In this document: positions 1-64,000 of the stretch, one piece after another
How the letters are laid out: the number at the start of each line of letters is the position of its first letter
How positions within the stretch are numbered: the stretch's first letter is position 1
NCBI GenBank assembly: GCA_964537895.1
Contig: CAZIDK010000001.1
Span: forward strand, 134,198-198,197
From: an uncultured Gammaproteobacteria bacterium
GTDB lineage: Bacteria; Patescibacteriota; Microgenomatia; Levybacterales; UBA12049
Length of the DNA: 64,000 bases
Reading direction: 5' to 3'
The notes under the pieces: generated by a model
The model's database searches: none
Told to the model about the DNA's origin: nothing
What the model saw: only the letters and a program-made list of their open reading frames with translations
Program-made: the position numbers and the translations under genes

Positions 1-100
1 AAGCACCTTTGCCTGTATTTTTGCTTATGACAAGAAAGATAACAACAAATATTGCTATGGCAAGAAGAATTGGAACTATTATGAAAAGAATTTTTTTCAT
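1..100 (-). CDS. partial small hydrophobic protein (ORF runs off the window start)
   Basis: The reverse complement of 1..100 reads MKKILFIIVPILLAIAIFVVIFLVISKNTGKGA... with no stop before the window edge. It is a single TM-like hydrophobic stretch and the true extent is unknown. Confidence 0.2.
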   Translation of the reverse strand, partial: MKKILFIIVPILLAIAIFVVIFLVISKNTGKGA

Positions 101-162
101 TTGCTAAAAAGCGCCTAACAAATATAGCAAGAAATTGCTATTTTTACAATAAAAAGGAGAAT

Positions 163-1836
<1,674 letters not shown>

Positions 1837-1922
1837 CTAAATCCGAATATCGAAATCCGAAACTTTTTTGAATTTTTGTAATTTGAATTTGTTTCGATAT
1901 TCGTGCTTCGAGTTTTGAGTTT

Positions 1923-2222
1923 TCAATCTACGATTGCCAATATATCTTTTTGCTCAACTATTGTCCACTCTTGACTACCGACTTTTACTTCGTTTCCGCC
2001 CCATTTTTTATACATTACTTTTTGCCCTATTTTAATAATCATTGGAATTTTTTCGCCTTTTGGCGTAACGTCACCGGGGCCAACAGCCATAACTTCACCT
2101 ATTTGCGGTTTTTCTTTTACCGAATCGGGAATAATTATTCCGCTTGCGGTTTTTGCTTCCGCCTCGAGCGGTTTTATTAGAACGTTATTAAAAAGAGGTT
2201 TAAGGTTATTTTTTACTGCCAT
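1923..2222 (-). CDS. groS: co-chaperonin GroES
   Basis: The ORF track starts at 2240 (MIFFDY...), but the conserved GroES start MAVKNNLKPLFNNVLIKPLE begins at the internal Met (2222). About 99 aa, with a mobile-loop-like segment. Confidence 0.9.
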   Translation of the reverse strand: MAVKNNLKPLFNNVLIKPLEAEAKTASGIIIPDSVKEKPQIGEVMAVGPGDVTPKGEKIPMIIKIGQKVMYKKWGGNEVKVGSQEWTIVEQKDILAIVD

Positions 2223-2345
2223 ATAGTCAAAAAATATCACTCGCTTAAAGTGACTGCTTATTTATACAACAAAAATACACTGCTGTCAATACTTAACTAC
2301 TTGACACTTTACCTTTTGTTATATACCATAAATTTAGATTATATT

Positions 2346-3476
2346 ATGTCCTTACCATCGGGCAAAAAATTGCTGTTACTTGGTTTTATAGCGGTTCTAC
2401 TCGTAGTTATCCCTTTAACTGTGTATCTTGTGCAGCAACAGCAAAAAACAAAAAGCGGAGCCGCTCCCGCAACCACTCTCGGTTTTAATCCCGCAAGTAA
2501 AACAATCGGTGTTAATGACACCGTAAATTTAGACGTGATGATGAATCCGGCAACCAATCAGGTTTCTTTTGTAAAATTAATTATTAACTATGACGCAACA
2601 AAACTTGCGACTGCCGCAGCCGGCGCTACTGTTTGTCCCACAAGACCCAATGACGCTCTTTGTCCAAACATTGCTGCGTTTCCATCTGTTTTACAGGGGC
2701 CAATCTATGGTCCGGGAACAATTTCGGTTACTCTTTCTATTGGCGGGAGCCCTCAAAACATAGTACAGACAGCGACAAGAATTGCCAGTCTTTCTTTCCA
2801 GGCTATCGCTTCCACGGATCCCGGAACAACACAAATAACTATCGACCAGCCCCAATCCCAAGTTCTTTCCATAGCCTCTACCGACCAGTTTAATGAAAAT
2901 GTTTTGTCTACTGTTAGTCCTGCAACAATCACCATAACGGCTGCCGTATCTTCCCCGACTCCCACGCCAACTCCCACGCCAGAGCCAACTGCCTCTCCCA
3001 CGCCAGAGCCAACTGCCTCTCCCACGCCAAACGCTCAAGCGCCGGTTTGCGAAAGCCTAACTTTAAGCGGAGCGGCAACCGGAACAGCGCCGTATTCGCT
3101 TACTTTCACTGCAACAGGCACTTCTTCGGCAAGCACAATCAGCAAGGTTACGTTTAACTTTGGTGACAGCGCGGTTTTGGATGAACCCCAGTCGGGAGGT
3201 CCAAGTTCCGTTAGTGTCCAGTCCTCGCATACTTATAATAGTGCCGGAACATTTGTTGCGTCTGCTTCCTTAACCGATGTTCTTGGAAACGTAAGCGATA
3301 CTGCAAACTGTACACAAACAATAACGGTAACTGCGGCACCAACTTCAACAGCTATAGCCCAGGCAACGCCAGCACCTCCTCTTCCGGTAGTCGGTCCTGA
3401 TGCCAAAATATTGGCAATAGGAGCAATAGGAACAATACTTTCTGTACTTGGAATACTACTTTTCTTTGCCCTTTAA
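2346..3476 (+). CDS. secreted or anchored surface protein: signal/TM, cohesin-like domain, PKD-like domain, Pro/Thr linker, C-terminal GPDxKI + hydrophobic tail
   Basis: The likely start is the internal Met (MSLPSGKKLLLLGFIAVLLVVIPLTVYL, hydrophobic). VNDTVNLDVMMNP...VSFVKLIINYDATKL resembles a cohesin fold. VTFNFGDS...HTYNSAGTFVASASLTD resembles a PKD domain. The linker is PTPTPTPEPTASPTPEPTASPTP. The C-terminus is VGPDAKILAIGAIGTILSVLGILLFFAL followed by a stop. Confidence 0.6.
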   Translation: MSLPSGKKLLLLGFIAVLLVVIPLTVYLVQQQQKTKSGAAPATTLGFNPASKTIGVNDTVNLDVMMNPATNQVSFVKLIINYDATKLATAAAGATVCPTRPNDALCPNIAAFPSVLQGPIYGPGTISVTLSIGGSPQNIVQTATRIASLSFQAIASTDPGTTQITIDQPQSQVLSIASTDQFNENVLSTVSPATITITAAVSSPTPTPTPTPEPTASPTPEPTASPTPNAQAPVCESLTLSGAATGTAPYSLTFTATGTSSASTISKVTFNFGDSAVLDEPQSGGPSSVSVQSSHTYNSAGTFVASASLTDVLGNVSDTANCTQTITVTAAPTSTAIAQATPAPPLPVVGPDAKILAIGAIGTILSVLGILLFFAL

Positions 3477-5227
3477 TTTTCTTTTGTAATTAGAGGAAGC
3501 AATGCTTCTTGAGGAATATCTATTTTTGAAGTTCCAAATAATTTATTTTTTCCTTTTTTCTGAGCTTCCAAAAGTTTATTTTTTCTTGTTACATCGCCCC
3601 CGGACATTTTTGCCAAAACATCCTTTCTGAATGGGGGGATTTCCGATCTGGCAAGAATTTTTCCGCCTACTTTTGCCTGAATAATCTGTTTTATTTGTTT
3701 CCTCGGAATTAAATCTTTAAGTTTTTCTGTTTTTTGTCTTGCCAGAAATTGAGCTTCATTACTGTAAACCAATTCCGAGAGCACGTCTATTTCCGTATCG
3801 TTTATTACAATTTCTAGATTGACCAAATCCGCTTCTTTATAATCAGTAAGTTCATAATCTATACTGGCAAAACCAGAAGAAACAGTTTTTATCTCGGGGG
3901 AAAGGTTCCTGATAAAGCAGCTGAATGGTATTTCATACTTTAATATCGCATTGTCTTTGTGATACGAAATATCAATAAGACTGCCTTTTTTACTTTGAGC
4001 AACAGACATTACTCCGCCGACAAATTTGGTTGGAGTAAAAATAATTAAATTCATATATGGTTCCAGCATTGCTCCATCTTCTCTTTTTTCATATAAAACG
4101 TGGGGCATAGTTAAAATCGGATCAATCTTTTCTTCTTGTTTTAATCTTTCTTTAAAAATCTCCGCGTGTAAAAGTCCTAAAAAACCTACTCTAAAACCAC
4201 TTCCCAAAAATACCGAATACTCTGAAGATATACTTAGCGATGCGTCATTTAACGAAAGTTTGCTTATTGCTTCTTTAAGGCGGACTAATTCGTTTGTACT
4301 TTTTGGATAAACGCCAAAAAATACCATTGGTTTTGGAGTCTCGTATCCGGGCAAGGGCTGAATGTCTGATTTTTGATTTTTGCTTTTTGCTTTTTGATTT
4401 GTCAACGTATCTCCAACCCTTGATTGTCTTATATCTTTTATTCCCGTAACTATATATCCGATTTCGCCGGTTGTTAAATCTTCTTTTGGAGACAGAAACG
4501 GAGAAAAAAATCCGACTTCGGACGCATCTACTCTCACTTTATTTTGCAAGAATTCTATTCTGTCTCTTTTTCTAATTTTTCCGTCAACAACTTTTATAAA
4601 AACCACGACTCCCCTATGCTCATCATATTCGGCATCAAAAACTAACGCTCTTAGGGGTGAATCCATCGAGCCTTTTGGTGAAGGAAGTTTTTCCACTAAC
4701 CCCTTAAGCAAACTTTCTACATTTTCTCCTGTTTTTGCGGAAATATAATATATTTCTTCTTTCTTAAACCCAAACATTTCTTCCAATTCCTTAGTAGTCT
4801 GTTCAGCCATTGCCGTGTCCAAGTCTATTTTGTTAATAACCGGAATTATTGTTAAATTTTCTTTTTGGGCAGCCCTAAAATGAGCCACTGTTTGCGCCTG
4901 AATTCCTTGAGTTGCGTCAACTAAAAGTATTGCCCCTTCACAGGCGGCTAAAGTTCTTGAAACTTCGTAGGAAAAATCAATATGGCCCGGGGTATCAATG
5001 AGATTTAGCGTATAGTTAATAGCGTTTAACGTATAGTGCATTCCAACAGGCGCAAGTTTTATAGTAATTCCGCGCTCTCTGCTGATAGGGCTTTGGTCCA
5101 AAAATTGTTCTTGAATTTTGTCTTTAGAAATAGTTTTTGTTAACTCTAAAAACCTATCGGCAAGAGTTGATTTACCGTGATCTATATGCGCGATAATTGC
5201 AAAATTACGAATAGTTGTTTGTTTCAT
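3473..5227 (-). CDS. lepA: translation elongation factor 4 (LepA)
   Basis: 584 aa. The G-domain NFAIIAHIDHGKSTLADR, DTPGHIDF and NKID motifs are present, as is the LepA-specific C-terminal domain. There is a short Lys/Gln-rich insertion (KAKSKNQKSDIQ). Confidence 0.93.
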   Translation of the reverse strand: MKQTTIRNFAIIAHIDHGKSTLADRFLELTKTISKDKIQEQFLDQSPISRERGITIKLAPVGMHYTLNAINYTLNLIDTPGHIDFSYEVSRTLAACEGAILLVDATQGIQAQTVAHFRAAQKENLTIIPVINKIDLDTAMAEQTTKELEEMFGFKKEEIYYISAKTGENVESLLKGLVEKLPSPKGSMDSPLRALVFDAEYDEHRGVVVFIKVVDGKIRKRDRIEFLQNKVRVDASEVGFFSPFLSPKEDLTTGEIGYIVTGIKDIRQSRVGDTLTNQKAKSKNQKSDIQPLPGYETPKPMVFFGVYPKSTNELVRLKEAISKLSLNDASLSISSEYSVFLGSGFRVGFLGLLHAEIFKERLKQEEKIDPILTMPHVLYEKREDGAMLEPYMNLIIFTPTKFVGGVMSVAQSKKGSLIDISYHKDNAILKYEIPFSCFIRNLSPEIKTVSSGFASIDYELTDYKEADLVNLEIVINDTEIDVLSELVYSNEAQFLARQKTEKLKDLIPRKQIKQIIQAKVGGKILARSEIPPFRKDVLAKMSGGDVTRKNKLLEAQKKGKNKLFGTSKIDIPQEALLPLITKEN

Positions 5228-5254
5228 TAAAGTTCTTTGGGGAATTATATCAAA

Positions 5255-6913
5255 TTATGGGTTAAACCTTGTTCCGTCAATTACTTCTTCGCTGCCTTTA
5301 AGAATTTGTCTCCAGTCTCCGAGTCGTTTGAAAAGGAGAATAAACATAGTTGCCTCTTTAACATTAAAAAGCCAAGTGAGAAAAAGGTAAAGAGAAAGTC
5401 CTGCAAAACTTGAAATACCCGTAAGAGCTATTAAATTTATTGTTTTGGTTGTATCAAAAACCAACTGGTCTAAAAGTTTTATGGGAATGTAAAGAGCAAA
5501 ACCTGTAAAAATAGTCGCCAATGTAATTTTTGTTAAAGAAATAAACAAAGGAATTTTCTTAAAACCGCCTGTTTTCCTGTCTAAAAAAATAAATAATACA
5601 AGTATGTTAATAATGCTACCTATTGAATAGGCTATGGCTATGCTTTCGATTCCATAATGATAAATAAAAATAAATGATGCGCCTAGGGTAATCATAAGAC
5701 CGGTAGTTAAAGCGCCTATTATTAAAGGGGTTTTTGTATCATGCAATGCGTAAAAACCTCTGGAAACAAGATAAACCAAGCTTTGGGCAAAAATCGAAAT
5801 GCTGAAAAAAGCCAGAGTTCTACCGGTAAGAACTGTCGCCTCCCAGTCAAATTGCGCCGCTCCGTAAATAAGTCTGACAATAGGAATTCTCAGAACTAAA
5901 AAAAGCACTGAAATGGGCAAAACCAGATAGAGCATCTGATTCAAGCTTGTAATAAAAGTGGTTTTAAAATCTTCAAGTCTTTCTCTTTCTTTGGAAAGAA
6001 CGGGAAAAGCCGCCTGAGCAATTGCCTGACCAAAAAGAACAACAGGAGCAAAAGCCAGGGTTTGCGCATAATCAAAAATTACATAATTTCTACCAGGATC
6101 GGGAAGAAAAGAAACTAAGGTTATCGTAACAAGGGTTCCGAGCTGAAAAATTCCGATTGACAAAGTTCTTGGCCACATCAGCTTTAATACCTCCAGCACT
6201 CCGCTTGATTTTAAGGAAAAAGAGGCTTTAAAAGAAAAACCTAATTTTCTAACAAAAGGAAGCTGTACGGCCACAAAAATTAAAGAACCCAACACTACGC
6301 CGTAAGCCGCCGAGAAAATACCTACAAACGGCGACAGAGTTATGATGCCAATGATAATTCCCAAATTAAAAGTTGCGGAAGCAATGCCCGGAATAAAAAA
6401 ATGATTATAAGATTGCAGTACTGCCGACAAAAAGCTTCCGAAAATAAAAAATAACTCTCCAAATATAACAATCCTGGTTAAATCGGCCATAAGATTTATT
6501 TGGGACGCGGAAAACCCGGGGGCAACGAGTTCTGAAATATCTTTGGCGAAAATAAAAAGAAAAATAGAGATAATGGAAAAAATTACTAAACCTACCATCA
6601 GAAGAGTAGAACCAAGCCTATGAGCATCCTTTTCTTTACCTTTACCTAAATATTCTGAAAATACCGGAATAAAAGCCGAGGATAATGCTCCTGCAATTAT
6701 TAACTGAAAGAGAAAATCAGGAATTTTGGTTGAAGCAAGATATACACCTAACGTATTTGATGCGCCAAAAATTCCAACCAAAAGCCTTTGTCTAACCAAA
6801 CCTAAAACTTGAGATAAAATAATCGTGGTCATTATTACAAAAGCCGCGGAAATAATATTGTTTTGACGTTTAAATAGGAGACCAATTCCTCTTTTTAAAA
6901 AATCCTTAGGCAT
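5255..6913 (-). CDS. murJ: lipid II flippase MurJ (MviN family)
   Basis: 552 aa polytopic membrane protein. The N-terminus ...SQVLGLVRQRLLVGIFGAS...YLASTKIPDFLFQLIIAGALSSAFIPVFSEY matches the MurJ/MviN signature region. Confidence 0.8.
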   Translation of the reverse strand: MPKDFLKRGIGLLFKRQNNIISAAFVIMTTIILSQVLGLVRQRLLVGIFGASNTLGVYLASTKIPDFLFQLIIAGALSSAFIPVFSEYLGKGKEKDAHRLGSTLLMVGLVIFSIISIFLFIFAKDISELVAPGFSASQINLMADLTRIVIFGELFFIFGSFLSAVLQSYNHFFIPGIASATFNLGIIIGIITLSPFVGIFSAAYGVVLGSLIFVAVQLPFVRKLGFSFKASFSLKSSGVLEVLKLMWPRTLSIGIFQLGTLVTITLVSFLPDPGRNYVIFDYAQTLAFAPVVLFGQAIAQAAFPVLSKERERLEDFKTTFITSLNQMLYLVLPISVLFLVLRIPIVRLIYGAAQFDWEATVLTGRTLAFFSISIFAQSLVYLVSRGFYALHDTKTPLIIGALTTGLMITLGASFIFIYHYGIESIAIAYSIGSIINILVLFIFLDRKTGGFKKIPLFISLTKITLATIFTGFALYIPIKLLDQLVFDTTKTINLIALTGISSFAGLSLYLFLTWLFNVKEATMFILLFKRLGDWRQILKGSEEVIDGTRFNP

Positions 6914-6949
6914 ATTGTTTTTATAAGTATAACATGGTAAAATGCCGCT

Positions 6950-7285
6950 ATGCCAGTAATAAAATCTGCAAAGAAAAAATTAAGAAAAGACAGAAAAAGA
7001 GAATTGGTAAACAAAACTCTTAAAAACCTCTTCAAAAAAGCAGTAAAAATTGCGGAAAAAACTCCGACGCAAGCAAATATCAGAAAAGCCGTAAAGATTA
7101 TAGACAAAACGGCCAAGAAAAATATTATTCATAAAAATAAAGCAGCCAGAATAAAGTCAAAGCTCGCAAAACTTATAGCAGGCAAAAAGTCAATCCCGAT
7201 TAAATCGGGATCAATCAAAAAAATACCCCAAAAAGTTAAAAAACCTACTCAGGCAAAGGCCTCCAAGACAAAAGCTAAAAAATAA
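6950..7285 (+). CDS. rpsT: 30S ribosomal protein S20 with Lys-rich C-terminal extension
   Basis: MPVIKSAKKKLRKDRKRELVNK... is basic and helical like S20. It is extended by a K-rich tail. Confidence 0.8.
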   Translation: MPVIKSAKKKLRKDRKRELVNKTLKNLFKKAVKIAEKTPTQANIRKAVKIIDKTAKKNIIHKNKAARIKSKLAKLIAGKKSIPIKSGSIKKIPQKVKKPTQAKASKTKAKK

Positions 7286-7344
7286 CAGAATTCTGCAAAT
7301 TTATCTTTGACAAAAACGTAAAAAACCCCTAGACTAAACTTGCT

Positions 7345-7902
7345 ATGCAAAAAAACTCTCCCTCAATAAATCTGTTAAAAAAACAGACGAGCTTAATTGA
7401 CAGACTTGTTAACTGGGCATTAACAGTAGGAAGACTGCTGGTTATATTAACGGAGATTGTTGCTTTATCGGCTTTTATATACCGTTTTTCTCTGGACAGA
7501 CAGTTGATAGATTTGCACTCTAAAATTACTCAGGAACAAGCAATTGTTAATTATTTAAAAGATAACGAACAAACATATCGTAATTTACAGGATAGATTAG
7601 CTGCTGCAGCAAATTACAGCACTTTGGGGGTAGACAGGTTTAAAATTTTTAGTGATATCGTGGGTTTTACTCCAAAAGGAATGGCTTTTAATAATCTTTC
7701 ATTATATGAAAATCGAATCAGAATAGACGCAAACGTTGATTCGGTTTCATCCCTTAGTATTTTTGTAAATTCTCTTAAAAATTATTCTGCCATCGATACG
7801 GTGAGCATAGACAAAATAGAAAATAAACCGTCAAGCGCAGTTATTACGATAAGCATCACCGCTATACTTAAACCTAATTTCACTTATGCAACTACAAACT
7901 AA
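7345..7902 (+). CDS. PilN-like type IV pilus assembly membrane protein (tentative)
   Basis: It has the N-terminal INLL motif (SINLLKKQ) followed by a single TM helix and a coiled-coil/periplasmic-type domain. This architecture resembles PilN. No pilM was seen adjacent. Confidence 0.35.
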   Translation: MQKNSPSINLLKKQTSLIDRLVNWALTVGRLLVILTEIVALSAFIYRFSLDRQLIDLHSKITQEQAIVNYLKDNEQTYRNLQDRLAAAANYSTLGVDRFKIFSDIVGFTPKGMAFNNLSLYENRIRIDANVDSVSSLSIFVNSLKNYSAIDTVSIDKIENKPSSAVITISITAILKPNFTYATTN

Positions 7903-8503
7903 TAGTTTATTTAAAAACTTACAGAAAAAGAAATACTTTGAGATGTTACCGGATTTCAAAGAAGAAAGAATGCAAAAGTTTACTACTTTAGTTTTTACCA
8001 TTATCGCATTATCGTTTTTTGGGCTTTTTGCAATTAACCCAACGCTTTCAACCATTGCCAACTTAAACAAACAATTATCGGATAGTAAATTTGTTGACCA
8101 AGAGCTTCAAAGCAAAATAAACAATTTGTATCTCCTTCAGGAAAAATATGGCCAACTTACACCGGACATACCTTACGTTTTAGATTCATTTCCTAAAAAT
8201 CCGCAGGTTCCTCTTTTAATTGCGCAGCTGCAATCGCTGGCGCAAAGTTCAAACGTTGCAATTACGGGTCTTCAGACTTTTGAAATCGAAATTCCTAACT
8301 CCTCCGTTAACACAAAAAAATATTACGCTTTTTCTTTTAGTATTTCGGCAAACGGTTCTTATGAAAGCATTTCAAAATTTATCGATTCAATGATTAAAAT
8401 GCAAAGAATTGTTTCTATAAATATTCTCTCTTTAAGCCGAAATAGCGGAGAAGGTCCGTCAACGCAATTAAATTTTAAAGGTACGGCATATTTTAAACAA
8501 TAA
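7886..8503 (+). CDS. PilO-like membrane protein (tentative); start uncertain (7886, 7943 or 7970)
   Basis: It has an N-terminal TM (TLVFTIIALSFFGLFAI), then a coiled-coil, then an alpha/beta domain. It is co-oriented with and overlaps the PilN-like gene. Confidence 0.3.
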   Translation: MQLQTNSLFKNLQKKKYFEMLPDFKEERMQKFTTLVFTIIALSFFGLFAINPTLSTIANLNKQLSDSKFVDQELQSKINNLYLLQEKYGQLTPDIPYVLDSFPKNPQVPLLIAQLQSLAQSSNVAITGLQTFEIEIPNSSVNTKKYYAFSFSISANGSYESISKFIDSMIKMQRIVSINILSLSRNSGEGPSTQLNFKGTAYFKQ

Positions 8504-8505
8504 GC

Positions 8506-8841
8506 ATGAAACAAAGAGACATTATTACATTACTGATACCATCATTCATCTTAATAGTAGCGTGGATTATTTTCAGTATTTATCATAGCTCTGTAACCTC
8601 GACTATACCGCCCGCTACAAACATCCAGATATCCCCGATAACGCCTGCCTTTGATATGGATGTGATATCTAAATTAAAACAAAGACAAAAAGTTACACCT
8701 CTTTATGAAGGGCAAGCTATTGCTTCCCCAACGCCAACGCCGGGGTTTCCAAATATTTTCTCGTCTTCTTTATCCGCTTCTCAAATAACCGGCTCTAGTA
8801 ATGCTCCTCAAGGCTCGCCGGGAGGAAGTCTGTTGCCATGA
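8506..8841 (+). CDS. small membrane protein with Pro-rich tail
   Basis: 111 aa with an N-terminal TM (IITLLIPSFILIVAWIIFSIY). It is translationally coupled to the next gene (ATGA overlap). Confidence 0.4.
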   Translation: MKQRDIITLLIPSFILIVAWIIFSIYHSSVTSTIPPATNIQISPITPAFDMDVISKLKQRQKVTPLYEGQAIASPTPTPGFPNIFSSSLSASQITGSSNAPQGSPGGSLLP

Positions 8842-10256
8842 AAAAAACAATTTGGGATAAACGTATACCAACACTTTTAGGAATGTTGCTTATAGTTGTT
8901 GGTATCGGTCTGACTTCTTTCTTAGTTGATAAGGGAGTAATTTTCATTGGACGCGCCAGTCCGGCAACAAATCCGCAAAACGTAAGAATAACCAACATTA
9001 CAGACAATTCATTTACTGTTTCTTATAATACGGATGCGCAAGTTATAGGCAGTTTAACTTATGGAAAAGATCAAAATTTAGGACAGACTGCCCTGGACGA
9101 CAGAGACCAGCAAACAGGCTCTTTGGCTAACCATAAGATTCACAGTATTACCGTAAGAAGCTTATCGCCTGTGACAAAATATTTTTTTTCGATTACCAGC
9201 GGGCAAGATAAATTTTCAAATAACGACACTCCATTCGAAGTGGTTACCGGAGCAAACGCAACTAGTCCTCCCTCGGAACAAAAACCGGTCGTTGGAAAAG
9301 TGGTTATGCCAAACGGCCAAGCCCCTGATGAGGCAATAATTTATATTACAACCGCCAACTCTCAAGTTATCTCTTCGCTTGTAAAATCCGGCGGAACCTA
9401 TTTGATTCCCCTGAATTCCGTGAGAAGTCAGGATTTGGCATCTTATTTGGATTTTTCAACCGTGAACACTCTTAAAATGCTTGTTTTTGGAGACGGATTG
9501 TCTTCAAACGTATCCTTATCTATAAACCAAATAAATCCTGTTCCAACCGTAACTCTTTCTCAAAATTATGATTTTGCAACAGGTACGGAACCTGTAGCAT
9601 CTTCATCGGCACAGCAAAATTCAGCCGAAAGTTTCCCGTCGCCAAAACCTAATGAAAATGTTTCAAGTAAGACCCCCCAGATACTAACTCCGCAGGCAAA
9701 TCAAAGTTTTTCCGATCAACAGCCTCTTTTTAAAGGCACTGGGAAGCCTAATGAAACTGTAAAAATAGAGATACACTCGGATGCGCAAATACAAACCGAG
9801 GTAAAAACCGATGCAAATGGAAATTGGAGCTACAGACCTAACGTCCCGCTTTCACCGGGACAGCATACGATTTCTATAACTACAAAAGATATAAACGGGA
9901 TATTAAGAACAATAACAGAAAATTTTACGGTTTATGCCGCAGGGAGTCAAGTTAACCCTGTTGCCAACCCTCCCACGGCCACCCCGACTCCCAGCCCGGC
10001 CCCATCCGCGACCCCTACACCAACTCCATCACCTACTCCTGCCGCAACGCCAACGTCTACTCCGGCGGCAACCGTTACGCCTACTCCAACTCCATCACCC
10101 ACTCCTACTCCAACCGTAGCGCCGACGGTAGCGCCCTCTAATCCCGGGCTTGCACCGGGAGGAAACTTACCGGGACCTGATGGGAAAATAATTACCTTAG
10201 GACTCCTCGGAGGAATACTTACCATTATCGGAGCCGTACTGCTATTTGCTTTATAA
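8838..10256 (+). CDS. surface protein: N-terminal TM/signal, fibronectin-III-like domain, beta-rich region, long Pro/Thr/Ala linker, C-terminal GPDxKI + hydrophobic tail
   Basis: The N-terminal TM is followed by NVRITNITDNSFTVSYNTD...HSITVRSLSPVTKYFFSI (FN3 / purple-acid-phosphatase-N-like). The 3' region encodes PTATPTPSPAPSATPTPTPSPTPAATPTSTPAATVTPTPTPSPTPTPTVAPTVAP. It ends PGPDGKIITLGLLGGILTIIGAVLLFAL followed by a stop. This tail is paralogous to the tail of the 2346..3476 protein. Confidence 0.6.
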   Translation: MKKTIWDKRIPTLLGMLLIVVGIGLTSFLVDKGVIFIGRASPATNPQNVRITNITDNSFTVSYNTDAQVIGSLTYGKDQNLGQTALDDRDQQTGSLANHKIHSITVRSLSPVTKYFFSITSGQDKFSNNDTPFEVVTGANATSPPSEQKPVVGKVVMPNGQAPDEAIIYITTANSQVISSLVKSGGTYLIPLNSVRSQDLASYLDFSTVNTLKMLVFGDGLSSNVSLSINQINPVPTVTLSQNYDFATGTEPVASSSAQQNSAESFPSPKPNENVSSKTPQILTPQANQSFSDQQPLFKGTGKPNETVKIEIHSDAQIQTEVKTDANGNWSYRPNVPLSPGQHTISITTKDINGILRTITENFTVYAAGSQVNPVANPPTATPTPSPAPSATPTPTPSPTPAATPTSTPAATVTPTPTPSPTPTPTVAPTVAPSNPGLAPGGNLPGPDGKIITLGLLGGILTIIGAVLLFAL

Positions 10257-10269
10257 TAAATACCGCTTT

Positions 10270-11448
10270 ATGAAAATAAATAAACTTCAGCCCTACCTTG
10301 TGTATTTTTTAATATTCGGAATTACTTTTATAATCTATTTTCTTACTTCCTCTGAAAATACTCCATATAACTATTTTGTTAGACTTGCCGATGCTTTTAT
10401 CAATCACAGGCTTTATCTTACAGAACACCCATCATGGCTAAGTGAATTAATTCCCATCGCGGGTAAGTATTACGTCGCTTATCCTCCAATGCCGGCAATA
10501 TTATTAATTCCGTTTGTTGCGATTTTTGGAACTGGGTTTTCACAAACTATTTTTTCAATATTCTTAGGTAGCCTTAACCCGATTATTTTATATAGTATTT
10601 TTAAAAAAATAAAAATATCTGAAAAAACAGCTTTGCTTACAACTATTTTTTTTGTATTCGGAACCAACTATTGGTTTTTATCAAGCGTAGGCTCTTCTTG
10701 GTATTTAGCCCACATTGTTGCTATTTTTTTTCTACTCTTAGCAATAAGAGAAACTTTTACAAAACAAAGGTTAATTATCATAGGTTTATTGTTGGGAGCA
10801 AGTTATTGGTCGCGGTCTGCAACAATTTTCGCTTTCCCCTTTTTTCTTTTATACTTGAACGACAAATTTCTACCAATAAACAAAAAATCTATTTATAATT
10901 TAATATCTTTTGGAATTTCTGTTGGTTTTTTTATTTTTTTGAACAGTCTTTATGGTTATCTTAGGTTTTCAAGTATTGATCCCGTTTCCCCTTATTGGAG
11001 CGCGCTTCAATCACAAAAATCATTAAATTTAAAAGACGGTGTTTTAAACATTATTCATATTCCTTCGCAACTTAGCGCAATGTTTTTAAGTCTCCCCCGT
11101 TTTCAAAAAGAATGGCCCTATATAATTCCTTCTCTTTATAGTCTTGCCATATGGTTTACTTCTCCCGCAATAATTTTTATTCTTAAAGCAAAAAAATCTC
11201 TGTTGACGATTTCACTGTGGGCTGCAATTATTCCAATCTTTTTTGTAATATCCTTATGGAAGTTTTCCGGATACAGCCAATTTGGATTTCGTTATGCCCA
11301 AGATTTTATGCCTTTTGCACTAATTTTGGTTGCTTTAGGTATCGGACAAAAACCAAAATTAATTACATATTTTTTGGTTTTCTTAAGTATAATTATTAAT
11401 TTTTGGGGAATAATTATGATTAACTTTTTGAATATTTGGATAATGTAA
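10270..11448 (+). CDS. GT-C fold membrane glycosyltransferase (ArnT/PMT_2-like)
   Basis: About 390 aa polytopic membrane protein. The first extracytoplasmic loop carries acidic and aromatic residues after TM1, as in ArnT/PMT_2. The ORF track starts at 10246, but the Met at 10270 avoids overlap with the upstream stop. Confidence 0.45.
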   Translation: MKINKLQPYLVYFLIFGITFIIYFLTSSENTPYNYFVRLADAFINHRLYLTEHPSWLSELIPIAGKYYVAYPPMPAILLIPFVAIFGTGFSQTIFSIFLGSLNPIILYSIFKKIKISEKTALLTTIFFVFGTNYWFLSSVGSSWYLAHIVAIFFLLLAIRETFTKQRLIIIGLLLGASYWSRSATIFAFPFFLLYLNDKFLPINKKSIYNLISFGISVGFFIFLNSLYGYLRFSSIDPVSPYWSALQSQKSLNLKDGVLNIIHIPSQLSAMFLSLPRFQKEWPYIIPSLYSLAIWFTSPAIIFILKAKKSLLTISLWAAIIPIFFVISLWKFSGYSQFGFRYAQDFMPFALILVALGIGQKPKLITYFLVFLSIIINFWGIIMINFLNIWIM

Positions 11449-11453
11449 CGAAG

Positions 11454-12797
11454 TTATTTCCAGCTGGAAAACCAAAAGTAAGAATCATACCAACTAACGC
11501 ATCCTTGAGGAATTACGCACTTAGGCATATGTATCGCCGTCCATAATGGGAAAAAATAAACAAATAAAATTAGCGACAGAGAAAGAAAAGTTATCACGAA
11601 TGCTTTACCGATTTTTTGAGACAAAAGCTTGTTGAGAACATATCCTGTTGCAATTGCCAAAAATGGAACTGCCGGCAGGTAATGGTAGTAGAACATAATT
11701 CTCGGAGAACCAACCCATGGCAAGAAAAAACCAAAGTAACCAATGAGAACTATGGCAATTGCCATTGTTCTTTTTCTGATGAATTCAAAAAGAAGAAAAA
11801 TAACCGATACTAATCCAAACCACATAAAAAGCGGGTTGCCCAAGTTATAAATACCGGCAATCGTATTGTCTTTATAATCTACATAAATCCAAACCGGCCT
11901 AAGATCAAAAGCCCATTGCGAAGGAGTCGACTGGTATGGATGAGTTGCTTTTAGACGCGTATGGTACCAATACATTTGCTGTTGCAGTCCAATAAAAGTT
12001 TCGACATTGAAAACTGAAGATTTGTTACCTGGCGGAGTATGTTTTCCTGTAAAAAATGGAAGATAAACAGCCAGATAAACAAGCAAAGGAATAATTAAAA
12101 AGAATAAAGGCGCTGCTATTAAATTTTTTAGAGCTTTTCTTTTGGAAATATCTTTTTTTCTAAGTTTTAAAACAAGCTGAATAATATATATTATGCCGAT
12201 TATTCCTATTCCAAAAAGTCCTGTCCATTTTGATGCGATAGAAAGTCCCAATGCTAAGCCCAGCAAAAGTTTTCTGTTATGCAAAAATAAGAAGAAAGCA
12301 AGCAAAATAAAAAAGAGAAAATACATATCGTTCATGGCAATACGCGACATGGTAAGAAGAAGTCCGTCTAAAGAAGCGGCAAAAGCCGCAAATAATGCAA
12401 TTAAACGGTTTTTAAAAAGCTTGTAGCTAATTAAATAAATTAAGACTATTACACCAAAACCGAAAAGGGCTGAAAAAAATCTCCAGGCAAACGGATTATC
12501 ACCAAAAACAGACATTGCAATTACCATGAATTCTTTGGCTAAAGGCGGATGCGTCCATTCATAAGCAAACCCTTTAGGAGGAGTGTTCCACCATTCCCAG
12601 GCGGCCGGATTACCTCTGAACATTTGTTGTGCGGTAAAAGCATGATAAACCTCATCGAATATGTGATTTTTTGGAATTCCCAAGCGGACAAACCTTGTTA
12701 AAAAGGCTAAAGTAAAAATTATAATTTCGGGAAGAAAAAATAATATTTTATTAATAATTTTTTCACTCTTTATTTTTGGTTTTTTATTTTTTTTCAT
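11454..12797 (-). CDS. dolichyl-phosphate-mannose protein O-mannosyltransferase family (GT39/PMT)
   Basis: 447 aa polytopic. The loop-1 DE motif is in the PMT context HIFDEVYHAFTAQQM, followed by a long hydrophobic core with RIAMND and YHY segments. Confidence 0.65.
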   Translation of the reverse strand: MKKNKKPKIKSEKIINKILFFLPEIIIFTLAFLTRFVRLGIPKNHIFDEVYHAFTAQQMFRGNPAAWEWWNTPPKGFAYEWTHPPLAKEFMVIAMSVFGDNPFAWRFFSALFGFGVIVLIYLISYKLFKNRLIALFAAFAASLDGLLLTMSRIAMNDMYFLFFILLAFFLFLHNRKLLLGLALGLSIASKWTGLFGIGIIGIIYIIQLVLKLRKKDISKRKALKNLIAAPLFFLIIPLLVYLAVYLPFFTGKHTPPGNKSSVFNVETFIGLQQQMYWYHTRLKATHPYQSTPSQWAFDLRPVWIYVDYKDNTIAGIYNLGNPLFMWFGLVSVIFLLFEFIRKRTMAIAIVLIGYFGFFLPWVGSPRIMFYYHYLPAVPFLAIATGYVLNKLLSQKIGKAFVITFLSLSLILFVYFFPLWTAIHMPKCVIPQGCVSWYDSYFWFSSWK

Positions 12798-14046
12798 AAA
12801 TTAATTTTTGATTTTTATAATAAACATGCAACATGATACCAAATATAATTAGCGAAAACACAGAAAAAAATACCTGATAATTTGAGGATATATCAAAAAT
12901 AATATTCTTCGGAGCCATTGGATTATTATAAATAACGTTATAGTAATAATAAGAATAAAACAGATTAATAAAATTAATAATAGCGAGGACAATATAGCTT
13001 ACAATAAGTGTTCTTGACCTAAAAACACACGCTGAAATAATAAGGAGCGAAAAGACCGGAAATAAGTGCCTTTCATGAATGCGGGTTAAAAATAAAAAAA
13101 AAGCAAATGATAAAATTGTATACAAAAGATAATCTAGTCTTATAAATGATTTTGATTTTTTTATTAATAAAGGAATAAAAATAATACAGAGTACAAATCC
13201 ATATAAAACATAACCCCACATATGATATGACAAATTAAGCCATAACGTCGCATCCGGCTTCCACCATCCAAAAAGTCCCCAAAAATTATAAGCGTTAATA
13301 GAGGTATAAGGATAAACATTCAAAGAGGTTGATAGGTGTTTAAATGGTCCAAAGAATGGGTCGCTTGGAAAAAATGGCATTGTGACAATAAAAAAAATTA
13401 ATAAAGATACTCCTGATGCTTTTAATATTTTTTGAGCGGAAAAATTTTTAATTATTCTATATAACATTAACGGAAAAAGAGCGACGTTCAAAGGTTTAAT
13501 TAAAAATGATAAAACGCTTGCAGAAAGCGATTTAACAATATTCTTTTTTTCTTCAAGCTGATATAAAGATAAAGTAAGAAGAAAAGTTGGTATTGCATCT
13601 ATTTGCCCCCATACTGAACTGTTAAAAATTACGCTTGGATTTAGCAAATATAAAATGCTCCCCAAATACGCCCATTTTTTAGAATGTTTATTTATAATTT
13701 TTAAAATTATAAATGCGGTTAAAATATCAAAAATATTACTTATAACTTTTATGTAAATTTCAAAACCAATTGAAAAAATAGCAGCGTTTCCAAAAATTAA
13801 TGCAAATATTTTTGCTAAAATAAAAAGGGAGAGATAGAAAAACGGAAAATAATCTGCAAAAATATTTGCTGAATAAAAATTAAACGGTCCAACTTCTACA
13901 AGTCTTGCCGCCCATGCTTGCCAGTCATTCATATCTATTTTAAAACTTGGTTGAGTAAATAAGAAAATACGTATAAATAAAATAGCCATTATGGAAAGAG
14001 TTGCCGGTAGGGGTATTTTTCTATATTCTCTTAAAAAATTTTCCAT
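12784..14046 (-). CDS. GT-C superfamily polytopic membrane glycosyltransferase, family uncertain
   Basis: 420 aa with at least 10 TM segments. It is adjacent to and co-oriented with the PMT-family gene. It has no soluble catalytic domain. Confidence 0.4.
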   Translation of the reverse strand: MENFLREYRKIPLPATLSIMAILFIRIFLFTQPSFKIDMNDWQAWAARLVEVGPFNFYSANIFADYFPFFYLSLFILAKIFALIFGNAAIFSIGFEIYIKVISNIFDILTAFIILKIINKHSKKWAYLGSILYLLNPSVIFNSSVWGQIDAIPTFLLTLSLYQLEEKKNIVKSLSASVLSFLIKPLNVALFPLMLYRIIKNFSAQKILKASGVSLLIFFIVTMPFFPSDPFFGPFKHLSTSLNVYPYTSINAYNFWGLFGWWKPDATLWLNLSYHMWGYVLYGFVLCIIFIPLLIKKSKSFIRLDYLLYTILSFAFFLFLTRIHERHLFPVFSLLIISACVFRSRTLIVSYIVLAIINFINLFYSYYYYNVIYNNPMAPKNIIFDISSNYQVFFSVFSLIIFGIMLHVYYKNQKLIYEKK

Positions 14047-14052
14047 TGTTAT

Positions 14053-15219
14053 TTAGCTTTGGGGTTTTATGGAAACAGAGCAATTGCCCGTTTTTACTTC
14101 ACAATATATGTATTTTTGTATTTCTGTAAAATTTCCATTTCCTAATCTTGGAATAAGTACCCATTCCAAATTATAATCACTTGTTATTGGAGGATTTATA
14201 AGAAGTCCCGGCCTTTGAGCTTTTTCATCTCCCGTATCTATTACTGCGCTGTTTATTCTTACCTGATTCATTTTCTGGGCAAGTCTTACAAAATCGTCAA
14301 ACTCATCTTGTTTTATATCTGTATCTATACTGCCTTTTAAAACGCTATATAGACTCAGAATTTTTGCGGGGTTTATAAGCGTTTGTGCGGATAAAACTTT
14401 GTCTTTAAAAGCTTTTATTACTTTTTCCTGTCTTTTGCTTCTTGCAAAATCACTTCCCTCATTACCCTCCGAACTCCTTGATCTTACAAATTCAAGAGCT
14501 GTTTCTCCGTCCATGCGCTGTAATCCTTTATCAAAACGTAAATATTTATACCGGCAGGGCAATTCTTGGGGCAACAATTCAGCAGATACAGTAGCTAAGC
14601 TTTGAAGTTCTTCCGGGGTTTTATTGCAGGAATCGTTTTCCTTACCGCTAATTGGATATTGATAATCAACAAAAGAGTTATCAACCATAACGTCCAAACC
14701 TCCGACAATATTAACTGCCTTAACAAAACCCGAAAAATCAATCCTTAATCCGTAATCAACATCCCAACCTGTAACTTTTTCTACTATTTTTTTTGATAAA
14801 AGCAATCCTCCGCCTTTTCTTTTTAACTCTCCGACTGCGTATGCACTGTTAATTCTTTTATCATCTCCTTCTAAGTCAGGCATCCATAAATCTCTTGGAA
14901 TTGATATAAGAGTCATTTTATTATTTTTAAGATCAAGGCTTGCAAGGATAATTGTATCTGTTAAATTCGGGCCGTCATGACTTCCGCCTCCGATACCCAA
15001 AAGAAGAATGTTAATCCTATTGTTGGTTTCTTTTAATGCAACTCCTTTATCAAAAAACAAATGGAATAAAAATGGATACAAATTGGCTGTTTTTACAATA
15101 ATAAATACTGCTAAAATAACCACAAAAATTCCTACGATAATTAAGGGTTTTTTATTATGCATTTTGAATAATTTTGATAAACTCTTCCGCCTCAAGACTT
15201 GCTCCTCCAACCAAAACAC
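14053..15219 (-). CDS. LytR-CpsA-Psr (LCP) family cell-envelope phosphotransferase
   Basis: An N-terminal TM is followed by INILLLGIGGGSHDGPNLTDTIILASLD...LISIPRDLW...GGGLLL...GLRIDFSGFVKAVNIVGGLDV, which is the LCP core. The start may be the internal Met at 15162. Confidence 0.8.
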   Translation of the reverse strand: MFWLEEQVLRRKSLSKLFKMHNKKPLIIVGIFVVILAVFIIVKTANLYPFLFHLFFDKGVALKETNNRINILLLGIGGGSHDGPNLTDTIILASLDLKNNKMTLISIPRDLWMPDLEGDDKRINSAYAVGELKRKGGGLLLSKKIVEKVTGWDVDYGLRIDFSGFVKAVNIVGGLDVMVDNSFVDYQYPISGKENDSCNKTPEELQSLATVSAELLPQELPCRYKYLRFDKGLQRMDGETALEFVRSRSSEGNEGSDFARSKRQEKVIKAFKDKVLSAQTLINPAKILSLYSVLKGSIDTDIKQDEFDDFVRLAQKMNQVRINSAVIDTGDEKAQRPGLLINPPITSDYNLEWVLIPRLGNGNFTEIQKYIYCEVKTGNCSVSIKPQS

Positions 15220-15820
15220 CGGTTAAATCTGTTTTCCCCGTAAAGCTCTTAACATTATCGAAAGTTACACTTCCTCCATAAAGAACTTGATAATTATTTT
15301 TTTCTTTTATTAGAAAGGCCGTCTTATCGGCGTTTTCCGGGGTATCGGGAACGCTACTGCCGATTGCAAATACTGGTTCGTATGCGACTATTTCAACTCC
15401 TTGAGGAATTAAATTATCATTACTTGAAACCAGAAAAATCGGCTTAAGTCCGTATCTAAGAGAAAGCTCAACTTTTTTTGAAAGTATGTCATCTGTTTCG
15501 TTAAAATTATTTCTTCTTTCTGAATGTCCAATCAAAACATACTCCGCAAAATCTTTTATTTGTTTTGCATTTACCTCTCCCGTATAAGCTCCTTCGTCAA
15601 AAGCCGAAACATTTTGTGCTCCAATTTTTACAGACAAACTGTTATCGAAAACATATGAGCTAAATATAGAAAGCAGGGTAAGGGAAGGACAAATAACTAT
15701 TTCCTTATTATCAAAATTTTGTCCCAATTCTCTTATTTTTTTGAAGTTTTCTAACCATTCCTTAGCTTCGATTTGAGTCTTATAGGACTTTAAGTTGGCA
15801 ACTATCAAAAGCTTATTCAT
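15155..15820 (-). CDS. tpiA: triosephosphate isomerase
   Basis: ANLK (the N-terminal catalytic Lys region), IGHSERR, EPVFAIGS and YGGSV motifs are present. Confidence 0.9.
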   Translation of the reverse strand: MNKLLIVANLKSYKTQIEAKEWLENFKKIRELGQNFDNKEIVICPSLTLLSIFSSYVFDNSLSVKIGAQNVSAFDEGAYTGEVNAKQIKDFAEYVLIGHSERRNNFNETDDILSKKVELSLRYGLKPIFLVSSNDNLIPQGVEIVAYEPVFAIGSSVPDTPENADKTAFLIKEKNNYQVLYGGSVTFDNVKSFTGKTDLTGVLVGGASLEAEEFIKIIQNA

Positions 15821-15841
15821 GCTTGAGCCGCGTTTGACGCG

Positions 15842-17716
15842 GTGGTATCATTATACGGTATGAGGCAAGATTTTCTCAAGGACTTGAATAAGGAACAGCT
15901 CCAGGCAGTGCTTCAAAAAAATGGTCCGATGATAATATTAGCCGGAGCAGGTAGCGGCAAAACAAGGGTTTTAACCTATAAAGTTATCTATTTAATTTCA
16001 GAAGGGATAAGTCCTTTCAACATTCTCATGGTAACTTTTACTAATAAAGCCAGTAAAGAAATGAAAGAAAGAATGCAAAAGTTTTTTAAAAAAGGTGACA
16101 AACAGGTTTCCGAACTTCCGTCAATATCTACTTTTCATGCGCTTTGTGCAAAAATATTAAGAATTGAAGGTAAATACATTGGGATCCCAAATAATTTCTT
16201 AATATACGATAGTCAAGATCAAAAAGACACAATAAAAGAAGCCTTTAATCTTTTAGGGCTATCTCTAAAAGAGTACAAACCTTCATCTATTCTTGCAACC
16301 ATATCTCAAGCAAAAAACGAATTAATTGATGAAACACAATATCCGTCTTTTGCCAGAGGGCATTTTCAAGAAGTAGTTTCCAGAGTTTATGTAATTTATC
16401 AAAAAATCTTAAAGGAAAATGCTGCTTTGGATTTTGATGATTTAATTTTAAAAACAGTTGAGTTATTTAGAAAAAACCCGGATGTTTTGGAAAAATATCA
16501 AAATAAATTTAAGTATATTTTTGTAGATGAATATCAGGACACAAATCACGCACAATACCTGCTTACGAAACTGCTTAGCCGGAAATGGAACAATATTTGC
16601 GTCGTCGGCGATTTTTCTCAAAGCATATATAGTTTTAGAGGCGCAGATTTTTTAAACCTTGCAAAGTTTAAAGAGGATTTTAAAGATACAAAAACTTTTT
16701 CTCTTTCACAAAATTATAGATCAACTCAAAGAATTCTTGACGGGGCTTCTTCTGTTATATCTAAAAATAACGGTCATCCTGTTTTACAACTTTGGACCGA
16801 AAACAAAGCCGGAGAAGATATTTCAATTTTTGAAGCGTTAAATGAACAGCGTGAAGCGGAATTTACCTTAGAAGAAATGGAAAAAATTAAATATCAGAAT
16901 CCGAGTTTAAGATATTATGATTTCGCAATTCTTTACAGGACAAACGCGCAATCGAGGGCAATTGAGGAAGTTTTTATTCATAGCGGAATTCCATACATCC
17001 TAATCGGCGGAACAAGATTTTACGAAAGAAAAGAAGTCAAAGATGTGCTTTCTTATTTAAGAGTTATTGCAAATCCCAAAGACAAAATTTCTTTAAAAAG
17101 ATTAGAAAAATTAGGCAAAGGAAAATTTGTTAAATTCCTGGATTTTCAAAAAACTTTAGATGAAAAAAATATAAGTAGTGATACGACAATTTCTATTATG
17201 GATAGTGCTTTAAAAGCAACAGATTATCTTTCTTTATACAACGCAAAAGACGGGGAAGATTTGGGAAGACTTGAAAATATCAAGGAGCTTCGTTCTGTTG
17301 CAATCTCCTATCCTAATCTTGGAGAGTTTTTAGAAAATGTATCTTTGGTTGAACAAGAATATATACCCGATCACATAAAAGACGAAAACGGCAAGAAAGA
17401 TGCAATAAATTTAATGACTTTGCATGCGGCTAAAGGTTTGGAGTTTCCTGTTGTTTTTATGGTAGGAATGGAAGAGGGACTTTTTCCGCATAGCAGGAGC
17501 ATGATGGATAAAAATGAACTTGAAGAAGAAAGAAGACTCTGTTATGTTGGGATGACAAGAGCTAAAGAAAAACTCTTTTTAACCTATTCAAGAAAAAGGC
17601 TTTTCTTCGGACAAAAAACGACAAATATTGTGTCTAGATTTATACTGGAACTTCCGGAAGGAGTGTTGGAGAAAAGCTTAAATCGGATACGGATTGACGT
17701 TCCTGAATATTTATGA
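15842..17716 (+). CDS. UvrD/PcrA-family ATP-dependent DNA helicase
   Basis: GAGSGKTRVLT Walker A, FVDEYQDTN Walker B, helicase motifs through the Q-rich and VGMTRAK motif VI regions. The likely start is Met-7 (15860). Confidence 0.9.
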   Translation: MVSLYGMRQDFLKDLNKEQLQAVLQKNGPMIILAGAGSGKTRVLTYKVIYLISEGISPFNILMVTFTNKASKEMKERMQKFFKKGDKQVSELPSISTFHALCAKILRIEGKYIGIPNNFLIYDSQDQKDTIKEAFNLLGLSLKEYKPSSILATISQAKNELIDETQYPSFARGHFQEVVSRVYVIYQKILKENAALDFDDLILKTVELFRKNPDVLEKYQNKFKYIFVDEYQDTNHAQYLLTKLLSRKWNNICVVGDFSQSIYSFRGADFLNLAKFKEDFKDTKTFSLSQNYRSTQRILDGASSVISKNNGHPVLQLWTENKAGEDISIFEALNEQREAEFTLEEMEKIKYQNPSLRYYDFAILYRTNAQSRAIEEVFIHSGIPYILIGGTRFYERKEVKDVLSYLRVIANPKDKISLKRLEKLGKGKFVKFLDFQKTLDEKNISSDTTISIMDSALKATDYLSLYNAKDGEDLGRLENIKELRSVAISYPNLGEFLENVSLVEQEYIPDHIKDENGKKDAINLMTLHAAKGLEFPVVFMVGMEEGLFPHSRSMMDKNELEEERRLCYVGMTRAKEKLFLTYSRKRLFFGQKTTNIVSRFILELPEGVLEKSLNRIRIDVPEYL

Positions 17717-18720
17717 TAAATAAAAAATTACATCCCTTGCAATCCCCAGAGTGGGGGGAATTCAGAAAAAAAACAGGCGTTAAAGTTGTTAGGATTAATA
17801 ATTTACAACTCACAATTCATTCTCTTCCCCATACAAAATATACAATCGGATATTTTCCTAAAGGACCGGATATTGATAAAAAAATGCTTGATAAGCTTTT
17901 GGAGATCGGCAAAAAAGAGAACTGCATTTTTATTCAGCTAGAACCAAACGTTGAAAAGATAGATAATAAAAAATATAAGTTAAAAAATCTTTTTCCCTCC
18001 TTACGCCCTCTTTTTACCAAATATACCTTTATTTTAGATTTAACAAAATCGGAAGATAAACTTTTAAAGAACATGAATTCTAAAACAAGATATAACACCA
18101 AATTAGCAGAAAAAAAAGGCGTAAAAGTAATTGAAGATAATTCAGATAAAGCTTTCGAAGAGTATTTACGCCTTACCAAAGAAACAACACAAAGACAAAG
18201 ATTCTATGCCCACAGCGAAAGATATCACAGGCTAATGTGGGAAACGTTAAGTAATCAAAAATCATCCATTCGGGACATTCGGCTGAGCTCAGTCGAAGCC
18301 CAAGCTCAGGACAAAAATCAAAAATCGGATGATACCGAGCTATCTGCGCATTTATTGAAAGCTGAATATGAAGGAGAAATTTTAGCAGCGTGGATTTTAT
18401 TTGTTTTGGGGGATACGCTTTATTATCCTTATGGAGCTTCAAGTACTAAATACAAAGAAGTAATGGCTTCAAATCTTATGATGTGGGAAACAATAAAATT
18501 TGGTAAGAAATTGGGACTTAAAAATTTTGATATGTGGGGCGCGCTTGGGGTAAATCCTAACAGCAAAGACCCTTGGTACGGATTTCATAAGTTTAAAGAG
18601 GGGTATGGAGCAAAACACGTAGAATTTGTAGGCAGTTACGATTATGTTTTGAAGAAGAAATTATATGTTATTTATAATATCTTAAATAATATCCGCTGGC
18701 TTATTCTAAAACTTAAATAA
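17713..18720 (+). CDS. FemAB-family peptidoglycan interpeptide aminoacyl-transferase, carrying a 25-aa in-frame repeat-encoded insertion
   Basis: About 335 aa. It has the FemAB-like N-terminus (SPEWGEFRKKTG) and the conserved C-terminal ...DTLYYPYGASS...GFHKFKEGYG. It overlaps uvrD by ATGA. Residues NQKSSIRDIRLSSVEAQAQDKNQKS are encoded by the 74-nt repeat. Confidence 0.55.
   Translation: MINKKLHPLQSPEWGEFRKKTGVKVVRINNLQLTIHSLPHTKYTIGYFPKGPDIDKKMLDKLLEIGKKENCIFIQLEPNVEKIDNKKYKLKNLFPSLRPLFTKYTFILDLTKSEDKLLKNMNSKTRYNTKLAEKKGVKVIEDNSDKAFEEYLRLTKETTQRQRFYAHSERYHRLMWETLSNQKSSIRDIRLSSVEAQAQDKNQKSDDTELSAHLLKAEYEGEILAAWILFVLGDTLYYPYGASSTKYKEVMASNLMMWETIKFGKKLGLKNFDMWGALGVNPNSKDPWYGFHKFKEGYGAKHVEFVGSYDYVLKKKLYVIYNILNNIRWLILKLK
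18253..18326 (+). repeat. 74-nt insertion-like repeat, copy A (in-frame within the FemAB-family gene)
   Basis: AATCAAAAATCATCCATTCGGGACATTCGGCTGAGCTCAGTCGAAGCCCAAGCTCAGGACAAAAATCAAAAATC. It is identical to the reverse complement of 43946..44019. It has the internal 10-bp palindrome CTGAGCTCAG and 11-nt direct terminal repeats AATCAAAAATC. Confidence 0.85.
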
Positions 18721-19228
18721 TATAAAGGTGTATTTGGTTTTCTTTATCGTAGTCCTTTAAAGGCAACTCCATCTCGTATCTGTAACTAATAATCTTTGTT
18801 CCTTTTTTTAATTCTTTTTTGAATTTGGGCAAAAGTCTATCCAAAGTTTTTGGCACCAAATAAACAAAAATAACGTCGGCTTTGGAAATATCGTGACTGA
18901 AAAGATTTCCGCTTATAATTTTTACTTTATTCGATAATCCGTTTATTTTTAAAATTAATTTTGAAAAAATGACCCTTGAAAAATCTATCTCTACCCCAAC
19001 CCCTGTTGCTCCAAACTCTTTGGCGGCAACCAAAAGTGCCGTTCCTTCTCCCGAACCTAAATCGTAAACATTATCTTCTTTTGTAACTTTTGCCAACCGG
19101 CACATTGCTCTTGCCGTTTTTTTAGAGGTTCTCCACCAGGGAGCCCAAGGACTGTCGGGCGGCCAAACCATTGACAATAAAAAAAGGAGAAATAAAATTA
19201 CTAAAATAATAAAAATATAAAAAAACAT
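18713..19228 (-). CDS. class I SAM-dependent methyltransferase with N-terminal TM
   Basis: VYDLGSGEGTALLVAAKEFGATGVGVEID is SAM-binding motif I. There is an N-terminal hydrophobic helix. Confidence 0.7.
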   Translation of the reverse strand: MFFYIFIILVILFLLFLLSMVWPPDSPWAPWWRTSKKTARAMCRLAKVTKEDNVYDLGSGEGTALLVAAKEFGATGVGVEIDFSRVIFSKLILKINGLSNKVKIISGNLFSHDISKADVIFVYLVPKTLDRLLPKFKKELKKGTKIISYRYEMELPLKDYDKENQIHLYII

Positions 19229-19229
19229 A

Positions 19230-19517
19230 CTAAAAAATATAAATTACTTTTCCAAGAATATCATTTTTTGATACAAAACCAAAATTCTTACTGTCTAAGC
19301 TGTCGTTTAAATTATCTCCTGCTAAAAAATACTTATTTCCGGTTTTTCTTATAATTCTTTTTATCAAAATTTTCTTATTTTTTTTAAATGCAGCTATTTC
19401 TTTAACACTAGGTTCTGAAAACAAATAAGGAATTTTACTAACTAAAACGTGTTGTTCATTTTTAATTGCGGGTTCCATGCTGTGACCAGAAATTTTAAAC
19501 CAGGATAAAAGAAGCAT
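19230..19517 (-). CDS. sodX: nickel-SOD maturation protease SodX (S26 signal-peptidase-like)
   Basis: 95 aa. GHSMEP (Ser nucleophile box) and KRIIRK (catalytic Lys box) are present. It lies immediately downstream of sodN and overlaps it by 1 nt. Confidence 0.7.
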   Translation of the reverse strand: MLLLSWFKISGHSMEPAIKNEQHVLVSKIPYLFSEPSVKEIAAFKKNKKILIKRIIRKTGNKYFLAGDNLNDSLDSKNFGFVSKNDILGKVIYIF

Positions 19518-20053
19518 TATTTATGAAGTACAATTTCTCCGCCTGTTGGATAAACCGTTTTAACTCTTACCGGCTCTACCCCTTTTGTTTTGTAGAAAAT
19601 CTCTGCTATTTGCAGTACTTCTTCCAATAATTCTTTTGCCGCAGCCATATCAATATTTTGTCTGGCTTTTGCCCCAAGTTTGTTTGCATTTGAGAAATGT
19701 TCTCCTAACTTAGGATGCTCTTTATAGTGTTCTTCTCTGAAATAGTCATTCTCAAGAGTAGTTAGTTCTTCTTCCAAAAGACTTGAATGATCTTCTTTAA
19801 CATATGTAATTCTTGCAATATCATGCTCCGGTTTTGTTTCAGCTTGTCCTGAGTTTGCTTGTGGTGAGCTTGCCGAATCCGTCGAAGGATTATCCCTTTT
19901 AACCTCTGTTAAGAGTTGGGTCATGCGAATAATTGTATGCGCTGCAACTTGTGCGTTATGGGGATCATATATTCCGCAGGGAATATCACAATGAGCATAG
20001 GCTATTTTTCCTATTAACAACTTTTCCAAAAGAAAACGGAGAACTGTTTTCAT
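19517..20053 (-). CDS. sodN: nickel-containing superoxide dismutase precursor
   Basis: A pro-peptide is followed by the Ni-hook HCDIPCGIYDP (HCDxPCGxYDP). Cleavage before His would expose His1. It carries an internal acidic/Ser-rich insertion compared with about 130-aa NiSODs. Confidence 0.8.
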   Translation of the reverse strand: MKTVLRFLLEKLLIGKIAYAHCDIPCGIYDPHNAQVAAHTIIRMTQLLTEVKRDNPSTDSASSPQANSGQAETKPEHDIARITYVKEDHSSLLEEELTTLENDYFREEHYKEHPKLGEHFSNANKLGAKARQNIDMAAAKELLEEVLQIAEIFYKTKGVEPVRVKTVYPTGGEIVLHK

Positions 20054-20158
20054 AATTAAATGATAATACGTAAGAGAGGAAATGTCAAAAAGTTAATTTC
20101 CTTAATCTCAAAAAGCCGCTTGGCTTGATAAATAAAATAAATGTGATAATCTAAAGTT

Positions 20159-20611
20159 ATGCCACAAACTTCTATTGAAAAAATTAAACAAGAGTTTCCT
20201 GTTAAGAACGTAAATGTAACCCACCGTTCCAAACTTTCCAGACTTGATAAAGTAGCTATTTTGGTGACAGAAAAAATCGGCACAATGGGATTTTTTCTTG
20301 TAATTCTTGCTTGGACAATTACTTGGCTTTCATGGAATATTCTTGCACCTAAAGAATTAAGATTTGACCCCTACCCCGCTTTTGTATTATGGCTTTTCAT
20401 TTCTAATCTTATTCAGCTCCATATTCTTCCTCTTCTTTTGATTGGTCAAAACATTCAAGGAAAACATGCGCAGCTTCGGGCAGAACATGATTTCGCAACT
20501 GATATAAAAGCGGAAAAAGAAATAGAAACAATTTTGGTTCATTTGGAAAATCAACAAAAATTAATGCTTGAGATTTTAAAAAGATTGGAAAAACTTGAAG
20601 AGAGAAAATAA
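20159..20611 (+). CDS. DUF1003-family membrane protein
   Basis: 150 aa with two TM helices and a C-terminal coiled coil. The pattern HRSKLSRLDKVAILVTEKIGTMGFFLVI...LLLIGQNIQ is typical of DUF1003. Confidence 0.5.
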   Translation: MPQTSIEKIKQEFPVKNVNVTHRSKLSRLDKVAILVTEKIGTMGFFLVILAWTITWLSWNILAPKELRFDPYPAFVLWLFISNLIQLHILPLLLIGQNIQGKHAQLRAEHDFATDIKAEKEIETILVHLENQQKLMLEILKRLEKLEERK

Positions 20612-20612
20612 C

Positions 20613-21080
20613 CTAATCCGGCCTCTTATTATTAGCTTGCAAATCCCACTTTCTGATTTCTCCTTCTGTTAAAAAAGTTGGGGGAACGCCTACTCCATTA
20701 TTACGTAGAGTAAAGCCGTGCTGCCATGGAACACCGTTTTTCATACTGCTTTCACCTTTTATCGCAAAGAATATTTGACTTGATCCATTTTGTAACCTTA
20801 TATGAGAATCTCTGGTTTCTGCAGGAGATGATCTAACCTCCCTACCTTTCTTAAGACCATAAACTCTTCCTATAAAAGTCATCTCTACTCCATCTACGGT
20901 AAGAATGAGTCTTTCGCCCTTTTTTCCAGGCGCAACAGTTTCAATTCTCGCCGTTACCCTAGGAAGAGGCTGAACGGTTTCTGGTTTAAACTCTGGACGT
21001 TCAGGAGGAGTCAGAACAGGAATTGCGGATTGCGTGGGTTCATCAAGTAATCCTGTTCCGGACATTCCCGGACCTTTCAC
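20613..21080 (-). CDS. hypothetical protein (GTG start; locally GC-rich; possible frameshift with the upstream 39-codon ORF)
   Basis: 155 aa with no recognisable motif. It is preceded by an A7 run (21084..21095 region) that separates it from a 39-codon ORF (MAWYNPCMSEGKEGVHP...) in another frame. Confidence 0.3.
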   Translation of the reverse strand: MKGPGMSGTGLLDEPTQSAIPVLTPPERPEFKPETVQPLPRVTARIETVAPGKKGERLILTVDGVEMTFIGRVYGLKKGREVRSSPAETRDSHIRLQNGSSQIFFAIKGESSMKNGVPWQHGFTLRNNGVGVPPTFLTEGEIRKWDLQANNKRPD

Positions 21081-21268
21081 TTTTCCTTTTTTTCTTAGCG
21101 CCGGTAAAGAACCTTCCTCGCCGGAATAACGGATGCCCCTAAATTAGACGATTGCGGTCGTGGATGTACGCCTTCTTTGCCTTCACTCATACAAGGATTA
21201 TACCATGCCATAGTGTCTAATCAAGTTATTCTGTTGAAAAAAACATTCAATTTCTATACGATGTAAAC

Positions 21269-22273
21269 ATGCTGCCTATTGATGTAATATGCGTTGGAGA
21301 CGCGAAATTAGATATCTTCCTCACAATTGATGAAAAAAACACACACGTTAAGCTTGATAGCAACACCCGTGAGTTGCGTTTTGGACATGGAGAAAAAATA
21401 GAAGTAAAAAAAATGAATTTATCTATTGGAGGAAATGCCGCAAATGTAGCGGTTGGCATTTCGAGGCTTGGGCTTAAAAGCTCCTTAGTTGCGGAACTAG
21501 GCAAAGATGAATTCTCGCAAAAAATTATAAATAACTTAACCGGAGAAAATGTCAGCTTGGAACTTGTTAAACAAATATCAAACGAGGATTCGTCCATAAC
21601 GGTTGCAATAAGTTATAAAGGCGATAGAACTCTTTTTACAGAACATGCCACCAGAAAACATGACTTTAATTTTGATAATTTAGAAACTAAATTTGTTTAC
21701 TTAACAAGCCTGGGGAAAGAATGGGAAAAAGCTTATGAGAAAACCCTTAATTTTGCAGAAAAAAATAATATCAAATTAATTTTTAATCCTGGGACTCTTC
21801 AGATTGAAAAAAGAAATCCAATTATTTGGTCTGCTATTTCCAAATCGGACATACTCTTTGTAAATAAAGAGGAGGCAGAAGAACTTCTTTACGGAAAAGA
21901 AATAAATTTACCCTCAAGTTCCGAAAACTATGTACAAAAACTCCTTTATGGATTAAAAAGCTTGGGAGCAAAAATTGTTGTGATAACCGACGGCAATACA
22001 GGCTCCTATGTAATGGATAAGGCTCACAACACTTACCGGCTGGGTATTATTCCCTGCGAAGTAGTTGAAAAAACAGGAGCAGGAGATGCATATACCTCGG
22101 GATTTATCTCTGCAATTCTTAACAGTGAAACTATGCAGGAAGCAATGCGCTGGGGAGCTTTTAATTCCACGGCCGTAATTGGAGAAATCGGAGCAGAAAA
22201 AGGATTATTAACCAAAGATGAAATGCTCGAAAAATTAAAATCTAACGAAGATTTTAAAGCAAAAGAAATATAG
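21269..22273 (+). CDS. PfkB-family carbohydrate kinase (ribokinase-like)
   Basis: GGNAANVAVGISRLG is the N-terminal GG motif. TGAGDAYTSGFISA is the C-terminal anion-hole/DTxGAGD motif. Confidence 0.85.
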   Translation: MLPIDVICVGDAKLDIFLTIDEKNTHVKLDSNTRELRFGHGEKIEVKKMNLSIGGNAANVAVGISRLGLKSSLVAELGKDEFSQKIINNLTGENVSLELVKQISNEDSSITVAISYKGDRTLFTEHATRKHDFNFDNLETKFVYLTSLGKEWEKAYEKTLNFAEKNNIKLIFNPGTLQIEKRNPIIWSAISKSDILFVNKEEAEELLYGKEINLPSSSENYVQKLLYGLKSLGAKIVVITDGNTGSYVMDKAHNTYRLGIIPCEVVEKTGAGDAYTSGFISAILNSETMQEAMRWGAFNSTAVIGEIGAEKGLLTKDEMLEKLKSNEDFKAKEI

Positions 22274-22295
22274 AATTATCGCAAAAAATTCGTTT

Positions 22296-22631
22296 TTACC
22301 TGCGTAAGCTATGCACAAAAGTATTGGAAATAGATAAAATTATTCCAAAAATAAATGCCCACAAAAAGCCATCCACAATAAATCCGGGAACAAACTTGCT
22401 TACAAGAAGTATTAGTGTTGCGTTTATAACAAAAGTAAAAAGTCCCAAGGTAAGAATATTTATTGGAAGAGTAAGAATAAGAAGAACGGGTTTTAAAAAA
22501 GCGTTTATTATTCCTAAAACCAAAGCAACTGCTAAAGCCGAGGTAAAACTTGCAACATGAACTCCAGGCAATATATATGCAATACTAAAAACAACCATCG
22601 CGCTGATTATCCAACTTATGAGTATTCCCAT
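22296..22631 (-). CDS. DUF360 / phage-holin-4_2 family membrane protein
   Basis: 111 aa with 3 to 4 TM helices. LPGVHVASFTSALAVALVLGIINAFLKPVLLILTLPINILTLGLFTFVINATLILLVSKFVPGFIVDGF matches the family consensus closely. Confidence 0.7.
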   Translation of the reverse strand: MGILISWIISAMVVFSIAYILPGVHVASFTSALAVALVLGIINAFLKPVLLILTLPINILTLGLFTFVINATLILLVSKFVPGFIVDGFLWAFIFGIILSISNTFVHSLRR

Positions 22632-22647
22632 AACTCTATTATATAGC

Positions 22648-23214
22648 TTAGGATAGTTTACGCAAGGTATCTTTTACGCTTTTTAATATTGGGTGTTTTA
22701 CCGCAAGCAGTACTTCGTCTATGAGCTGAATTCTGGAAAGAGCGCCAAATGTTTCAACTGCTGTCGGATTAATCCTTGCGCTATAAAGTCTGTTTAAAAT
22801 ATCATCCGAAAGCGCGGCCGGCCTTCTACCCGGAGCAAAAGCATATGCCAGCGAATCCAATTCCGGATCATAAAAAATAGCCGATGCTCCGGCAGGACTT
22901 ACGGAAGAATGACCCAAATCAAACCTTCTTCCTGTTAATTTAAAATAATCCCTAACAATAGGCAAAACTCTCTCTGTTGTAAAACGTAAATTTTCTTTCG
23001 CGCCCTCCAAAGGGCTTTCATTGTGCTCTTGTAAAGGATTATGCTCTTCGGTTGTGCCGTTGACATGATCATTAATCAGGCCTCTTCTGAATTGACTTAG
23101 TTCAAAAATTGCCTTTTTTGCCTGCATTTTAGCATGTGCTTCAAATGTTAACGCCTGAACAGCTTCTCTTTCCATATAGTACAGAATAATATCATAATAA
23201 CGCTTATTTATCAA
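22648..23214 (-). CDS. hypothetical protein (GC-richer than its surroundings)
   Basis: 188 aa soluble protein with no motif recognised. Confidence 0.3.
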   Translation of the reverse strand: MINKRYYDIILYYMEREAVQALTFEAHAKMQAKKAIFELSQFRRGLINDHVNGTTEEHNPLQEHNESPLEGAKENLRFTTERVLPIVRDYFKLTGRRFDLGHSSVSPAGASAIFYDPELDSLAYAFAPGRRPAALSDDILNRLYSARINPTAVETFGALSRIQLIDEVLLAVKHPILKSVKDTLRKLS

Positions 23215-23437
23215 CTATAGGTTGCGTCGATGTCCTCCTCTATTTCAGATTAAACCGTGACACTAGAAGCAGTTAGCTGAGATTGTTCCTATATGATTAA
23301 TCTGCGATAAATGATAAAATATATTCAAGAAAGGTTAATTTATGGCAAAATCTAAAAGAAAAACATTAGGCAAAGGTCAGTTTGCAAAAAGGAAAAGAGG
23401 ACTAAGACACGGAACTCCAAGGTAATTTACCAAGCTA

Positions 23438-23821
23438 ATGCTTGGGGGTTCAAGCTTATGTTATAATTCCGTCATGAGTTTTCCGGAAAGACCTTCAGGG
23501 AATCCTGATGGGCATCCGATAATGCCGGTTGTAAGTGAACGTATTCCAATGGGCGGAATAAAGCCCGATATGGTTGGTCCGGACAATACTGTTAGGGAGG
23601 GTAACTTCAATGATAAAAGAACTTTAATATTAGAAGAGCTTAGTAAACGTCCGTGGTTCCGAGCCTTAGCTGAAGATGTTCAAGCAAATAGAAAAAGCGC
23701 AATCTTGGTCACTTTTGTCGGAGGGGTAATGATAATTGCTGTTGCGGCGGCAGGATATGAGTTTGGCATACGTCATGGACGCGATATTCGACAACTTTTT
23801 CCACAAAGAAAGAAAAAGTAG
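23438..23821 (+). CDS. hypothetical protein with C-terminal TM helix
   Basis: 127 aa. The C-terminus AILVTFVGGVMIIAVAAAGYEFGI is hydrophobic. Confidence 0.3.
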   Translation: MLGGSSLCYNSVMSFPERPSGNPDGHPIMPVVSERIPMGGIKPDMVGPDNTVREGNFNDKRTLILEELSKRPWFRALAEDVQANRKSAILVTFVGGVMIIAVAAAGYEFGIRHGRDIRQLFPQRKKK

Positions 23822-23836
23822 TATAATGCAACTAAC

Positions 23837-24298
23837 ATGAAGGTTAAGGATGTATTCCAAAAAAAAGTTGGCTACATTACTCCCGATGCTACCCTTTCCG
23901 AAGCTGCGCGATTTATCTTTGGGCATGATTATAAAGGACTGCCTGTTGTAAAAGGCAAAAGAAAAAAGCTTGTTGGTTTTATTACGGACCAGGATATTAC
24001 TTCTCAATTATTTCCTAGCATTCAGGAGTTAATGGAAGATTATGTGCATGAAAAGGATTTTGAAGCAATGGAAAAAAGAGTAAAAAGCGTTTTAGTTAAA
24101 AAAGTAAAAGACGTAATGAGCAAAAAAGTTATATCAATTCATATAGATGAACCTCTTTTGAAAGCCGAATCAATAATGAAGCTAAAAGATATTAGACGTC
24201 TCCCAGTTGTAGATGACAAAGGCAACCTAATCGGGATTATTTCTAAAGGAGACATTTTTAGAGCGTTAGTAAGCCCCAAAATTAGAGGTTTTAAGTAA
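23837..24298 (+). CDS. CBS-domain pair protein
   Basis: It has two CBS repeats: GLPVV...VGFITDQDI and RRLPVVDDKGNLIGIISKGDIFRA. Confidence 0.8.
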   Translation: MKVKDVFQKKVGYITPDATLSEAARFIFGHDYKGLPVVKGKRKKLVGFITDQDITSQLFPSIQELMEDYVHEKDFEAMEKRVKSVLVKKVKDVMSKKVISIHIDEPLLKAESIMKLKDIRRLPVVDDKGNLIGIISKGDIFRALVSPKIRGFK

Positions 24299-24402
24299 AT
24301 TTTTGATCATTTGGGAAATTCAATGGTGCCCCGAAGCATCTTCTGCTTTAACTTTTAGAAGGAACTGATGAATTAAGCTAATCTTCGGAAGATTTGACTA
24401 CG

Positions 24403-25374
24403 CTAATTTAGATATTTTTCAATATTTTCCAGATGCTCTTCGTATGTAACCGAACAATGAATCTGGCCATGAGAATCATGTAAATAATATATACAGTCCG
24501 TTTCCTCGGGATTTAAGGCTGCTTTTATAGCATCTATTCCGGGGTTGGAAATAGGATGAGGAGGAAGTCCGGCATTTTTATAACTGTTGTAAGGAGAATC
24601 TATTTCTTTTATGTCGGATGGCGTAACAATCGGCCACCATACGCCGTTTGTTTTACCTTTTGCATACTGGATAGTAGCATCGGCTTGCAGTTTTTGACCA
24701 ATAAGAAGCCTGTTCCATAGGATACCAGCGATAATAGGCATGTCTGAAGGCCCCCCTGCCTCTCTTTGGACAATGGAAGCTAATTTGAGCCCCGTCGTCC
24801 ATTTAATATTTTTCCTTGCAAACCCATCAAGATAAGGTGCTAATTTTTCGTTGAAATGATTAATCATCCTGTTTGCAATTTCTAAGCCGTTTTCTTTAAC
24901 CGGAATAAGATAGGTATCCGGAAAATAAACTCCTTCCATATAATCGTATTTCATTGCTGTATAGGTATTGTTCCATTTCTCCAATTCTTCATCGCTCCAG
25001 CCAAAAGTTAATTTAAGATTTTCCCCTATTTGTTCTTTCCGCATTCCCTCAAGCACGGTTATCCATTTTAAATCGGGGCCCTTGGTTATTTTGTCGATAA
25101 CTGTCCAGGTGTCCATATTTTTTGAAAGATAATATCCGCCCGGCTGTACTTTACCATGCTTTCCTTTTAAGTTTAAGGCAATTTCAAACGCAATCATGGA
25201 TTTAACGAAACCCTTTTCGGAAAGTGTTAAGCCTGCAACATCGTCTCTGTCGGTATCCAAAGTTACGATTTCTATTTTGCTTTCGGATTTGGGCGCGCTG
25301 AAGGGATTAAGGAAAAAATAGGCGGAAGCGATAGAAAGCAAGAGAACAAAAAATAGTACTGTAATTTTTTTCAT
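24403..25374 (-). CDS. mltG: endolytic murein transglycosylase MltG (YceG-like)
   Basis: An N-terminal TM is followed by the YceG core: ...GGYYLSKNM..., LASIVQREAG, QADATIQYA, YNSYKNAGLPPHPISNPG. Confidence 0.85.
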   Translation of the reverse strand: MKKITVLFFVLLLSIASAYFFLNPFSAPKSESKIEIVTLDTDRDDVAGLTLSEKGFVKSMIAFEIALNLKGKHGKVQPGGYYLSKNMDTWTVIDKITKGPDLKWITVLEGMRKEQIGENLKLTFGWSDEELEKWNNTYTAMKYDYMEGVYFPDTYLIPVKENGLEIANRMINHFNEKLAPYLDGFARKNIKWTTGLKLASIVQREAGGPSDMPIIAGILWNRLLIGQKLQADATIQYAKGKTNGVWWPIVTPSDIKEIDSPYNSYKNAGLPPHPISNPGIDAIKAALNPEETDCIYYLHDSHGQIHCSVTYEEHLENIEKYLN

Positions 25375-25470
25375 GAGGCAATTATACCAGAAGAAAAGCT
25401 GATGCTCCGCGCAATGCCTGCCCGTCTTTGGAGGGGACGATGTTAGAACCTATTATACTAACTAATTTTT

Positions 25471-26124
25471 TTATACTTCTTGTTTAGAAACTTGGTTAAT
25501 ATATTTTGTAATTGTCTTATCTGTTATTTCTTCCAGAGGAATTGCTGTTTGATTTTGTAATTGTTTTTCTAAATCTAACGCCCTTTTTCTTCTTAACTCT
25601 ACTTCCTCGATATCTGAGAGCTGATGATCTCTTCCTCTGTATCTTTTGATAATCTCATCAAAGCGTTCATTTATTTTAACTACTGCAAAGGGAGCACATC
25701 TAAGATCTGCATATGTAACAATTTTTAGATTAAAGTTAGCTGATACAAGGACTTCTTGTAATCTTGAACTTCCCGTATGGGTAAGGACTTCATAAACATC
25801 TTCTGTGTTTTTTAATTCTTTTACCATTTTGTATGTTGCAAGATGTTCATCGTTATTATATTTACTTTTATAAATTTGCTGTTGTGTTTCCCAAAATTTA
25901 ATCTTTTTCTTTTCTTCAATAGTTAGGAAATTATTTGCTAAATCAAATTTAATAATATTTCCTATATCGTGAAGTAATAATGATTTAATAATTAGAGCCT
26001 TATCTACTTTATTAGGATTTTTAAAGTTATCCGAAAGATAGACTCCTAAAGCAGCCGCTCTTATTTGGTGTTGCTGCAGAAGTTGAGGAACTGGATATTT
26101 TTTATATATTGATGTTATTATCAC
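25471..26124 (-). CDS. HD-domain phosphohydrolase
   Basis: LLLHDIGN is the HD motif. A downstream D and the helical core are present. Confidence 0.65.
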   Translation of the reverse strand: MIITSIYKKYPVPQLLQQHQIRAAALGVYLSDNFKNPNKVDKALIIKSLLLHDIGNIIKFDLANNFLTIEEKKKIKFWETQQQIYKSKYNNDEHLATYKMVKELKNTEDVYEVLTHTGSSRLQEVLVSANFNLKIVTYADLRCAPFAVVKINERFDEIIKRYRGRDHQLSDIEEVELRRKRALDLEKQLQNQTAIPLEEITDKTITKYINQVSKQEV

Positions 26125-26254
26125 ATCATAATTATATCAGAAGAATAATTGAGGCTAAAACCGAACCCGCCTAAAGACTCTAGCTTTACTTGATATTTAA
26201 TGGTAAAATCAACTACATTCCGCCGCAGTCAAACGCGGCTGGGAAGTTAGACAT

Positions 26255-26510
26255 TCCGCGGTAGCTCAACGGTAGAGCAGGAAACTGTAAAATAATGCAG
26301 CCCTCAATGGAAATGTTGAGGAGAAAAACTGGGCTAATTCGGGGAAACCCCTAGGGGCAATCCCGAGCTAAATCTCGCAAGAGTAAATGTGTAGAGACTA
26401 TATACCCAGGACCTAACTCGCAAGATATGGTCAAGAGATAGTCCACGCTTCGATGAAAGTCGGGGATAAGTGTAATTTCAAGGTTCTAGGTTCGAATCCT
26501 AGCCGCGGAG
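26255..26510 (+). tRNA. tRNA gene interrupted in the anticodon loop by a probable group I intron of about 184 nt; anticodon UGU (Thr) or GUA (Tyr) depending on intron boundary
   Basis: A 7-bp acceptor stem pairs tccgcgg (26255-61) with ccgcgga (26503-09). There is a D arm gctc/gagc. The T arm is ctagg-TTCGAAT-cctag (26486-26502). Between the 5' anticodon-stem half (ggaaa|ct, ends in U at 26286) and the 3' exon lies about 184 nt ending in G (26470). The insert carries group-I-like elements (...gactata..., aagatatggtc...gatagtcc). There is no encoded CCA. Confidence 0.6.
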
Positions 26511-26514
26511 CAGA

Positions 26515-27597
26515 TTAGCCGAGGTAGTCTTTAAGTTTATTGCCGCGGGATGGATGCCTTAATTTCCTCAAGGATTTTGCTTCGATTTGTCTTATTCTTT
26601 CTCTTGTTACCGCAAACATTTTTCCAACCTCTTCCAGCGTTTTTGGCCGTCCGTCTTTTAAGCCAAATCTTTCTTCCAAAACTCTTTTTTCTCTGTCAGA
26701 AAGAGTTGATAAGACCTGTTCTACCTGCTCTTTTAAAAGTTCCCTACTTGCCGTGTCAAAAAGAGTCGGAGCCGCAGTATCGTGAATAAAATCACCTAAG
26801 CGCGAATCTTCTTCGTCTCCAACAGGCGATTCTAAACTTGCCGGCTCCTGGGAAATTTTAATTATCTCCAACGCTTTTTCAGGGTCAATATCCAAAGCTT
26901 TGGCAACTTCTTCAGGCGTTGGCTCTCTTCCTAACTCCTGCATCAATTTTCTTGATGCTCTTAGAAATCTATTGATATTTTCAACCATATGAACAGGAAT
27001 CCTGATGGTCCTTGCCTGGTCAGCAATGGCGCGTGTTATGGATTGCCTAATCCACCAAGTCGCATAAGTTGAAAACTTATAACCCCTTCTCCAATCGTAT
27101 TTTTCAACTGCTCTTATTAAACCCTGATTTCCCTCCTGGATTAAATCTAAAAGCGTTAACCCACGACCGACATATTTTTTAGCAATAGACACAACTAATC
27201 TTAAATTTGAATTTACAAGAATTTTCTTTGCTTCGTGGTCTGCTTTTTCAACTCTTTTTGCCAAAGAGATTTCTTGGTCAAAGGTTAAAAGAGGAATTCT
27301 GCCGATTTCTTTAAGATACATTCTTACCGGGTCGGAGACTGTGCCTTCAGTTAAAACAGTTAATGCTTCCAGTTCTTTTTCCAAATCTTCTATCGGCTTC
27401 TCATTGCTCTGATCGGCTGCAACGGACTCAAAAACATCAATATCCGAATGCATTAATTTATCGTAAAGCTGATCAAGCTCAACAATGTGCTCTTCCGGAT
27501 GGGGAAAAATAGATAAAATTTCGTCTTGGGTGATATACCCGCGTTTTTTAGCAGACATAACGATATCTAATAAAATATTTGGCTGTTTTTGTTTCAT
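26515..27597 (-). CDS. rpoD: RNA polymerase primary sigma factor (sigma-70, RpoD)
   Basis: Region 2.x is [29 protein letters not shown]. The region 4 HTH is ...[30 protein letters not shown]. It lies downstream of dnaG. Confidence 0.93.
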
Positions 27598-27650
27598 AGC
27601 AGTCGGCTCTTCTATTTTAACACGAAATGCGGATAAAATAAACCTAGAGT

Positions 27651-29330
27651 TTAATCTTTGGAGACAGATTTCTTTTTCTCTCTTGCGTTAACCTCGGAAA
27701 GCTCGTCTGCCACCTTTACCAGGTCTTCAAAATATTTTTCCTCATTGTTAAACGCCGGCAAAGGTAAAAGATAGCAGCTGTCAAAAGATTTAAGCAGTTC
27801 TGCTGGAAGTCCTTTTGATATTTTTTTGCTGTCAATTTTGGTTTCATTTTTTATGGCTGCGGTCATAAAATCCATAATTTTCTGATATGAGGGTATTTCA
27901 AACTTATAATCCTCGAGAATTTTATTGGCTTTTTCCAAAGCCAGATTTAGGTCCTCACTTTGAACAATAAGCGCTATCAAGTATTCCTCTAAAATCTCGC
28001 GCCTTTTTCGCTTATCAGAAGTTCCAACCGCAACTTTTTCCGATTTTTTCCCGCTTTGATATTTATCTATTTCCTTAGTGATGCTTTCTATAGAAGTATC
28101 TATCTCCTTACTTAATTTTTTAACATAATGTTCTCTTACTACTTCGTTTTCAACTGCGGAAAGAAGAGGTTTCATTTCTTCTACTATCCTCCCTTTCCCC
28201 TGAGATGATGTTTTATCGTAAAGTGACAAAAATTTATCAATTAAAAAATCATAGACTCCAATATCCTCTTTTAACGCTTTTTTAAACGCGCCGGCGTTTT
28301 TTTTAATCGCTTCGTCCGGGTCTTTTCCGTTTGGCACAACAACGATTGTCGTTGTTAAACTTTTTTTTTCAATTATCGGCATGCTTCTTTTTATGGCCTC
28401 AAAACCGGCTTCGTCCATATCAAGACAAAGAGTAATTTTAGGAGTAAAACGAGACAAAAGCGCAACTTGATTTTCGGTTAATGCCGTTCCTTTTATGGCA
28501 ATCGTATTCCTTATTCCCTCTTTAAAACAAGCAATAACGTCAAATTCCCCTTCAACCAAAATTGCCTGCTGTTGTTTTTTTATTTCGTCCTTTGCATTAT
28601 CCAGCCCAAAAAAAAGACTCCCCTTATGATAAACGCTTGTCTCCTTTGTGTTGATATATTTCGGACTATCGGAATTTTCATCTAATATCCTGGCTGAAAA
28701 CCCAACTATATTTCCTCTATGATCCGACAAGGAGAACATTAGTCTTCCTCTAAAAAAATCGACTGTTCTCCCGCCGTTTTCAAAAGCAAGTCCCGCAAGA
28801 TACAAATCCTGTTTTTTGTATCCCTTTTTGTTCATTAAGTAGTTTGACAATGCGGTTCCGGAAGGAGGGGAAGAACCAAGAGAAAAAGTCTCGATTAGTT
28901 TTTCCGACAATCCCCTTTTTTCCTTTAAATAAAAAAGGGCTTTTTTACCAAGATTATGTTTTAGTAAAACGTATTGATAAAATTTTAAGGCTTGCTTGTT
29001 AAGCGAATAAATTTTTTCTTTTTCCGATTGGGCCTGGTTGTCGTAACTAAAACTTTTAAGCTCGACACCTGCCTTTTTTGCCAAAACCCTTAAGGCTTCG
29101 GGAAACTCCATGTTTTCGTATTGCATTAAAAATGAGAATGCGTCTCCGCCTTTTTGGCAGCCGAAACAATGCCAAATTTGCCGTTCCGGAGAAACCATAA
29201 ACGAAGGGGATTTTTCATTGTGGAATGGACAGTTTGCCTTAAAATTCCTGCCTGCTTTTTTTAATGGCAAATATTCGGAAATAAACGAAACTATATCTAT
29301 TTTTTCTCTGACGTCTGAAGCTTGATCCAT
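27651..29330 (-). CDS. dnaG: DNA primase
   Basis: The zinc ribbon is [13 protein letters not shown]...[16 protein letters not shown] ([12 protein letters not shown]-x-D) is present. The dnaG-rpoD pair is syntenic. Confidence 0.92.
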
Positions 29331-29397
29331 TTCGTGTATTGTACCACGAGTCCCACATTTTTGAAATGTGAGGGGTTGCTTTTACTAATGATATTAG

Positions 29398-30687
<1,290 letters not shown>

Positions 30688-30699
30688 ATCATTATCTCT

Positions 30700-32043
30700 A
30701 TGAAAAATAATTTATTAGCCATTAATCCTTTGGACGGAAGATATATCGATAAAATTTCGGAGCTTTCCGAATTTGTTTCAGAATATGCCTTAATAAAATA
30801 TCGAGTCGAAGTCGAAATAAGATACCTCATTGCACTGTCCGAATTAGGAATTGTAAGGAGTTTAAACAAAGGAGAAAAAGATTTTCTCCTTTCAATTTAT
30901 TTCAAATTTAATATCAATGACGCAGAAAAAATAAAAAAGATCGAACAAGAAACTAGACACGATGTAAAAGCCGTTGAAAAATATTTAAGGCATGCGTTTG
31001 CAAAAAATTCTTTAAAAGATATTTCGGAAATGATTCATTTCGGGCTTACTTCCGAAGATATTAATAATATTGCCTACCGTTTAATGCTAAAAAACGCGAT
31101 TGAGAAAATTATTCTGCCGACAGTCTCCGAAATTCTAAAAGATTTGAACAAAAAAGCAAAAGAATATAAAAAAGTTGTAATTTTAGGCAGAACTCACGGA
31201 CAGAAAGCCGTTCCCACAACTTTTGGTAAAGAATTTGCTGTTTTTGCAACCAGGCTCGAGAAAGAAATAAAACTTTTAGAAAAACAAAAACTAACCGGAA
31301 AATTAAATGGAGCCGTTGGCAACTACAATGCCTTAGATTTCGCTTACCCGGAATTTGACTGGATTAAATTGTCCAAAAACTTTATTTCGTCTTTTAACTT
31401 AGAACCGAACCTAATTACAACCCAGATTAATGCTTTTGAAGATATAATTTCACTTTTTCAAAACTTGCAAAGAATAAACGGAATTTTATTGGATTTTGAC
31501 CAGGATCTGTGGCGCTATATTAGCGACGGATGGATAAAATTGGCTGTAAAAGGAAAAGAGGTCGGCTCTTCCACAATGCCGCAAAAAGTCAACCCGATTG
31601 ATTTTGAAAATTCCGAAGGCAATTTAACTCTGGCAAACGGCTTGATGCAGACAATTAATGATAAATTATATATATCGCGTTTGCAGCGGGATTTATCAAA
31701 CAGCACGATTATTAGAAATTTAGGAACAGTTTTGGGCTATTGTCTTTTGGGATATAAAAGCGCCTTAGCCGGACTTTCAAGGATTGATGTAAATTTAGAA
31801 CAAATTGAAAAAGACCTTGAAGAGGATTGGTCTGTTCTTTCCGAAGGTTTACAGACATATCTTCGTAAAGAGGGCTTTAATGATTCTTATGTTTTCGTAG
31901 CTAAAGCCACAAAAGGAAAAAAATTAGACAAAGAATCCTGGCAAAAACTTATAAACGATCTCCCGATAGGACAAAAAAATAAAGAGGACTTGCTGAAACT
32001 TACTCCCAAAACCTACATAGGCCTTGCGGAAAAATTAGTTTAA
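30700..32043 (+). CDS. purB: adenylosuccinate lyase
   Basis: NPLDGRY, GRTHGQKAVPTTFGKEF and the fumarate-lyase signature SSTMPQKVNP are present. Confidence 0.93.
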   Translation: MKNNLLAINPLDGRYIDKISELSEFVSEYALIKYRVEVEIRYLIALSELGIVRSLNKGEKDFLLSIYFKFNINDAEKIKKIEQETRHDVKAVEKYLRHAFAKNSLKDISEMIHFGLTSEDINNIAYRLMLKNAIEKIILPTVSEILKDLNKKAKEYKKVVILGRTHGQKAVPTTFGKEFAVFATRLEKEIKLLEKQKLTGKLNGAVGNYNALDFAYPEFDWIKLSKNFISSFNLEPNLITTQINAFEDIISLFQNLQRINGILLDFDQDLWRYISDGWIKLAVKGKEVGSSTMPQKVNPIDFENSEGNLTLANGLMQTINDKLYISRLQRDLSNSTIIRNLGTVLGYCLLGYKSALAGLSRIDVNLEQIEKDLEEDWSVLSEGLQTYLRKEGFNDSYVFVAKATKGKKLDKESWQKLINDLPIGQKNKEDLLKLTPKTYIGLAEKLV

Positions 32044-32086
32044 GGCAGTTATTGAACAACTTTTACCTTTCTGTTAGTCTAGTTTT

Positions 32087-33646
32087 ATGCTCGTTAAAGT
32101 TTTGTCCGGAGCGGTCATTGGACTCGACGGAGTCGCAATAGAAGTTGAAGTAGATATTGCCTCCCAGGGCTTACCGTCTTTTACAATTGTAGGACTTCCC
32201 GATAAGGCGGTTGAGGAATCGAAAGAAAGAGTCAGAAGCGCAATTAAAAACTCCAACTTCGACTTTCCCGCCAAAAGAATAACGGTTAATCTTGCCCCGG
32301 CAGATTTACCCAAGGAAGGGCCATCGTATGATTTACCGATTGCATTAGGAATAATACTCGCTTCGGAACAAATCAAAGCGGATATTTCGGATATTCTTTT
32401 TACAGGTGAACTTTCTTTAGACGGAAAATTAAGACACACCAACGGGATTTTGCCCCAAGTTCTTATGGCAAAAGAAAATAAAATAAAAGCAGTTGTTATT
32501 CCGCAGGAAAATGCCTTTGAGGCGGCAATTATAAAAGGCGTTGAAATCTACACGCCTAAGGATTTACTGGTTCTGGCAAAACATTTAACCGAAGAGGTAT
32601 TAATTGAGCCTTTAAAACATACGAATTTAAACCAGTATTTAAAAAACGAGGTTTTTGATTCCGATATGAGCGATATTCAGGGACAGGAACAGGCAAAAAG
32701 AGCTATGGAAATAGCCGCCGCCGGAGGACATAATATCTTATTAAAAGGCCCTCCCGGGGCTGGCAAAACTTTAATTGCGAGGACCCTTCCCTCGATTTTG
32801 CCAAAATTAAGCCTTGACGAAGCTTTGGGAGTTACAAAAATTTACAGCATTTCGGGACTTTTAAACAAAGACACTATTATTACCAAACGGCCCTTCAGAA
32901 CTCCGCACCATACGTCCTCCTATATCGGCTTAATCGGCGGAAGCGCCATACCAAAACCCGGAGAAATTTCTCTTGCCCACCGCGGCGTTTTGTTTTTGGA
33001 TGAATTTCCCGAATTTCCAAGACAGGTTTTGGAAGCTTTAAGGCAACCCATGGAAGACGGTTTTGTCACTATTTCCAGAGCCCAAGGCAGAATAACCTTT
33101 CCTTCCAAATTTATGCTGGTTGCCGCACAAAATCCCTGCCCATGCGGATTTTTGGGAGACAAAACTCACGCCTGCCACTGCACCGCCTCACAAATTTTGC
33201 GCTATCAAAAAAGGGTTTCCGGTCCAATGCTGGATAGAATTGACATTCATTTGGAAGTTCCTGCTGTTAAGGTAGAAAAATTAACCGCAAAAGACGATTC
33301 CAAAAGAGAAACCTCCGTTCAAATTAGAAAACGAGTGCAAAAAGCCAGAGATATTCAATTAAAACGATTTTCCGCCAAAGGCGGATCGTCCTATGGACGA
33401 AAAAATAATATTTCCTCCAATGCCGAAATGACCAATAGAGATATTAAAAAATTCTGCGAATTATCCGAAGAATGTTTATCGCTTTTACGCATGGCTGTAA
33501 GCCGCATGAATTTATCCGCCAGGAGCTATCACCGAATTATTAAACTGGCCAGAACAATTGCGGATTTGGAACAAGAAAAAAATATTAAACCTACGCATAT
33601 CGCCGAGGCGCTGCAATACCGCCCAAAACTCGAACCTATATTTTAA
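32087..33646 (+). CDS. YifB/ComM-family Mg-chelatase-like AAA+ ATPase
   Basis: The N-terminal Lon-like domain is LSGAVIGLDGVAIEVEVDIASQGLPSFTIVGLPDKAVEESKERV. GPPGAGKT Walker A and FLDEFPEF Walker B are present. There is a C-terminal ChlI-like domain. Confidence 0.9.
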   Translation: MLVKVLSGAVIGLDGVAIEVEVDIASQGLPSFTIVGLPDKAVEESKERVRSAIKNSNFDFPAKRITVNLAPADLPKEGPSYDLPIALGIILASEQIKADISDILFTGELSLDGKLRHTNGILPQVLMAKENKIKAVVIPQENAFEAAIIKGVEIYTPKDLLVLAKHLTEEVLIEPLKHTNLNQYLKNEVFDSDMSDIQGQEQAKRAMEIAAAGGHNILLKGPPGAGKTLIARTLPSILPKLSLDEALGVTKIYSISGLLNKDTIITKRPFRTPHHTSSYIGLIGGSAIPKPGEISLAHRGVLFLDEFPEFPRQVLEALRQPMEDGFVTISRAQGRITFPSKFMLVAAQNPCPCGFLGDKTHACHCTASQILRYQKRVSGPMLDRIDIHLEVPAVKVEKLTAKDDSKRETSVQIRKRVQKARDIQLKRFSAKGGSSYGRKNNISSNAEMTNRDIKKFCELSEECLSLLRMAVSRMNLSARSYHRIIKLARTIADLEQEKNIKPTHIAEALQYRPKLEPIF

Positions 33647-33669
33647 CCGCAAAAAATCTTAAAGAGGAG

Positions 33670-34158
33670 TTATTGGAGGATGGGATTATCTTTTACAAAT
33701 TTTATTTGTTTCCATTTTTTCCCAAAACCAAAAACAGAACCCGCATCGGATTTATAAACTGCCCATAGAGCAAGAGCGTAGACTATGTGTTCATCCAAAA
33801 GAGGGTTATGTTCGGAAGGAACCAAAGCAAGCCACATTAGGAAAAAAAGCAAACTTCCGGAATATGTCGCAATTCTAATACCAATCCCTAAAAGAAGCGT
33901 AAGCCCTATCAGCAGTAAGCCTGCCATAAAAAGCAAATCTACGAATTGGTTGCCGGCTATACCTTGAAAATATTGTCCAAACATACCCGTTGCGCCGAAT
34001 TTTAAAAACCCGTAGGTAGGAGATGCTCCAACAAGCCAGGATTTATCAGGAGTCGTAGCAAATCCAAGACCAAAAAGTTTATCAAAAAACGCCCAAAGCA
34101 AAATAAATCCGAGCGCTATGCGAAGAAGAGCCATAACTTGCTGGAAACTTACTTTCAT
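33670..34158 (-). CDS. DoxX-family membrane protein
   Basis: 162 aa with 4 TM helices. LRIALGFILLWAFFDKLFG is DoxX-like. Confidence 0.6.
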   Translation of the reverse strand: MKVSFQQVMALLRIALGFILLWAFFDKLFGLGFATTPDKSWLVGASPTYGFLKFGATGMFGQYFQGIAGNQFVDLLFMAGLLLIGLTLLLGIGIRIATYSGSLLFFLMWLALVPSEHNPLLDEHIVYALALWAVYKSDAGSVFGFGKKWKQIKFVKDNPILQ

Positions 34159-34267
34159 AATTTAACGATATACCCTTAAAAACCTGTTGTCAAACCCAAG
34201 CCTCATGACCGCAGAAGAAGATAGGAAAAGATAGAAAACTTCTCTTAATATAATGTAGAATGAAATA

Positions 34268-36637
34268 ATGAACCGCGGACTAACTTCCCAGGAAGCCGGC
34301 GAAAAATTATTGCAGTTTGGAAAAAACGAAATAGAAGTTAAAAAAAGCTATAATGCTCTTTCAATTTTTTTGTCTCAATTTCCAACACTTATTAACGGAA
34401 TCTTGTTTTTGGCTACAATTTTCTCGTTTTTTATCGGTGAGGTTTTAGACGCGGTACTTATTCTTGCTATTCTCCTTCTTAATGGTGTCGTGGGTTTTAT
34501 CCAAGAGTATAATGCCGAAAAATCTCTTGAAAAACTCAAAAACTATGTCAAACCCATATCTTTAGTAATTAGAAACGGCAAAGAAGAACAAATTCCCACT
34601 TCAGATTTAGTGCCGGGAGACATCGTAGTTTTATCTGAAGGAGACAGGATTCCGGCGGATGGAATACTCCTTCATCATGAAGACTTGGAGATTGACGAAT
34701 CTATCTTAACCGGAGAATCTCTTCCGGTTGCCAAGGAGCAAAATGCAGAGATATTCGGGGGAACCCTTGTTGTAAAAGGAAGAGGTCATTTAACTGTACA
34801 GAAAACAGGCATGAATACAAGCTTTGGTCAAATTGCAAAGACACTGTCCACTGTTTCTGCTGATCGGACTCCTCTTCAAAAGAGACTTGATGTCTTGGGA
34901 AAAGTCTTGTCACTTATTGTAGTTATAGGCGCGATATCGATAATCCCTATCGGTATTCTTCGGGGAAAAGAATTAATTCCTCTTTTGCTTCTTGCTGTCA
35001 GCATTGCTGTTGCCGCAATTCCTCAAAGCCTTCCGACAGTAATTACAATTGCTTTGGCCATTGGGACAAACCGAATGGCAAAGAAAAACGCGATTGTCAG
35101 GAAAATGCAGGCAGTTGAAACACTTGGGTCTATACAAATTCTTCTTGTTGATAAAACCGGAACATTGACCAAGAACTCAATGAGGGTCAGGAAATACTGG
35201 GTAAAAGATAAAAAATTAATTACCCCCCTTCTTCGCGCATGTGTTTTTGGCAACACTGCCTCACTTATACAAAAGGGTTCTCCTGCCTCTTTTGACATAG
35301 TCGGAGATAAGACAGACGGAGCCCTTCTTTTGTGGGCAAAAAGTCAAGTCAAAAACCTAGAGGAGTTAAAGGACGGAGGAACTATCACAGATGAGTTTGT
35401 ATTTGATCCCGATGAGAAAACTATTACAACTGTCTGGGAAGAAAAAGGGGGAAAGTATGTCTTTGTACGGGGAGCGCCCGAAGCTCTACTTGAAGAAAGT
35501 AAATTAAGCGGAGAAGAAAAAATAAAAATAACAAAACTTTATGAAACTCTTGCCTCAGAAGGACTAAGGGTCATAGGATTTGGAATGAAACATGAAAAAC
35601 ATGAAGGACATATAATGCGTGATCATCTTGAAAAAAATCTTGAATTTCTAGGACTTGTGGGTATTTACGATCCGCCTCGTGATGAAGCAAGGCAAGCAGT
35701 CGTTAAGGCACGCAGCGCAGGAATAACTACAATTATGGTTACCGGGGATAATGAAATTACAGCACTCGCAATTGCAAAAGAGGTGGGACTTATTGAAAAA
35801 GATGAAAATGTGGTAACAGGAGAAGATCTTGCGAAATTAAACGATGACGAATTATCAAAGATTATAGAAAATACCCGGGTTTTTGCCCGAATAAGACCAG
35901 AGGACAAACTGCGTCTTGTCTCAATTTTTAAGAAAAAAGGGCTTGTGGTTGGAGTTACAGGAGATGGAGTTAATGATTCTCTTGCTCTTAAAAGAGCCGA
36001 TGTCGGGATTTCGATGGGGCAAACAGGAACTGATGTGGCAAAAGAAGCAAGCGATATCGTACTTACAGATGATAACTTCTCAACCCTTGTTGCTGCAATT
36101 GAAGAAGGACGAATTATTTATCACAATATCTTAAAGGCCATAACATATCTTCTGTCTGGAAATCTTTCGGAGCTTTCCCTTATTATTTTTGCAACCCTTT
36201 TGGGTCTTCCTTCACCTCTTTTACCTACTCAAATTTTATGGATTAACCTTATTACAGATGGTCTTCCGGCACTTGCCTTGGCATCTGACAACAAAGACCC
36301 CGATCTTATTAGAGACAAGCCACGAGATCCCAAAACTCCTATTCTTACCAGGGAGAGATTAATATTTATCGGAGTCGTAGGCTTTTCCCTATCCGCTGGT
36401 CTTCTTTTCCTATTTTTCTTTCTTCTTTCTCTTGGAAAATCTGAAGTTTTTGCAAGAACTGTAATTTTTAATGCATTAATTTTTTCTCATATGATGCTTG
36501 CGTTCTTAGTAAGGGGAGGTTCTATTTTTAAATTCAATAAGGTTCTTTTTGCTACGGTTTTTATAACTATTATTTTGCAGATAATAATTACAACCGTTCC
36601 TTTTTTCCAAAACATTTTTAAATTAGGCTTTGAGTAA
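34268..36637 (+). CDS. P-type cation-transporting ATPase (type II, Ca2+/Mg2+-like)
   Basis: TGES, DKTGTLT (phosphorylation site), TGDN, GDGVNDSLALKRADVGISMG and 10 TM segments are present. Confidence 0.92.
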   Translation: MNRGLTSQEAGEKLLQFGKNEIEVKKSYNALSIFLSQFPTLINGILFLATIFSFFIGEVLDAVLILAILLLNGVVGFIQEYNAEKSLEKLKNYVKPISLVIRNGKEEQIPTSDLVPGDIVVLSEGDRIPADGILLHHEDLEIDESILTGESLPVAKEQNAEIFGGTLVVKGRGHLTVQKTGMNTSFGQIAKTLSTVSADRTPLQKRLDVLGKVLSLIVVIGAISIIPIGILRGKELIPLLLLAVSIAVAAIPQSLPTVITIALAIGTNRMAKKNAIVRKMQAVETLGSIQILLVDKTGTLTKNSMRVRKYWVKDKKLITPLLRACVFGNTASLIQKGSPASFDIVGDKTDGALLLWAKSQVKNLEELKDGGTITDEFVFDPDEKTITTVWEEKGGKYVFVRGAPEALLEESKLSGEEKIKITKLYETLASEGLRVIGFGMKHEKHEGHIMRDHLEKNLEFLGLVGIYDPPRDEARQAVVKARSAGITTIMVTGDNEITALAIAKEVGLIEKDENVVTGEDLAKLNDDELSKIIENTRVFARIRPEDKLRLVSIFKKKGLVVGVTGDGVNDSLALKRADVGISMGQTGTDVAKEASDIVLTDDNFSTLVAAIEEGRIIYHNILKAITYLLSGNLSELSLIIFATLLGLPSPLLPTQILWINLITDGLPALALASDNKDPDLIRDKPRDPKTPILTRERLIFIGVVGFSLSAGLLFLFFFLLSLGKSEVFARTVIFNALIFSHMMLAFLVRGGSIFKFNKVLFATVFITIILQIIITTVPFFQNIFKLGFE

Positions 36638-36639
36638 AA

Positions 36640-37347
36640 GTGTATAATCTTCATATGGAAAACGTAAATGATGTTAAATGGCTGAAGCCAAGTTTGACTT
36701 GGCTGGGACACGCAAGTTTTTCTTTTGTTGATGAAAAAGGCAACAGGGTTTATTACGTTGACCCCTTCAGTTTGCCTACCTCGAATGGCTTGCCGAAGGG
36801 CGATTTAATCTTTATCACCCACGCTCACTCCGATCACTTTTCCCAAACAGATATTCAAAAAATAATAAAAGACGATACGGTAATCATTGCTCCGCCTGAT
36901 ATTTTGGAAAAAGTGGATATTTCCCAAAACAGAAAATTAGGGGTTGAACCCCTAAAAGACTACGAAATTAAAGGTTTTAAATTCAGCACAATTCCCGCTT
37001 ATAATAATCATCCGCAGAAGCTTAACTTTCATCCAAAAAGCAATAATTGGGTGGGATATATTTTTAATTTGAATGATAAAAAAATCTATCATGCGGGCGA
37101 TACGGATTTTATAGAAGACATGAGGCGCTTGAAAAGCTTGAATTTGGATGTTGCCATGCTTCCGATGGGCGGAACCTACACAATGGATGTGACAGAAGCA
37201 GCGGCAGCAGCCAATGCAATTTGTGCCAAAATAACAATTCCCATGCATTATAAAAGTTTATTAAGAGAAAAGTCCGGAGACGCGGAGGAAAAATTTAAAG
37301 CCTTAGTCACAAATTCCAAAGTGGTCATCCTCAAAGAGCTGACATAA
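36640..37347 (+). CDS. MBL-fold metallo-hydrolase
   Basis: ITHAHSDHF (the HxHxDH motif) and downstream His/Asp ligands are present. Confidence 0.8.
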   Translation: MYNLHMENVNDVKWLKPSLTWLGHASFSFVDEKGNRVYYVDPFSLPTSNGLPKGDLIFITHAHSDHFSQTDIQKIIKDDTVIIAPPDILEKVDISQNRKLGVEPLKDYEIKGFKFSTIPAYNNHPQKLNFHPKSNNWVGYIFNLNDKKIYHAGDTDFIEDMRRLKSLNLDVAMLPMGGTYTMDVTEAAAAANAICAKITIPMHYKSLLREKSGDAEEKFKALVTNSKVVILKELT

Positions 37348-37351
37348 GGAT

Positions 37352-37521
37352 TTAAGATTTAGTGCTTCTTTTTGTTTTTCTAATTGATATCATATGCCTA
37401 ATAGTGCTCGAATTTATCTTTAGAATGTTGGCAATCTCTTCGGAGTTAGCGCCGTTTATGACAAGCTGAAGTATTAATAGTTTTTTAATGTCTTCCAAGA
37501 GTTGCTGTGTTTTCTTGTCCA
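37352..37521 (-). CDS. small helix-turn-helix DNA-binding protein (56 aa; not in the supplied ORF track)
   Basis: Hand translation of the minus strand gives MDKKTQQLLEDIKKLLILQLVINGANSEEIANILKINSSTIRHMISIRKTKRSTKS. SEEIANILKINSSTIRHMI is a classic HTH. A 20-bp palindrome lies about 90 bp upstream. Confidence 0.35.
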
Positions 37522-37613
37522 TAGCGCTGCTCTCTTTCTTAATTTTCGTTATACGCTTTTACGCCTTGGAAGTCAAATTAAATTCGTAAATTACTATGCG
37601 TGTTAATTACCAG

Positions 37614-37633
37614 TATACTTGTATACAAGTATA
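37614..37633. promoter_or_regulatory. perfect 20-bp palindrome TATACTTGTATACAAGTATA (candidate operator)
   Basis: The sequence is exactly self-complementary. It lies in the AT-rich spacer between the HNH gene 3' end and the small HTH gene 5' end. Confidence 0.5.
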
Positions 37634-37757
37634 TTAGTAATATCCCGACAGGGAAAATATCTAAACATGAGATGAAAATTATCACTTTCGGAAATTTCTC
37701 AGCGGGTTGAGCGAAGTGAAATCGTGAGCGTAATCGAACCGCTAAGAAGTCAAATTA

Positions 37758-38456
37758 TTATTCAATCTTATCTGATTTTTGAAGGTTGTGTTTCATGCAT
37801 AAAAGCCTGACATTTTTTGCCGTAAGACTTGTTCCACCTTTTGAAAAAGGCAATTCATGGTCAAAATGCAAATTTTTCGTTTCGCTACAAATAACACACT
37901 TCCCCTTATCTCTTTTCCAAACTTCTTTTTTTACTTCTGTTGGAACTAATCTTGTATGTAAAATTTCTTTTTGTAAGCTACCGTCAACTTGTTGATTTTC
38001 TGACAAACGAAGAATAAATCTAAATACACCTCTACCGTCTTCAAAAACTATCTTGTAGTCTACAAGATCAAAAAAACCTTTTAAAGACCAGACGCCAGGC
38101 ATTATTTTTTCGTATACTTTTACAACTTCCGGATTATTTCCATTTTCCTTAAACTCTTTGACAGCTTCGATGAATAAGCCATTTTGGGTTAATTTTCCAG
38201 AAGGAAGTTTATCGGGTTGGTCTTCATATTTTGGATTATGAGTATAAGATCTTTTGGAAACATCGTGCCCTTCGTATTCTATTGTAATTCCGTCTTCGTA
38301 AACTCTATCCTTGTACGGCGCGTTTGATCTTTGCGACATTAAAATAACAGAGTAAGAACTCCCTAGATGAAAATTCATCCCGCGCTGAAGAGCTTGGGCG
38401 TTTTCTGTGTCGCACATTTCTCTATAGCTGAGGATATCATCTCGAATTTTGTTCAT
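37758..38456 (-). CDS. HNH endonuclease with N-terminal SRA-like (modified-cytosine-binding-like) domain; candidate type IV restriction enzyme
   Basis: The C-terminus CVICSETKNLHFDHELPFSKGG...NVRLLCMKHNLQKSD is the HNH (C..C...H-x-DH...N...H) motif. The N-terminal segment YSVILMSQRSNAPYKDRVYEDGITIEYEGHD resembles the SRA signature S-I-V-L-S-G-G-Y-x-D-D-x-D-x-G-x-x-x-x-Y-T-G. Confidence 0.5.
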   Translation of the reverse strand: MNKIRDDILSYREMCDTENAQALQRGMNFHLGSSYSVILMSQRSNAPYKDRVYEDGITIEYEGHDVSKRSYTHNPKYEDQPDKLPSGKLTQNGLFIEAVKEFKENGNNPEVVKVYEKIMPGVWSLKGFFDLVDYKIVFEDGRGVFRFILRLSENQQVDGSLQKEILHTRLVPTEVKKEVWKRDKGKCVICSETKNLHFDHELPFSKGGTSLTAKNVRLLCMKHNLQKSDKIE

Positions 38457-38583
38457 ATTGAATCGGATCCTAGCACTTTGTAGATGTTTTGGGAAGGATA
38501 GGGTTATGTAAGCTTACTGCTTTATATTTCTTTTCTTGCATAATATTGTATAATGGACTACTATAATTAATAAGGAGAAAAAT

Positions 38584-39078
38584 ATGGCTAACATTAGCTT
38601 CAATAAAGAAAAATATAAAGCCGCTTTACTCTATATATCTAACTCCTTAAAGGGAATAGAAGGAAAGAAAAAAGCATATAAGTTGTTCTATTTTTTAGAT
38701 TTCGATTTTTTCGAGGCATACGGCAAATCTTTTACAGGCGATACATATAAAGCACTAGAAATGGGGCCTGCTCCAATATATTTTGATAGTATAGTTCAGG
38801 AACTTATTGACGAGGGTAAAATAGAAATCAAGAAAGTACGAAAATCTCCAACCCATGAGAATGATACTGTTATCTTCAAGCCTCTGACAAATACTGATTA
38901 CAGCTTCACAAAGGAAGAAAAAAGTATGCTTGATAGAATAATTGAATTATATGGTAATCAAACAGGCACGAATCTTGAAAAACTATCTCATGCTGAAGCG
39001 CCATATAACGCCGTTGATCTCTATCAAATAATACCCTACGAATATAGTATTTATAGAGACACTCCGAATTTAGCTTAA
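38584..39078 (+). CDS. Panacea/DUF4065 (SocA-like) antitoxin-domain protein
   Basis: KAYKLFYFLDFDFFEAYGKSFTGDTYKALEMGPAPIYFDSIVQEL matches the DUF4065 core (KLqKLlY.aDf....g.s.TGd.y.a...GPV...vyd.l). A sigma70-like -10 TATAAT and an AAGGAG RBS lie upstream. Confidence 0.6.
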   Translation: MANISFNKEKYKAALLYISNSLKGIEGKKKAYKLFYFLDFDFFEAYGKSFTGDTYKALEMGPAPIYFDSIVQELIDEGKIEIKKVRKSPTHENDTVIFKPLTNTDYSFTKEEKSMLDRIIELYGNQTGTNLEKLSHAEAPYNAVDLYQIIPYEYSIYRDTPNLA

Positions 39079-39085
39079 TCACATT

Positions 39086-39505
39086 ATGCATGATTCTTCT
39101 TCTCCCTGTTGCTTTGTTCATCACCCTAGCTTCATAAAAGAATTAGAAGAATTTGTAGGAAAACATGGATCTCAAGATACGTCAGCCGATGAAACAATTA
39201 ACAATATCCAAAGACTACTCTTTACGCATTTTTATAATAAAAATCCAATGTTTACACCAAAACATCTAGGACAAGCTCAGGGATTCAGTGCTTTTACGAT
39301 TTTCTGGCTCCATATGGTTATACCGAATTGCGTTCTATCCAGAACCCAACTCCCAAAAGCATATTTTTATAAAACTGATGGACATATTAGCTTTTTATGT
39401 CTTGATTCTCATATACAAGATTATAAAGACTCAAAGCTAAGGTCAGTTGCAGCAGAACGACTCCAGGAAATGATTGAGCTTCTTAAAACACATGAAAATC
39501 CTTAG
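39086..39505 (+). CDS. hypothetical protein, candidate toxin/effector partner of the Panacea-domain gene
   Basis: 139 aa, starting 8 nt after the upstream gene, with no recognisable family motif. The pairing is inferred from the tandem arrangement typical of PanA-PanT modules. Confidence 0.3.
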   Translation: MHDSSSPCCFVHHPSFIKELEEFVGKHGSQDTSADETINNIQRLLFTHFYNKNPMFTPKHLGQAQGFSAFTIFWLHMVIPNCVLSRTQLPKAYFYKTDGHISFLCLDSHIQDYKDSKLRSVAAERLQEMIELLKTHENP

Positions 39506-39536
39506 ATAAAAAGCACGGACCCCACATAGGTAAATT

Positions 39537-40568
39537 TTATATCAGTTTTTCTTGCTTGGACTGCTTTGGAAGAGCTATTTTGAGATGTTGATAAGCTGCA
39601 GGGGTGGCGACGCGACCCCTGGTTGTTTTTTTAAGAAAGCCAATTTGCAATAAATACGGCTCTACCACCTCTTCTATTGTGCCGATATCTTCACTTATTG
39701 TTGAGGCAATTGTTTCTACTCCCACCGGCCCGCCGCTATGTTTTTCAATAATAGCTTTTAAGTACCTAACGTCTGACGAATCAAGCCCAACTTCATCAAC
39801 CTCTAGCATATCCAATGCCTCTTTGATAAGATTTTTTGTCAGTTTTCCATCGCTTTTTACCTGCACAAAATCCCTGGCTCTTTTTAAAAGTTTAAGCGCG
39901 ATTCTAGGCGTTCCCCTGGCTCTTTTGGCAATTTCTAAAACCGAATCTCTATCTATCGGAACTTTTAATTTTGCCGCCGCTTTTTCAATAATTTCTTCCA
40001 AATCTTTGGGATCGTAAAAAGAAAGCCTATGCACAACTCCAAATCTATCCCTAAGAGGCGCCGATAAAAGACCTATCCTTGTTGTTGCGCCGATTATTGT
40101 AAATTGAGGCAAATCCAAACGCAAAGTCCGGGCAGAAGGCCCTTTGCCAATGATTATATCCAAAGCATAATCTTCCATTGCCGGATACAAAGTTTCCTCA
40201 ACCACTTTATTTAATCTGTGAATCTCATCGATAAACAAAATATCCCCTTTTTCCAGATTGGTTAAGATTGAAGCCAAATCCCCTGCTCTTTCAATGGCCG
40301 GACCGGAAGTAACCCGAATATTGCTACCCATTTCTTTGGCTATAAGATGCGAAAGGGTGGTTTTACCTAAACCAGGAGGCCCGTACAAAAGAATATGTTC
40401 GATTGCTTCGTGCCGGTTTTTTGCAGCGGTTATACCGATTCTTATAGATTCTTTAACTTTTTTTTGTCCGTAAAACTCTTTCCAGTCTTTTGCCCGTAAA
40501 GAAGTGAAAAGTACCTCCTCCTCGGGAGTCTCCTCTTCGATTTTTTCTTTATCTATTTTTTTTATCAT
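39537..40568 (-). CDS. ruvB: Holliday junction branch migration ATPase RuvB
   Basis: [13 protein letters not shown] Walker [11 protein letters not shown] Walker B, sensor motifs and the C-terminal winged helix are present. Confidence 0.95.
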
Positions 40569-40574
40569 ATTTAT

Positions 40575-40640
40575 TTAGCTACTAGCCATTAGCCTCTAGC
40601 ATCTAGCCATTAGTTAACTAGTTGCTAGTTGCTCGTTGCT
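40575..40640. repeat. CTAG-rich intergenic repeat with ttgctag/ttgctcg heptad tandem (ruvB-ruvA spacer)
   Basis: gctaCTAGccattagcctCTAGcatCTAGccattagttaaCTAGttgCTAGttgctcgttgCTAGttgctcg. It shares the 25-nt core tagccattagttaactagttgctag with 41232..41290. Confidence 0.7.
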
Positions 40641-41226
40641 AGTTGCTCGTTGCTCGTCCTAACGCTTTCAGTGCCAGTTTTATTTTTTCATCCAATGTTA
40701 GTCCTTGGGTTTTTATTTCCCTAACAGTTTTTTGCGCTTCCCCTACCGAAAATCCGAAATTTTTAAGCGCCTGGACAACTTCGGCATTTTCCAGCAAGTC
40801 CTTGCCTGATAAATCCAAATCTGTGCCCGCTCCCATTTTATTTTTAAGCTCAATTATAATTTTCTGGGCATTTTTTGTGCCTAAGCGCGGAACAGAAGTA
40901 AAAAACGATACGTCTCCTTTAATTATTGCCTCGATTATGTCTTTTCTCTCTCCAAACGAGAAAATATTTAAAGCGGTTTTAGGCCCAATCCCCGAAACCG
41001 TGATTAGTCCTTCAAAAAGTTTTAAGTCTTCAATTTCCAAAAAACCAAAAAGAGCAAGTTCGTCCTCGCGAACATAGGTATAGGTAAAAAGTTTAATTTT
41101 GTCTGCTTTTGAGAGTTTTGAATAAACACTGTCGGAAACTAAAACTTTGTAGCCGACTCCGTTAACATCAACATAAATAAAGGGTCTGTCCAGAAGTTCA
41201 ATGCTGCCTTTGAGGAATCCTATCAT
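40639..41226 (-). CDS. ruvA: Holliday junction DNA helicase RuvA
   Basis: MIGFLKGSIELLDRPFIYVDVNGVGYKV is the OB fold. Tandem HhH motifs (GIGPKTA) and the C-terminal domain III are present. Confidence 0.92.
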   Translation of the reverse strand: MIGFLKGSIELLDRPFIYVDVNGVGYKVLVSDSVYSKLSKADKIKLFTYTYVREDELALFGFLEIEDLKLFEGLITVSGIGPKTALNIFSFGERKDIIEAIIKGDVSFFTSVPRLGTKNAQKIIIELKNKMGAGTDLDLSGKDLLENAEVVQALKNFGFSVGEAQKTVREIKTQGLTLDEKIKLALKALGRATSN

Positions 41227-41231
41227 AGTTT

Positions 41232-41290
41232 TAGTAATTAGCCCTTAGCCTCTAGCCATTAGTTAACTAGTTGCTAGCGGCTAGTTGCTA
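41232..41290. repeat. CTAG-rich intergenic repeat, second copy upstream of ruvA
   Basis: taattagcccttagcctCTAGccattagttaaCTAGttgCTAGcggCTAGttgCTAGttaCTAGc. It is followed at 41330..41370 by a tandem heptamer (atttaag)x5. Confidence 0.7.
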
Positions 41291-41585
41291 GTTACTAGCA
41301 TTAAAAGGATTATAACACAAGCTATAGTAGGACTTTAGATTTAAGATTTAAGATTTAAGATTTAAGAATAAAGAGCGGTCTCTTTTAGTTTGCAATCCAA
41401 CAAAGAACGTTAAGTTTTTGCGATTGAGCGAATCAGGGGAATTCCTCAGATCGCGAAGCGAGATTGAGGAAGGGGTGAAATTACCCGATGAGCGAAAGAG
41501 TAAAAATAGTTCGGCTTGGCTTGCAAAAAGTTTTTGGGCGTCTTTTCCGAAAAAGACGCAAAGAGCGATTGCTTTCACAAAAAAT

Positions 41586-42071
41586 CTATTTAATAGCAGA
41601 GATTTTTCTTGAAAATGCGTGGGTTAAGGCAATTGCCAAAGCGTCGGTTGTGTCGTCGAGTTTTGGAATTTCTTTTAAATTAAGAAGGGTCTTTACCATC
41701 TTCCCAATTTGGTTTTTCTCCGCTCTGCCGTAACCTGTAACCGCAATTTTAACCTGCAAAGGGGTATAAATATAGTTTTTTAGCTTATTTTCTGCCCCTG
41801 CCAAAAGCACCACACCGCGCGCCTGACCGACAACAAAAGCGGTTTTGGCGTTGGTATTAAAAAAGAGCTCTTCAATTGCCATTTCTTCGGGCGAATATTG
41901 CTTAATTAATTTTGAGATCTCTCTATAAATTGCGGAAAGTCGTAATGAAACTTCCGCGGTGCTTGGCGTTTGAATACACCCAAAACCCCTAACTTCCAGC
42001 TTCGAGCCCCTAGCTTCCAAAACGCCCCACCCGCATCTTGCAATTCCCGGATCAATTCCTAATATGACCAT
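41586..42071 (-). CDS. ruvC: crossover junction endodeoxyribonuclease RuvC
   Basis: The start ILGIDPGIARCGWGVLE places the catalytic Asp in IDPG. An RNase-H-like fold with conserved E/D/D residues is present. Confidence 0.9.
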   Translation of the reverse strand: MVILGIDPGIARCGWGVLEARGSKLEVRGFGCIQTPSTAEVSLRLSAIYREISKLIKQYSPEEMAIEELFFNTNAKTAFVVGQARGVVLLAGAENKLKNYIYTPLQVKIAVTGYGRAEKNQIGKMVKTLLNLKEIPKLDDTTDALAIALTHAFSRKISAIK

Positions 42072-42087
42072 TTATCCTGCACCTTTC

Positions 42088-42345
42088 TCAAATATTTAAC
42101 GAGTTTGAAAGTCTCTTATAAATATTTGTAATTCCCTGACCGTAATTTTTTAAGGCCTGCTCTCTTTTCCTTGCGTCTTTTTCAGAAAGATAAGCTTCAT
42201 AATAAACCAGCACTAAAGGCAGTCTGTGTTTGGTTGAAAAGACTTTCACTCCATTATGCAATTTTATTCTGTTCTTCAAATCATTTGTTGAACCGATATA
42301 GCATTTATTATCTTTTTTACTTTTCAAAATGTAGACATATGACAT
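42088..42345 (-). CDS. GIY-YIG nuclease family small protein
   Basis: The internal start MSYVYILKSKKDNKCYIGSTNDLKNRIKLHN gives the GIY-YIG motif (YVYIL...YIGST...R...H). The 64 codons upstream in the ORF track look like spurious read-through. Confidence 0.65.
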   Translation of the reverse strand: MSYVYILKSKKDNKCYIGSTNDLKNRIKLHNGVKVFSTKHRLPLVLVYYEAYLSEKDARKREQALKNYGQGITNIYKRLSNSLNI

Positions 42346-42421
42346 AAAGGTGCAGGATGAACCTATCTTATCACATTCGCATATTGTAATAGAGAGGCTT
42401 TTCCTGTAGAATGGTATCTTA

Positions 42422-43144
42422 ATGAAAAGGTATAAATTGCTTGTCGAAAAAAGAAAAATTCTCGGCAAACAAATTAAAAAATTAAGGAAAGAGGGTATTT
42501 TGCCCGGAAACATCTTTGGCAAAAATATAAAATCCACATCGGTTCAGGTTCCGTTAAAGGAATTTAACGCCGTTTATAAAGAAACTGGAGAAACAGGACT
42601 CGTTGACTTGGAGCTGGATGGAAAAATAATCCCTGTTCTTATTCAAAATCTTCAATCAGACTACAAAAACAATATTTTACACGCCAACTTCTATCAGGTA
42701 AACCTTAAAGAAAAAGTTAAGGCCGCGATACCTTTGGAAATTATAGGAGAACCAACAGCCGTAACCGAAAAACTCGGGCTTTTGATAAATATTTTATCCG
42801 AAGTCGAAGTCGAAGCCTTACCCGAGGATTTGCCTGAAAATATTCAGGTTAACGTTGAGCATTTGGCCGCAGTTGACGATCAAATAACAGTCGCCGACCT
42901 TAAGATACCTACCGGAGTTGAAATTTTAACCGATGCAACGCAGGTTGTGGCAAAGATTGACGAATTAGTCAGTAAAGAAGCTCAAGAATTGGCTGCCGAA
43001 GAAGCCGCAGCTGCCGAAGCGGCCAAAGCGGAAGCCGGAGCGGCTGAAGGTGCCGAAGGCGCACCTGCAGAAGGAGAAACTTCCGCCGAAGGCGAAGGAA
43101 AACCAAGTGAAGAAAAGCCGGCAGATGAAGCTCCTAAAGAATAA
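42422..43144 (+). CDS. rplY: 50S ribosomal protein L25 / general stress protein Ctc form, with Ala/Glu-rich C-terminal extension
   Basis: The N-terminal L25 beta-barrel is RKILGKQIKKLRKEGILPGNIFGKN...LIQNLQ. A C-terminal Ctc domain and an acidic AEEAAAAEAAKAEAGAAEGAEG tail follow. Confidence 0.8.
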   Translation: MKRYKLLVEKRKILGKQIKKLRKEGILPGNIFGKNIKSTSVQVPLKEFNAVYKETGETGLVDLELDGKIIPVLIQNLQSDYKNNILHANFYQVNLKEKVKAAIPLEIIGEPTAVTEKLGLLINILSEVEVEALPEDLPENIQVNVEHLAAVDDQITVADLKIPTGVEILTDATQVVAKIDELVSKEAQELAAEEAAAAEAAKAEAGAAEGAEGAPAEGETSAEGEGKPSEEKPADEAPKE

Positions 43145-43603
43145 CTACTTATTGCCTAATTCTTTCTGCAGTTTTAACGCTTCCTCGTAGTTTGGGTCAA
43201 TAAATAAAGTTTTTTGCAAATATTGGTTTGCAGATTTAAAATTCCCCAACTGAAACTCTCTAGCCGCTATTTGAAAATAAACTTCTTTGTAGTTTTTGTA
43301 TTTATCGGAAAATGATTTCCAAATGTTTATTTCGTGGATTAATTTCTGCCGTTGAACTTGAATTTGTTGATTTTTGCTGTAATTTCTATATAGATCAACT
43401 GCGGTAAATAATATTAATGCCACAACTGCCGTAAAAATAAAAACAATTGTCATTTTTTTCAGAATTTGTAAAATACGGACGAATTCAGGACTTTCGGTAA
43501 TTCTTCGGTAAATCCTCGGGGATTGTAGCTTCCTAACCGCTGATTTAAACCTTGCCTGTTTCCTAATTTGTTTTGAGGATTTTTTTATATTCTTGAACTT
43601 CAT
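43145..43603 (-). CDS. membrane-anchored TPR-like protein
   Basis: 152 aa. A basic N-terminus is followed by a TM helix (IVFIFTAVVALILFTAV) and then a TPR-like helical repeat (AAREFQLGNFKSANQYLQKTLFIDPNYEEA). Confidence 0.45.
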   Translation of the reverse strand: MKFKNIKKSSKQIRKQARFKSAVRKLQSPRIYRRITESPEFVRILQILKKMTIVFIFTAVVALILFTAVDLYRNYSKNQQIQVQRQKLIHEINIWKSFSDKYKNYKEVYFQIAAREFQLGNFKSANQYLQKTLFIDPNYEEALKLQKELGNK

Positions 43604-45762
43604 GCGCTTTTAGCCGGCCATTTTGAAACTATAAGGCTCTCCCCTTTCCCAAACAGAACTTGGTTTATCTCCTCCGTAACAAAAGGCATGAAGGGATGCA
43701 GTAGCCTTAGGAGAATTAAGAATAAAGAATTAAGAATTAAGAATGAATTCTCGTCGATCCTATTCTTAACATCCTCAATATACACGTCTGCGAATTCATG
43801 CCAGGCAAAATTATAAAGGTTTTGCGCCGCATGATTAAAATCATATTTCTCCAAAAGCCTGGTAACTTCCGCTGTTAATTTTTCGACTTTTTGAAGCATT
43901 TCCGCATCCTTCTCATTTTTAACAATTTTTTCCAGTTCTTTCAAGGATTTTTGATTTTTGTCCTGAGCTTGGGCTTCGACTGAGCTCAGCCGAATGTCCC
44001 GAATGGATGATTTTTGATTTCGATTCATATCAATGAATCGTGCCATATTCCAAAGCTTATTGGTAAAATTGCGCATTGCTTGTAATTTTGAAAAGGACAA
44101 TGCTTGATCATTTCCCAAGGCTGTTCCGTAAACCAAAGCAAAACGCACCGCGTCTGCGCCATATGTATCAAGAAGTTCCAAGGGATTTATTGCATTACCC
44201 TTGCTTTTACTCATTTTCTTGCCCAAAGGGTCGTTTACCAGGCCGTGCAGGACAATAGTCTCAAAAGGCACTTTTTTTGTCTCGTAAATCCCGAGCATTA
44301 CCATCCTGGCTGCCCAAAACCTTAAAATGTCATAACCGGTTTCCATAACAGTGGTTGGATAAAATGTATCATAATCCCCTTCTTTTGCTGTTTGCAAAGT
44401 TGCGAAGGGCCATTGACCAGAGGAAAACCAAGTATCAAAAGCGTCCTCATCTTGCTTCATTTTTCCCGAACATTTCCCGCATTTTTCCCGAACATCCCCA
44501 TCTGTTACTTCCCACTCTCCGCACTTTTCGCACTTAAAAGCGGGTATTCTAATTCCCCACACGATTTGCCTTGAGATATTCCAATCTCTTATATTTTCTA
44601 AAAATTGAAAATAAAGTTTTTCCATATTTTTAGGATAAACTTTAATCTTGCCTGATTTTACAATTTCTATTGCCGGCTTTGCCAAAGGCTCCATTTTTAT
44701 AAACCACTGCTCCAGTGGCAAAGGCTCAATTGGATTTTTACATTTATAGCAAAGTCCGATTCTATGGGTATACTTATCATCTATTTTTTCTATTAACCCT
44801 TTTTTTTGCATCTCCTCAACAACCGCTTTTCTTGCCTGCTTTACGTAAAGTCCGGAAAATTTACCTGCTTTTTCATTCATTTTCCCATCCAGTCCAATTA
44901 CCTGAACCATTGGCAAATTATGTCTTTTTGCTACTTCAAAATCGTCAAAATCATGGGCCGGAGTTATTTTTACAACGCCTGTGCCGAATTCCTGATCAAC
45001 CATTTTATCTGCCACGACTTTAATTTTTGCTTTACCCAAAACCGTTTCTATGTCCAATTCTTTTCCAATGTATTTTTGGTAACGTTTGTCATCGGGGTGA
45101 ACAGCAACCGCAGTGTCTCCGAATTTTGTTTCCGGCCTTGTTGTTGCCAAAACCAAAGATCCATATTTTATGTAATAAAGGGGGTTTTGACGTTCTTCGT
45201 AAATTACTTCCAAGTCCGAAAAACTGGTCCCGTCAAAAGTACAGTAATTAACAAGTCTTTCCGCCCTGTAAATTAATCCGTCATCATGTAATTTTTTAAA
45301 AGTTTTATAAACTATTTTTACTATGTCTTTATCAAGCGTGAATTTTCTCCTGCTCCAATCAAGTGAAAAACCAAGACGTCTTAGCTGGTTTTCCATAACA
45401 GGCCTATTGCTTTGCACAAAATCCCAAATCATTTTATACAAAGTTTCCCGGGAATAATCAAAGCGTGACTTCCCTTCGGCTTGTAATTTTTTCTCAAACA
45501 CAAATTGCGTTTCAAAGCCCGCATGATCTGCTCCGGGAAGCCAGAGGGCTTTAAATCCCTGCATTCTTTTAAAACGAATGAGAATGTCTTCCAAAACATA
45601 CATTGCGTGGCCAAAGTGAAGCGGCGCGTTTGCGTTCGGAGGAGGTAAAATTATCGAGTAAGATTTGCCTTTAGGATTTACTTCGGGACTAAAATATCCT
45701 TTTTCTTCCCATTCTTTGTATATTTTTTCTTCAACATTTTTGTGACTATATACCTTATCCAT
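43600..45762 (-). CDS. valS: valine--tRNA ligase (compact form lacking the long C-terminal coiled coil), carrying a 25-aa in-frame repeat-encoded insertion
   Basis: The HIGH motif is PPPNANAPLHFGHA. KMSKSKGN is present. DTWFSSGQWPFATL and the anticodon-binding LLRLLHPFMPFVTEEI are present. Residues NQKSSIRDIRLSSVEAQAQDKNQKS are encoded by the repeat at 43946..44019. Confidence 0.85.
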   Translation of the reverse strand: MDKVYSHKNVEEKIYKEWEEKGYFSPEVNPKGKSYSIILPPPNANAPLHFGHAMYVLEDILIRFKRMQGFKALWLPGADHAGFETQFVFEKKLQAEGKSRFDYSRETLYKMIWDFVQSNRPVMENQLRRLGFSLDWSRRKFTLDKDIVKIVYKTFKKLHDDGLIYRAERLVNYCTFDGTSFSDLEVIYEERQNPLYYIKYGSLVLATTRPETKFGDTAVAVHPDDKRYQKYIGKELDIETVLGKAKIKVVADKMVDQEFGTGVVKITPAHDFDDFEVAKRHNLPMVQVIGLDGKMNEKAGKFSGLYVKQARKAVVEEMQKKGLIEKIDDKYTHRIGLCYKCKNPIEPLPLEQWFIKMEPLAKPAIEIVKSGKIKVYPKNMEKLYFQFLENIRDWNISRQIVWGIRIPAFKCEKCGEWEVTDGDVREKCGKCSGKMKQDEDAFDTWFSSGQWPFATLQTAKEGDYDTFYPTTVMETGYDILRFWAARMVMLGIYETKKVPFETIVLHGLVNDPLGKKMSKSKGNAINPLELLDTYGADAVRFALVYGTALGNDQALSFSKLQAMRNFTNKLWNMARFIDMNRNQKSSIRDIRLSSVEAQAQDKNQKSLKELEKIVKNEKDAEMLQKVEKLTAEVTRLLEKYDFNHAAQNLYNFAWHEFADVYIEDVKNRIDENSFLILNSLFLILLRLLHPFMPFVTEEINQVLFGKGESLIVSKWPAKSA
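43946..44019 (-). repeat. 74-nt insertion-like repeat, copy B (in-frame within valS)
   Basis: Its reverse complement is identical over 74 nt to 18253..18326. It has the same orientation and reading frame relative to its host gene as copy A. Confidence 0.85.
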
Positions 45763-45859
45763 ACACCCTGCACTTTCTTTTTAAAAAAACTTACCTTGCA
45801 ATACTTCTTATTTTATAGCTTTTTCAAGCTAATGGCTAGTGATGAAAGTGCAGGGTAAA

Positions 45860-47161
45860 TTAAACCTCTATTAGTTTATAGCCTCTTGTTTTTATTGTTT
45901 GTATTTCGTAGTTATTGTCCTGGTTTTTTAATTTATTCCGCACCCTTGCAATAAGCTTATCTATCGCCCAATCCGATACACCCAACTCTTCTTCCTCCGG
46001 CCAAATTATTTCGATAATCTGTTCCCTTTCGCAAATCTTATCTTTATTTTCCAAAAGAAAGTTAAACAATAAATTTTCTTTTTTACTGAATTCATTATTT
46101 GCATCTTTCGAGCTTATATTTGTTTCTTTTTGTCTGACAAAATCCGCAAAAAGTTTACTGAAAACATAATTATTTGCGCCTATTGTTTTTATAAACCCGG
46201 TATTCCAAAGATATATTGATTTTCTTTTTTCTTCCGTCAAAATTTTCTCACTATTTGCTATTTTTAACAGTATTTTTTGGGCATTTTTGTCCAAACTTTC
46301 CCAGAGCTCTTCCGACTGAAGGTTAATTCTTTCATCTTTACTAAGGCCTAGGTAAAGTTTTTCTTTTGTTCTTATCGCTTCTTTTTTTTCGTGAAGAAAA
46401 ATAAGCGCCAGCTGAAGATATTGCGTATAACCATCAACCAATTCAAATAAATAATCTTCGAGATATTCAGAAAGAGGAACTCCAAAACGTTTTTTATAAC
46501 TTGTGAATATTGTTTTTACATCTTCTGTTTTTGCAGGGCTAATATAAATGTTTTTAAAAAATACCGTCCAAGAAGTCTTTGGAAAAGCCGAAGGCATAAG
46601 TTTTTTTAAAGGCTGGTAGCTGGTAAAAACAAAAGCAACTTGCTGGTTAGTTGACTTAATCCCTTCTAAATTTGCGAAAAACTCCGGAGTTACCGCGTCT
46701 TTCATTCGGTCAAACCTGACAAAAAAAATGGTTGGTAAATATCCTTGTTCCGTAATCTTTAGAAGCGAAAGACGAACGCTGTCTATTGTAAAAAATAAAT
46801 CCTGAAGCTGAATGCTTTCTAAAAATAAATTTCCGATTTGCTCTTTAATTTTTTCGTCAATTGGGTACTCCTCTACCGAATCTACAATTCTTTTTAAAGT
46901 TAGTGTCCAGAATGGTGCGATTTCGCACTCAACTAAATCATTAAGCTCTATGGGAATGAATAAATGTCTCCTGTAATCCTTTATGTAGGTTCCCGGGATG
47001 TCTTTATTGTTTAAAAAAAAGCGGAGGAAATTACTTATTCCCACCTTTTTCATTCCTATCAAAACAACTGCGTGTCTGTTTTTCAAGTGCTTGCCGAGTT
47101 CTTCCGACTCGTCTTGCCTAAAAGTTAAAGGATAATTTTCTTCTATTATGTTATGCGTCAT
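45860..47161 (-). CDS. regulator-like protein: N-terminal ATPase-like domain (degenerate P-loop) fused to C-terminal OmpR/PhoB-type winged-helix DNA-binding domain
   Basis: The C-terminus ...EREQIIEIIWPEEEELGVSDWAIDKLIARVRNKLKNQDNNYEIQTIKTRGYKLIEV matches trans_reg_C (W...D......R...D..I..LR.KL.......I.TVRG.GY.L). The N-terminus HAVVLIGMKKVGISNF is P-loop-like but lacks the Lys. Confidence 0.5.
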   Translation of the reverse strand: MTHNIIEENYPLTFRQDESEELGKHLKNRHAVVLIGMKKVGISNFLRFFLNNKDIPGTYIKDYRRHLFIPIELNDLVECEIAPFWTLTLKRIVDSVEEYPIDEKIKEQIGNLFLESIQLQDLFFTIDSVRLSLLKITEQGYLPTIFFVRFDRMKDAVTPEFFANLEGIKSTNQQVAFVFTSYQPLKKLMPSAFPKTSWTVFFKNIYISPAKTEDVKTIFTSYKKRFGVPLSEYLEDYLFELVDGYTQYLQLALIFLHEKKEAIRTKEKLYLGLSKDERINLQSEELWESLDKNAQKILLKIANSEKILTEEKRKSIYLWNTGFIKTIGANNYVFSKLFADFVRQKETNISSKDANNEFSKKENLLFNFLLENKDKICEREQIIEIIWPEEEELGVSDWAIDKLIARVRNKLKNQDNNYEIQTIKTRGYKLIEV

Positions 47162-47549
47162 ATTCGTGCCTCTATTGTAATTGCCGAAGGATTATTTAGC
47201 AATAAGGCTGGATGTCAGGTTAATGTCAGACAAAAATCCCCTAACCGTCAAGCCGGGTAAAGATTAGTCATTTATTATGTTGTTATGGCATTAGCTGAAA
47301 GTCCAAGCAACACAGGATACTATCGTGAAATAAGAACCATGGAGGCACGTCAAAGACTTCGAAGTTCGCTACGAAGACCAGAAGGAACTTCAAGTTCTCC
47401 GTTGAGAGTAATCCGACTAGGCAGAGTATCTGTTGATGTCAGTGGACCAACAGATACGCTTTTACCCGAAGGGCAAGATGTGGTCATATCCCGGAGAACC
47501 GTAAGATAAGTTTCCGCCGCATAATCCCTCTTGAAGCAAATAGGAAAAG
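47162..47549. ncRNA. GC-rich non-coding segment, probable structured RNA of unknown identity; strand undetermined
   Basis: It is markedly more GC-rich than the flanking sequence. The only ORF (47285..47509) encodes an implausible Ser/Arg-rich peptide. It contains GCUGAAAGUCCAAGCAACACAGG, which resembles the RNase P P4/CR-I block GAGGAAAGUCC...AGG. Terminal complementarity ggattat (47189-95) with ataatcc (47521-27) encloses about 330 nt. Confidence 0.35.
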
Positions 47550-50228
47550 CTATTTTTTAGCTAAATTTATTAAAATATTCCTGTCGCTGTTTAGGCTTCC
47601 CGAATAAACTACTCTTCCGTTATCATCTGCTCCGTCACTTGCAGAAACAACTCTAAACCCGCTCGGATATGTAAGCGAAAAATCATAAGGATACTCCTCT
47701 GTTCCGGGCTGTTTGAAAATACGCAAATCATAATTTAAAACAGGTGAGGAAACTAAAACCCGGTCGTTAAGCGAGTAATCAAAAGTTATTGTTTGCAGAG
47801 CGTTAACGGGAACGTTTGTTAAGAAACCGTAGATTGTTTTTCCATTCTGATCACGTTTTTCAATTTCCAGCTTTTTGGGCGGAGAAAAATTTTTATTTTC
47901 GTAAATCTGGGGATTAGTAATCGCATCAACTGTACTTTGAGCTTGTCCGTTTATTTTTACACCTGTTAGCTGTGCTCCTTGCGGCAATATAAACCTCAAA
48001 TAATTTTTATAAATTCCTCCGGGCCAAATACCATTTACGTTTGTATTTTTATAAGCAACGGTAATGCTTGCGGAAACACTACCGTTATCATCAATATTAA
48101 CAACTTGGGAAACGCTTCTTTTGATAAAATAATTCGCTTTATTAATGCCTAGATTTGCTTCGCTAATACCAAAAAAATCATTAATAAGGTTTTTCTCTTG
48201 TTTTCTATCATCCCACAGGGATGAAGACCAGCCGTTAACGGTGAAAAGGTTTTGGATACTTGAATTATCAAATGCAAAAAGAACGTGTTTTTGCGAAATA
48301 GAGTCCCCAACTGCCTGAGCCAGAGAAAGATAAGAAATATTCTTATTGGTTGCTATGTTATTTTCCATTGCCTGCAACAAAAGTCGTAAAAAATCTTTCT
48401 TTTGCGTAGACCCCGGGAAAAAGTTTTTTTCCGCGTGAGACTGTGTAAGCGCAAAAAGGTTGCCGGAGTTTACGTATTCATTGTACTCCGGAACATAAAC
48501 CTGGCCCATTGCGGAAAGAATATTTTTAACAAAAGAAACGTCAACCCCAATAACTCCGTTAACCGTCTGTTTTTTTGTTAAGCTAAGGAAACGCGCTGCC
48601 GCGGCCGCATCATTAATATAGTCAACGTCAAAATTACTGTCTCTCATATATAGGTTAACGGACGCAAGATGGCGCCTTATGGCAAATGGCGGCTCCACAT
48701 GCCCCCTTAACTGTCCGTCCGCATCATAAACGTCATATATCTTAAAAGCCGAAACCTTACCGTTTTTAACGGTAAGAATTCCGTATGAACCTATAAATCC
48801 CCCTCCGGGCCTTAACTCCATATTGTTTTGAAATAAAACTAAGTAAGTTTTCTCATTATTAAAACCAAGTAAATCCGGCCAAACATCTACGGTATTGGAA
48901 ATAAAATTAATTAAAGGGTCAATTTTTTGCGTAATGTCGGAAAAATTCTGTCCCTGCGCTTTTTCTTTTTCAAAAATCACAATGGCGTTTTTCAAATAAT
49001 TAGACGCATCAATAAAATTGCTCACAGATTTAACATCGCTGGAAAAAGCCAGGGTTAAGGATTTTGACGCATTCAAAAGATAAGTTCCGGCCGTTGAAAC
49101 ATTCTTTCCGGTTTCTATATCGCCGGCCAATTTGTTAAGGAGATCTTGTTTCCCAAAAACCTGGCTTTCGGCAGATAATATGACCCACGCATTTTGAGCG
49201 AGAGAAAAAGAATTTTTAGCAAAATACACGGATTTTTCGGCGGCTATAAAGTCTCCTTTATCAAGCGACGCTTTTGCGTTTTTAAGCGATTCAAGTCCCA
49301 AGAACGAAAACCCCAAGGTTGTGATGAGCGGTAAGGACAAAAAAAACACGATGCAAAAAATTAACCAGAAAAATGGCAGAGCTATGCTGTTTCGCTCTTT
49401 ATATGGATTACTAGTTATAACGATGGATTTTAAAGGCTGTTTTTCTTTAATGCCTACGTTTTTTATTTTATCTTCTAATGCATAGTTCTCGCCTAAAAGA
49501 TAAACGCCTTCCGTTGAAAAAACATAATTTTTTTGCTGGGGGTTTTTTTCTTTAACAAAATCGATATGAAGCGCCGGATTTGCTTTTTGCAGCATATGGG
49601 CAAGAGAGATTAACGTTACTCCGTGTTTTGGAAATAAATAGAAAAGGTTTTTGTTTTCTCCATCTCCAAAAACGGCTTCGAAAATCCCCGTAACGACATC
49701 TTCTAGAAATACGGGGTAAGTTACGCTTGTACCGTCTCCTGGTACATCGATTTTGTTGTAATTTTGCGCTTGATAAATAAATTTATTAACAGCAAATTTT
49801 GTATCGTAAATAATATCCTTACAAAAAATATCGCCGAAAACAGCTATTTTTGCTTTTTGGTAAACATTTGGAATTTCTGCTACAAACGGCTCGTTTATTC
49901 GCAAAATATGGGTAGCAAATAAGAATACCGCTCTATCGTATTGAGCTTTTTTTATAAAACTTGGTAAAGAATCTTTCGTGGCACTTGTTTGATCATCAAC
50001 AACAAAAATGTGTGAATATGTATTGTCCGGAACCGTTGGATTTTTTTTAAAAAACGGGATGTGAACAACATTTTCCGGCGAGGATGGTTTTTTTTGACTG
50101 ACAAAAATAATCAAGGACTCATCTTTAAGCTGTTCTAAAAGCGCGTCTCCTATTATCCCTATCCTGTCAACAATAAGTATGGGGTTTCCATCCTTTTTTT
50201 CGGATGTTACAAAGGCAGATCTTTTCAC
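47550..50228 (-). CDS. DUF4012-domain membrane protein with N-terminal Rossmann-like domain
   Basis: 892 aa. The N-terminus ILIVDRIGIIGDALLEQL is a GxxGxxG Rossmann-like motif. A central TM region (LPFFWLIFCIVFFLSLPLITTLGFSFLG) follows. The C-terminal segment contains ELRPGGGFIGSYG, characteristic of DUF4012. Confidence 0.55.
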   Translation of the reverse strand: MKRSAFVTSEKKDGNPILIVDRIGIIGDALLEQLKDESLIIFVSQKKPSSPENVVHIPFFKKNPTVPDNTYSHIFVVDDQTSATKDSLPSFIKKAQYDRAVFLFATHILRINEPFVAEIPNVYQKAKIAVFGDIFCKDIIYDTKFAVNKFIYQAQNYNKIDVPGDGTSVTYPVFLEDVVTGIFEAVFGDGENKNLFYLFPKHGVTLISLAHMLQKANPALHIDFVKEKNPQQKNYVFSTEGVYLLGENYALEDKIKNVGIKEKQPLKSIVITSNPYKERNSIALPFFWLIFCIVFFLSLPLITTLGFSFLGLESLKNAKASLDKGDFIAAEKSVYFAKNSFSLAQNAWVILSAESQVFGKQDLLNKLAGDIETGKNVSTAGTYLLNASKSLTLAFSSDVKSVSNFIDASNYLKNAIVIFEKEKAQGQNFSDITQKIDPLINFISNTVDVWPDLLGFNNEKTYLVLFQNNMELRPGGGFIGSYGILTVKNGKVSAFKIYDVYDADGQLRGHVEPPFAIRRHLASVNLYMRDSNFDVDYINDAAAAARFLSLTKKQTVNGVIGVDVSFVKNILSAMGQVYVPEYNEYVNSGNLFALTQSHAEKNFFPGSTQKKDFLRLLLQAMENNIATNKNISYLSLAQAVGDSISQKHVLFAFDNSSIQNLFTVNGWSSSLWDDRKQEKNLINDFFGISEANLGINKANYFIKRSVSQVVNIDDNGSVSASITVAYKNTNVNGIWPGGIYKNYLRFILPQGAQLTGVKINGQAQSTVDAITNPQIYENKNFSPPKKLEIEKRDQNGKTIYGFLTNVPVNALQTITFDYSLNDRVLVSSPVLNYDLRIFKQPGTEEYPYDFSLTYPSGFRVVSASDGADDNGRVVYSGSLNSDRNILINLAKK

Positions 50229-50247
50229 AAGAACTATTGTAGAAGCT

Positions 50248-50670
50248 CTAGAGCAGGTTGTCCAGCGCTAAATTAACCAGTTCGTCTGCCCTTTTGTTTT
50301 TTTCCCTTGCGATATGATTCCACTGAAGAGGCAGTCCTAATTGCGCTTGTTTTTCCCTAACCGTAAAGACTAATTCTCTTATGCTTTCCGCTTTAACTTT
50401 AAAAATTCCTTTTATTTGGGAATACACAAGCTGGGAGTCTACAAAAAAAGATATCTTTGCGTTTTTTTCTAAATTCTGCTTATTTTCCAAAAGCCAGGAA
50501 AGAGCTGCCAGAACAGCTTTATATTCGGCGGTATTATTCGTTGCCTCCCCAATTCTTTTGCCAATTGCCGCCAATTCGTTGCCTTTGTCATCAACTATGT
50601 AAACCCCGATTGCCGCAGGCCCCGGATTACCCCTTGCTCCCCCGTCCGTAAAGATAGAAATGTTATTCAT
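50248..50670 (-). CDS. rnhA: ribonuclease HI
   Basis: IFTDGGARGNPGPAAIG (DEDD Asp), TNNTAEYKA (Glu), D in VDSQL, and the H...D C-terminal motif (HIAREKNKRADEL) are present. Confidence 0.9.
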   Translation of the reverse strand: MNNISIFTDGGARGNPGPAAIGVYIVDDKGNELAAIGKRIGEATNNTAEYKAVLAALSWLLENKQNLEKNAKISFFVDSQLVYSQIKGIFKVKAESIRELVFTVREKQAQLGLPLQWNHIAREKNKRADELVNLALDNLL

Positions 50671-50755
50671 TTTCGTGTGTCTTTTCCAAAAATTTTAACA
50701 GAATACCGCTTAAAAGCCAATAAGGCAAAAACGAGTTCTTCCGAAATTCCGGTAA

Positions 50756-52204
50756 TTACCGCAAAGGTTTGATATGACCATTCTTTGTCCTTATTGTCTT
50801 TTCAGGGTTTGCCCAAAACAATCCAAGGATAACTGTAAACAGAATTTGTCCCTGCTGGAGTGTTAAAAAGTAATGGTCAAAAAGGCCTAGAAAAAAAATA
50901 GAAAAAAACAAAACCGGCAATTCAATGTTCGAACTTTTTTCAATTCTCTTATATGTTTTTATTAAGAAATAGCCAAATAAAACAAAACCGATAATCCCCG
51001 TTTGCGATAAAACCAAAAGATAAATGTTGTGCACCGGCTGAATATACAAAACTTCTCCGTGTTGTTTTTGCACAAAAGGAAGGTTAACTAAAAAATTATT
51101 TAAGCCGGCTCCGAGTATCGGGTCTTGCCAAAACATAACTATGGAGTTATTTATTAAAACCTCCCTTTGAACAACAGACTGGTCTGAAAAGTTAAATTGA
51201 AAAAGGCGAAGGCCTAGGGGAAAAGTAAAAATAAAAGTAATAATTATAAAAACCATCAGCGGCAAAATTCTGTTTCTAATTAACAGTAGGTCTATTTTCT
51301 TTGTAACATCCATTCTAGTTTTTTTCCAAAAACTATAGGTAAGTAAAAACATTAACGCGCCGCTCCAGGCGATTATTGAAATTCTGCTCATTGTAAAAAA
51401 AAGCGCTAAAGATCCAAAGAAAAGAGAAAAAAATACAACTGCGTTTTGCCGTTTAAAGAATTTCTGTTTTGCATAAAAAATAATTAACATCATAAAGACA
51501 AATAAATACCCGGCAAGAACATTTGGATGCGAAAAAGTTGCGTAAGGCCTTAGGAATAATTGCCCGCTTACCGAAGCGTTTGCAATGCCCGGGGTTTGTG
51601 AATTAAAACTTCGTTCACCTAAAAAATAAAAAATCCCGCCAAGCGAACCTTGATTAATATATTGCGCGATTGTTAAAAATGATTCAAATAAAACCCCTGC
51701 AATAAAAATCGAAAATAAAACAAAACTATTTAGCTTTCTAAAATTTTTCGCGGTATAGGTAAGCAAAAAAATATATTCCAAGAGTTTTATAATCCCGTAG
51801 ATTCCAACCGGCGGATTATTTGAGTGAAGTACTCCGGCCAATAGAAACAAAACAATAAGAAACACCATTCGCAATTTAATAATATTGTTGCTTGCTAATT
51901 TTACCGCGTAGGAAAGACCATTTGAACTTACCAGACTCTCTAAAATCCAAGAAAGAATAAGGCCTATTGTTAATATGTCCGTAAGATACAGCGTGGGGGA
52001 GAGGTAGTCTGTTCTTATTCCGTAAACGTAAGAAAAGTTCGGCCAAAAGTGTTTGCCAAACTGAGTCGGTAAAAACAATACCAGGAGATAAAAAAATATT
52101 GCAGAGGGATTAATTTTTTGGCTTAACGACCAAGACTCTGTCTTTCCCCTCCCCAATAGATTCGGAAACAACTTCTTGATCATTTTGCAAAAGCAGATGC
52201 ACAA
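50756..52204 (-). CDS. O-antigen ligase / Wzy_C-like polytopic membrane protein; start uncertain (overlaps jag by about 95 nt as drawn)
   Basis: At least 10 TM helices with a large periplasmic-type loop near the C-terminal third. FTMSRISIIAWSGALMFLL resembles the Wzy_C loop region. Confidence 0.4.
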   Translation of the reverse strand: MCICFCKMIKKLFPNLLGRGKTESWSLSQKINPSAIFFYLLVLFLPTQFGKHFWPNFSYVYGIRTDYLSPTLYLTDILTIGLILSWILESLVSSNGLSYAVKLASNNIIKLRMVFLIVLFLLAGVLHSNNPPVGIYGIIKLLEYIFLLTYTAKNFRKLNSFVLFSIFIAGVLFESFLTIAQYINQGSLGGIFYFLGERSFNSQTPGIANASVSGQLFLRPYATFSHPNVLAGYLFVFMMLIIFYAKQKFFKRQNAVVFFSLFFGSLALFFTMSRISIIAWSGALMFLLTYSFWKKTRMDVTKKIDLLLIRNRILPLMVFIIITFIFTFPLGLRLFQFNFSDQSVVQREVLINNSIVMFWQDPILGAGLNNFLVNLPFVQKQHGEVLYIQPVHNIYLLVLSQTGIIGFVLFGYFLIKTYKRIEKSSNIELPVLFFSIFFLGLFDHYFLTLQQGQILFTVILGLFWANPEKTIRTKNGHIKPLR

Positions 52205-52565
52205 TTCTTCTTTCCCAGGATTTTAAATCTGAAAGAAAAACTTCTTTGTTTTCAGATAAAACTTTTTCCTTTGTTTCAGCGGCAAGATTTTTTAACCACT
52301 CTTCTCTTTTTTTCTTATATTCTCCGACCTCAATTGAAACCCTTTTGAACTCGCCAAGCTTTCTGGCCAAACACAAAGACAAAATAAGCTGCAATGACTC
52401 AAGAGTATCACCATGATAGCCGATAACAATTCCGCTGTCTTCCGTGTTAAGATTTATTTCAATCGCCTCTTCTTTCTCCTTAACTTCAAAATCTCCCTGT
52501 ATTTCAAGCAGTTTTAAAAGCTCTTCCGTTGTGTCTTGCACGATTTTACTTTGTTTTTTGTCCAT
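52110..52565 (-). CDS. jag: Jag/KhpB-family RNA-binding protein (KH + R3H)
   Basis: VIGYHGDTLESLQLI is the KH-like GxxG region. The C-terminal R3H is LSDLKSWERRIVHLLLQ. It lies downstream of yidC as in the canonical operon. Confidence 0.8.
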   Translation of the reverse strand: MDKKQSKIVQDTTEELLKLLEIQGDFEVKEKEEAIEINLNTEDSGIVIGYHGDTLESLQLILSLCLARKLGEFKRVSIEVGEYKKKREEWLKNLAAETKEKVLSENKEVFLSDLKSWERRIVHLLLQNDQEVVSESIGEGKDRVLVVKPKN

Positions 52566-53373
52566 ATATTTTATTTTTCCACTCTTCCAGTCCGCCTAAC
52601 CCCGAAACTCTGTATTGCTGCATGATACCAAAAATCGTAAAAGTGTTCCAGTATAAAGATAGGCCAACGGGAAATGTGTATGAGAAAAAACCAATCATAA
52701 TGGGGAAGATATACATCGCCTGTGATTGAAAAACAGAAGCAAAATCATCATTTTTTTTCTTCTCGTCTTTTTTTACCAATCCTTCTTGAGCTTTGGGCTT
52801 ACTAAACATCATTTTTGACTGAATAAACTGAAACAGTGCTGTAAGTAAGGGAACTATTAAGATGATTGGCCCAACGCTTGTGATAATCTGGGAAGGGTTA
52901 CTCCCCAAGGAAACGCCAAAAAAATTCGGATCCCAAGCCTTGGTAAGTTTTAAAGCGTCAAAATAAACAATTTTATTAATTACGTTAGGCCCCAATTGAG
53001 CTATTTGCTGCAAAGCCGTATATAGCCCCCAAATGATTGGAAGCTGAATAATAACAGGCAGGCAGCCGGCAGCCGGATTAACGCCGTGCTCTTTGTATAA
53101 TTTCATTGTTTCCTGCTGGAGGGTTTTTGAATCTCCTTTGTGTCTATTCTTAAGATTTGTAATGTGCGGGTTTAAGTCCTGCATTTTCTTTGAAGCTTTA
53201 AGCTGAGATGCGGTTAGAGGGTACAAAACAAAACGGATGATTATTGTTAATATTATAATTGAAAAACCCAAAGCAAAAGGGAAGTTAACAAAAATTAAAC
53301 CTTTGTAAACGGCAACTAAAACGTTAATTATCGGCCAGACAAGAATAGTATTAAAAATTGAAGGATCTGTCAT
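52546..53373 (-). CDS. yidC: membrane protein insertase YidC/Oxa1 (short Gram-positive-type)
   Basis: RFVLYPLTASQLKASKKMQDLNP, the GCLPVIIQLPIIWGLY conserved TM2-3 region, and the C-terminal basic tail are present. Confidence 0.9.
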   Translation of the reverse strand: MTDPSIFNTILVWPIINVLVAVYKGLIFVNFPFALGFSIIILTIIIRFVLYPLTASQLKASKKMQDLNPHITNLKNRHKGDSKTLQQETMKLYKEHGVNPAAGCLPVIIQLPIIWGLYTALQQIAQLGPNVINKIVYFDALKLTKAWDPNFFGVSLGSNPSQIITSVGPIILIVPLLTALFQFIQSKMMFSKPKAQEGLVKKDEKKKNDDFASVFQSQAMYIFPIMIGFFSYTFPVGLSLYWNTFTIFGIMQQYRVSGLGGLEEWKNKIYGQKTK

Positions 53374-53376
53374 AGT

Positions 53377-53634
53377 TTATGCAATTTTATAGAACGGCTG
53401 ACATTTTAAAAGACGTGCCAATGAAAGCCGGGTACCTGTTAAAACACCTTTTTCTTTAATTGAAATTTTTGCGTATTCAGAGCAAGTTGGCGAAAATCTG
53501 CAGCAATTACTAACGCCAACAATACTTTTAATAATATAAGAAAAAACGTTTTTATAAAAGTCTATAAAAAATAAAATAGTTTTTTTCATTTTAATAATTT
53601 CCGTTTTCCCAATTCTCCCAAAGTTAATTCGCAA
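53377..53634 (-). CDS. yidD: membrane protein insertion efficiency factor YidD
   Basis: CRFSPTCSEYA...GTRLSLARLLKCQPF is the YidD signature. The likely start is the internal Met (MKKTILFF). Confidence 0.85.
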   Translation of the reverse strand: MRINFGRIGKTEIIKMKKTILFFIDFYKNVFSYIIKSIVGVSNCCRFSPTCSEYAKISIKEKGVLTGTRLSLARLLKCQPFYKIA

Positions 53635-53915
53635 ATCTCTTTTGTTGTTTTGCCCAGTATATTTTTTTTTAATATAAACAGCATATCATAGCCGGGTTTT
53701 ATTTTGTCAAAATTATCTTCGATACAAACCCTTATTTGTCTTTTAATTCTATTTCTTGCCGTTGCTCTTTTGTCAATTTTTTTTGAAACTACGAAACCAA
53801 ACCTGTTAAAAGATTTTTCATTTTTTGCAAGTCTTAAAACAAAAAATGGGGAAGTATAAAGATCTTCCTTATTAAACTTCGTTTCTTTTAGCAAACGGTA
53901 TTTTTTCTTAAGCAT
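53586..53915 (-). CDS. rnpA: ribonuclease P protein component
   Basis: The basic RNR-like motif ATARNRIKRQIR, and FGFVVSKK, are present. It lies downstream of rpmH. Confidence 0.88.
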   Translation of the reverse strand: MLKKKYRLLKETKFNKEDLYTSPFFVLRLAKNEKSFNRFGFVVSKKIDKRATARNRIKRQIRVCIEDNFDKIKPGYDMLFILKKNILGKTTKEICELTLGELGKRKLLK

Positions 53916-53931
53916 TAATATTAATAACCGC

Positions 53932-54066
53932 CTAAACAGTAAGGCTTTTCCTTTTTTTTGCCCTTCTGTTTTTTAAAACTTTTTGTCCGCCATGGGTTTT
54001 CGATCTTTCAAAAAATCCGTGTTTTCGTTTCCTTTTTATTTTTTTAAGCTTTATTGATTTTTCCAT
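53932..54066 (-). CDS. rpmH: 50S ribosomal protein L34 (not in the supplied ORF track, below 60 aa)
   Basis: Hand translation gives MEKSIKLKKIKRKRKHGFFERSKTHGGQKVLKNRRAKKRKSLTV, the L34 consensus (KRTxQP..K.KR.HGFR.RM.T..GR.VL..RR.KGR..L). Confidence 0.85.
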   Translation of the reverse strand: MEKSIKLKKIKRKRKHGFFERSKTHGGQKVLKNRRAKKRKSLTV

Positions 54067-54194
54067 TTATTAAGTATAGCAAATTGCGATTGTTTTGAAA
54101 AGCATTAAGCGTGCAAATTAAAAGAGACCCACTTATATACACTTCTGCATATTGACAAAAAGTTATCCACATTATTAAACTGCTCTTTACCACT
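54067..54194. promoter_or_regulatory. candidate replication origin / dnaA promoter region with DnaA box
   Basis: It is the AT-rich rpmH-dnaA divergent spacer. A perfect DnaA box TTATCCACA lies at 54163..54171, with box-like cACTTATAtACAC at 54130. A second spacer between dnaA and dnaN (55548..55673) has TTATACACA (55581..55589). Confidence 0.6.
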
Positions 54195-55547
54195 ATGGAA
54201 GAAAATAAAAAACTTTGGAGTAAAGTTTTGGGAGAAATTGAGATTGAGGTTTCAAAAGCAAATTTTCTAACGCTTTTTAAAAGAACCTCGCTTTTGTCTT
54301 TGGAAGGGAACTCTTTAACAATTGCCGCGCCTTCGGTTATGATTATTGATCTTTTACAAAGAAGGTTTTATGACGTTATTAAAAAATCTGTTGATAAACA
54401 TGTTGGAGTAAGTTCAAAAATAATTTTTGTCCCAAAAGTTTTAGCACCGGAAGAGCAAGCGGAAAAAAACGGCCCTCTTTTTGACGAAAGCGAAAAATCC
54501 CCGACAATTATTGGACACTTACCGCGGGTAAGGCCGGACTACACTTTTGAAAATCTAGCTGTTGCCTCAAGCAACCAATTAGCTTTTGTCAGCGCATCAA
54601 CCGTTGCCAAAAAACCAGGCATTGCATATAATCCTCTTTTTATTTATGGACCAACAGGAGTAGGAAAAACGCATCTAATGCAGGCTATTGCAAATGAAGT
54701 TTATCAAAAAAACCCAAACAAAAAAATAGTTTACACGACAAGCGAGGAATTCACAAATGAAGTGGTTGACGCAATAAGAACCAACAGCACGGCTCTTATG
54801 AAAAAAAGGTTTAGGAATATTGATCTTTTAATAATCGACGACATTCAGTTTATCGCGGGAAAAGAAAAGGTTCAGGAAGAACTTTTTCATACTTTCAATA
54901 TTTTGGTTGATAATCTGGCGCAAATCGTTCTTTCTTCCGACAGGCCCCCGTCGGAAATTAAAAAAGTAGAAAAAAGACTTTTATCGAGATTTTCCGGCGG
55001 GTTAACCGTTGACATAGACACGCCTGATTTTGAATTAAGAACGGCAATCTTATTAATTAAGGCAAAAAAATACGGGTTTGACCTGCCAATAGAAGTTGCC
55101 AAAACAATTGCCGAAAAATCTCAAGACGCCAGAAGTCTTGAGGGGGTCTTATTAAGAATGGCAACAGAGGCCGAAACAAGGGGGATTAATATAACCGGCG
55201 ATTTGGTGCAGTCGGTTTTAAAAAGCACTCGCCAAGAAGATAGAGGGGTTTTCCACCCGGACGATATTATAAACAACATTTGCGCTTATTATAAAATCAA
55301 ACCAACACAGATAAAAAGCGCTAAAAGAGATGCTTCTTTGGTTAGGGCTAGACAGGTGGCAATGTATATTCTTAAAAAAGACCTTGAGTTAACCTATGTT
55401 GAGATTGGTAATATTTTAGGCGGTAGAGATCACACAACTATTATGCATGGTGTGGGAAAAGTGGAAAAAATGGTTGATACGGGTGGGTTTTCCCAGGAAC
55501 TTTTGGGGATAAAAAATTATGACGGGGGAAAACTTGCGGGTTATTAA
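54195..55547 (+). CDS. dnaA: chromosomal replication initiator DnaA
   Basis: The AAA+ module has GPTGVGKTHL, DDIQF and a sensor region. The C-terminal DNA-binding domain is ...VARARQVAMYIL...IGNILGGRDHTTIMHG. Confidence 0.97.
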   Translation: MEENKKLWSKVLGEIEIEVSKANFLTLFKRTSLLSLEGNSLTIAAPSVMIIDLLQRRFYDVIKKSVDKHVGVSSKIIFVPKVLAPEEQAEKNGPLFDESEKSPTIIGHLPRVRPDYTFENLAVASSNQLAFVSASTVAKKPGIAYNPLFIYGPTGVGKTHLMQAIANEVYQKNPNKKIVYTTSEEFTNEVVDAIRTNSTALMKKRFRNIDLLIIDDIQFIAGKEKVQEELFHTFNILVDNLAQIVLSSDRPPSEIKKVEKRLLSRFSGGLTVDIDTPDFELRTAILLIKAKKYGFDLPIEVAKTIAEKSQDARSLEGVLLRMATEAETRGINITGDLVQSVLKSTRQEDRGVFHPDDIINNICAYYKIKPTQIKSAKRDASLVRARQVAMYILKKDLELTYVEIGNILGGRDHTTIMHGVGKVEKMVDTGGFSQELLGIKNYDGGKLAGY

Positions 55548-55673
55548 GTTTTTGAAATTTTACACTTTTTCTAAACACTGTTATACACATTTTATAAACA
55601 TGTTTCTTGGCCGTGCCGCCTTGCTTTTTTCCACTTTTCCAGATACACTACTACTACAACAAGTATCTATATT

Positions 55674-56783
55674 ATGAAAGCCACTTTTCTTACAGAGAAT
55701 CTACAACGGTGTTTATTTTTTTTAAACCATGCTGTTTCCGGAAACAGCCAGTTGGAAATCTTATCGACGTTTTTAATCATCGCCGAAAAGGGACGGCTCA
55801 TAATTAACGCAACCGATTTGGAAATAGGTATATCCTCATCTGTCCCCGCAAACATAGAGGAAGAAGGAATGGCTTGTGTCCCCGCAAAAACATTTTTTGA
55901 ACTCATAAACAACGTCTCAGAAGAAAAAATATCCATAGAAACCAGGGAACAAAACCTTGTTCTAAAAGGGAAAAAAATAAAAATGGCTTTTCGGACAATG
56001 CCTTACGAAGACTTCCCTAAGCTTTATGAGGACAAAGGCGAGGAGGTTGCAGTCTTTAAAAAAGAAACAGTGCTGGATGATTTTAACAAGGTTGTTTTTG
56101 CCGCAAGTCAAGATAGCGGCAGACCAGCGCTTTCAGGCATTTTAATAAAAAAAGAAAAAGACGGCTTTTTAATAGTGGCAACGGATGGATACAGGCTTTC
56201 TTTAAAAAACAACGTTGTGATAAAAACTAAAAAAGGAGAGGGCGTGGACGAGCTTCTTCTTTCGGCAAGGGTTATAAAAGAGCTTGTTTCAATAAAGCAA
56301 AACGAAGACATCTCTCTTTTTGTTTCAGGCAAAAATAACCAAGCGATTTTTGTACAAGGCGAAACAACACTGGTCGGAAGATTAATAGAGGCAGAGTACC
56401 CAAGTTACGAAAAAATTATCCCAACCGATTTTGGAACAAAAGCGGAATTTGATAAGGACGAAATGCAAAAAGCCATAAAACTTTGTTCGGTTTTTGCAAG
56501 GGAAACGGCGAACATAGTTAAATTTTCCGTTAAAAAGGATAAAATAATTGTTTCCGCAAACACGCCTTCGGTTGGGGAGAATACGGTCGAGGTTGACGCG
56601 AAAGTAATAGGCGAGGAAAACGAAATTGCCTTTAATGCCCGCTATTTACTGGATCTTTTTTCAAACATCAATGAGGAAAACATGTCTTTCGAAATGACCG
56701 GCCCGCTAAATCCCGGGGTTTTTAAAATTACAGGCGACAACTCCTTTTTTCACTTAATAATGCCCATTAGAGTGCAGGGCTAA
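55674..56783 (+). CDS. dnaN: DNA polymerase III beta sliding clamp
   Basis: 369 aa with a three-domain clamp fold. MKATFLTENL...LEILSTFLIIAEKGRLIINATDLEIGIS is the typical N-terminus. Confidence 0.93.
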   Translation: MKATFLTENLQRCLFFLNHAVSGNSQLEILSTFLIIAEKGRLIINATDLEIGISSSVPANIEEEGMACVPAKTFFELINNVSEEKISIETREQNLVLKGKKIKMAFRTMPYEDFPKLYEDKGEEVAVFKKETVLDDFNKVVFAASQDSGRPALSGILIKKEKDGFLIVATDGYRLSLKNNVVIKTKKGEGVDELLLSARVIKELVSIKQNEDISLFVSGKNNQAIFVQGETTLVGRLIEAEYPSYEKIIPTDFGTKAEFDKDEMQKAIKLCSVFARETANIVKFSVKKDKIIVSANTPSVGENTVEVDAKVIGEENEIAFNARYLLDLFSNINEENMSFEMTGPLNPGVFKITGDNSFFHLIMPIRVQG

Positions 56784-57524
56784 TTATTTCGGAATAACCC
56801 CCCATGAGAAATCATATCCAGAGGTGCTTACCCCAATTCTTTTTAATTCCGTTAGCACCTCGTTTTTTAGTACAACAACCTGTTCGGAAATAGAGGATGG
56901 AGAGTTTTTTAATGGATATAGATCAACAAAAAACAGTCCTTTTTCTGCATCAAAACCAACAAAATACCTATCGTTTTCCGGAGGAAGGCTATCATACCAC
57001 GGATATTTTTTATAAAAAGCGTCCATCTGGGCATTTGACTCGTTATCCAGTATGCCTTGTGCTTTCAACTGATCTTCCTCTGAAACATTTTCAATTTTTG
57101 CAGTCGTAAAGCCCCATGAATATTTCTTGTTAAAATAATCCAGTCGCAAAATATAGGCTGTGTCCACCTCAAGGCCCCCCTCCAGCTTTGCATTAAGCCT
57201 AGAATTATTATTTGACCAAAAATATGAAGTTTTGACAAACGGATTAATTAAAAGAGACACGTTATTTTTTTCAGTATTATCTACTGGTCTTGAAAAATCA
57301 ACATAAACATCTGTGAATATGCCTGCGTTATTATGGTTGGGCTCCGGAAAAACATTTTTTATTTCCAAACCTTCCTTTTTAAGGATTACAGTCTCTTTTG
57401 GAACAAGATAACCCGTTCTTTTATTTGAAAAAAGAAAAAAAACAATGATGAGCAAAAAAAATAGCGCAAAACTAAGGCCCAATATTAAAACCAACTTTTT
57501 GTTATAAATAAGAAAGTTTTTCAT
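56784..57524 (-). CDS. bitopic membrane protein of the T4SS-like cluster (function unknown; VirB8-like topology)
   Basis: An N-terminal TM (LVLILGLSFALFFLLIIVFFLF) is followed by an extracytoplasmic beta-rich domain of about 210 aa. It starts 1 nt after the CHAP gene stop. Confidence 0.3.
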   Translation of the reverse strand: MKNFLIYNKKLVLILGLSFALFFLLIIVFFLFSNKRTGYLVPKETVILKKEGLEIKNVFPEPNHNNAGIFTDVYVDFSRPVDNTEKNNVSLLINPFVKTSYFWSNNNSRLNAKLEGGLEVDTAYILRLDYFNKKYSWGFTTAKIENVSEEDQLKAQGILDNESNAQMDAFYKKYPWYDSLPPENDRYFVGFDAEKGLFFVDLYPLKNSPSSISEQVVVLKNEVLTELKRIGVSTSGYDFSWGVIPK

Positions 57525-58385
57525 TTATCTTGGTCCCAACCCAAAAGCTACATTTGTTGCAGCAGGCAACCACACGTTTCCTAAAAGCTTCCATCCGCTA
57601 ACATAATGCTTAATGAGTTTCTGATTGACATTGGCATCTATAGTATACAGCACTCCATTTCCGCTTGAATTAACGCTTATTGCATCTATTAAATCTGCGT
57701 GTCTATATCTATAGCAATTGCAACTTCCGCTAAGACCATACCAAAAAACAGCATCTCCTGGTTTTACCATCCTTACATTATTTGTTTTTAATAAGGTAAG
57801 GCCCCTGATGGATCCCCATTGGCTTACCATGCTGGGGGTCCATTCACTAAGATTGTTTTTTATGCCCGCCAGGTTATAGGCGTCCTTCACAAGCCTTGTG
57901 CAGAGATAGGCTCCTCCATATCCTTGACAATCACCCCCCCTAATAGCAGCACTATATCCTGCAGTATTTCTTATAATGCTTTGTTGTCTATTGTAAATTG
58001 TGTTGCTGCAACCTAAAGCCTTAGTAAGGACGCTGTTTATTTTTCTCCCCCACACGAGAATATCTGTTCCGTCGAGTCCGCCTGGTTGCGTAGTTGGTCC
58101 GGGAGTAGAAGATTCTGTCGGAGAAGGGGAGTTGCTTAGGTCGCCGCCGACAACAGTGCTCGGGGCGGCTCCGGAGAACATAATAATAACAACAACAAGT
58201 ATGACAACGCCAATCCCTACCCCTACGGCTGGTCCGGCCAATGCGCCCAATCCTTCTCCTGCAAGCCATGCCGCCCTCGCTTTTTTGTAAGCACCATAGG
58301 CTCTTTGCAGATTTCTTCCTTTGCCGGCAAGGCTGTTAATTCTGCCCACAGCAGATGAATCTTTTTTTTCGTTTTCTTCGGCCAT
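57525..58385 (-). CDS. membrane-anchored CHAP-domain peptidoglycan hydrolase (T4SS-associated lytic enzyme candidate)
   Basis: Cytoplasmic N-terminus, a TM (GIGVVILVVVIIMF), and a Ser/Pro/Thr linker. The CHAP catalytic Cys is in GGDCQGYGGAYLCTRLV, and the His in PGDAVFWYG...YRHADLI. Confidence 0.6.
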   Translation of the reverse strand: MAEENEKKDSSAVGRINSLAGKGRNLQRAYGAYKKARAAWLAGEGLGALAGPAVGVGIGVVILVVVIIMFSGAAPSTVVGGDLSNSPSPTESSTPGPTTQPGGLDGTDILVWGRKINSVLTKALGCSNTIYNRQQSIIRNTAGYSAAIRGGDCQGYGGAYLCTRLVKDAYNLAGIKNNLSEWTPSMVSQWGSIRGLTLLKTNNVRMVKPGDAVFWYGLSGSCNCYRYRHADLIDAISVNSSGNGVLYTIDANVNQKLIKHYVSGWKLLGNVWLPAATNVAFGLGPR

Positions 58386-58439
58386 GACTTAATAATAGCA
58401 GAAACTAATTGCTGGCAACTAAATACCAGCAACTAGTAA

Positions 58440-60383
58440 CTAGCTACTAGCGTCTAGTTTAGGAATGGGGTTTTCTGTTGGGAGGATGATAGTTGTCGCT
58501 GGCGGAGCAACCGGCTCATTGACCGGCGTCATAGGTGGTTCAACAGGGGCCTGTGTCATCAACCGCGCTCTTTCGGCTTCATCCTCCTGCATTTTAAGAA
58601 TTTCTTGCGGGTTAGATGTAATCATTGTGTGTTCAAAGGGTGCAGCTATAACTTTCATTGCAACATGGCTTTGTCCTGCAAAAAACAACCCTTCGCCGAT
58701 ATCCGCCGATAGCAAAAGTTCTTTCTCTCCCTGCGAGAGATAAAAGGTTTGCGAAACCAAGTCTACTTCGGACGGGCTTTGTTTTAAAAGCATTTGTATC
58801 GAAGAGTTTGATAAAATGGCTTTGCCATAGTCGGTGGACAGGAAATCCTGCACGTCTTGGGTTGCCGTTGTTAGCGCAAGATAATATTTGCGTGACCTTT
58901 TGGCAATGCTATAAACAAAAGAAGCAGAATCGGGATATTTCATAATATACCAGGCCTCATCAAGAATAAGAAGGCGCTTTTTAAGTGTTTTTCTAATCCT
59001 TGTCCAAACAAAATCTAAAACAATGTGCATGGCAACCGGCCTTAGCTCTTCCTCAAGCGCCTTGATATTAAAAACCGTTAGCAAATTCTTAAGATCAAAA
59101 TTGGATTGCTGGTTAAATATTCCGCTTAAGCTTCCTTTAATGAATTTCTCAAGTCTTAACGCCAGCTCTCTGGCGGCCGGGTCTTCCATGCCGAGCAATA
59201 CCTTGTATAAATCTTCCATTAAAGGAGGCTGTTTCTTTTGCGTTGTGGGATCGGCAGTTATGCCTTTTTGCCGGTATGTTTCGACCAGTGCCCTGTCTAA
59301 AATTGCATCGTGAGCGGCATCCAAATCGCCCATAATAATTCTTAAAAGTCCGTGTAAAGAAAGAATTTTAAGACCAAGCTCATTTTCGCCTTCTTCGTAA
59401 AGCCCGGACATGTCAAAAGGGTTTATCCTGACCGGATCAGACGCGGTAAAGGAAACATGCTCGCCTCCCAGAGTTTTTGCCAGGGTTTCATATTCTCCTT
59501 CCGGGTCGATAATGATAACTTCCGTTCCAAACATAAACTGCCTTATTGCTTCAAGTTTAATTAAATAAGATTTTCCCGCTCCGGATTTGCCCAAAACCAC
59601 TTCGTTGGCGTTTTCTAAGGAGAATCTGTCGAAAATAATTAAAGAACCGTTTTGCTCGTTAATTCCGTACATTACGCCTTTATCTTGCGCCAGCATTGCC
59701 GAAGTAAACGGAAAAGTTGAAGCAAGGGATGTTGTGTCCATGTTCCTAGTTATAAAAAGCCTGTCTTGTCCCAAGGGAATGCTGGATTTAAATCCGTCTT
59801 CCATTTGCAGGGTTGCGGTTTTTGAGAGCATAAGTATTGAGCCAAGCGTTGTGCTTAGTCTTTTCGAGGCTTCGTCTAAGTCTTTAACGTTTTCGGCAGA
59901 AAGCGTTATGTAGAGACTGTATTGAAAAAACCTTTCAACGCCTTTTGCCAGCTCTTCCTGAACGGATAAAGCGTCATCTAAAGATGCTTTTACCTTAGGG
60001 TCAATCAGCTGTCCTTCCTCAACTTGGGATGAAATCGTTGCTTCCATTTCGGCAATTTTTCTGCGCAAATCCGACAAAACATCGGGAGATGAGGTTGGAT
60101 AGATAAACATAGAAATATTCATAGAGTGGTCAAAGTCAATTATGGGCTGAAGCCAGTTTGCCGATACGTAGCGCGGATAGCCAACGACGAAAACTGTTTT
60201 ATAAAACTTTTCCCCTACTCTTATAAAATGAAAATCAACTTCAACAGAAGACGGCGCAATAATATCCGTTAAGGAAACCATTCCTTTTTCAAGTTTGGCA
60301 ATACTTGGCGAAACAGTCTGCTGCTGCTTTGCTGGCAGCTGTGTTTGGCTGACTTGGGTTTTGTTTTTTTTGAAAAGATTCAT
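58440..60383 (-). CDS. VirB4/TrbE/CagE-family type IV secretion ATPase (C-terminal ATPase part)
   Basis: Walker A GKSGAGKS, Walker B RLLILDEAWY, and a FYLSQGE/ATQ sensor region are present. 647 aa is short for VirB4. The N-domain appears to be encoded by the overlapping upstream ORF. Confidence 0.75.
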   Translation of the reverse strand: MNLFKKNKTQVSQTQLPAKQQQTVSPSIAKLEKGMVSLTDIIAPSSVEVDFHFIRVGEKFYKTVFVVGYPRYVSANWLQPIIDFDHSMNISMFIYPTSSPDVLSDLRRKIAEMEATISSQVEEGQLIDPKVKASLDDALSVQEELAKGVERFFQYSLYITLSAENVKDLDEASKRLSTTLGSILMLSKTATLQMEDGFKSSIPLGQDRLFITRNMDTTSLASTFPFTSAMLAQDKGVMYGINEQNGSLIIFDRFSLENANEVVLGKSGAGKSYLIKLEAIRQFMFGTEVIIIDPEGEYETLAKTLGGEHVSFTASDPVRINPFDMSGLYEEGENELGLKILSLHGLLRIIMGDLDAAHDAILDRALVETYRQKGITADPTTQKKQPPLMEDLYKVLLGMEDPAARELALRLEKFIKGSLSGIFNQQSNFDLKNLLTVFNIKALEEELRPVAMHIVLDFVWTRIRKTLKKRLLILDEAWYIMKYPDSASFVYSIAKRSRKYYLALTTATQDVQDFLSTDYGKAILSNSSIQMLLKQSPSEVDLVSQTFYLSQGEKELLLSADIGEGLFFAGQSHVAMKVIAAPFEHTMITSNPQEILKMQEDEAERARLMTQAPVEPPMTPVNEPVAPPATTIILPTENPIPKLDASS

Positions 60384-61051
60384 TTTGCCCCCTCGTTTTT
60401 AACTATCGGTGATTTTATGTTGTCTGTTGCCTGGCCTGTTTCAATTAAGGTATCGTTGTATATTTCATAAAATAATTTAATTAACTCTTCTTTTTCCAGA
60501 GTTCTGGCTCGCAAATTAAGTCTTCCGAGCTGGGAGTGCAGGGACTCTGCTTTTGAATGAAGAGCGGATTTAGCGTTTTGGACAAAAGCGAAATCATCCA
60601 CCGAGCTTTTCTTCTTAACACTGCCCGCCGCAGCGCCGATGCCCTTTTCAAGGTAGGAAAAAGGAACAGCAATATAGAATTTTTTATCCAAAACGGTATT
60701 TACCTTAATTAATTCCTGAATAAAATCTTTGTAAAGCTTTATCTGCTCCGCAAGCATCTGATTTTGTGTTTTTCCTGCTTCAGTATCAAGAAGCTTAAGA
60801 TAGGAGGTTATGTCCAGCTTTTTACTTCTGATAAGAATTTGAATCGGGAAGGAGAGGGAGTTAAGAAGGGCGGCGTAAGAGAAAATTTTTGAATCCTGTT
60901 CTTCTGCGGACAAAAGCGCAAAGTTTGTAGCGGTTACTTCAATAACCAAGCAGGCGTTACCATTGGTTAAAACAACAACGTCATCGATAACGTCCTGTAT
61001 TTCTGTGAATTTCTGCGTTGTTGCGTTGATTTTTCGGGCAGAACTTTTCAT
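60380..61051 (-). CDS. VirB4 N-terminal-domain-like protein (apparent split or frameshifted virB4 5' part)
   Basis: 223 aa, overlapping the ATPase ORF by ATGA. IQDVIDDVVVLTNGNACLVIEVTATNFALLSAEEQDSKIFSYAALLNSLSFPIQILIRSKKLD resembles the N-terminal region of Gram-positive-type VirB4 proteins (I.D.i.....g.....l.i.piNF.L.s.eEq...i..f...L.sl..piQi.....k.d). Confidence 0.45.
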   Translation of the reverse strand: MKSSARKINATTQKFTEIQDVIDDVVVLTNGNACLVIEVTATNFALLSAEEQDSKIFSYAALLNSLSFPIQILIRSKKLDITSYLKLLDTEAGKTQNQMLAEQIKLYKDFIQELIKVNTVLDKKFYIAVPFSYLEKGIGAAAGSVKKKSSVDDFAFVQNAKSALHSKAESLHSQLGRLNLRARTLEKEELIKLFYEIYNDTLIETGQATDNIKSPIVKNEGAK

Positions 61052-61168
61052 AAATAATTATTAATTTTCAATTTCTAATTTCTATTGGATTTTCAAGCTT
61101 CCAATCTTTGATTGCATCATTTTCATATCAAAAATAAAATTTTAAATATAAAATACACATAGCAAAAA

Positions 61169-61540
61169 TTAAATATTATTCCCTTTTCCTTTTAAAGTCG
61201 GGATACTTGAACCGAATATTTTGGAAATTTCATCAAGTTCTGCCAAAATTGAATTTGCTTCATCCTTTTCACCATTATCTGTATCCCGCAATATTGAAAC
61301 CCACACCTTGCTTTCATTTGCCGACTTTAAGCTATGGTGAAAATAGTTTGTGTAATCCTTCTTTGAACTTGCAGACTGCCCTTCTATATAGTTTCCCAAA
61401 ATACTCGTCCCGCTTCTTATTAATTGGTCTCCAATAATCTTTGTTGTTTGAGATTTTTTGCAATTCTCAACAAATTTAATAATCCTTAAGATAAGACCGT
61501 ATAAACGTTTTTTAAATTCTCTTTCCCTATCGTTTTTCAT
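61169..61540 (-). CDS. four-helix-bundle protein (PF05635 / 23S rRNA intervening-sequence protein family)
   Basis: GDQLIRSGTSILGNYIEGQSASSKKDYTNYFHHSLKSANESKVW matches the family core (QL.RSA.SI..NIAEG......D...F...A.GS..E...). Confidence 0.7.
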   Translation of the reverse strand: MKNDREREFKKRLYGLILRIIKFVENCKKSQTTKIIGDQLIRSGTSILGNYIEGQSASSKKDYTNYFHHSLKSANESKVWVSILRDTDNGEKDEANSILAELDEISKIFGSSIPTLKGKGNNI

Positions 61541-61584
61541 ATTTGATATGTATTTTTAATATTTTATATTTAATCTTTTAAATG

Positions 61585-62805
61585 CTAGCTAAACAGACTT
61601 CTCCTTAACTCTTCTCTTGTGTCAACGGAGAGCACTTCTATCGGCAGTATTATTTGTCCGGTTACGCTAAATTGAATAACATCAAACTTGTTTTCTCCCT
61701 TAGTGTCCTCAAATTCTATAGTGTAAGTACCGTTATTTAGCGGCGTTGCGGAGGCGAATTGTCCTAAAGGATTTGTTTTGAATGCTCGAACAGGGTTACT
61801 GTCGGCATCTTTTATTTCAACAAGAATATTTCCCAAGGGATTGCCTCGCGGGTCTTTTACAATGCCTGTAACCAGGTTTGGAAATTCGGGCGCAATTGGA
61901 AGGCCTATGCTTTTTCCTAAGCCTTGGGGAATGCTTCTTATATTTTGAGTTTCTTTTTTGGGCGCTTTGGCAATAGAGGCGGTATAAACGTTTTTGTTTT
62001 CGTTTGTAAGCTTTTTCTGAAGTTCTGCGATTTGTCCTTCAAGCACTTGTTTTTGCTTGGCAGTATCTGTTAGGAGATTTTCAAGTTCAAGTACCTTTAA
62101 GTGCGCCTGTTTATATTCTTCAGATCCCGACTGCGCTGATTCCTGCGTCTTTGCTTGCACCAACTGCTGCTGTAAAATTTGCGCCTCTTTTCGTAAAATT
62201 TCTTCCTCTTCGGAAGGCATTTCTGCTTCTTTTGCGACCGGAGCCGGTTGATTTGGCGGAGCTTGGTTAGCAAAAGCATGAGGCGTAGCGGGCTGGGGTA
62301 CTTGTAATTGCGGGGCAGGAGTGTTTGCCTGGAGACTAGCTAACGATTCGAAGAAAACCATTTCTTTTTGGTCAAGCTGGTTTTTTGATCTTTTGGGCAG
62401 TGAATTTAAATAGTCTTTTAATGCCTGTCCGGAAAGAGACGCAGTTTGGGCCGCCTGTTGGGCCCGCTGTTGTTTTTGAGATTGAGCAAGATGCGGTATA
62501 GGAAGCCAAAGGTGCCCCCCTGTCTTTTGATAAATAAACTGCGTCGGATAGAAGACGGCTTTAAAAAAATTAGAAATCATTAAATCCATAGGTCTCCCCT
62601 CAATGGGCAAAAAAGCAAAGCCGGCGCCTAAAAGAATTGATATTCCGGCAAGAGGAATCTTGACGATTGGAATTAAAGGAAGAACGAAAATAATCCAGCC
62701 TATTACCACCCCTGCCGCAAGATAGGCAAATTGTTTAATCGTCATGTCGCCAATCAGCTTAAACTGAAAACCGGTAATATCTTGAGGTATAGGGTGATTT
62801 TCCAT
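61585..62805 (-). CDS. PrgI/VirB3-like N-terminal membrane domain fused to coiled-coil and C-terminal beta-sandwich domain
   Basis: The N-terminus IPQDITGFQFKLIGDMTIKQFAYLAAGVVIGWIIFV matches the PrgI-family motif (f.G.T.RQ......a). Two TM helices are followed by a Gln/Glu-rich coiled coil (QILQQQLVQAKTQESAQ...ELQKKL). The C-terminus GIVKDPRGNPLGNILVEIKD...YTIEFED is a carboxypeptidase-regulatory-like / Ig-like beta sandwich. Confidence 0.5.
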   Translation of the reverse strand: MENHPIPQDITGFQFKLIGDMTIKQFAYLAAGVVIGWIIFVLPLIPIVKIPLAGISILLGAGFAFLPIEGRPMDLMISNFFKAVFYPTQFIYQKTGGHLWLPIPHLAQSQKQQRAQQAAQTASLSGQALKDYLNSLPKRSKNQLDQKEMVFFESLASLQANTPAPQLQVPQPATPHAFANQAPPNQPAPVAKEAEMPSEEEEILRKEAQILQQQLVQAKTQESAQSGSEEYKQAHLKVLELENLLTDTAKQKQVLEGQIAELQKKLTNENKNVYTASIAKAPKKETQNIRSIPQGLGKSIGLPIAPEFPNLVTGIVKDPRGNPLGNILVEIKDADSNPVRAFKTNPLGQFASATPLNNGTYTIEFEDTKGENKFDVIQFSVTGQIILPIEVLSVDTREELRRSLFS

Positions 62806-62838
62806 AGTTCAGTTACTAGACACTAGTTAGATTAGTTA

Positions 62839-63225
62839 CTAGTTGCTAGTGTCCTCCTTTGTTAATTTTTTCATTTTTCCTATCATAACATTTAACATTT
62901 TAGAAACTTCCAACAAGAGATTCTCGCTTGGTTTAAATAATGTCTCTTTTGCCATAATTAATTCTTTTGAAATAATAAGCTGCGTTTCAAGCTCTAGGGC
63001 AGAGCCATAGGCAAAGGAATAAAACTGAACAGATGATCTAAAAGATCTTCGGCCGAATGCCTCTGCAATGTTTGATGGAATTGATACCGCCGCTCTTCTC
63101 ATTTGAGAAGTAATGCCAAAAACTTCTGATTTAGGAAAATTTTCGGTTAAAAGAAAGATTTCTTTTACTAATTTCATTCCTTTCTGCCAAACGATGAGTT
63201 CTTTATAAGATTTAATAATTGCCAT
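62839..63225 (-). CDS. four-helix-bundle protein (PF05635 family), second copy
   Basis: YKELIVWQKGMKLVKEIFLLTENFPKSEVFGITSQMRRAAVSIPSNIAEAFGRRSFRSSVQFYSFAYGSALELETQLIISKEL is an almost canonical match to the family. Confidence 0.8.
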   Translation of the reverse strand: MAIIKSYKELIVWQKGMKLVKEIFLLTENFPKSEVFGITSQMRRAAVSIPSNIAEAFGRRSFRSSVQFYSFAYGSALELETQLIISKELIMAKETLFKPSENLLLEVSKMLNVMIGKMKKLTKEDTSN

Positions 63226-63388
63226 GGGATTTCGTAACTAGTATCTAATAACTAGTAACTGATTATACTAGCTTATAACGTGAAAAATTACGTTGCAAGA
63301 TTATCAAACTAGGTGCAAACCGCGTCAGACGCGGTCAAAGGAAAATATTAATTTCAGCCTGCCCCGTGAAAATTATCCTTCGGAGAAA

Positions 63389-63700
63389 TTATTTGCAGGT
63401 ATCAAATCCAAACGTAGTGATGCAGTCGGCCCCAGTTATTGTTCCTATTAACTTAATTATTGCAAAAGCCAAAAGAATAACGATTAGTCCCGCTACTGCA
63501 TAGGTTAAAGTTTTCCTTGCTCCCTCGACTTGTTTTGGGTCGCCGCCAGAGGTTAAGAATTTTATTCCTGCCAGTATGATGAAAAAAACAGCAACAATCC
63601 CGGCTAAACCGGCAGCCCAGTAAACAATATTACTAAAAACAGCAGGTAAGCAGCTAAGAGTTGCAACTCCATCTTGAACACAGCTTCCCCAGTCCTTCAT
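63389..63700 (-). CDS. VirB2/TrbC-like pilin candidate (small two-TM protein with paired cysteines)
   Basis: 103 aa. A TM hairpin IVAVFFIILAGIKFLTSGGDPKQVEGARKTLTYAVAGLIVILLAFAIIKLI is present. Cys pairs sit at both ends (C..C near the N-terminus, C...C at the C-terminus). It is paralogous to 63748..63999. Confidence 0.45.
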   Translation of the reverse strand: MKDWGSCVQDGVATLSCLPAVFSNIVYWAAGLAGIVAVFFIILAGIKFLTSGGDPKQVEGARKTLTYAVAGLIVILLAFAIIKLIGTITGADCITTFGFDTCK

Positions 63701-63747
63701 ATAAAGCTAGCGTAGCAAATAGGAAAAGAAAAAGTCAAGGATAAGGG

Positions 63748-63999
63748 TTATTCGCAGGTGGGGTTAGTTAAGCTAGGAATACAGAAATTACCGGATAAGG
63801 GGCTGCCGACTCCCAGAAAAGTAAAGACAACATTTATAATAAAGAAAGCTGCAACTACAATTACTAAGCCGACTATCGCAGCGACAATGTGTTTTCTGGC
63901 GGCATCAACGTTTGCTTTGTCCCCGCCGGAAATTACCCATTTAATTCCTCCGTAGATAAGGAAAATCAAGGAAATTAAAATACCGACAACTAAAAGCAA
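63748..63999 (-). CDS. VirB2/TrbC-like pilin candidate, paralogue; 5' end may lie beyond the window edge
   Basis: 83 aa as drawn. It has the same GIKWVISGGDKANVDAARKHIVAAIVGLVIVVAAFFII hairpin and a C-terminal CIPSLTNPTCE. Its first codon is at the last in-frame position of the window. Confidence 0.4.
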   Translation of the reverse strand: MLLVVGILISLIFLIYGGIKWVISGGDKANVDAARKHIVAAIVGLVIVVAAFFIINVVFTFLGVGSPLSGNFCIPSLTNPTCE

Positions 64000-64000
64000 C

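Follow-up and report, generated by a model that had tools for sequence, protein, structure and literature searches.

Why two surface proteins with unrelated ectodomains should end in almost the same sequence is the question raised by the 64,000-nucleotide stretch of Levybacteria DNA analyzed here, the whole of which we call the window. [quoted passage not shown] The anchoring of such proteins in this group is poorly described, and LPXTG is mentioned together with Microgenomates, Patescibacteria, Saccharibacteria, Levybacteria or Candidate Phyla Radiation in one passing statement in the literature searched, in a review of type IV secretion. A preliminary description of the window proposed that the shared tail is a sorting or anchoring signal built on a motif of its own, GPD[AG]KI[LI], which a dedicated sortase-like or rhomboid-like enzyme might recognize. 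The present study compares the two tails with each other, with those of orthologues, and with known sorting signals.

Results

The sequences confirm that proteins 1 and 2 (Table 1) carry similar tails just before the stop codon, with no basic tail behind them. Both consist of G-P-D-x-K, 22 hydrophobic residues and the stop, with no lysine or arginine after the hydrophobic stretch; averaged over the best 19 residues, Kyte-Doolittle hydropathy is 2.6 and 2.55, respectively. Aligned without gaps the tails are identical at 14 of 28 positions, a value matched by 1 in 200,000 composition-preserving shuffles, and the hydrophobic parts alone agree at 10 of 22 (p = 0.002), so that the likeness goes beyond chance. 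The same codon is used at 12 of the 17 identical positions (16 residues plus the stop) compared with 5.9 expected from codon usage, an excess that could stem from the codons preferred in membrane segments.

The ectodomains are as unrelated as first described: protein 1 matches PKD and its homologues (family 1) carry precomputed matches to Cohesin (PF00963), protein 2 matches Big_13, fn3 and Pur_ac_phosph_N, and phmmer gives no cross-matches between family 1 and the homologues of protein 2 (family 2). Pro/Thr-rich linkers are present on both. The gene for protein 1 is flanked by groES-groEL and lepA in conserved synteny, and a 100% identical protein, P0121, lies on a 294,612-bp NCBI contig; its type of leader recurs in family-1 homologues and in a third tail-bearing family. 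Protein 2 sits in a pilN/pilO-type operon, where its start overlaps (ATGA) the stop of a 111-aa gene upstream. Within the window and about 20 kb of extra flank of the same genome (about 84 kb in all), these are the only two GPDxK-type tails.

Table 1. Positions of the two tail-bearing genes and of their parts in the window
Feature	Position	Strand	Composition or comment
Protein 1 gene	2346..3476	+	Signal/anchor leader; cohesin-like domain followed by a PT linker; PKD domain followed by a second linker; C-terminal sorting-signal tail
Protein 1 N-terminal hydrophobic leader	2364..2432	+	KKLLLLGFIAVLLVVIPLTVYLV, then QQQQKTKSGA; read from the sequence
Protein 1 Pro/Thr-rich linkers	2949..3044 and 3330..3380
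Protein 1 degenerate sortase pentapeptide LPVVG	3381..3395	+	Aligned with LPPTG of close orthologues
Protein 1 tail	3390..3476		C-terminus ...PPLPVVGPDAKILAIGAIGTILSVLGILLFFAL-stop
GPDAK	3393..3407	+	Motif of the preliminary description; G of LPXTG plus the next four residues
Protein 1 hydrophobic segment	3408..3476	+	22 residues, ILAIGAIGTILSVLGILLFFAL, and stop codon; G-x2-G-x6-G pattern, without basic tail
Protein 2 gene	8838..10256	+	Leader; FN3-like and Big_13 Ig-like domains; a long PT linker; tail
Protein 2 N-terminal hydrophobic leader	8865..8927	+	IPTLLGMLLIVVGIGLTSFLV
Protein 2 Pro/Thr-rich linker	9954..10148
LAPGG	10149..10163	+	LPPTGN in distant family-2 orthologues, LAPGGN in the clade
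NLPG-PDGK	10164..10187	+	The family-1-type tail starts with GPDGK
Protein 2 tail	10170..10256		C-terminus ...LAPGGNLPGPDGKIITLGLLGGILTIIGAVLLFAL-stop
Protein 2 hydrophobic segment	10188..10256	+	22 residues, IITLGLLGGILTIIGAVLLFAL, and stop codon

Orthologues place the GPDxK residues in a familiar setting. Family-1 orthologues at 72–87% identity end LPPTG-PD[GTAWS]K-IL.IG.IGTILSV.G.LLFFAL, so that the first residue of GPDxK is the G of LPXTG. Among family-1 orthologues LPVVG occurs only in the window copy, in P0121 and in P0122 (94% identical). The window reads CTT CCG GTA GTC GGT where the orthologue L050 reads CTT CCG CCA ACC GGT, so that four of six successive bases differ between identical flanks; a small inversion was considered as the origin of this change from PT to VV and rejected, as the bases do not fit.

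In 166 distinct family-1 tails the G is present in 100% and is followed by P in 94%, and the D and K prove to be specific to one clade. Counting back from the G, position −1 is T in 68%, P in 13%, S in 7%, V in 6% and A in 3% (threonine is thus missing in 32%), position −2 is P in 63%, position −3 is P in 53% or A in 27%, and position −4 is L in 54%, I in 17%, M in 12% and V in 6%. LPPTG is the commonest form by far, with exact LPPTGP in 48 of 194 tails and threonine in 129 of 194. Where S, V or A replaces threonine, position −4 is hydrophobic in 90–100% of tails and position −3 is P or A in 90–100%; where P replaces it, these values are 61% and 35%. A strict [LIVMF]PxTG is found in 59 of 120 family-1 homologues, lysine and arginine are absent from the last 12 residues of all 120, and in 116 of the 119 with a scorable motif the distance from its G to the C-terminus is 25–26 residues. 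Characterized sortase substrates vary far less at the threonine position than these tails do. The variation could be due to a relaxed or different enzyme, or to frequent loss of processing.

Family 2 has a different history. Distant orthologues of protein 2 carry at the same position a classical three-part signal, LPPTGN followed by a membrane segment and TRGG, and across the family-2 orthologues [LIVMF]PxTG is found in 59 of 120 and a basic residue within the last 12 amino acids also in 59 of 120. The 28 closest orthologues (64–96% identity) end instead in xSPGPDxK...LLFAL, with PGPD kept in 26 of them and a linker that varies upstream. Clade tails of family 2 score 38.3 bits against an HMM of distant family-1 tails and 5.0 bits against one of distant family-2 tails, compared with 22.2 and 60.9 bits, respectively, for the distant family-2 tails used as control. 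The scores therefore point to a tail swap, a reading built on profile scores over about 30 residues and to which convergence is the formal alternative. Protein 2 of the window has G-N-L-P before the G (G-N-S-P in most clade members) and hence no LPXT, and gapless alignment sets the GNSPG of the clade in register with LPPTG. The LAPGG a short way upstream may be what is left of the LPPTG that family 2 had ancestrally, as judged from alignment by eye.

The idea that the two tails still undergo gene conversion was considered and rejected: family-specific tail features are kept in every clade genome, and there is thus no concerted evolution of the tails. Nor has there been a coherent genome-wide switch of motif, since related genomes carry a canonical LP[PA]TG protein 1 beside an xSPGPDxK protein 2. 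Such pairs share one contig in JAMCZC010000031, JAKALN010000001 and JAKALS010000005, and further pairs were found in Ga0315281_10000347, in the P0004 genome and, presumably, on a 44,949-bp contig.

The tail is restricted in its distribution. A profile search of 1.84 billion representative proteins gave 46 matches at E ≤ 1e-3, and all C-terminal matches long enough to classify belonged to family 1. A degenerate 84-nt tail pattern with LPXT left unconstrained, run on 185,579 species genomes and on JGI metagenomes, gave 37 and 43 true matches, respectively. In all large searches the carriers were family 1, clade family 2 and one third family, only in Levybacteria or other Patescibacteria, and no candidates came from a word-indexed search for homologues of the bare tails. 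The tail is not a proteome-wide feature.

No processing enzyme came to light near these genes. Pfam searches of window ORFs of at least 100 aa gave no sortase, exosortase (EpsH), archaeosortase or rhomboid, nor did precomputed Pfam lists for 10 kb beyond each window end. A crude scan, by phmmer with an approximate S. aureus SrtA query and a TLxTC-type pattern, found no sortase in the window, and none in 101 loci totaling 825 kb, which come mostly from one syntenic region and so say little on whole genomes. Pfam-less window ORFs were considered as divergent sortases and set aside, most of them having no cysteine; the ORF at 57525..58385 has five, but by its sequence it looks like a wall hydrolase and lies in a type IV secretion cluster. 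The ORF at 12784..14046, which adjoins protein 2, was considered as exosortase-like and rejected because it resembles a multi-pass GT-C-type glycosyltransferase, with no family match. That the wall is of Gram-positive type is indicated by two genes, one of the FemAB family (17713..18720) and one of the LCP type (14053..15219). Meheust et al. 2019 (PMC6744442) call a sortase family “near ubiquitous in Microgenomates”, and a sortase gene is present in a closed genome of this group (PMC7143001).

Set against known sorting signals, the Levybacteria tail is nearest to LPXTG (class A) and LAXTG (class E). It shares with them a C-terminal position behind a Pro/Thr-rich, wall-spanning linker, N-terminal export leaders (on both window proteins, judged by inspection), orthologues with [L/I/M][P/A]xTG ahead of a membrane-spanning segment, and a host lineage with a Gram-positive-type envelope and a published sortase. 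It differs in having no positively charged tail, an invariant Pro after the G, a variable threonine position and a membrane segment whose length and glycine pattern are highly conserved. In the window the hydrophobic segment directly follows the motif in both proteins, but an LPXTG or LAXTG pentapeptide about 30–40 residues from the C-terminus is absent (LPVVG in protein 1; GNLPG and LAPGG, at 10149..10175, in protein 2), both copies thus having no threonine, as is the charged tail, both proteins ending ...LLF(F)AL. Sortase substrates normally need a charged tail.

TIGR01167 (LPXTG_anchor) and PF00746 (Gram_pos_anchor) give no match at E ≤ 10 to the window proteins or tails, and the curated LPXTG models are silent even on canonical orthologue tails, for which NF053819 at E = 0.16–0.17 was the only signal. 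TIGR01167 and PF00746 appear to be blind to the Levybacteria lineage. PGF-CTERM/archaeosortase, PEP-CTERM/exosortase and GlyGly-CTERM/rhombosortase systems resemble the tail in their three-part layout, the protein ending in a short motif and a membrane helix that often come behind a Thr-rich linker. Their motifs are different, and basic residues do not cluster behind the helix of the Levybacteria tail. Even at E ≤ 10 the window proteins and tails match no NCBIfam CTERM model, and no gene for a corresponding enzyme was found in the window. A “GPDxK-CTERM” system would entail many unrelated proteins per proteome and a dedicated enzyme, compared with two copies in about 84 kb and three families. 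The 22-residue hydrophobic end of protein 2, with no recognizable cleavage motif, also resembles a simple stop-transfer anchor, from which it differs in descending from a sorting signal whose exact register is kept. Ordinary stop-transfer anchors are usually flanked by positive charges on the cytoplasmic side.

Discussion

We consider it likely that the tails are LPXTG-class signals of the Levybacteria, that protein 2 received its tail by a swap, and that protein 1 of the window went from LPPTG to LPVVG. Since the key LPXT residues are mutated in the window tails, the shared tail is a variant of the known LPXTG/sortase signal and not a new one. Both tails would be copies of one sorting signal, which in Levybacteria (Microgenomates) serves a conserved surface protein of the cohesin/PKD kind and has the consensus [L/I/M/V]-[P/A]-x-T-G-P, 3–4 polar residues, about 21 hydrophobic residues (G-x2-G-x6-G), an ...LLF(F)AL end and no charged tail. 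GPDxK would then be the G of LPXTG and the residues beyond the presumed cleavage site, as opposed to a recognition element. Protein 2 would have traded LPPTGN, membrane segment and TRGG for a family-1-type tail starting at G-P-D-G-K, without LPXT, in the ancestor of a single clade of Levybacteria. This would explain why two unrelated proteins share a tail; the change to LPVVG in protein 1 would be an additional event in the window species. The sequences establish the homology, the place of the motif, its narrow distribution and the change of tail type, and from these we infer the dependence on a sortase and the present cleavage state of the two window copies.

N-terminal leaders would export both proteins and the tail would hold them at the cell surface, possibly in different ways. 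Valine and threonine are nearly alike in shape, and the motif is otherwise unchanged, as it also is in other lineages with valine here; protein 1, with LPVVG, is thus probably still a sortase substrate and linked to the wall. Protein 2, with GN[L/S]PG, is most likely now an uncleaved C-terminal membrane anchor.

Several other explanations have to be weighed. That GPD[AG]KI[LI] and the hydrophobic tail form a new sorting signal with a dedicated sortase-like or rhomboid-like enzyme could account for the G-P-D-x-K-I common to two unrelated proteins, for the retention of PGPD in nearly all clade orthologues and for the silence of all NCBIfam and Pfam C-terminal sorting models. However, the D and K are not conserved beyond the clade, the LPPTG of close orthologues ends at the same G, canonical and variant forms are mixed in related genomes, and the tail is on three families only, with no candidate enzyme nearby. 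The preliminary description had itself named few carriers and no co-occurring enzyme as the outcome that would speak against its proposal, and this is close to what was found. We regard such a signal as very improbable and the GPDxK-specific part of the proposal as largely refuted, while the part that saw a shared C-terminal sorting or anchoring signal stands, in the form of a relative of LPXTG. A broader variant, in which the Levybacteria tail with [L/I/M]-[P/A]-x-[T/P/S/V/A]-G-P belongs to some other, undescribed system and resembles LPXTG superficially, would fit the invariance of G-P while threonine varies, the unusually conserved length and G-x2-G-x6-G segment, the missing charged tail and the failure of curated LPXTG models. 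It is improbable nonetheless, given that LPPTG is the commonest form of the motif, that family 2 carries a textbook three-part LPPTG signal in the same genomes, that sortase is near ubiquitous in the group, and that the window contains no match to exosortase, archaeosortase or rhomboid.

More serious, though still unlikely in our view, is that both window tails are now plain uncleaved membrane anchors, their motif having decayed, possibly through loss of sortase or through selection for retention in the membrane. Neither window protein has threonine at the cleavage position, the clustered replacement of PT by VV between unchanged flanks looks like targeted removal of the motif, a second lineage has also lost threonine on both proteins (IAAPGPSE in family 1 and LPAAGNSS in family 2), and there is no sortase in the approximately 84 kb of this genome. 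On the other hand, LPVVGP still has the L, P, G and P of the canonical form, valine elsewhere goes with an otherwise intact motif, suggesting continued selection, and valine is close to threonine in shape. The 84 kb amount to about a tenth of the genome, taking related Levybacteria contigs of 0.76–0.86 Mb as a guide, in a group where sortase is nearly universal (PMC6744442).

The reading of the tails as LPXTG-class signals could be taken further, to a distinct sub-type of sortase signal in Levybacteria, in which the charged tail is missing, Gly-Pro is invariant, the glycine-patterned helix has a fixed length and the cleavage residue may be T, S, V or A, and with which lineages toggle individual surface proteins between wall-linked and membrane-anchored states. 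Toggling would come about through an exchange of tails among genes or through mutations clustered in LPXT, and the toggled proteins would include a conserved one of the type IV pilus pilN/pilO operon. Taken jointly these claims are doubtful and we offer them tentatively; if true, they would imply a sortase of unusual specificity or a sortase-independent role of the conserved G-P helix.

The tails reveal no new sorting system. They suggest that the sortase substrates of this group are under-called by annotation pipelines, the practical consequences of which are modest, and the tails collected here could feed a lineage-specific model. For the biology of the Levybacteria, the findings mean that a core, syntenic surface protein bears an LPXTG-class signal that standard models miss, one with no charged tail and an invariant Gly-Pro, and whose cleavage motif has been lost or exchanged in single lineages.

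Results

Protein 1 (cohesin-like and PKD) and protein 2 (FN3/Ig-like) each carry a hydrophobic leader at the N-terminus along with linkers rich in Pro/Thr, and their ectodomains showed no cross-match. Protein 1 matches PKD, with Cohesin also present on its homologues among precomputed matches, and protein 2 matches Big_13, fn3 and Pur_ac_phosph_N. The tails are identical at 14 of 28 residues without gaps, a level reached in 1 of 200,000 composition-preserving shuffles (p = 0.002 in shuffles of the hydrophobic part only), with an excess of identical codons (12 observed vs 5.9 expected). The preliminary description of one common tail on two unrelated ectodomains is thus borne out, and its tail coordinates were exact. 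No further such tail occurs in other ORFs of the window plus about 20 kb of additional flank in the same genome.

Family-1 orthologues with 72–87% identity to protein 1 end in ...PPLPPTG-PD[GTAWS]K-IL.IG.IGTILSV.G.LLFFAL. Because of this ending, the G of the proposed GPD motif is, on the alignment, the G of a canonical LPPTG, and PDxK represents the residues following it. Among 166 distinct family-1 tails, residues relative to this G were L (54%), I (17%), M (12%) or V (6%) at −4, P (53%) or A (27%) at −3, P (63%) at −2, T (68%), P (13%), S (7%), V (6%) or A (3%) at −1, G (100%) at 0 and P (94%) at +1, while the positions of the window D and K were variable. Of the 119 homologues whose motif could be scored, 116 had the G 25–26 residues from the C-terminus, and no family-1 member had a basic residue in the last 12. 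Where S, V or A replaced Thr, a hydrophobic residue at −4 and P/A at −3 were retained in 90–100% of tails, whereas tails with P retained them in only 61% and 35%, respectively. The LPVVG of protein 1 was found only in the window, a 100% identical database entry and one relative at 94%. Compared with L050, a relative's locus, Pro-Thr is replaced by Val-Val at 3387..3392 (CCA ACC to GTA GTC) through 4 substitutions in 6 bases, with 9 identical bases on either side; such clustering is unlikely if neutral drift acts evenly.

Family-2 orthologues at ≤59% identity carry a textbook three-part sortase signal (e.g. ...KPLPPTGNPSIMTAGIVGAVISLVGGLLFLLTRGGIQAL), and the 28 closest (64–96% identity) end in ...LAPGGNSPGPDGKIITLGLLGGILTIIGAVLLFAL. 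Family-2 tails of the Levybacteria clade that includes the window species scored 38.3 bits on an HMM of distant family-1 tails vs 5.0 bits on one of distant family-2 tails, the two control comparisons both going the opposite way. They align with family-1 tails without gaps through to the C-terminus, with GNSPG in register with LPPTG. The simplest reading of the common tail is that the protein 2 signal would have been replaced in the clade ancestor by a family-1-type tail starting G-P-D-G-K. Judged by inspection alone, LAPGGN just upstream of the protein 2 tail could be a remnant of its earlier LPPTGN. Family-specific tail features are kept within every clade genome, so conversion between tails is not ongoing.

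When 1.84 billion representative proteins were searched with a profile built from 41 tails, 46 matches reached E ≤ 1e-3. Every C-terminal one long enough to classify was family 1, and the others were low-complexity repeats at internal positions and three fragments that were short. An 84-nt degenerate pattern (G-P-x7-G-x2-G-x6-G-x2-L-x-F-A-L-stop), with LPXT positions unconstrained, yielded 37 true tails from a set of 185,579 species genomes and another 43 from JGI metagenomes. Each belongs to family 1, clade family 2 or a third, Cys-rich family, and each lies in Levybacteria or other Patescibacteria. With the tail confined to three families across these searches, GPDxK is not a proteome-wide sorting signal with its own enzyme. 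Genomes with both genes have LPPTG or LPATG on protein 1 and xSPGPDxK on protein 2, and therefore there was no clade-wide motif switch. The third family has the N-terminal leader style of family 1 (...IPLTLKFGVQQKQN...), and leader and tail may travel jointly as a cassette.

The window belongs to a Levybacteria genome (Microgenomates, Patescibacteria/CPR), and homologues of the two proteins bear the annotation Candidatus Levybacteria or Patescibacteria. Both genes are part of the core, and their deeply conserved order is groES-groEL, protein 1, lepA, murJ, rpsT, pilN-like, pilO, a 111-aa gene and protein 2, followed by PMT-like GT-C glycosyltransferases, LCP, tpiA, uvrD and femAB. Elsewhere in the window, dnaA/dnaN and rnpA-yidC-jag form the usual replication-origin neighbourhood, with rpmH called between them in L005, a locus continuing past the window end; cumulative GC skew had no turning point at the dnaA/dnaN region. 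Three genes among the ruvABC housekeeping genes (HNH and SocA/Panacea within 37758..39505, GIY-YIG at 42088..42537) may be mobile or toxin-antitoxin insertions.

Features of the window and of related loci
Feature	Coordinates	Strand	Remark
Protein 1	2346..3476	+	C-terminus VGPDAKILAIGAIGTILSVLGILLFFAL, stop codon next
Protein 1 tail	3390..3476	+	
Protein 2	8838..10256	+	C-terminus PGPDGKIITLGLLGGILTIIGAVLLFAL, stop codon next; ATGA start/stop overlap at 8838..8841
Protein 2 tail	10170..10256	+	
pilN-like/pilO/111-aa/protein-2 operon	7345..10256		protein 2 last; kept across Levybacteria (L051, L053, L055)
GT-C/PMT-like glycosyltransferases, multi-pass	10246..11448, 11454..12797, 12784..14046		consecutive, directly downstream of protein 2; third without family match
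Glycosyltransferases and LCP (LytR_cpsA_psr)	10246..15219		LCP after the trio
FemAB-family peptidyltransferase	17713..18720		consistent with interpeptide bridge on wall
Nickel superoxide dismutase	19517..20053		small S26 peptidase gene adjoins in relatives
HNH endonuclease-like	37758..38456		
SocA/Panacea antitoxin-domain	38584..39078		
GIY-YIG endonuclease-like	42088..42537		
dnaA/dnaN region	53586..56783		
dnaA	54195..55547		opposite strand to rnpA-yidC-jag
dnaN	55674..56783		opposite strand to rnpA-yidC-jag
Type IV secretion-like cluster	57525..63700		on into L005 1..11700
TraG/VirB4-type ATPase	58440..60383		in cluster
TraC-like	60380..61051		in cluster
23S rRNA-intervening sequence protein/bAvd-like small genes	61169..61540, 62839..63225		interspersed in cluster; at least 2 more upstream
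PrgI-family	61585..62805		in cluster
T4SS pilins	63389..63700		three or four more in loci past window end
Third tail family	L025 5232..6152, L026 2150..3061		~300 aa; C-terminal LPPTGP...LFFAL

Discussion

Among known signals, the closest is the LPXTG/LAXTG type carried by sortase substrates, and the tail is most likely its Levybacterial form. Like the classical signal, it has a C-terminal position, a pentapeptide (in orthologues), a following hydrophobic segment, a Pro/Thr linker ahead and an N-terminal export leader; unlike it, the Levybacterial tail has no charged end, an invariant Pro after G, a membrane segment whose length and glycine pattern are conserved, and a variable Thr position. 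The TIGR01167 and PF00746 models did not detect it, and the window copies lack the canonical pentapeptide and are therefore descendants of an LPXTG signal, not canonical members. PGF-CTERM, PEP-CTERM and GlyGly-CTERM were rejected, with no model match, no basic cluster and no cognate enzyme nearby. In the literature searched, LPXTG is named together with Microgenomates, Patescibacteria, Saccharibacteria, Levybacteria or Candidate Phyla Radiation only once, briefly, in a review on type IV secretion.

The preliminary interpretation is thus partly supported, as a sorting or anchoring signal of the LPXTG class; a new motif with an enzyme of its own is not supported. Pfam and NCBIfam searches of the window ORFs of ≥100 aa identified no sortase, exosortase, archaeosortase or rhomboid, and none is present within 10 kb past either window end. 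An interpeptide bridge is the usual sortase acceptor, and the presence of FemAB and LCP genes here agrees with a wall of Gram-positive type. For Microgenomates, sortase is reported to be "near ubiquitous" (PMC6744442), and a sortase gene is present in one closed genome of this group (PMC7143001).

S, V and A tails keep the −4 and −3 residues more often than P tails do, and Val has nearly the shape of Thr. On this basis the LPVVG variant of protein 1 probably remains recognised and cleavable. In protein 2, GN[L/S]PG is probably no longer recognised, leaving a plain C-terminal membrane anchor. It is possible, though rather doubtful, that both window proteins are now uncleaved anchors, perhaps via sortase loss in the window species; the clustered four-base removal of Pro-Thr in protein 1 supports this, as does a second Levybacteria lineage with neither protein retaining Thr (IAAPGPSE on family 1 at L008, L024 and L033; LPAAGNSS on family-2 proteins P0095, P0103 and P0106). 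The contigs of that lineage are of 49,022, 40,074 and 26,260 bp. A Levybacteria-specific sortase sub-type with relaxed specificity for the cleavage-position residue, in lineages that would switch proteins back and forth between wall linkage and membrane anchoring, seems unlikely.

The Pro/Thr/Ser linker of protein 2 is 65 residues long. The adjacent glycosyltransferases and LCP suggest linker O-glycosylation or wall-polymer attachment. Anchored in either the wall or the membrane, the Ig/FN3 protein could span the wall as the partner of the type IV pilus platform, these bacteria having no outer membrane.

Follow-up and report, generated by a model that had tools for sequence, protein, structure and literature searches.

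Protein O-mannosylation in Actinobacteria is carried out by Pmt (Rv1002c/MSMEG_5447/Cg1014), whose newly reported partners are the GT87-like Rv0051, the beta-propeller protein Rv3212 and the DivIVA-like Rv1209. According to a July 2026 preprint, Pmt co-purifies with GT87-like Rv0051/MSMEG_6899 in Mycobacterium smegmatis, this mycobacterial partner lacks catalytic residues, and GT87::GT39 fusions occur in Paenibacillus (bioRxiv 10.64898/2026.07.15.738315). The M. tuberculosis enzyme prefers proline-rich Ser/Thr sites, and the O-mannose is elongated by mycobacterial PimE (PMC12331936). Yeast Pmt1 and Pmt2 form a heterodimer (PDB 6P25). The streptococcal Pgf (PgfS/PgfM1/PgfM2/PgfE) and GtrB-PgtC2 systems O-glycosylate Ser/Thr-rich disordered regions with Glc or GalNAc: a GT2 enzyme supplies the sugar as a polyprenyl-phosphate conjugate, from which a GT-C enzyme transfers it outside the membrane. 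LPXTG adhesins are among the streptococcal substrates and are encoded beside the glycosylation genes (10.1101/2024.05.05.592596). Finally, the LcpA-GspA pair of Actinomyces oris sets a precedent for an LCP enzyme that glycosylates a sortase-anchored protein (PMC6381275).

We compared these systems with a locus from a Levybacteria bacterium, a member of the Candidate Phyla Radiation (CPR) with a reduced, tiny genome and thus a host unlike that of the actinobacterial system. The window is the whole 64 kb stretch of DNA that we analyzed. A first-pass annotation had described an O-mannosylation cluster next to Pro/Thr-linker surface proteins. The features it described were confirmed at or near the positions it gave them, and its overall interpretation was partly supported. 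The relevant features are as follows.

2346..3476, + strand: PT1, surface protein of about 376 aa with an N-terminal TM/signal segment, PKD domain, Pro/Thr linker and tail
7345-7902, + strand: pilN, type IV pilus alignment-complex gene (Pfam, synteny)
7886-8503, + strand: pilO, type IV pilus alignment-complex gene (Pfam, synteny)
8506..8841, + strand: X111, 111 aa protein between pilO and PT2, with one N-terminal TM helix by hydropathy
8838..10256, + strand: PT2, surface protein of 472 aa with an N-terminal TM/signal segment, FN3-like and Big_13 regions, Pro/Thr linker and tail
10270..11448, + strand: GTC1, predicted glycosyltransferase with a GT-C fold, 392 aa, member of a large family that lacks annotation (AlphaFold2 and Foldseek)
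11454..12797, - strand: PMT, GT39-type homolog of protein O-mannosyltransferases, 447 aa (PF02366, PF16192, DE motif)
12784..14046, - strand: GTC3, predicted GT-C_B class glycosyltransferase of 420 aa (structure prediction; JGI name 'Gpi18-like mannosyltransferase')
14053..15162, - strand: LCP (LytR-CpsA-Psr) phosphotransferase of 369 aa (PF03816, 108.7 bits; TIGR00350, 92.1 bits, cut-off 62.3)
15155..15820, - strand: tpiA, triosephosphate isomerase, first gene of tpiA-lcp-GTC3-PMT (PF00121 TIM recorded on an identical contig)

By sequence, the window PMT belongs to the GT39/PMT family. It scored 90.8 bits against PF02366 (cut-off 22.7), 75.6 bits against PF16192 (PMT_4TMC; cut-off 32.4) and 37 bits against PF13231, and these matches, well above threshold, bear out the earlier GT39/PMT assignment. 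The DE motif HIFDEVYHA (D48-E49, at 12642-12659) aligned with FDEVHF in yeast Pmt1 (6p25_A; E 1.8e-13), in an alignment of two stretches that also took in the Asp of NDMYF and the Arg of RIMF. D48, E49 and these two residues are invariant in 18 homologs. Further conserved motifs are HPYQSTPSQW (11913-11942) and SPRIMFYYHYLP (11673-11708). The window PMT therefore shares with yeast Pmt1-Pmt2 a homologous catalytic core in which the DE motif and the C-terminal four-TM region can be aligned. It differs from the yeast enzymes in its length (447 aa vs about 800 aa) and in having no MIR domain. Like actinobacterial Pmt, it is a GT39 protein with a DE motif and without MIR. Unlike that enzyme, it scored only 117.9 bits against the NCBIfam Pmt equivalog NF058602 (cut-off 800), so functional equivalence to actinobacterial Pmt is not established.

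Two additional polytopic GT-C glycosyltransferases had been proposed beside PMT, and structure prediction supports a GT-C fold for both. The GTC3 model (pLDDT 91.8) was closest in fold to ALG3, ALG6, GPI-MT-I and PimE, at sequence identities of 9-16%, while the AlphaFold2 model of GTC1 (pLDDT 90.4) matched ALG12, ArnT, PglB and Pmt1/2/4 in Foldseek. The best structural matches of both proteins are Dol-P-Man/Dol-P-Glc-dependent enzymes. Profile assignment of the trio gave a strong result for PMT, a weak PF02366 match for GTC1 (28.4 bits) and a score below the Pfam GT87 threshold for GTC3. GTC1 also scored 51.5 bits against the LA_3751/3752 family, under the cut-off of 200, and hhalign gave a probability of 70% for its comparison with the PMT profile. 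The GTC1 family comprises 2628 clusters at E<=1e-10. Independent gene calls placed the GTC1 start at ATG 10270, as in the first-pass annotation, with TTG 10246 as an alternative. A candidate catalytic residue of GTC3, D38 in SFKIDMNDW (13921-13947), lies in the first outer loop and is invariant in 34 + 19 sequences. The mycobacterial partner of Pmt, in contrast, was reported to lack catalytic residues.

Gene order and fusions in the compared loci show that GTC1, GTC3 and PMT make up a module conserved across phyla. In the window, the stop of GTC3 overlaps the start of PMT by 14 nt, and GTC1 converges on PMT across a gap of 5 nt. A single reading frame without a stop codon joins GTC3-like and PMT domains in 17/17 Chloroflexota/Eremiobacterota loci with upstream DNA available (21 ORFs); in L008:7649-11221, Pfam detected GT87, PMT and PMT_4TMC. 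P0110, from a relative, is also a GTC3::PMT fusion; its PMT part and the window PMT share 47% identity. In the Chloroflexota loci L007-L009, a GTC1 ortholog lies directly upstream of the fusion; another is found within the cluster of the relative L028. The metagenomic protein P0417 (2012 aa, contig L031) combines GTC3-like (hhalign 99.5%), PMT and GTC1-like parts in one chain, with the GTC1-like part at the C-terminus. Because the three GT-C genes also occur together in other phyla, partly or fully fused, their adjacency is not due to chance, and the GTC3::PMT and triple fusions argue for a joint function. These cross-phylum fusions, absent from the first-pass annotation, are the strongest evidence for the module, and they reveal a new arrangement: three GT-C proteins that are split here and form one protein in other phyla.

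We consider it fairly probable that GTC3, PMT and GTC1 act as an extracytoplasmic three-protein machine that O-glycosylates proteins from a polyprenyl-phosphate-sugar donor. PMT, with D48-E49 as catalytic residues in the first outer loop, would transfer the first hexose from polyprenyl-phosphate-hexose to Ser/Thr in exported proteins, within stretches that are proline-rich and unfolded. The physical partner of PMT would be GTC3, a counterpart of the mycobacterial GT87-like Pmt subunit and of yeast Pmt2. The pairing of GT39 with a GT-C_B/GT87-like membrane protein is seen as overlapping genes here and as co-purification in M. smegmatis. It also recalls the two-GT-C unit of yeast, although the putative partner here is of the GT-C_B class rather than a second GT39. 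Since D38 is retained, GTC3 probably also extends the glycan by another sugar, the part that PimE plays in mycobacteria; such an elongating role would go beyond the precedent of a partner without catalytic residues. GTC1 may act as a third module with a catalytic or a scaffolding role, and has no described equivalent in the mycobacterial system. Conversely, we identified no beta-propeller or DivIVA-like partner here.

Family precedent suggests that the hexose added by PMT would be mannose. The 64 kb window contains no Ppm1- or GtrB-type GT2 donor synthase, no GDP-mannose pathway gene and, compared with the streptococcal systems, no GT2 or epimerase. In L028, however, a PgfS/GtrB-type polyprenyl-phosphate glycosyltransferase (GT2; PgfS-like, 282 bits) flanks the module. 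This enzyme resembles GtrB/PgfS/ArnC-type enzymes and not Ppm1, so the sugar may not be mannose. The proposed route, with a GT2-made polyprenyl-phosphate-sugar and transfer outside the membrane to Ser/Thr-rich segments, is similar to that of Pgf, but the streptococcal GT-C enzymes are of the YfhO family, which 0/3 window GT-C proteins match.

The two secreted Pro/Thr-linker proteins reported near the GT-C genes are real, with the linkers described. PT1 (longest ORF from 2250) has a PKD domain (PF00801, 24.7 bits), a Pro/Thr linker at 2934-3035 with 13 Ser/Thr and 11 Pro (...SSPTPTPTPTPEPTASPTPEPTASPTP...) and the tail ...PLPVVGPDAKILAIGAIGTILSVLGILLFFAL (3369-3473); its orthologs in L004 and L005 carry LPPTGPDGK followed by a TM segment. 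PT2 matched Pfam Big_13 at 41.9 bits, with fn3 and Pur_ac_phosph_N under cut-off, and has a 61-residue linker at 9957-10139 (24 Ser/Thr, 22 Pro); its tail reads ...NLPGPDGKIITLGLLGGILTIIGAVLLFAL (10149-10253). The window PT2 tail fails the LPXTG model TIGR01167 (cut-off 15.9); the tail of the L027 ortholog passes it at 23.5 bits. X111 has a Ser/Thr/Pro-rich C-terminal half (…IASPTPTPGFPNIFSSSLSASQITGSSNAPQGSPGG…) and matched no family in profile searches. The LPXTG-like sorting signals are a new observation. Together with the PKD or FN3/Big_13 domains, they make PT1 and PT2 look like sortase-type, wall-anchored stalk proteins, and nothing suggests the S-layer-like envelope that had been proposed. 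No sortase gene was found in the 64 kb window.

If the three GT-C proteins do glycosylate exported proteins, likely local substrates would be the Pro/Thr stalks of PT1 and PT2, with the Ser/Thr/Pro tail of X111 as a possible further one. Here, as in Actinobacteria, exported proteins would be modified in proline-rich Ser/Thr segments, and glycosylation would give the stalks stiffness and protease protection. All three proteins have long Pro/Ser/Thr segments and are encoded within 8 kb of the module. pilN and pilO (PF04350 PilO, 58.5 bits; PF05137 PilN, 20.5 bits, just short of cut-off) head a syntenic string that ends in PT2 and GTC1. PT2 is the fourth gene of the conserved pilN-pilO-X-PT2 order and has orthologs in the same slot in L001-L005, L027 and L029; the position of X111 is kept in L001, L003-L005, L027 and L029. 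The PT2-PMT neighbourhood is retained down to 46% PMT identity. The reported proximity of the cluster to Pro/Thr proteins holds in L001-L005, L027 and L029, but not in L006, L028, Chloroflexota or Eremiobacterota.

This distribution bears on the somewhat unlikely alternative that the module is real and its tie to the nearby Pro/Thr proteins coincidental. PT1 and PT2 would then be ordinary sortase-anchored stalks, PT2 a type IV pilus operon protein, and genes outside this region would encode the true substrates. Sortase substrates classically span the wall with a Pro/Thr-rich segment, glycosylated or not, and the tails of PT1 and PT2 are LPXTG-like. Levybacteria-like genomes keep the order murJ-rpsT-pilN-pilO-X-PT2 ... 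uvrD-femAB in synteny, and the adjacency is missing in L006, L028 and the non-CPR loci, so it may be inherited and carries little weight. By our own estimate, two Pro/Thr proteins would fall within 8 kb of the module in 64 kb with a chance of roughly 0.1, which is weakly unlikely. Against coincidence, the PT2 stop lies 13 nt from the GTC1 start on the same strand, and PMT directly adjoins the PT2-type operon in L027 and L029, two loci in which GTC1 is relocated or missing. The streptococcal pgf cluster itself encodes LPXTG adhesin substrates (10.1101/2024.05.05.592596). Proline-rich Ser/Thr stretches, named as substrates in the first-pass annotation, are exactly what MtPMT prefers (PMC12331936).

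The LCP-family assignment held, with ATG 15162 as the likelier start (independent gene call, 369 aa; the longest ORF runs from 15219). LCP has an N-terminal TM helix. GTC3 follows it after 6 nt on the same strand, in a tightly packed, co-directional and apparently co-transcribed tpiA-lcp-GTC3-PMT string. Mycobacterial arabinogalactan and LM/LAM are assembled by GT-C enzymes, after which Lcp1 acts. On this model, the window GT-C enzymes could work outside the membrane, using a polyprenyl carrier to make an envelope glycan that is not protein-bound, for example a lipoglycan or a mannan-like wall polysaccharide; the acceptor of the PMT-like enzyme would be a carbohydrate or lipid, and LCP would ligate the glycan to peptidoglycan. 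We regard this as improbable. The PMT score below the Pmt equivalog cut-off is in its favor, as are the place of LCP in the string, the five GT-C-type genes and one GT2 in L028, more than a single O-hexose needs, and the glycolipid acceptors used by all of ALG3, ALG6, GPI-MT-I and PimE, the closest folds of GTC3. GTC3 differs from those enzymes in its genetic link to a protein O-glycosyltransferase. Against the model, PMT retains the PMT-specific C-terminal four-TM domain and acceptor-side motifs in common with yeast Pmt1, and the cluster contains no priming phosphoglycosyltransferase, flippase or polymerase. The combination of a GT87-like protein with GT39 is, moreover, on record for mannosylation of proteins (bioRxiv 10.64898/2026.07.15.738315).

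LCP is also not a conserved partner of the module. The loci in which it adjoins the GT-C genes are L001-L005, L027 and L030 alone; this grouping, which also takes in tpiA, uvrD and femAB, is confined to Levybacteria-like genomes. LCP is absent beside the module in L028, L029 and every Chloroflexota/Eremiobacterota locus. Contrary to the first-pass annotation, the LCP gene is thus outside the conserved unit; the restriction of both LCP and Pro/Thr-protein adjacency to Levybacteria-like genomes is new. LCP is a Levybacteria-specific neighbour, perhaps an operon mate, and most simply a peptidoglycan-glycopolymer ligase rather than a core component. It is very unlikely that LCP itself glycosylates the LPXTG-like proteins with a GT-C-made glycan on a polyprenyl-diphosphate carrier: A. 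oris LcpA-GspA offers a precedent (PMC6381275) and LCP lies close to the GT-C genes and to LPXTG-like proteins here too, but the LCP association is restricted to one lineage, the cluster lacks genes for a glycan pathway linked to polyprenyl-diphosphate, and PMT-type enzymes use a monophosphate donor directly, making LCP unnecessary. Of the promoter-like sites in this region, the best is TTGAGA-18-TATAAT at 15879-15850 (11/12 positions, a consensus match only), just upstream of tpiA.

Two convergent gene strings meet at the glycosyltransferase cluster, in DNA of low GC content (~36% across the window). PMT, GTC3 and GTC1 are the three adjacent GT-C genes, LCP is a neighboring LytR-CpsA-Psr gene, PT2 codes for a surface protein with a Pro/Thr linker, and X111 codes for a 111-aa transmembrane (TM) protein.

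rpsT, + strand, immediately before pilN
from 7345, + strand, pilN
from 7886, + strand, pilO
from 8506, + strand, X111
8838-10256, + strand, PT2
10270-11448, + strand, GTC1
15820-15155, − strand, tpiA
15162-14053, − strand, LCP
14046-12784, − strand, GTC3
12797-11454, − strand, PMT

The GTC3 and PMT genes overlap by 14 nt, and gaps of 6 nt and 13 nt separate LCP from GTC3 and PT2 from GTC1. The region's best promoter-like sequence, a match to consensus only, is immediately 5' of tpiA. GTC1 starts at ATG 10270 in independent gene calls and in a 100%-identical database protein; its longest ORF opens at TTG 10246 and overlaps the PT2 stop (10246-10272). For LCP, 15162 is a more likely start than GTG 15219, and the start of PT1, a second protein with a Pro/Thr linker, is more likely about 2346 than GTG 2250. 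The window belongs to a Candidatus Levybacteria genome (Microgenomates group, Patescibacteria/CPR). We retrieved syntenic Levybacteria MAG contigs with PMT at 71-88% protein identity, and proteins identical to GTC3 and GTC1 are present on NCBI and Logan contigs.

The PMT protein (447 aa) carries the domains expected of a protein O-mannosyltransferase. It matches the N-terminal domain PF02366 over profile positions 2-239 of 245 (90.8 bits, gathering score 22.7), the PMT-specific C-terminal four-TM domain PF16192 (75.6 bits, cut-off 32.4) and PF13231 (37 bits, above the curated cut-off). PMT aligns with yeast Pmt1 (6p25_A, E 1.8e-13) in two stretches, with residues 265-436 opposite Pmt1 534-727. 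D48-E49 in HIFDEVYHA represent the catalytic DE motif of the first outer loop, where FDEVYH pairs with FDEVHF of yeast Pmt1. The D of NDMYF pairs with a Pmt1 Asp, and RIMFYYHYLP pairs with RQMFLHHYLP. The DE motif, the NDMYF Asp and the RIMF-region residues are invariant across 18 homologs that are 46-87% identical to PMT, and the DE motif is also kept in fused forms of the enzyme. Putative counterparts of MtPMT D74, D176, R441 and Y444 can be placed by position only, through the yeast Pmt1 alignment. MIR domains are confined to eukaryotic PMTs; the domain scan found no MIR match in PMT, whose 447 aa leave no room for one, and actinobacterial Pmt is likewise without it. The NCBIfam model for the characterised bacterial Pmt equivalog (NF058602) gave 117.9 bits and did not reach its cut-off of 800. 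We regard PMT as a member of the GT39 superfamily or family rather than a demonstrated equivalog of the characterised bacterial Pmt. The first-pass annotation had described a PMT-type O-glycosylation cluster beside Pro/Thr-linker proteins. Its features are present as described, its observation as a whole holds, and its PMT-type reading is right and stronger than could be known from sequence alone.

GTC3 and GTC1 required fold prediction because sequence-only searches against the PDB (phmmer and profile) gave nothing useful. GTC1 matches PF02366 weakly (28.4 bits) and the Leptospira LA_3751/3752 family below threshold. Its model (pLDDT 90.4) matches the structures of ALG12, ArnT, PglB and Pmt1/2/4. 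The fold of GTC3 is GT-C_B, and its first outer loop holds a conserved acidic residue. This residue, D38, lies at the start of the first outer-loop helix in the motif F-x-x-D-[VIM]. Its conservation is complete across 34 homologs from CPR and 19 fused ORFs of two further phyla, so GTC3 is probably active. All three proteins are GT-C fold enzymes, as had been guessed, and none of the three matches YfhO. The GT87 domain PF09594 has no match in the window GTC3 and is present in few of its homologs only. A full HMMER scan with the GTC1 profile returned 2628 clusters at E<=1e-10, so this family comprises at least 2628 clusters at 50% identity.

The three GT-C genes form a module that is conserved far beyond the Levybacteria lineage. 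GTC1, GTC3 and PMT are neighbors in Levybacteria-like loci L001-L005, L027 and L030; GTC1 has changed place or orientation in some of them. The cluster of a Curtissbacteria-like contig (L028:3058-10352, PMT 45% identical) is larger: besides GTC1 and PMT, it includes a PIG-V-like protein (PF04188), two paralogs of GTC3 that share 32-34% identity with the window protein, and a GT2 whose best NCBIfam match is the streptococcal polyprenyl-phosphate glycosyltransferase PgfS (282 bits). An expanded set of this kind suggests that the lineage makes a longer glycan or a branched one. In Chloroflexota and Eremiobacterota/Vulcanimicrobiota, a GTC3-like domain and a complete PMT share one stop-free reading frame. 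The GTC3::PMT fusion occurs in all 17 Chloroflexota/Eremiobacterota loci for which upstream DNA was available (21 ORFs). Pfam assigned GT87, PMT and PMT_4TMC to a single Chloroflexota ORF (L008:7649-11221), with PF09594 at 27.3 bits against a cut-off of 25. The GTC1 ortholog lies immediately upstream of the fusion in Chloroflexota. A relative of 763 aa (P0110) is also a GTC3::PMT fusion (hhalign probability 100%), with 47% identity to the window PMT across its PMT part. The GTC1 profile scan further identified a protein of 2012 aa (P0417; L031:2631-8669, ORF confirmed on its contig) that contains all three modules: the GTC3 profile aligns with residues 32-491 (probability 99.5%), a PMT with the DE motif spans residues 608-1398, and a GTC1-like part occupies residues 1608-2004. 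Gene fusion is a classical sign of proteins acting together. The overlap and the fusions are genetic evidence that couples a GT-C_B/GT87-like protein to a GT39 enzyme.

Two further features of the fused proteins were observed. L007-L010 and P0417 carry a large insertion in the PMT domain after the DE-motif loop (~280 aa in Chloroflexota, ~320 aa in P0417 at residues 676-994) with no Pfam match. By analogy with MIR domains or the mycobacterial beta-propeller partner, it could be a built-in acceptor-recognition domain. Five Eremiobacterota/Vulcanimicrobiota loci (L011, L013, L019, L022 and L024) have two tandem GTC3::PMT fusion genes ~5.7 kb apart. Both GTC3 domains of L013 match the window GTC3 identically (26.7% over 359 aa each), and these identical scores suggest a recent duplication.

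Accounts of protein O-mannosylation usually treat it as a feature of eukaryotes and Actinobacteria. A literature search pairing O-mannosyltransferase with Patescibacteria found nothing. The machinery seen here is of the O-mannosylation type, belongs to a CPR lineage and is organised as a three-GT-C module. A bona fide GT39-type enzyme is encoded, as one part of this module, in Levybacteria and in many other Microgenomates.

We compared the module to known systems. Pull-downs with Pmt of M. smegmatis recovered a GT87-like protein (Rv0051 homolog), a beta-propeller protein and a DivIVA-like protein; the GT87-like subunit was read as a non-catalytic analogue of yeast Pmt2, and GT87::GT39 fusions were noted in Paenibacillus (bioRxiv 10.64898/2026.07.15.738315, July 2026 preprint). 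The GTC3-PMT pair and its fusions fit and broaden this picture, and they lend independent support to, and extend, the idea of a GT87-like partner for bacterial Pmt. In contrast to the mycobacterial subunit, GTC3 keeps D38, and the partner subunit appears to be catalytically competent; the third member, GTC1, belongs to a large unannotated family. No beta-propeller (Rv3212-like) or DivIVA-like (Rv1209-like) domain was seen in the scanned ORFs near the cluster. In mycobacteria, the GT87 enzyme PimE can lengthen the glycan beyond the first O-mannose, and MtPMT favours proline-rich Ser/Thr sites (PMC12331936). Streptococcal GT2 plus GT-C systems (GtrB-PgtC2, Pgf) glycosylate Ser/Thr-rich disordered regions, and the pgf cluster itself encodes LPXTG adhesin substrates (10.1101/2024.05.05.592596). 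The window module has only this logic in common with them, as its GT-C proteins do not match YfhO and no GT2 turned up in the scanned window ORFs. Among the scanned window ORFs (Pfam, most >=160 aa), we found no GT2 donor synthase, Ppm1/Dpm1-type included, and no sugar-nucleotide gene was found within the 64 kb. The L028 GT2 next to the module resembles GtrB/PgfS/ArnC rather than Ppm1, which suggests that the sugar may be other than mannose.

PT1, PT2 and X111 have the segments expected of substrates for such enzymes. PT1 combines a PKD domain with a 34-residue Pro/Thr run (13 Ser/Thr, 11 Pro), PT2 combines FN3-like and Big_13 domains with a 61-residue run (24 Ser/Thr, 22 Pro), and in X111 a Ser/Thr/Pro-rich tail comes after a single TM helix. 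PT1 and PT2 share a C-terminus (3369-3473 and 10149-10253) of [P/V]GPD[AG]K, a hydrophobic helix and LLFAL, without a basic tail. The window tails (PLPVVGPDAK, NLPGPDGK) do not match TIGR01167 or known C-terminal sorting-signal models. Ortholog tails range from canonical LPATG/LPPTG to PPPGNSS variants and include LPPTGPDGK (L004, L005), LPATGEND and LPAAGPGDK (L027) and LPEAG (L029); the LPATGEND tail passes the TIGR01167 LPXTG anchor model (23.5 bits, cut-off 15.9). Judged from these orthologs, the PT1 and PT2 tails are predicted to be sorting signals derived from LPXTG, and both proteins have the build of wall-anchored adhesins of Gram-positive bacteria. The tails may represent a CPR-specific variant of the sortase signal. 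Pro/Thr-rich segments are the usual wall-spanning stalk in such adhesins. No sortase gene was found among the scanned window ORFs (Pfam, most >=160 aa). The S-layer-like envelope proposed in the first-pass annotation was rejected: PT1 and PT2 match PKD, FN3-like and Big_13 only, no S-layer/SLH domains were found, and the Pro/Thr proteins have LPXTG-like tails.

The pilN, pilO, X111 and PT2 genes form a conserved four-gene string directly after rpsT and without pilM (7345-10256), which is kept in L001, L003-L005, L027, L029 and L030. In these bacteria, which lack an outer membrane, PT2 may span the wall as an accessory to the type IV pilus machinery.

The Pro/Thr proteins are not adjacent to the module in L006, L028 or other phyla, and the only Pro/Thr-rich neighbors in Chloroflexota/Eremiobacterota are spurious off-frame ORFs of high-GC DNA. 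The Levybacteria adjacency is embedded in a generally conserved gene order and therefore may be inherited synteny. Counting against this, PMT has stayed directly next to the PT2-type operon in both L027 and L029, though other genes have moved. A link between the module and the Pro/Thr proteins is a reasonable inference.

We favor, with moderate confidence, a model in which PMT, GTC3 and GTC1 act together outside the cytoplasm as a single O-glycosylation unit with a polyprenyl-phosphate hexose as donor. PMT would begin the glycan at Ser/Thr residues in unfolded segments rich in Pro, GTC3 would partner with PMT and probably extend the glycan, and GTC1 would be the third module of the unit. PT1, PT2 and X111 are the obvious candidate local substrates. 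Family and fold membership, conserved residues, gene order and fusions are what we observed; from these we infer a physical complex, the sugar, its donor, the substrates and the effect. Under this model, two large families of "hypothetical" membrane proteins gain a likely role. In terms of CPR biology, the envelope of these cell-attached organisms would include glycosylated stalk proteins anchored in the wall, one of which (PT2) is embedded in a pilus assembly operon.

The LCP gene allows other readings. Its assignment to the LCP phosphotransferase family is solid by profile match (PF03816, 108.7 bits against 24.6; TIGR00350, 92.1 bits against 62.3), but its proposed part in the glycosylation system is unsupported. 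LCP is not conserved with the module, and comparison with L028, L029 and the non-CPR loci led us to reject it as a core member. Of the earlier interpretation, PMT-type glycosylation stands, and the S-layer-like and LCP elements are not supported. Two observations would fit a wall glycopolymer or lipoglycan pathway finished by LCP: the place of LCP in the GTC3-PMT string, and the large number of GT-C genes in L028. We consider this pathway unlikely, given the lack of LCP conservation and the PMT-specific domain and motifs that PMT retains. That LCP itself glycosylates the LPXTG-like proteins, like A. oris LcpA (PMC6381275), is conceivable yet unsupported, and we judge it highly improbable.

A bolder extension of the O-glycosylation unit is that GTC3, PMT and GTC1 constitute an obligate, ancient and widespread three-module GT-C machine, with its genes separate in CPR, two fused in Chloroflexota/Eremiobacterota and all three fused in some uncultured bacteria. 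We offer this reading, pilus-linked glycosylation included, as a tentative possibility about which we are more doubtful than confident. If true, O-glycosylation would be far wider than "Actinobacteria plus eukaryotes", the GT-C_B partner would be catalytically active, and a third GT-C family would have been unannotated so far. The Pro/Thr stalks of sortase-type proteins in Levybacteria would be glycosylated, including a wall-spanning component of the pilN-pilO operon, and glycosylation would be tied to the pili that CPR cells use for host contact.

Other features of the window were recorded. The yidC (52546-53373), dnaA (54195-55547) and dnaN (55674-56783) genes are grouped at 52546-56783, and the window therefore probably spans the replication origin region. 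A tRNA scan of the window found none. A second group that looks related to envelope glycans occupies 45860-52204 on the − strand:

50756-52204, − strand, protein with a Wzy_C/O-antigen-ligase domain
47550-50228, − strand, DUF4012 protein (892 aa)
45860-47161, − strand, 433-aa protein with a C-terminal OmpR-type DNA-binding domain

PglL/PilO O-oligosaccharyltransferases belong among Wzy_C proteins. A type IV secretion or conjugation-like cluster at 58440-62805 includes a VirB4/TraG-type ATPase apparently split into two ORFs (60380-61051 and 58440-60383) and a PrgI-family protein with a CarboxypepD_reg domain (61585-62805). Two neighboring proteins (56784-58385) are without a family match, and one has a Ser/Thr/Pro-rich segment. 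Finally, downstream of femAB at 19517-20053 there is a gene for a nickel superoxide dismutase (Sod_Ni, 105 bits), an oxygen defence that is notable for a CPR genome. At L027:1-552, the next ORF after Sod_Ni is small, has a faint Peptidase_S26 match and may code for the SodN maturation protease.

Follow-up and report, generated by a model that had tools for sequence, protein, structure and literature searches.

A 74-nt segment shared by two unrelated genes

In the window (that is, the whole stretch of DNA analysed here, 64,000 nt in length), a FemAB-family gene and the gene for valyl-tRNA synthetase contain one and the same 74-nt segment. The following features are concerned:

17713..18720, plus strand: FemAB-family peptidoglycan bridge transferase gene, femAB (335 aa; Pfam PF02388/PF13480, FemAB/Acetyltransf_6; PDB match FemX, 6SNR)
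18253..18326, plus strand: composite 74-nt copy in femAB (residues 181-205, NQKSSIRDIRLSSVEAQAQDKNQKS; absent from every other aligned FemAB orthologue)
43600..45762, minus strand: valyl-tRNA synthetase gene, valS (720 aa; Pfam tRNA-synt_1 and Anticodon_1; best PDB match 1GAX, a ValRS, E=2.5e-168)
43946..44019, minus strand: composite 74-nt copy in valS (residues 582-606; identical in the sister-strain assembly L129)

A comparison of the window with itself found 18253-18326 (+) identical to the reverse complement of 43946-44019 at 74 of 74 nt, while 100 dinucleotide shuffles gave no match of this kind. Both copies have the same orientation and frame relative to their host gene, contain no stop and encode NQKSSIRDIRLSSVEAQAQDKNQKS; the exact match and the two ORFs thus bear out the shared 25-residue peptide that the earlier note had claimed. 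The same is true of its internal palindrome, CTGAGCTCAG, which lies at element positions 31-40. The 11-mer AATCAAAAATC is found at both ends of the element (positions 1-11 and 64-74). Trypsin would be expected to release the peptide LSSVEAQAQDK from either protein.

According to orthologue alignments, the segment is ancestral to neither the FemAB nor the ValRS family, as it is missing from all aligned proteins save the window's own FemAB protein (P0121) and the sister ValRS. Among the 55 closest of the 120 FemAB orthologues listed, only P0121 carries it; among the aligned ValRS orthologues, only the 95%-identical sister protein does. The sister strain has an identical valS copy and no insert in femAB. 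It is, in consequence, next to inconceivable that the segment is an ancestral protein part or an intein or intron that is removed later, a reading for which the open reading frame is the single argument: nearly all relatives lack the segment, 25 residues are far too few for an intein, and neither intein signatures, a splicing domain nor a catalytic RNA fold were found. Besides, the frame stays open in all intragenic copies examined of the module described below, as expected if that module is translated. Rfam detects nothing at the element. It does detect a genuine group I intron in the window, at 26279-26465, away from the element.

In structural terms, the valS insert corresponds to an unaligned linker between residues 594 and 610 of 1GAX, and residues 183-206 of the FemAB protein have an AlphaFold pLDDT below 50. 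The proposed check of surface-loop placement on ValRS and FemX structures hence gave a positive answer, with both inserts in loop or linker positions; both occupy indel-tolerant, disordered linkers of ValRS and FemAB.

It is very improbable that the femAB copy is an assembly or binning artefact, i.e., a chimera formed with valS reads. A FemAB protein containing the insert is known from one NCBI contig only (P0121), and a 74-nt repeat is able to confuse short-k assemblers. Nevertheless, (i) femAB sequence bounds the insert on both sides, in frame; (ii) the junction homology between the uninserted femAB and valS is 11 nt, below any assembler k; (iii) an ENA assembly obtained independently (L129) has the valS copy as well; and (iv) similar in-frame hairpins are present in many independent MAGs. 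The earlier judgement that a co-assembly artefact was unlikely holds on the strength of the resumed femAB sequence and the independent valS copy. The organism is also represented in the read set SRR13723394.

As regards copy number, there are two full copies in the 64-kb window, none in about 20 kb of additional sequence of the source genome, and none in the searched JGI metagenomes, where a scan with a 42-mer returned six matches, all of another flank type. With no further copy of the 74-mer type in those metagenomes, the element does not qualify as a proliferating MITE family at this length. The doubled insert peptide had no match in a set of 5.8 billion proteins, nothing that could count as a real match emerged from plasmid or phage collections, and no description of the element was found in the literature.

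Layers of the segment and the state of its sites in orthologues

The 74-mer consists of three layers: (i) an A-rich heptanucleotide linker, (AAAAATC)n; (ii) a 21-nt outer hairpin of the type TTCGG-CAAG-CTCAG; and (iii) a 27-nt inner hairpin, GACATTCGGCTGAGCTCAGTCGAAGCC, hereafter the core. Their positions are:

18253..18263, plus strand: left heptamer flank AATCAAAAATC in femAB (already present in femAB orthologues as AAT/ACT CAA AAA TC)
18265..18273, plus strand: left arm of the outer hairpin, TCCATTCGG, in femAB (found in valS orthologues without the core)
18274..18300, plus strand: 27-nt core in femAB (from the fold)
18301..18311, plus strand: loop and right arm of the outer hairpin, CAAGCTCAGGA, in femAB (from the valS orthologue comparison and intergenic copies in Levybacteria)
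18313..18326, plus strand: right heptamer flank, (AAAAATC)x2, in femAB (from the array and the orthologue comparison)
43961..43971, minus strand: loop and right arm of the outer hairpin, CAAGCTCAGGA, in valS (from the valS orthologue comparison)
43972..43998, minus strand: 27-nt core in valS (exactly this stretch is absent from the orthologues L130 (P0008) and L131 (P0002) in a codon-level comparison)
43999..44007, minus strand: left arm of the outer hairpin, TCCATTCGG, in valS (from the valS orthologue comparison)

The core folds into an 8-bp stem (TTCGGCTG/CAGTCGAA, with one G.T pair) closed by the loop AGCT. Its layout can be written as GAC(A/G)-TTCGGCTG-AGCT-CAGTCGAA-GCC, i.e., a tag, a stem of 8 bp that begins with two T.A pairs, a loop of 4 nt and a tail of 3 nt. 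As a single strand, the core is predicted to form a hairpin with tandem G.A pairs, the loop junction being CTGAG^C.

The valS orthologues L130 and L131 read TCC ATT C[C/G]G^CAA GCT CAG GA between heptamer flanks, and lack the 27 nt alone (at the position marked ^). In valS, therefore, 47 of the 74 nt are kept by orthologues without the core, and the 74-mer as a single inserted unit, as first proposed, did not stand. Since these orthologues have the flanks and the outer hairpin, the unit did not reach valS in one piece with a new duplication; this filled/empty pair shows no target duplication.

In femAB, the uninserted site of orthologues holds either AATCAAAAATC alone or a heptamer array: it reads AAA ACT CAA AAA TCA GAT in P0129 and AATC(AAAAATC)4 in P0133. 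From these states, the femAB of the window corresponds to that of P0129 with 63 nt added, and the 11-mer delimits these 63 nt. A second filled/empty pair is provided by P0138, which has 24 additional nt, TTTACACTGAGTCACATCGAAGTG, at the position CTTCGGCAAG^CTCAGGG of P0123, again with no duplication. The 27-nt (valS) and 24-nt (femAB) differences could each reflect an insertion or a precise deletion. Modules of 24-27 nt are gained or lost exactly at the loop of an older module and, inside genes, their length is always divisible by three. Recombination between lineages affects the linker region, and identity to the sister strain around the femAB insert falls to 0.76 in one 150-nt window; given this divergence of the allele, "recent" can only be a relative term for the origin of the insert.

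The heptamer layer also exists on its own. At the same loop positions, femAB of P0133 and valS of P0014 have a heptamer array and no hairpin, and across femAB, valS and lepA orthologues the arrays vary by 21 nt (three units, equal to seven codons). The lepA array and two further relatives in the window are:

4367..4400, minus strand: lepA heptamer array, AATC(AAAAAGC)2(AAAAATC)2 (codes for NQKAKSKNQKS; no hairpin; 21 nt longer than the orthologue in L121, a Levybacteria genome)
195..215, minus strand: ATCCTTCGGCAAGCTCAGGAT, a hairpin with one layer that belongs to this motif class (read in frame within the C-terminal tail of GroEL, NPSASSGSG)
19835..19895, minus strand: NPSTDSASSPQANSGQ, nested hairpins of this motif class in a decayed state (read in frame within a Ni-superoxide dismutase gene)

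The window contains several single-layer relatives. The lepA stretch does share CAAAAATCAAAAATC with the 74-mer, as had been observed, but its reading as a truncated third copy was rejected, lepA having an array that lacks the hairpin and exceeds its Levybacteria orthologue by 21 nt. In the same way, the 11-nt terminal repeats of the 74-mer are real, while their interpretation as a target-site duplication was abandoned because AATCAAAAATC belongs to the (AAAAATC)n array. A 7-bp target duplication as the general origin of heptamer arrays was likewise discarded, as the 27-nt and 24-nt filled/empty pairs show none.

These junctions bear directly on the possibility of a true miniature transposon of the MITE or RPE kind, in which a 63-nt unit mobilised in trans would prefer and duplicate AATCAAAAATC. 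The 63 nt of femAB do lie between perfect 11-nt direct repeats where uninserted orthologues hold one 11-mer, and in other genomes direct repeats of 7 nt or more flank the core about 4-5 times as often as they occur in controls (11.4% vs 2-2.7%; for instance, CCGACGA stands on both sides of the core in L004 and L071). We nevertheless consider this explanation unlikely, for several reasons: the flanks and outer hairpin are found in valS orthologues that lack the core alone; neither filled/empty pair has a duplication; terminal inverted repeats are absent beyond the hairpin itself; the unit was not found again in the window, in the ~20 kb of additional source-genome sequence or in the metagenome scan; and the 11-mer is part of an array that exists without the hairpin.

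Distribution and conservation of the core

The core is by far more widespread than the composite. A search with a 20-nt piece of the inner hairpin yielded at least 120 stretches, belonging to MAGs that represent about 12 phyla, as against approximately one expected by chance, and the inner 27-nt module is identical across these ~12 phyla. Among the matches listed, each MAG has 1-4 copies. The seven bases directly 5' of the 20-mer (n=119 copies) are most often GGACATT (44), GGACGTT (14) and TTGACTT (11), and strict motif classes cover 32 of the 119 copies.

Both genic and intergenic locations occur. Twenty-six of 122 core copies lie deep within long open frames. Thirteen of them run in the direction of the host gene and 13 against it, so that there is no mRNA-sense preference. 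In other Patescibacteria, the core is in frame in seven Pfam-verified hosts, i.e., FemAB, CCA-adding enzyme, CysRS, AspRS, RecJ, UvrB and TrmD; in this group, housekeeping genes often read through it in frame, whichever way it is oriented. Intergenic copies in the Levybacteria L125 and L126 consist of the same 45-nt nested unit and lie inside operons, between ftsE and ftsX and between secY and adk. The suggestion that every copy of the core marks the tip of a longer palindrome is only weakly borne out, with 8.5 flank-flank pairs vs 6.8 after shuffling.

Such invariance raises the question of a function at the nucleic-acid level. The core, with 20-27 nt unchanged over about 12 phyla, is kept better than neutral selfish DNA usually is, and this could reflect a constrained function. 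The corresponding alternative is an RNA or ssDNA binding or processing site (for example, a stabiliser or attenuator of operon mRNAs) that is tolerated in genes or tunes their translation. Several observations are consistent with it: (i) the core is invariant while its flanks vary; (ii) one variant, in L062, has a compensatory change from C-G to T-A; (iii) the G.T pair exists on one strand only; (iv) intergenic copies lie between co-transcribed genes; (v) the RNA fold has a free energy of -15.8 kcal/mol (z = -2.8); and (vi) the core forms part of a three-helix element of 84 nt that is kept across phyla, with covariation in a second helix. On the other hand, the orientation relative to the host gene is balanced (13:13), Rfam returned no family for the element or its 84-nt relative at gathering or permissive (E<=10) thresholds, presence varies among very close orthologues with no apparent consequence, and the intragenic positions tolerate any indel. 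On balance, a functional motif appears a somewhat remote explanation. Hammerhead, twister and other ribozymes, tRNA-like structures, attC sites and K-turns were dropped by eye because their required core motifs are absent. Beside the 84-nt family, where conservation spans about 100 nt, no larger conserved element or transposase was found.

Comparison with known repeats and proposed origin

Among known systems, the 74-mer is best placed as a nested palindrome family of the REP/RPE type. Classical Rickettsia palindromic elements (RPEs) are Rickettsia-confined palindromic repeats of ~100-150 bp (Ogata et al., via PMC10969869 and PMC3733652); they lie in frame in unrelated housekeeping genes (including aminoacyl-tRNA synthetases and repair genes), where they add a short peptide at places that the fold can accommodate, as well as in intergenic regions. 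In-frame insertion into unrelated genes with no disruption of the fold is found here too; size and host (PMC10969869), together with the apparent lack of sequence relation to an RPE family, set the present case apart. Here, the modules measure 21-27 nt (49 nt when nested, 74 nt with flanks), they are stacked, and the core is present in ~12 phyla; the hosts are CPR bacteria with a free-living or episymbiotic life as well as further environmental bacteria, and the source of the window is itself a Levybacteria-like CPR bacterium. The resemblance to RPEs that had been pointed out thus extends to a palindromic family in frame in housekeeping genes, and not to the 74-mer as a unit.

REPs of the GTAG- and CGTC-tagged superfamilies, intragenic REPs and RPE-4/RPE-6 included, have been described by Di Nocera et al. 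(2013; PMC3733652); REPIN/RAYT systems are close to them. REPs measure 20-40 nt and consist of an unpaired tag, a stem of 8 bp that opens with two A.T pairs, a loop of 4 nt and a tail of 3 nt; certain copies are located within ORFs (uvrB, aaRS and others), certain copies within larger palindromes, and copies between genes occur inside operons (PMC3733652). The core agrees with REPs in its intragenic location, in its nesting within palindromes and in its stem-loop, which falls within the range given for tagged REPs (8-9 bp stem with A.T as first two pairs, 4-5 nt loop, short tail, 20-40 nt in all); its 5' tag, however, is GAC(A/G) instead of GTAG or CGTC (or the variants TGTC/CCTC), and its tail is GCC instead of CCA. 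YGTC is present only 3' of the core hairpin, on the complementary strand. The CGTC-1 tag of the Neisseria dRS3 sequence lies 5' of the stem. Besides, GTAG REPs have a RAYT partner (an IS200/IS605-type Y1 transposase), reach hundreds of copies and often form head-to-head dimers. Here, no dimers were found among the core copies seen, copies per genome are apparently few and no RAYT was seen. No transposase or other partner came to light: when all ORFs of the window and of 138 loci (~1 Mb) were compared with approximate IS200/IS605 TnpA queries, none resembled TnpA. Finally, REP families are mostly species- or genus-specific, while the present sequence is identical across phyla.

Other systems are more distant. 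MITEs (Coxiella QMITE1, ERIC, BOX; PMC5896051, PMC10969869) are likewise small non-autonomous repeats that can be read through in host proteins, but they have IS-derived terminal inverted repeats and target-site duplications, in contrast to the duplication-free filled/empty pairs and the pre-existing array behind the 11-nt repeat reported here. With coding microsatellites, the element shares the (AAAAATC)n nature of its AATCAAAAATC flanks and the 21-nt shifts of its arrays. Classical contingency-locus repeats turn genes on and off by frameshifts; here, by contrast, only in-frame lengths are observed, the genes are essential, and the arrays also host a hairpin.

The reading that we favour, with a probability of roughly 0.55, is that the 74-mer is a three-layer composite of tiny GC-rich imperfect palindromes (stem-CTGAG-loop-YCGAAG-stem), REP-like in nature and RPE-like when in genes, and that its femAB copy was copied from valS. 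The modules would be selfish or neutral passengers at the DNA level, and would last within coding sequence only at sites where a frame free of stops yields a harmless hydrophilic loop. The valS gene would be the older host of this allele, from which 63 nt may have been recently copied into the pre-existing AATCAAAAATC of the femAB linker. To judge by sequence, the femAB copy probably derives from valS via the 11-nt microhomology; the likely route would be microhomology-mediated template switching or ectopic gene conversion, and not a transposase with an 11-bp duplication. We infer template switching over the 11 nt from the junctions only. Between genomes and phyla, the core may travel by means of a candidate trans-acting enzyme, or through conversion between similar hairpins after DNA uptake.

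A more far-reaching and more tentative proposal, to which we give limited credence, is that GACATTCGGCTGAGCTCAGTCGAAGCC would be a mini-element that is active and spreads horizontally, and one of the smallest mobile DNAs known. It would insert precisely and without duplication into the loops of related hairpins and thence into coding sequence of essential genes, in CPR and about 12 other phyla, through a candidate trans-acting ssDNA enzyme or through "homing" conversion from hairpin to hairpin. In that case, protein loop insertions in uncultivated bacteria would have in it a general and hitherto overlooked source.

To our knowledge, selfish DNA within coding genes has so far been a curiosity of Rickettsia and a few Proteobacteria. 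If the favoured reading is true, such DNA also acts in the Candidate Phyla Radiation and in many uncultivated phyla, with one shared 27-nt module, and it would account for part of the lineage-specific loop insertions that hamper the alignment and annotation of CPR proteins. The core would then be a sequence tag for very recent cross-phylum DNA exchange in groundwater and sediment communities. The filled/empty pairs (27 nt in valS, 24 nt and 63 nt in femAB) would provide test material for the mechanism of REP-like mobility, which is still unsettled. The association of hairpins with heptanucleotide arrays, for its part, suggests that palindromes and slippage jointly remodel the linkers of essential proteins.

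Anatomy of the duplicated insert

The sequence AATCAAAAATCATCCATTCGGGACATTCGGCTGAGCTCAGTCGAAGCCCAAGCTCAGGACAAAAATCAAAAATC (74 nt; hereafter, the 74-mer) occurs twice in the window without a single mismatch, as the earlier note had reported, and no such match was found in 100 shuffles. Also in agreement with that note, both copies have one orientation and one frame relative to their host genes, femAB and valS, and encode NQKSSIRDIRLSSVEAQAQDKNQKS.

Copies of the 74-mer and their host genes (window positions)
18253-18326 (+): copy 1, inside ORF 17713-18720
17713-18720 (+): host ORF 1, 335 aa, Pfam FemAB and Acetyltransf_6
43946-44019 (-): copy 2, inside ORF 43600-45762
43600-45762 (-): host ORF 2, 720 aa, Pfam tRNA-synt_1 and Anticodon_1; closest solved structure, Thermus ValRS 1GAX (E = 2.5e-168)

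The window has a G+C content of about 36%, parts of it have some 72-74% DNA identity to a Candidatus Levybacteria contig, and its FemAB and ValRS proteins are both recorded from a single NCBI contig. Accordingly, the source organism is placed in the Patescibacteria (CPR) as a Levybacteria-like member.

The 74-mer had been regarded as a single unit with 11-nt terminal repeats. A codon-level comparison of valS orthologues is decisive on this point. In the sister strain (valS locus L129, 95% identical, ENA assembly), all 74 nt of the valS insert are identical. Two orthologues with about 85% identity to the window's valS (L130/P0008 and L131/P0002) read ...AAT CGA AGT CAA AAA TTA TCC ATT CCG ^ CAA GCT CAG GAG AAA AAT CAA AGA TCC TTG..., or equivalent, where the caret marks the junction: the outer arms TCCATTCGG / CAAGCTCAGGA are present in them together with the A-rich flanks, and exactly 27 nt, GACATTCGGCTGAGCTCAGTCGAAGCC (nine codons, DIRLSSVEA), are missing. 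Because of this comparison, three layers are distinguished instead of one unit: (i) a linker of heptamer repeats; (ii) an outer hairpin of 21 nt (reverse strand, TCCTGAGCTTGCCGAATGGA); and (iii) a 27-nt inner hairpin, the core, with an 8-bp stem (TTCGGCTG/CAGTCGAA) and the loop AGCT. The RNA fold of the entire 74-mer has -15.8 kcal/mol (z = -2.8).

At the insert site, other valS orthologues have nothing but peptides of the kind NQKSKIKNQKS, NQKSKGKSQN or IQNSEFRIQN, whose periodicity is read as that of heptanucleotide repeats, (AATCAAA)n or (ATTCAGA)n, with seven codons for every three units. The supposed terminal repeat or target duplication, AATCAAAAATC, turns out to be 1.5 units of the heptamer array (period 7 by TRF). 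Likewise, the stretch of lepA taken for a truncated third copy (4367-4400) is a hairpin-free array, AATC(AAAAAGC)2(AAAAATC)2, which codes for NQKAKSKNQKS, exceeds that of the Levybacteria orthologue in L121 by 7 aa (21 nt), and is kin to the flanks of the 74-mer, not to its palindrome.

Among the tandem repeats of the window, period 7 is more frequent than any other class (19 of 71 TRF rows; among others, 40575-40657, 41237-41298, 41337-41367, 58428-58451, 61535-61580 and 62811-62850). A second repeat-derived stretch in valS, (AGAATTA)x4.7 at 43712-43744 (-), codes for NSFLILNSLFLIL in the anticodon-binding domain. Several intergenic period-7 arrays consist of CTAG-containing heptamers (TAGCCAT, CTAGTTG, AGCAACT, AGTTACT), so that each of the six frames has a stop codon after three units. 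GC-rich 12/24-nt tandem repeats lie at 2953-3029 and 9970-10125, within the + strand ORFs 2250-3476 and 8838-10256.

Other features of the window (window positions)
15842-17716: UvrD-like helicase ORF with a match at 17497-17595 (+) to Rfam RF03531 (n00280, "C. difficile sRNA included into helicase gene"; 71 bits, gathering score 65), which is probably no sRNA but conserved coding sequence
26255-26515 (+): group I intron interrupting a tRNA gene (Rfam RF00028, 67 bits, at 26279-26465), with tRNA exon halves TCCGCGGTAGCTCAACGGTAGAGCA... and ...GGTTCGAATCCTAGCCGCGGA visible around the match; ARAGORN reported no tRNA in the entire window
about 55600-64000, and also L136 (more DNA of the same organism): type IV secretion/conjugation-like cluster (PrgI, TraC-like, VirB4/DUF87 and T4SS pilin-like genes) interspersed with several small 23S_rRNA_IVP four-helix-bundle genes, and adjoining dnaN-dnaA

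Position in the proteins and origin of the femAB copy

Both inserts occupy linker or loop positions, in line with the surface-loop placement that the earlier note put up for testing. In ValRS, the insert (residues 582-606) falls in the stretch 583-621, which connects the catalytic body to the bundle of anticodon-binding helices and is unaligned to 1GAX, where 15 residues (595-609) are present instead. The FemAB insert separates the two halves that align to S. aureus FemX 6SNR (query 182/192, chain 223/271), at the position of the coiled-coil arm of staphylococcal Fem proteins. In the AlphaFold model of FemAB (mean pLDDT 82, pTM 0.81), residues 183-206 have pLDDT <50 and no secondary structure, and are flanked by a helix (169-180) and a strand (211-219).

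As the earlier note had supposed, the insert is not ancestral: among the ValRS orthologues compared, only the 95%-identical sister has it and, among the 55 closest of 120 listed FemAB orthologues, only P0121 (the window's own protein, 100% identical) carries it. The sister strain, which shares the valS copy, has LKMANGNKL at this site of femAB (L132). The femAB linker varies among orthologues in the same manner as that of valS.

States of the femAB linker in orthologues
P0129: TTA AAA ACT CAA AAA TCA GAT (KTQKSD)
P0133: AATC(AAAAATC)4 AGAT (KNQKSKIKNQKSD)
P0123: single hairpin, CTT CGG CAA GCT CAG GGC (LRQAQG)

A second pair of filled and empty alleles is found in this linker: compared with P0123 (L135), P0138 (L138) has an additional 24 nt, TTTACACTGAGTCACATCGAAGTG (eight codons, CTGAG-N5-TCGAAG), at CTTCGGCAAG^CTCAGGG, with no duplication. 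The 24- and 27-nt modules are present or absent precisely at hairpin loops, in a modular, nested anatomy.

The window's femAB corresponds to the P0129 state plus 63 nt, bounded on each side by the pre-existing 11-mer AATCAAAAATC. In the simplest history, valS would be the donor and femAB the recipient, because the flanks and outer hairpin of valS are common to diverged orthologues and the femAB copy equals the window's valS allele at 74 of 74 positions. The composite would have been copied within this genome through heptamer-array homology or microhomology; the preferred route is template switching or ectopic conversion at microhomologies of 11 nt, which would leave junctions such as those in femAB. 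An 11-bp target duplication would produce identical junctions, but it is less favoured, since no further copies of the 74-nt type were found in the window, in about 20 kb more of the same organism (L136, L137) or in a JGI metagenome scan, and both clean filled/empty pairs of inner modules lack a duplication.

The window and the sister strain form a mosaic, with identities of 0.80-1.00 per 150 nt, and 0.76 beside the femAB insert. Identity to L129/L132 alternates between about 0.80 and 1.00 (150-nt windows) inside single genes (valS, femAB and the uvrD-like gene), a pattern which indicates frequent homologous recombination in this CPR population. Furthermore, the valS linker of P0008 departs from the tree of the remaining protein. 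Linkers are therefore exchanged by recombination and, in consequence, that the femAB gain is recent, and an insertion rather than a deletion, is what we infer.

The core in other genomes and genes

A 20-nt piece of the core, CGGCTGAGCTCAGTCGAAGC, for which about one chance match is expected in 596 Gb, matches species-representative genomes in at least 120 stretches, every one of them from a MAG. By their labels, the carriers belong to many Patescibacteria lineages, Deltaproteobacteria/Desulfobacterota, Nitrospirota, Chloroflexota/Anaerolineae, Planctomycetota, Ignavibacteria, Elusimicrobia/Endomicrobiales, Actinomycetota, Gammaproteobacteria/Pseudomonadota, Verrucomicrobiota, Methylomirabilales, Auribacterota and FCPU426. 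The core is identical across phyla, the conserved unit being GAC(A/G/-)TTCGGCTGAGCTCAGTCGAAGCC, and its flanks vary between genomes; in one variant (L062), a C-G pair of the stem is replaced by T-A, a compensatory change. The core also occurs on two viral contigs, the flanks of one of which (L128) match a Chthoniobacterales locus (L015). The element has no match in Rfam or in plasmid and phage collections, and full-text literature gave no match either for its sequence and peptides or for such a concept in CPR.

Among the matches listed, at least 32 of 119 copies sit inside a simple hairpin that belongs to the same motif class: (i) CCCTGAG^core^CTTGTCGAAGGG, in many Patescibacteria; (ii) its mirror form, CTTCGACAAG^core^CTCAGGG; or (iii) the window's type, ATTCGG^core^CAAGCTCAGG. 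The window's exact 45-nt nested unit is also present in other Levybacteria, with a third stem (ATGACCC/GGGTCAT), between co-transcribed genes (ftsE and ftsX; secY and adk). A general excess of complementarity between core flanks is weak. Direct repeats of at least 7 nt flank the core in 11.4% of the matches listed versus 2-2.7% in controls (about 4-5 times commoner), and may come from either slippage near the hairpin or duplication on insertion. Genome-specific short direct or tandem repeats flank the core in L001, L052, L093 and L113 (Deltaproteobacteria), L033 (Planctomycetota), L004/L071 and L100; examples are CACGANN arrays, TTGTTCA, and cores between two CCGACGA or between AAAGTGCAG and AAGGTGCAG.

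An 84-nt element, CTAAGTCCTTCGGTTCATAAGTTCGATTACGAACATATTTAGAC-core-CTCAGGACTTAG, is highly similar across MAGs labelled Ignavibacteria, Pseudomonadota, Thermodesulfobacteriota/Desulfobacteraceae and Nitrospirota (L005, L017, L022, L046, L049, L064, L070, L103, L116, L117). It comprises an outer stem, a covarying second helix (ATTCG/CGAAT, GTTCG/CGAAC, ATCC/GGAT) and the invariant core hairpin, frequently lies near contig ends, loses conservation at about 100 nt, and has no match in Rfam.

Among the matches listed, 26 of 122 copies have at least 60 codons of open frame on both sides, with 13 copies per orientation relative to that frame. Pfam-verified hosts, from Patescibacteria, are FemAB (L002, at a site other than the window's), the CCA-adding enzyme (L023), CysRS (L024), AspRS (L061), RecJ (L069), UvrB (L075) and TrmD (L092); by eye, a ValRS from Planctomycetota (L109) and a GyrB-like protein (L089) were identified as well. 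In genes, modules have lengths that are multiples of three, stop-free frames, no orientation preference and linker positions. The core has four stop-free frames out of six, which give ASTELSRMSSG, SAELSRSPQG, (D)IRLSSVEA or GLRLSSAE. Single-layer or decayed in-frame modules are present in the window in the GroEL tail (195-215) and the Ni-SOD gene (about 19835-19895), and possibly in the L25 gene.

Mode of existence and known systems

The modules are probably DNA-level REP-like palindromes, selfish or neutral, which would persist in coding DNA solely in tolerant loops. Tandem G.A mismatches in a pyrimidine-GA-purine context stabilise single-strand hairpins, and those in the module's TGAG/CGAA would do so here. 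Palindromes tend to stall replication, which promotes slippage as well as duplications and deletions between direct repeats that lie close by; the co-occurrence of hairpins and short tandem arrays would fit this tendency.

Rickettsia palindromic elements (RPEs) are about 150 bp long, and R. conorii has 44 of them inserted in frame in its genes (PMC10969869). The likeness to them put forward in the earlier note holds for behaviour (in-frame, non-ancestral, in loops); the note's reading of the unit, the target duplication and lepA is wrong. In size and layout, the element matches REPs, which, by the definition of Di Nocera et al. (2013; PMC3733652), combine a tag, a stem of 8-9 bp with A.T as its first pairs, a loop of 4-5 nt and a tail of 3 nt. 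REPs occur within uvrA/B, recB, dnaE and aaRS genes, some are nested in palindromic targets, and RPE-4 and RPE-6 are CGTC-type REPs (PMC3733652). Nevertheless, both REP superfamilies have a defining tag, 5'-GTAG or 5'-CGTC, where the element has 5'-GAC(A/G); in the loci seen, it lacks head-to-head dimers and RAYT, and its copy number seems low. Nor is it a MITE, since it has neither TIR nor TSD. It is therefore filed as REP/RPE-like in its mode of existence, outside any described family.

A gene-invading palindrome is an already known principle. What is new, as far as found, is (i) its occurrence in CPR genomes; (ii) an invariant 27-nt core common to a dozen phyla; and (iii) clean nested filled and empty alleles, which together make the mechanism directly testable.
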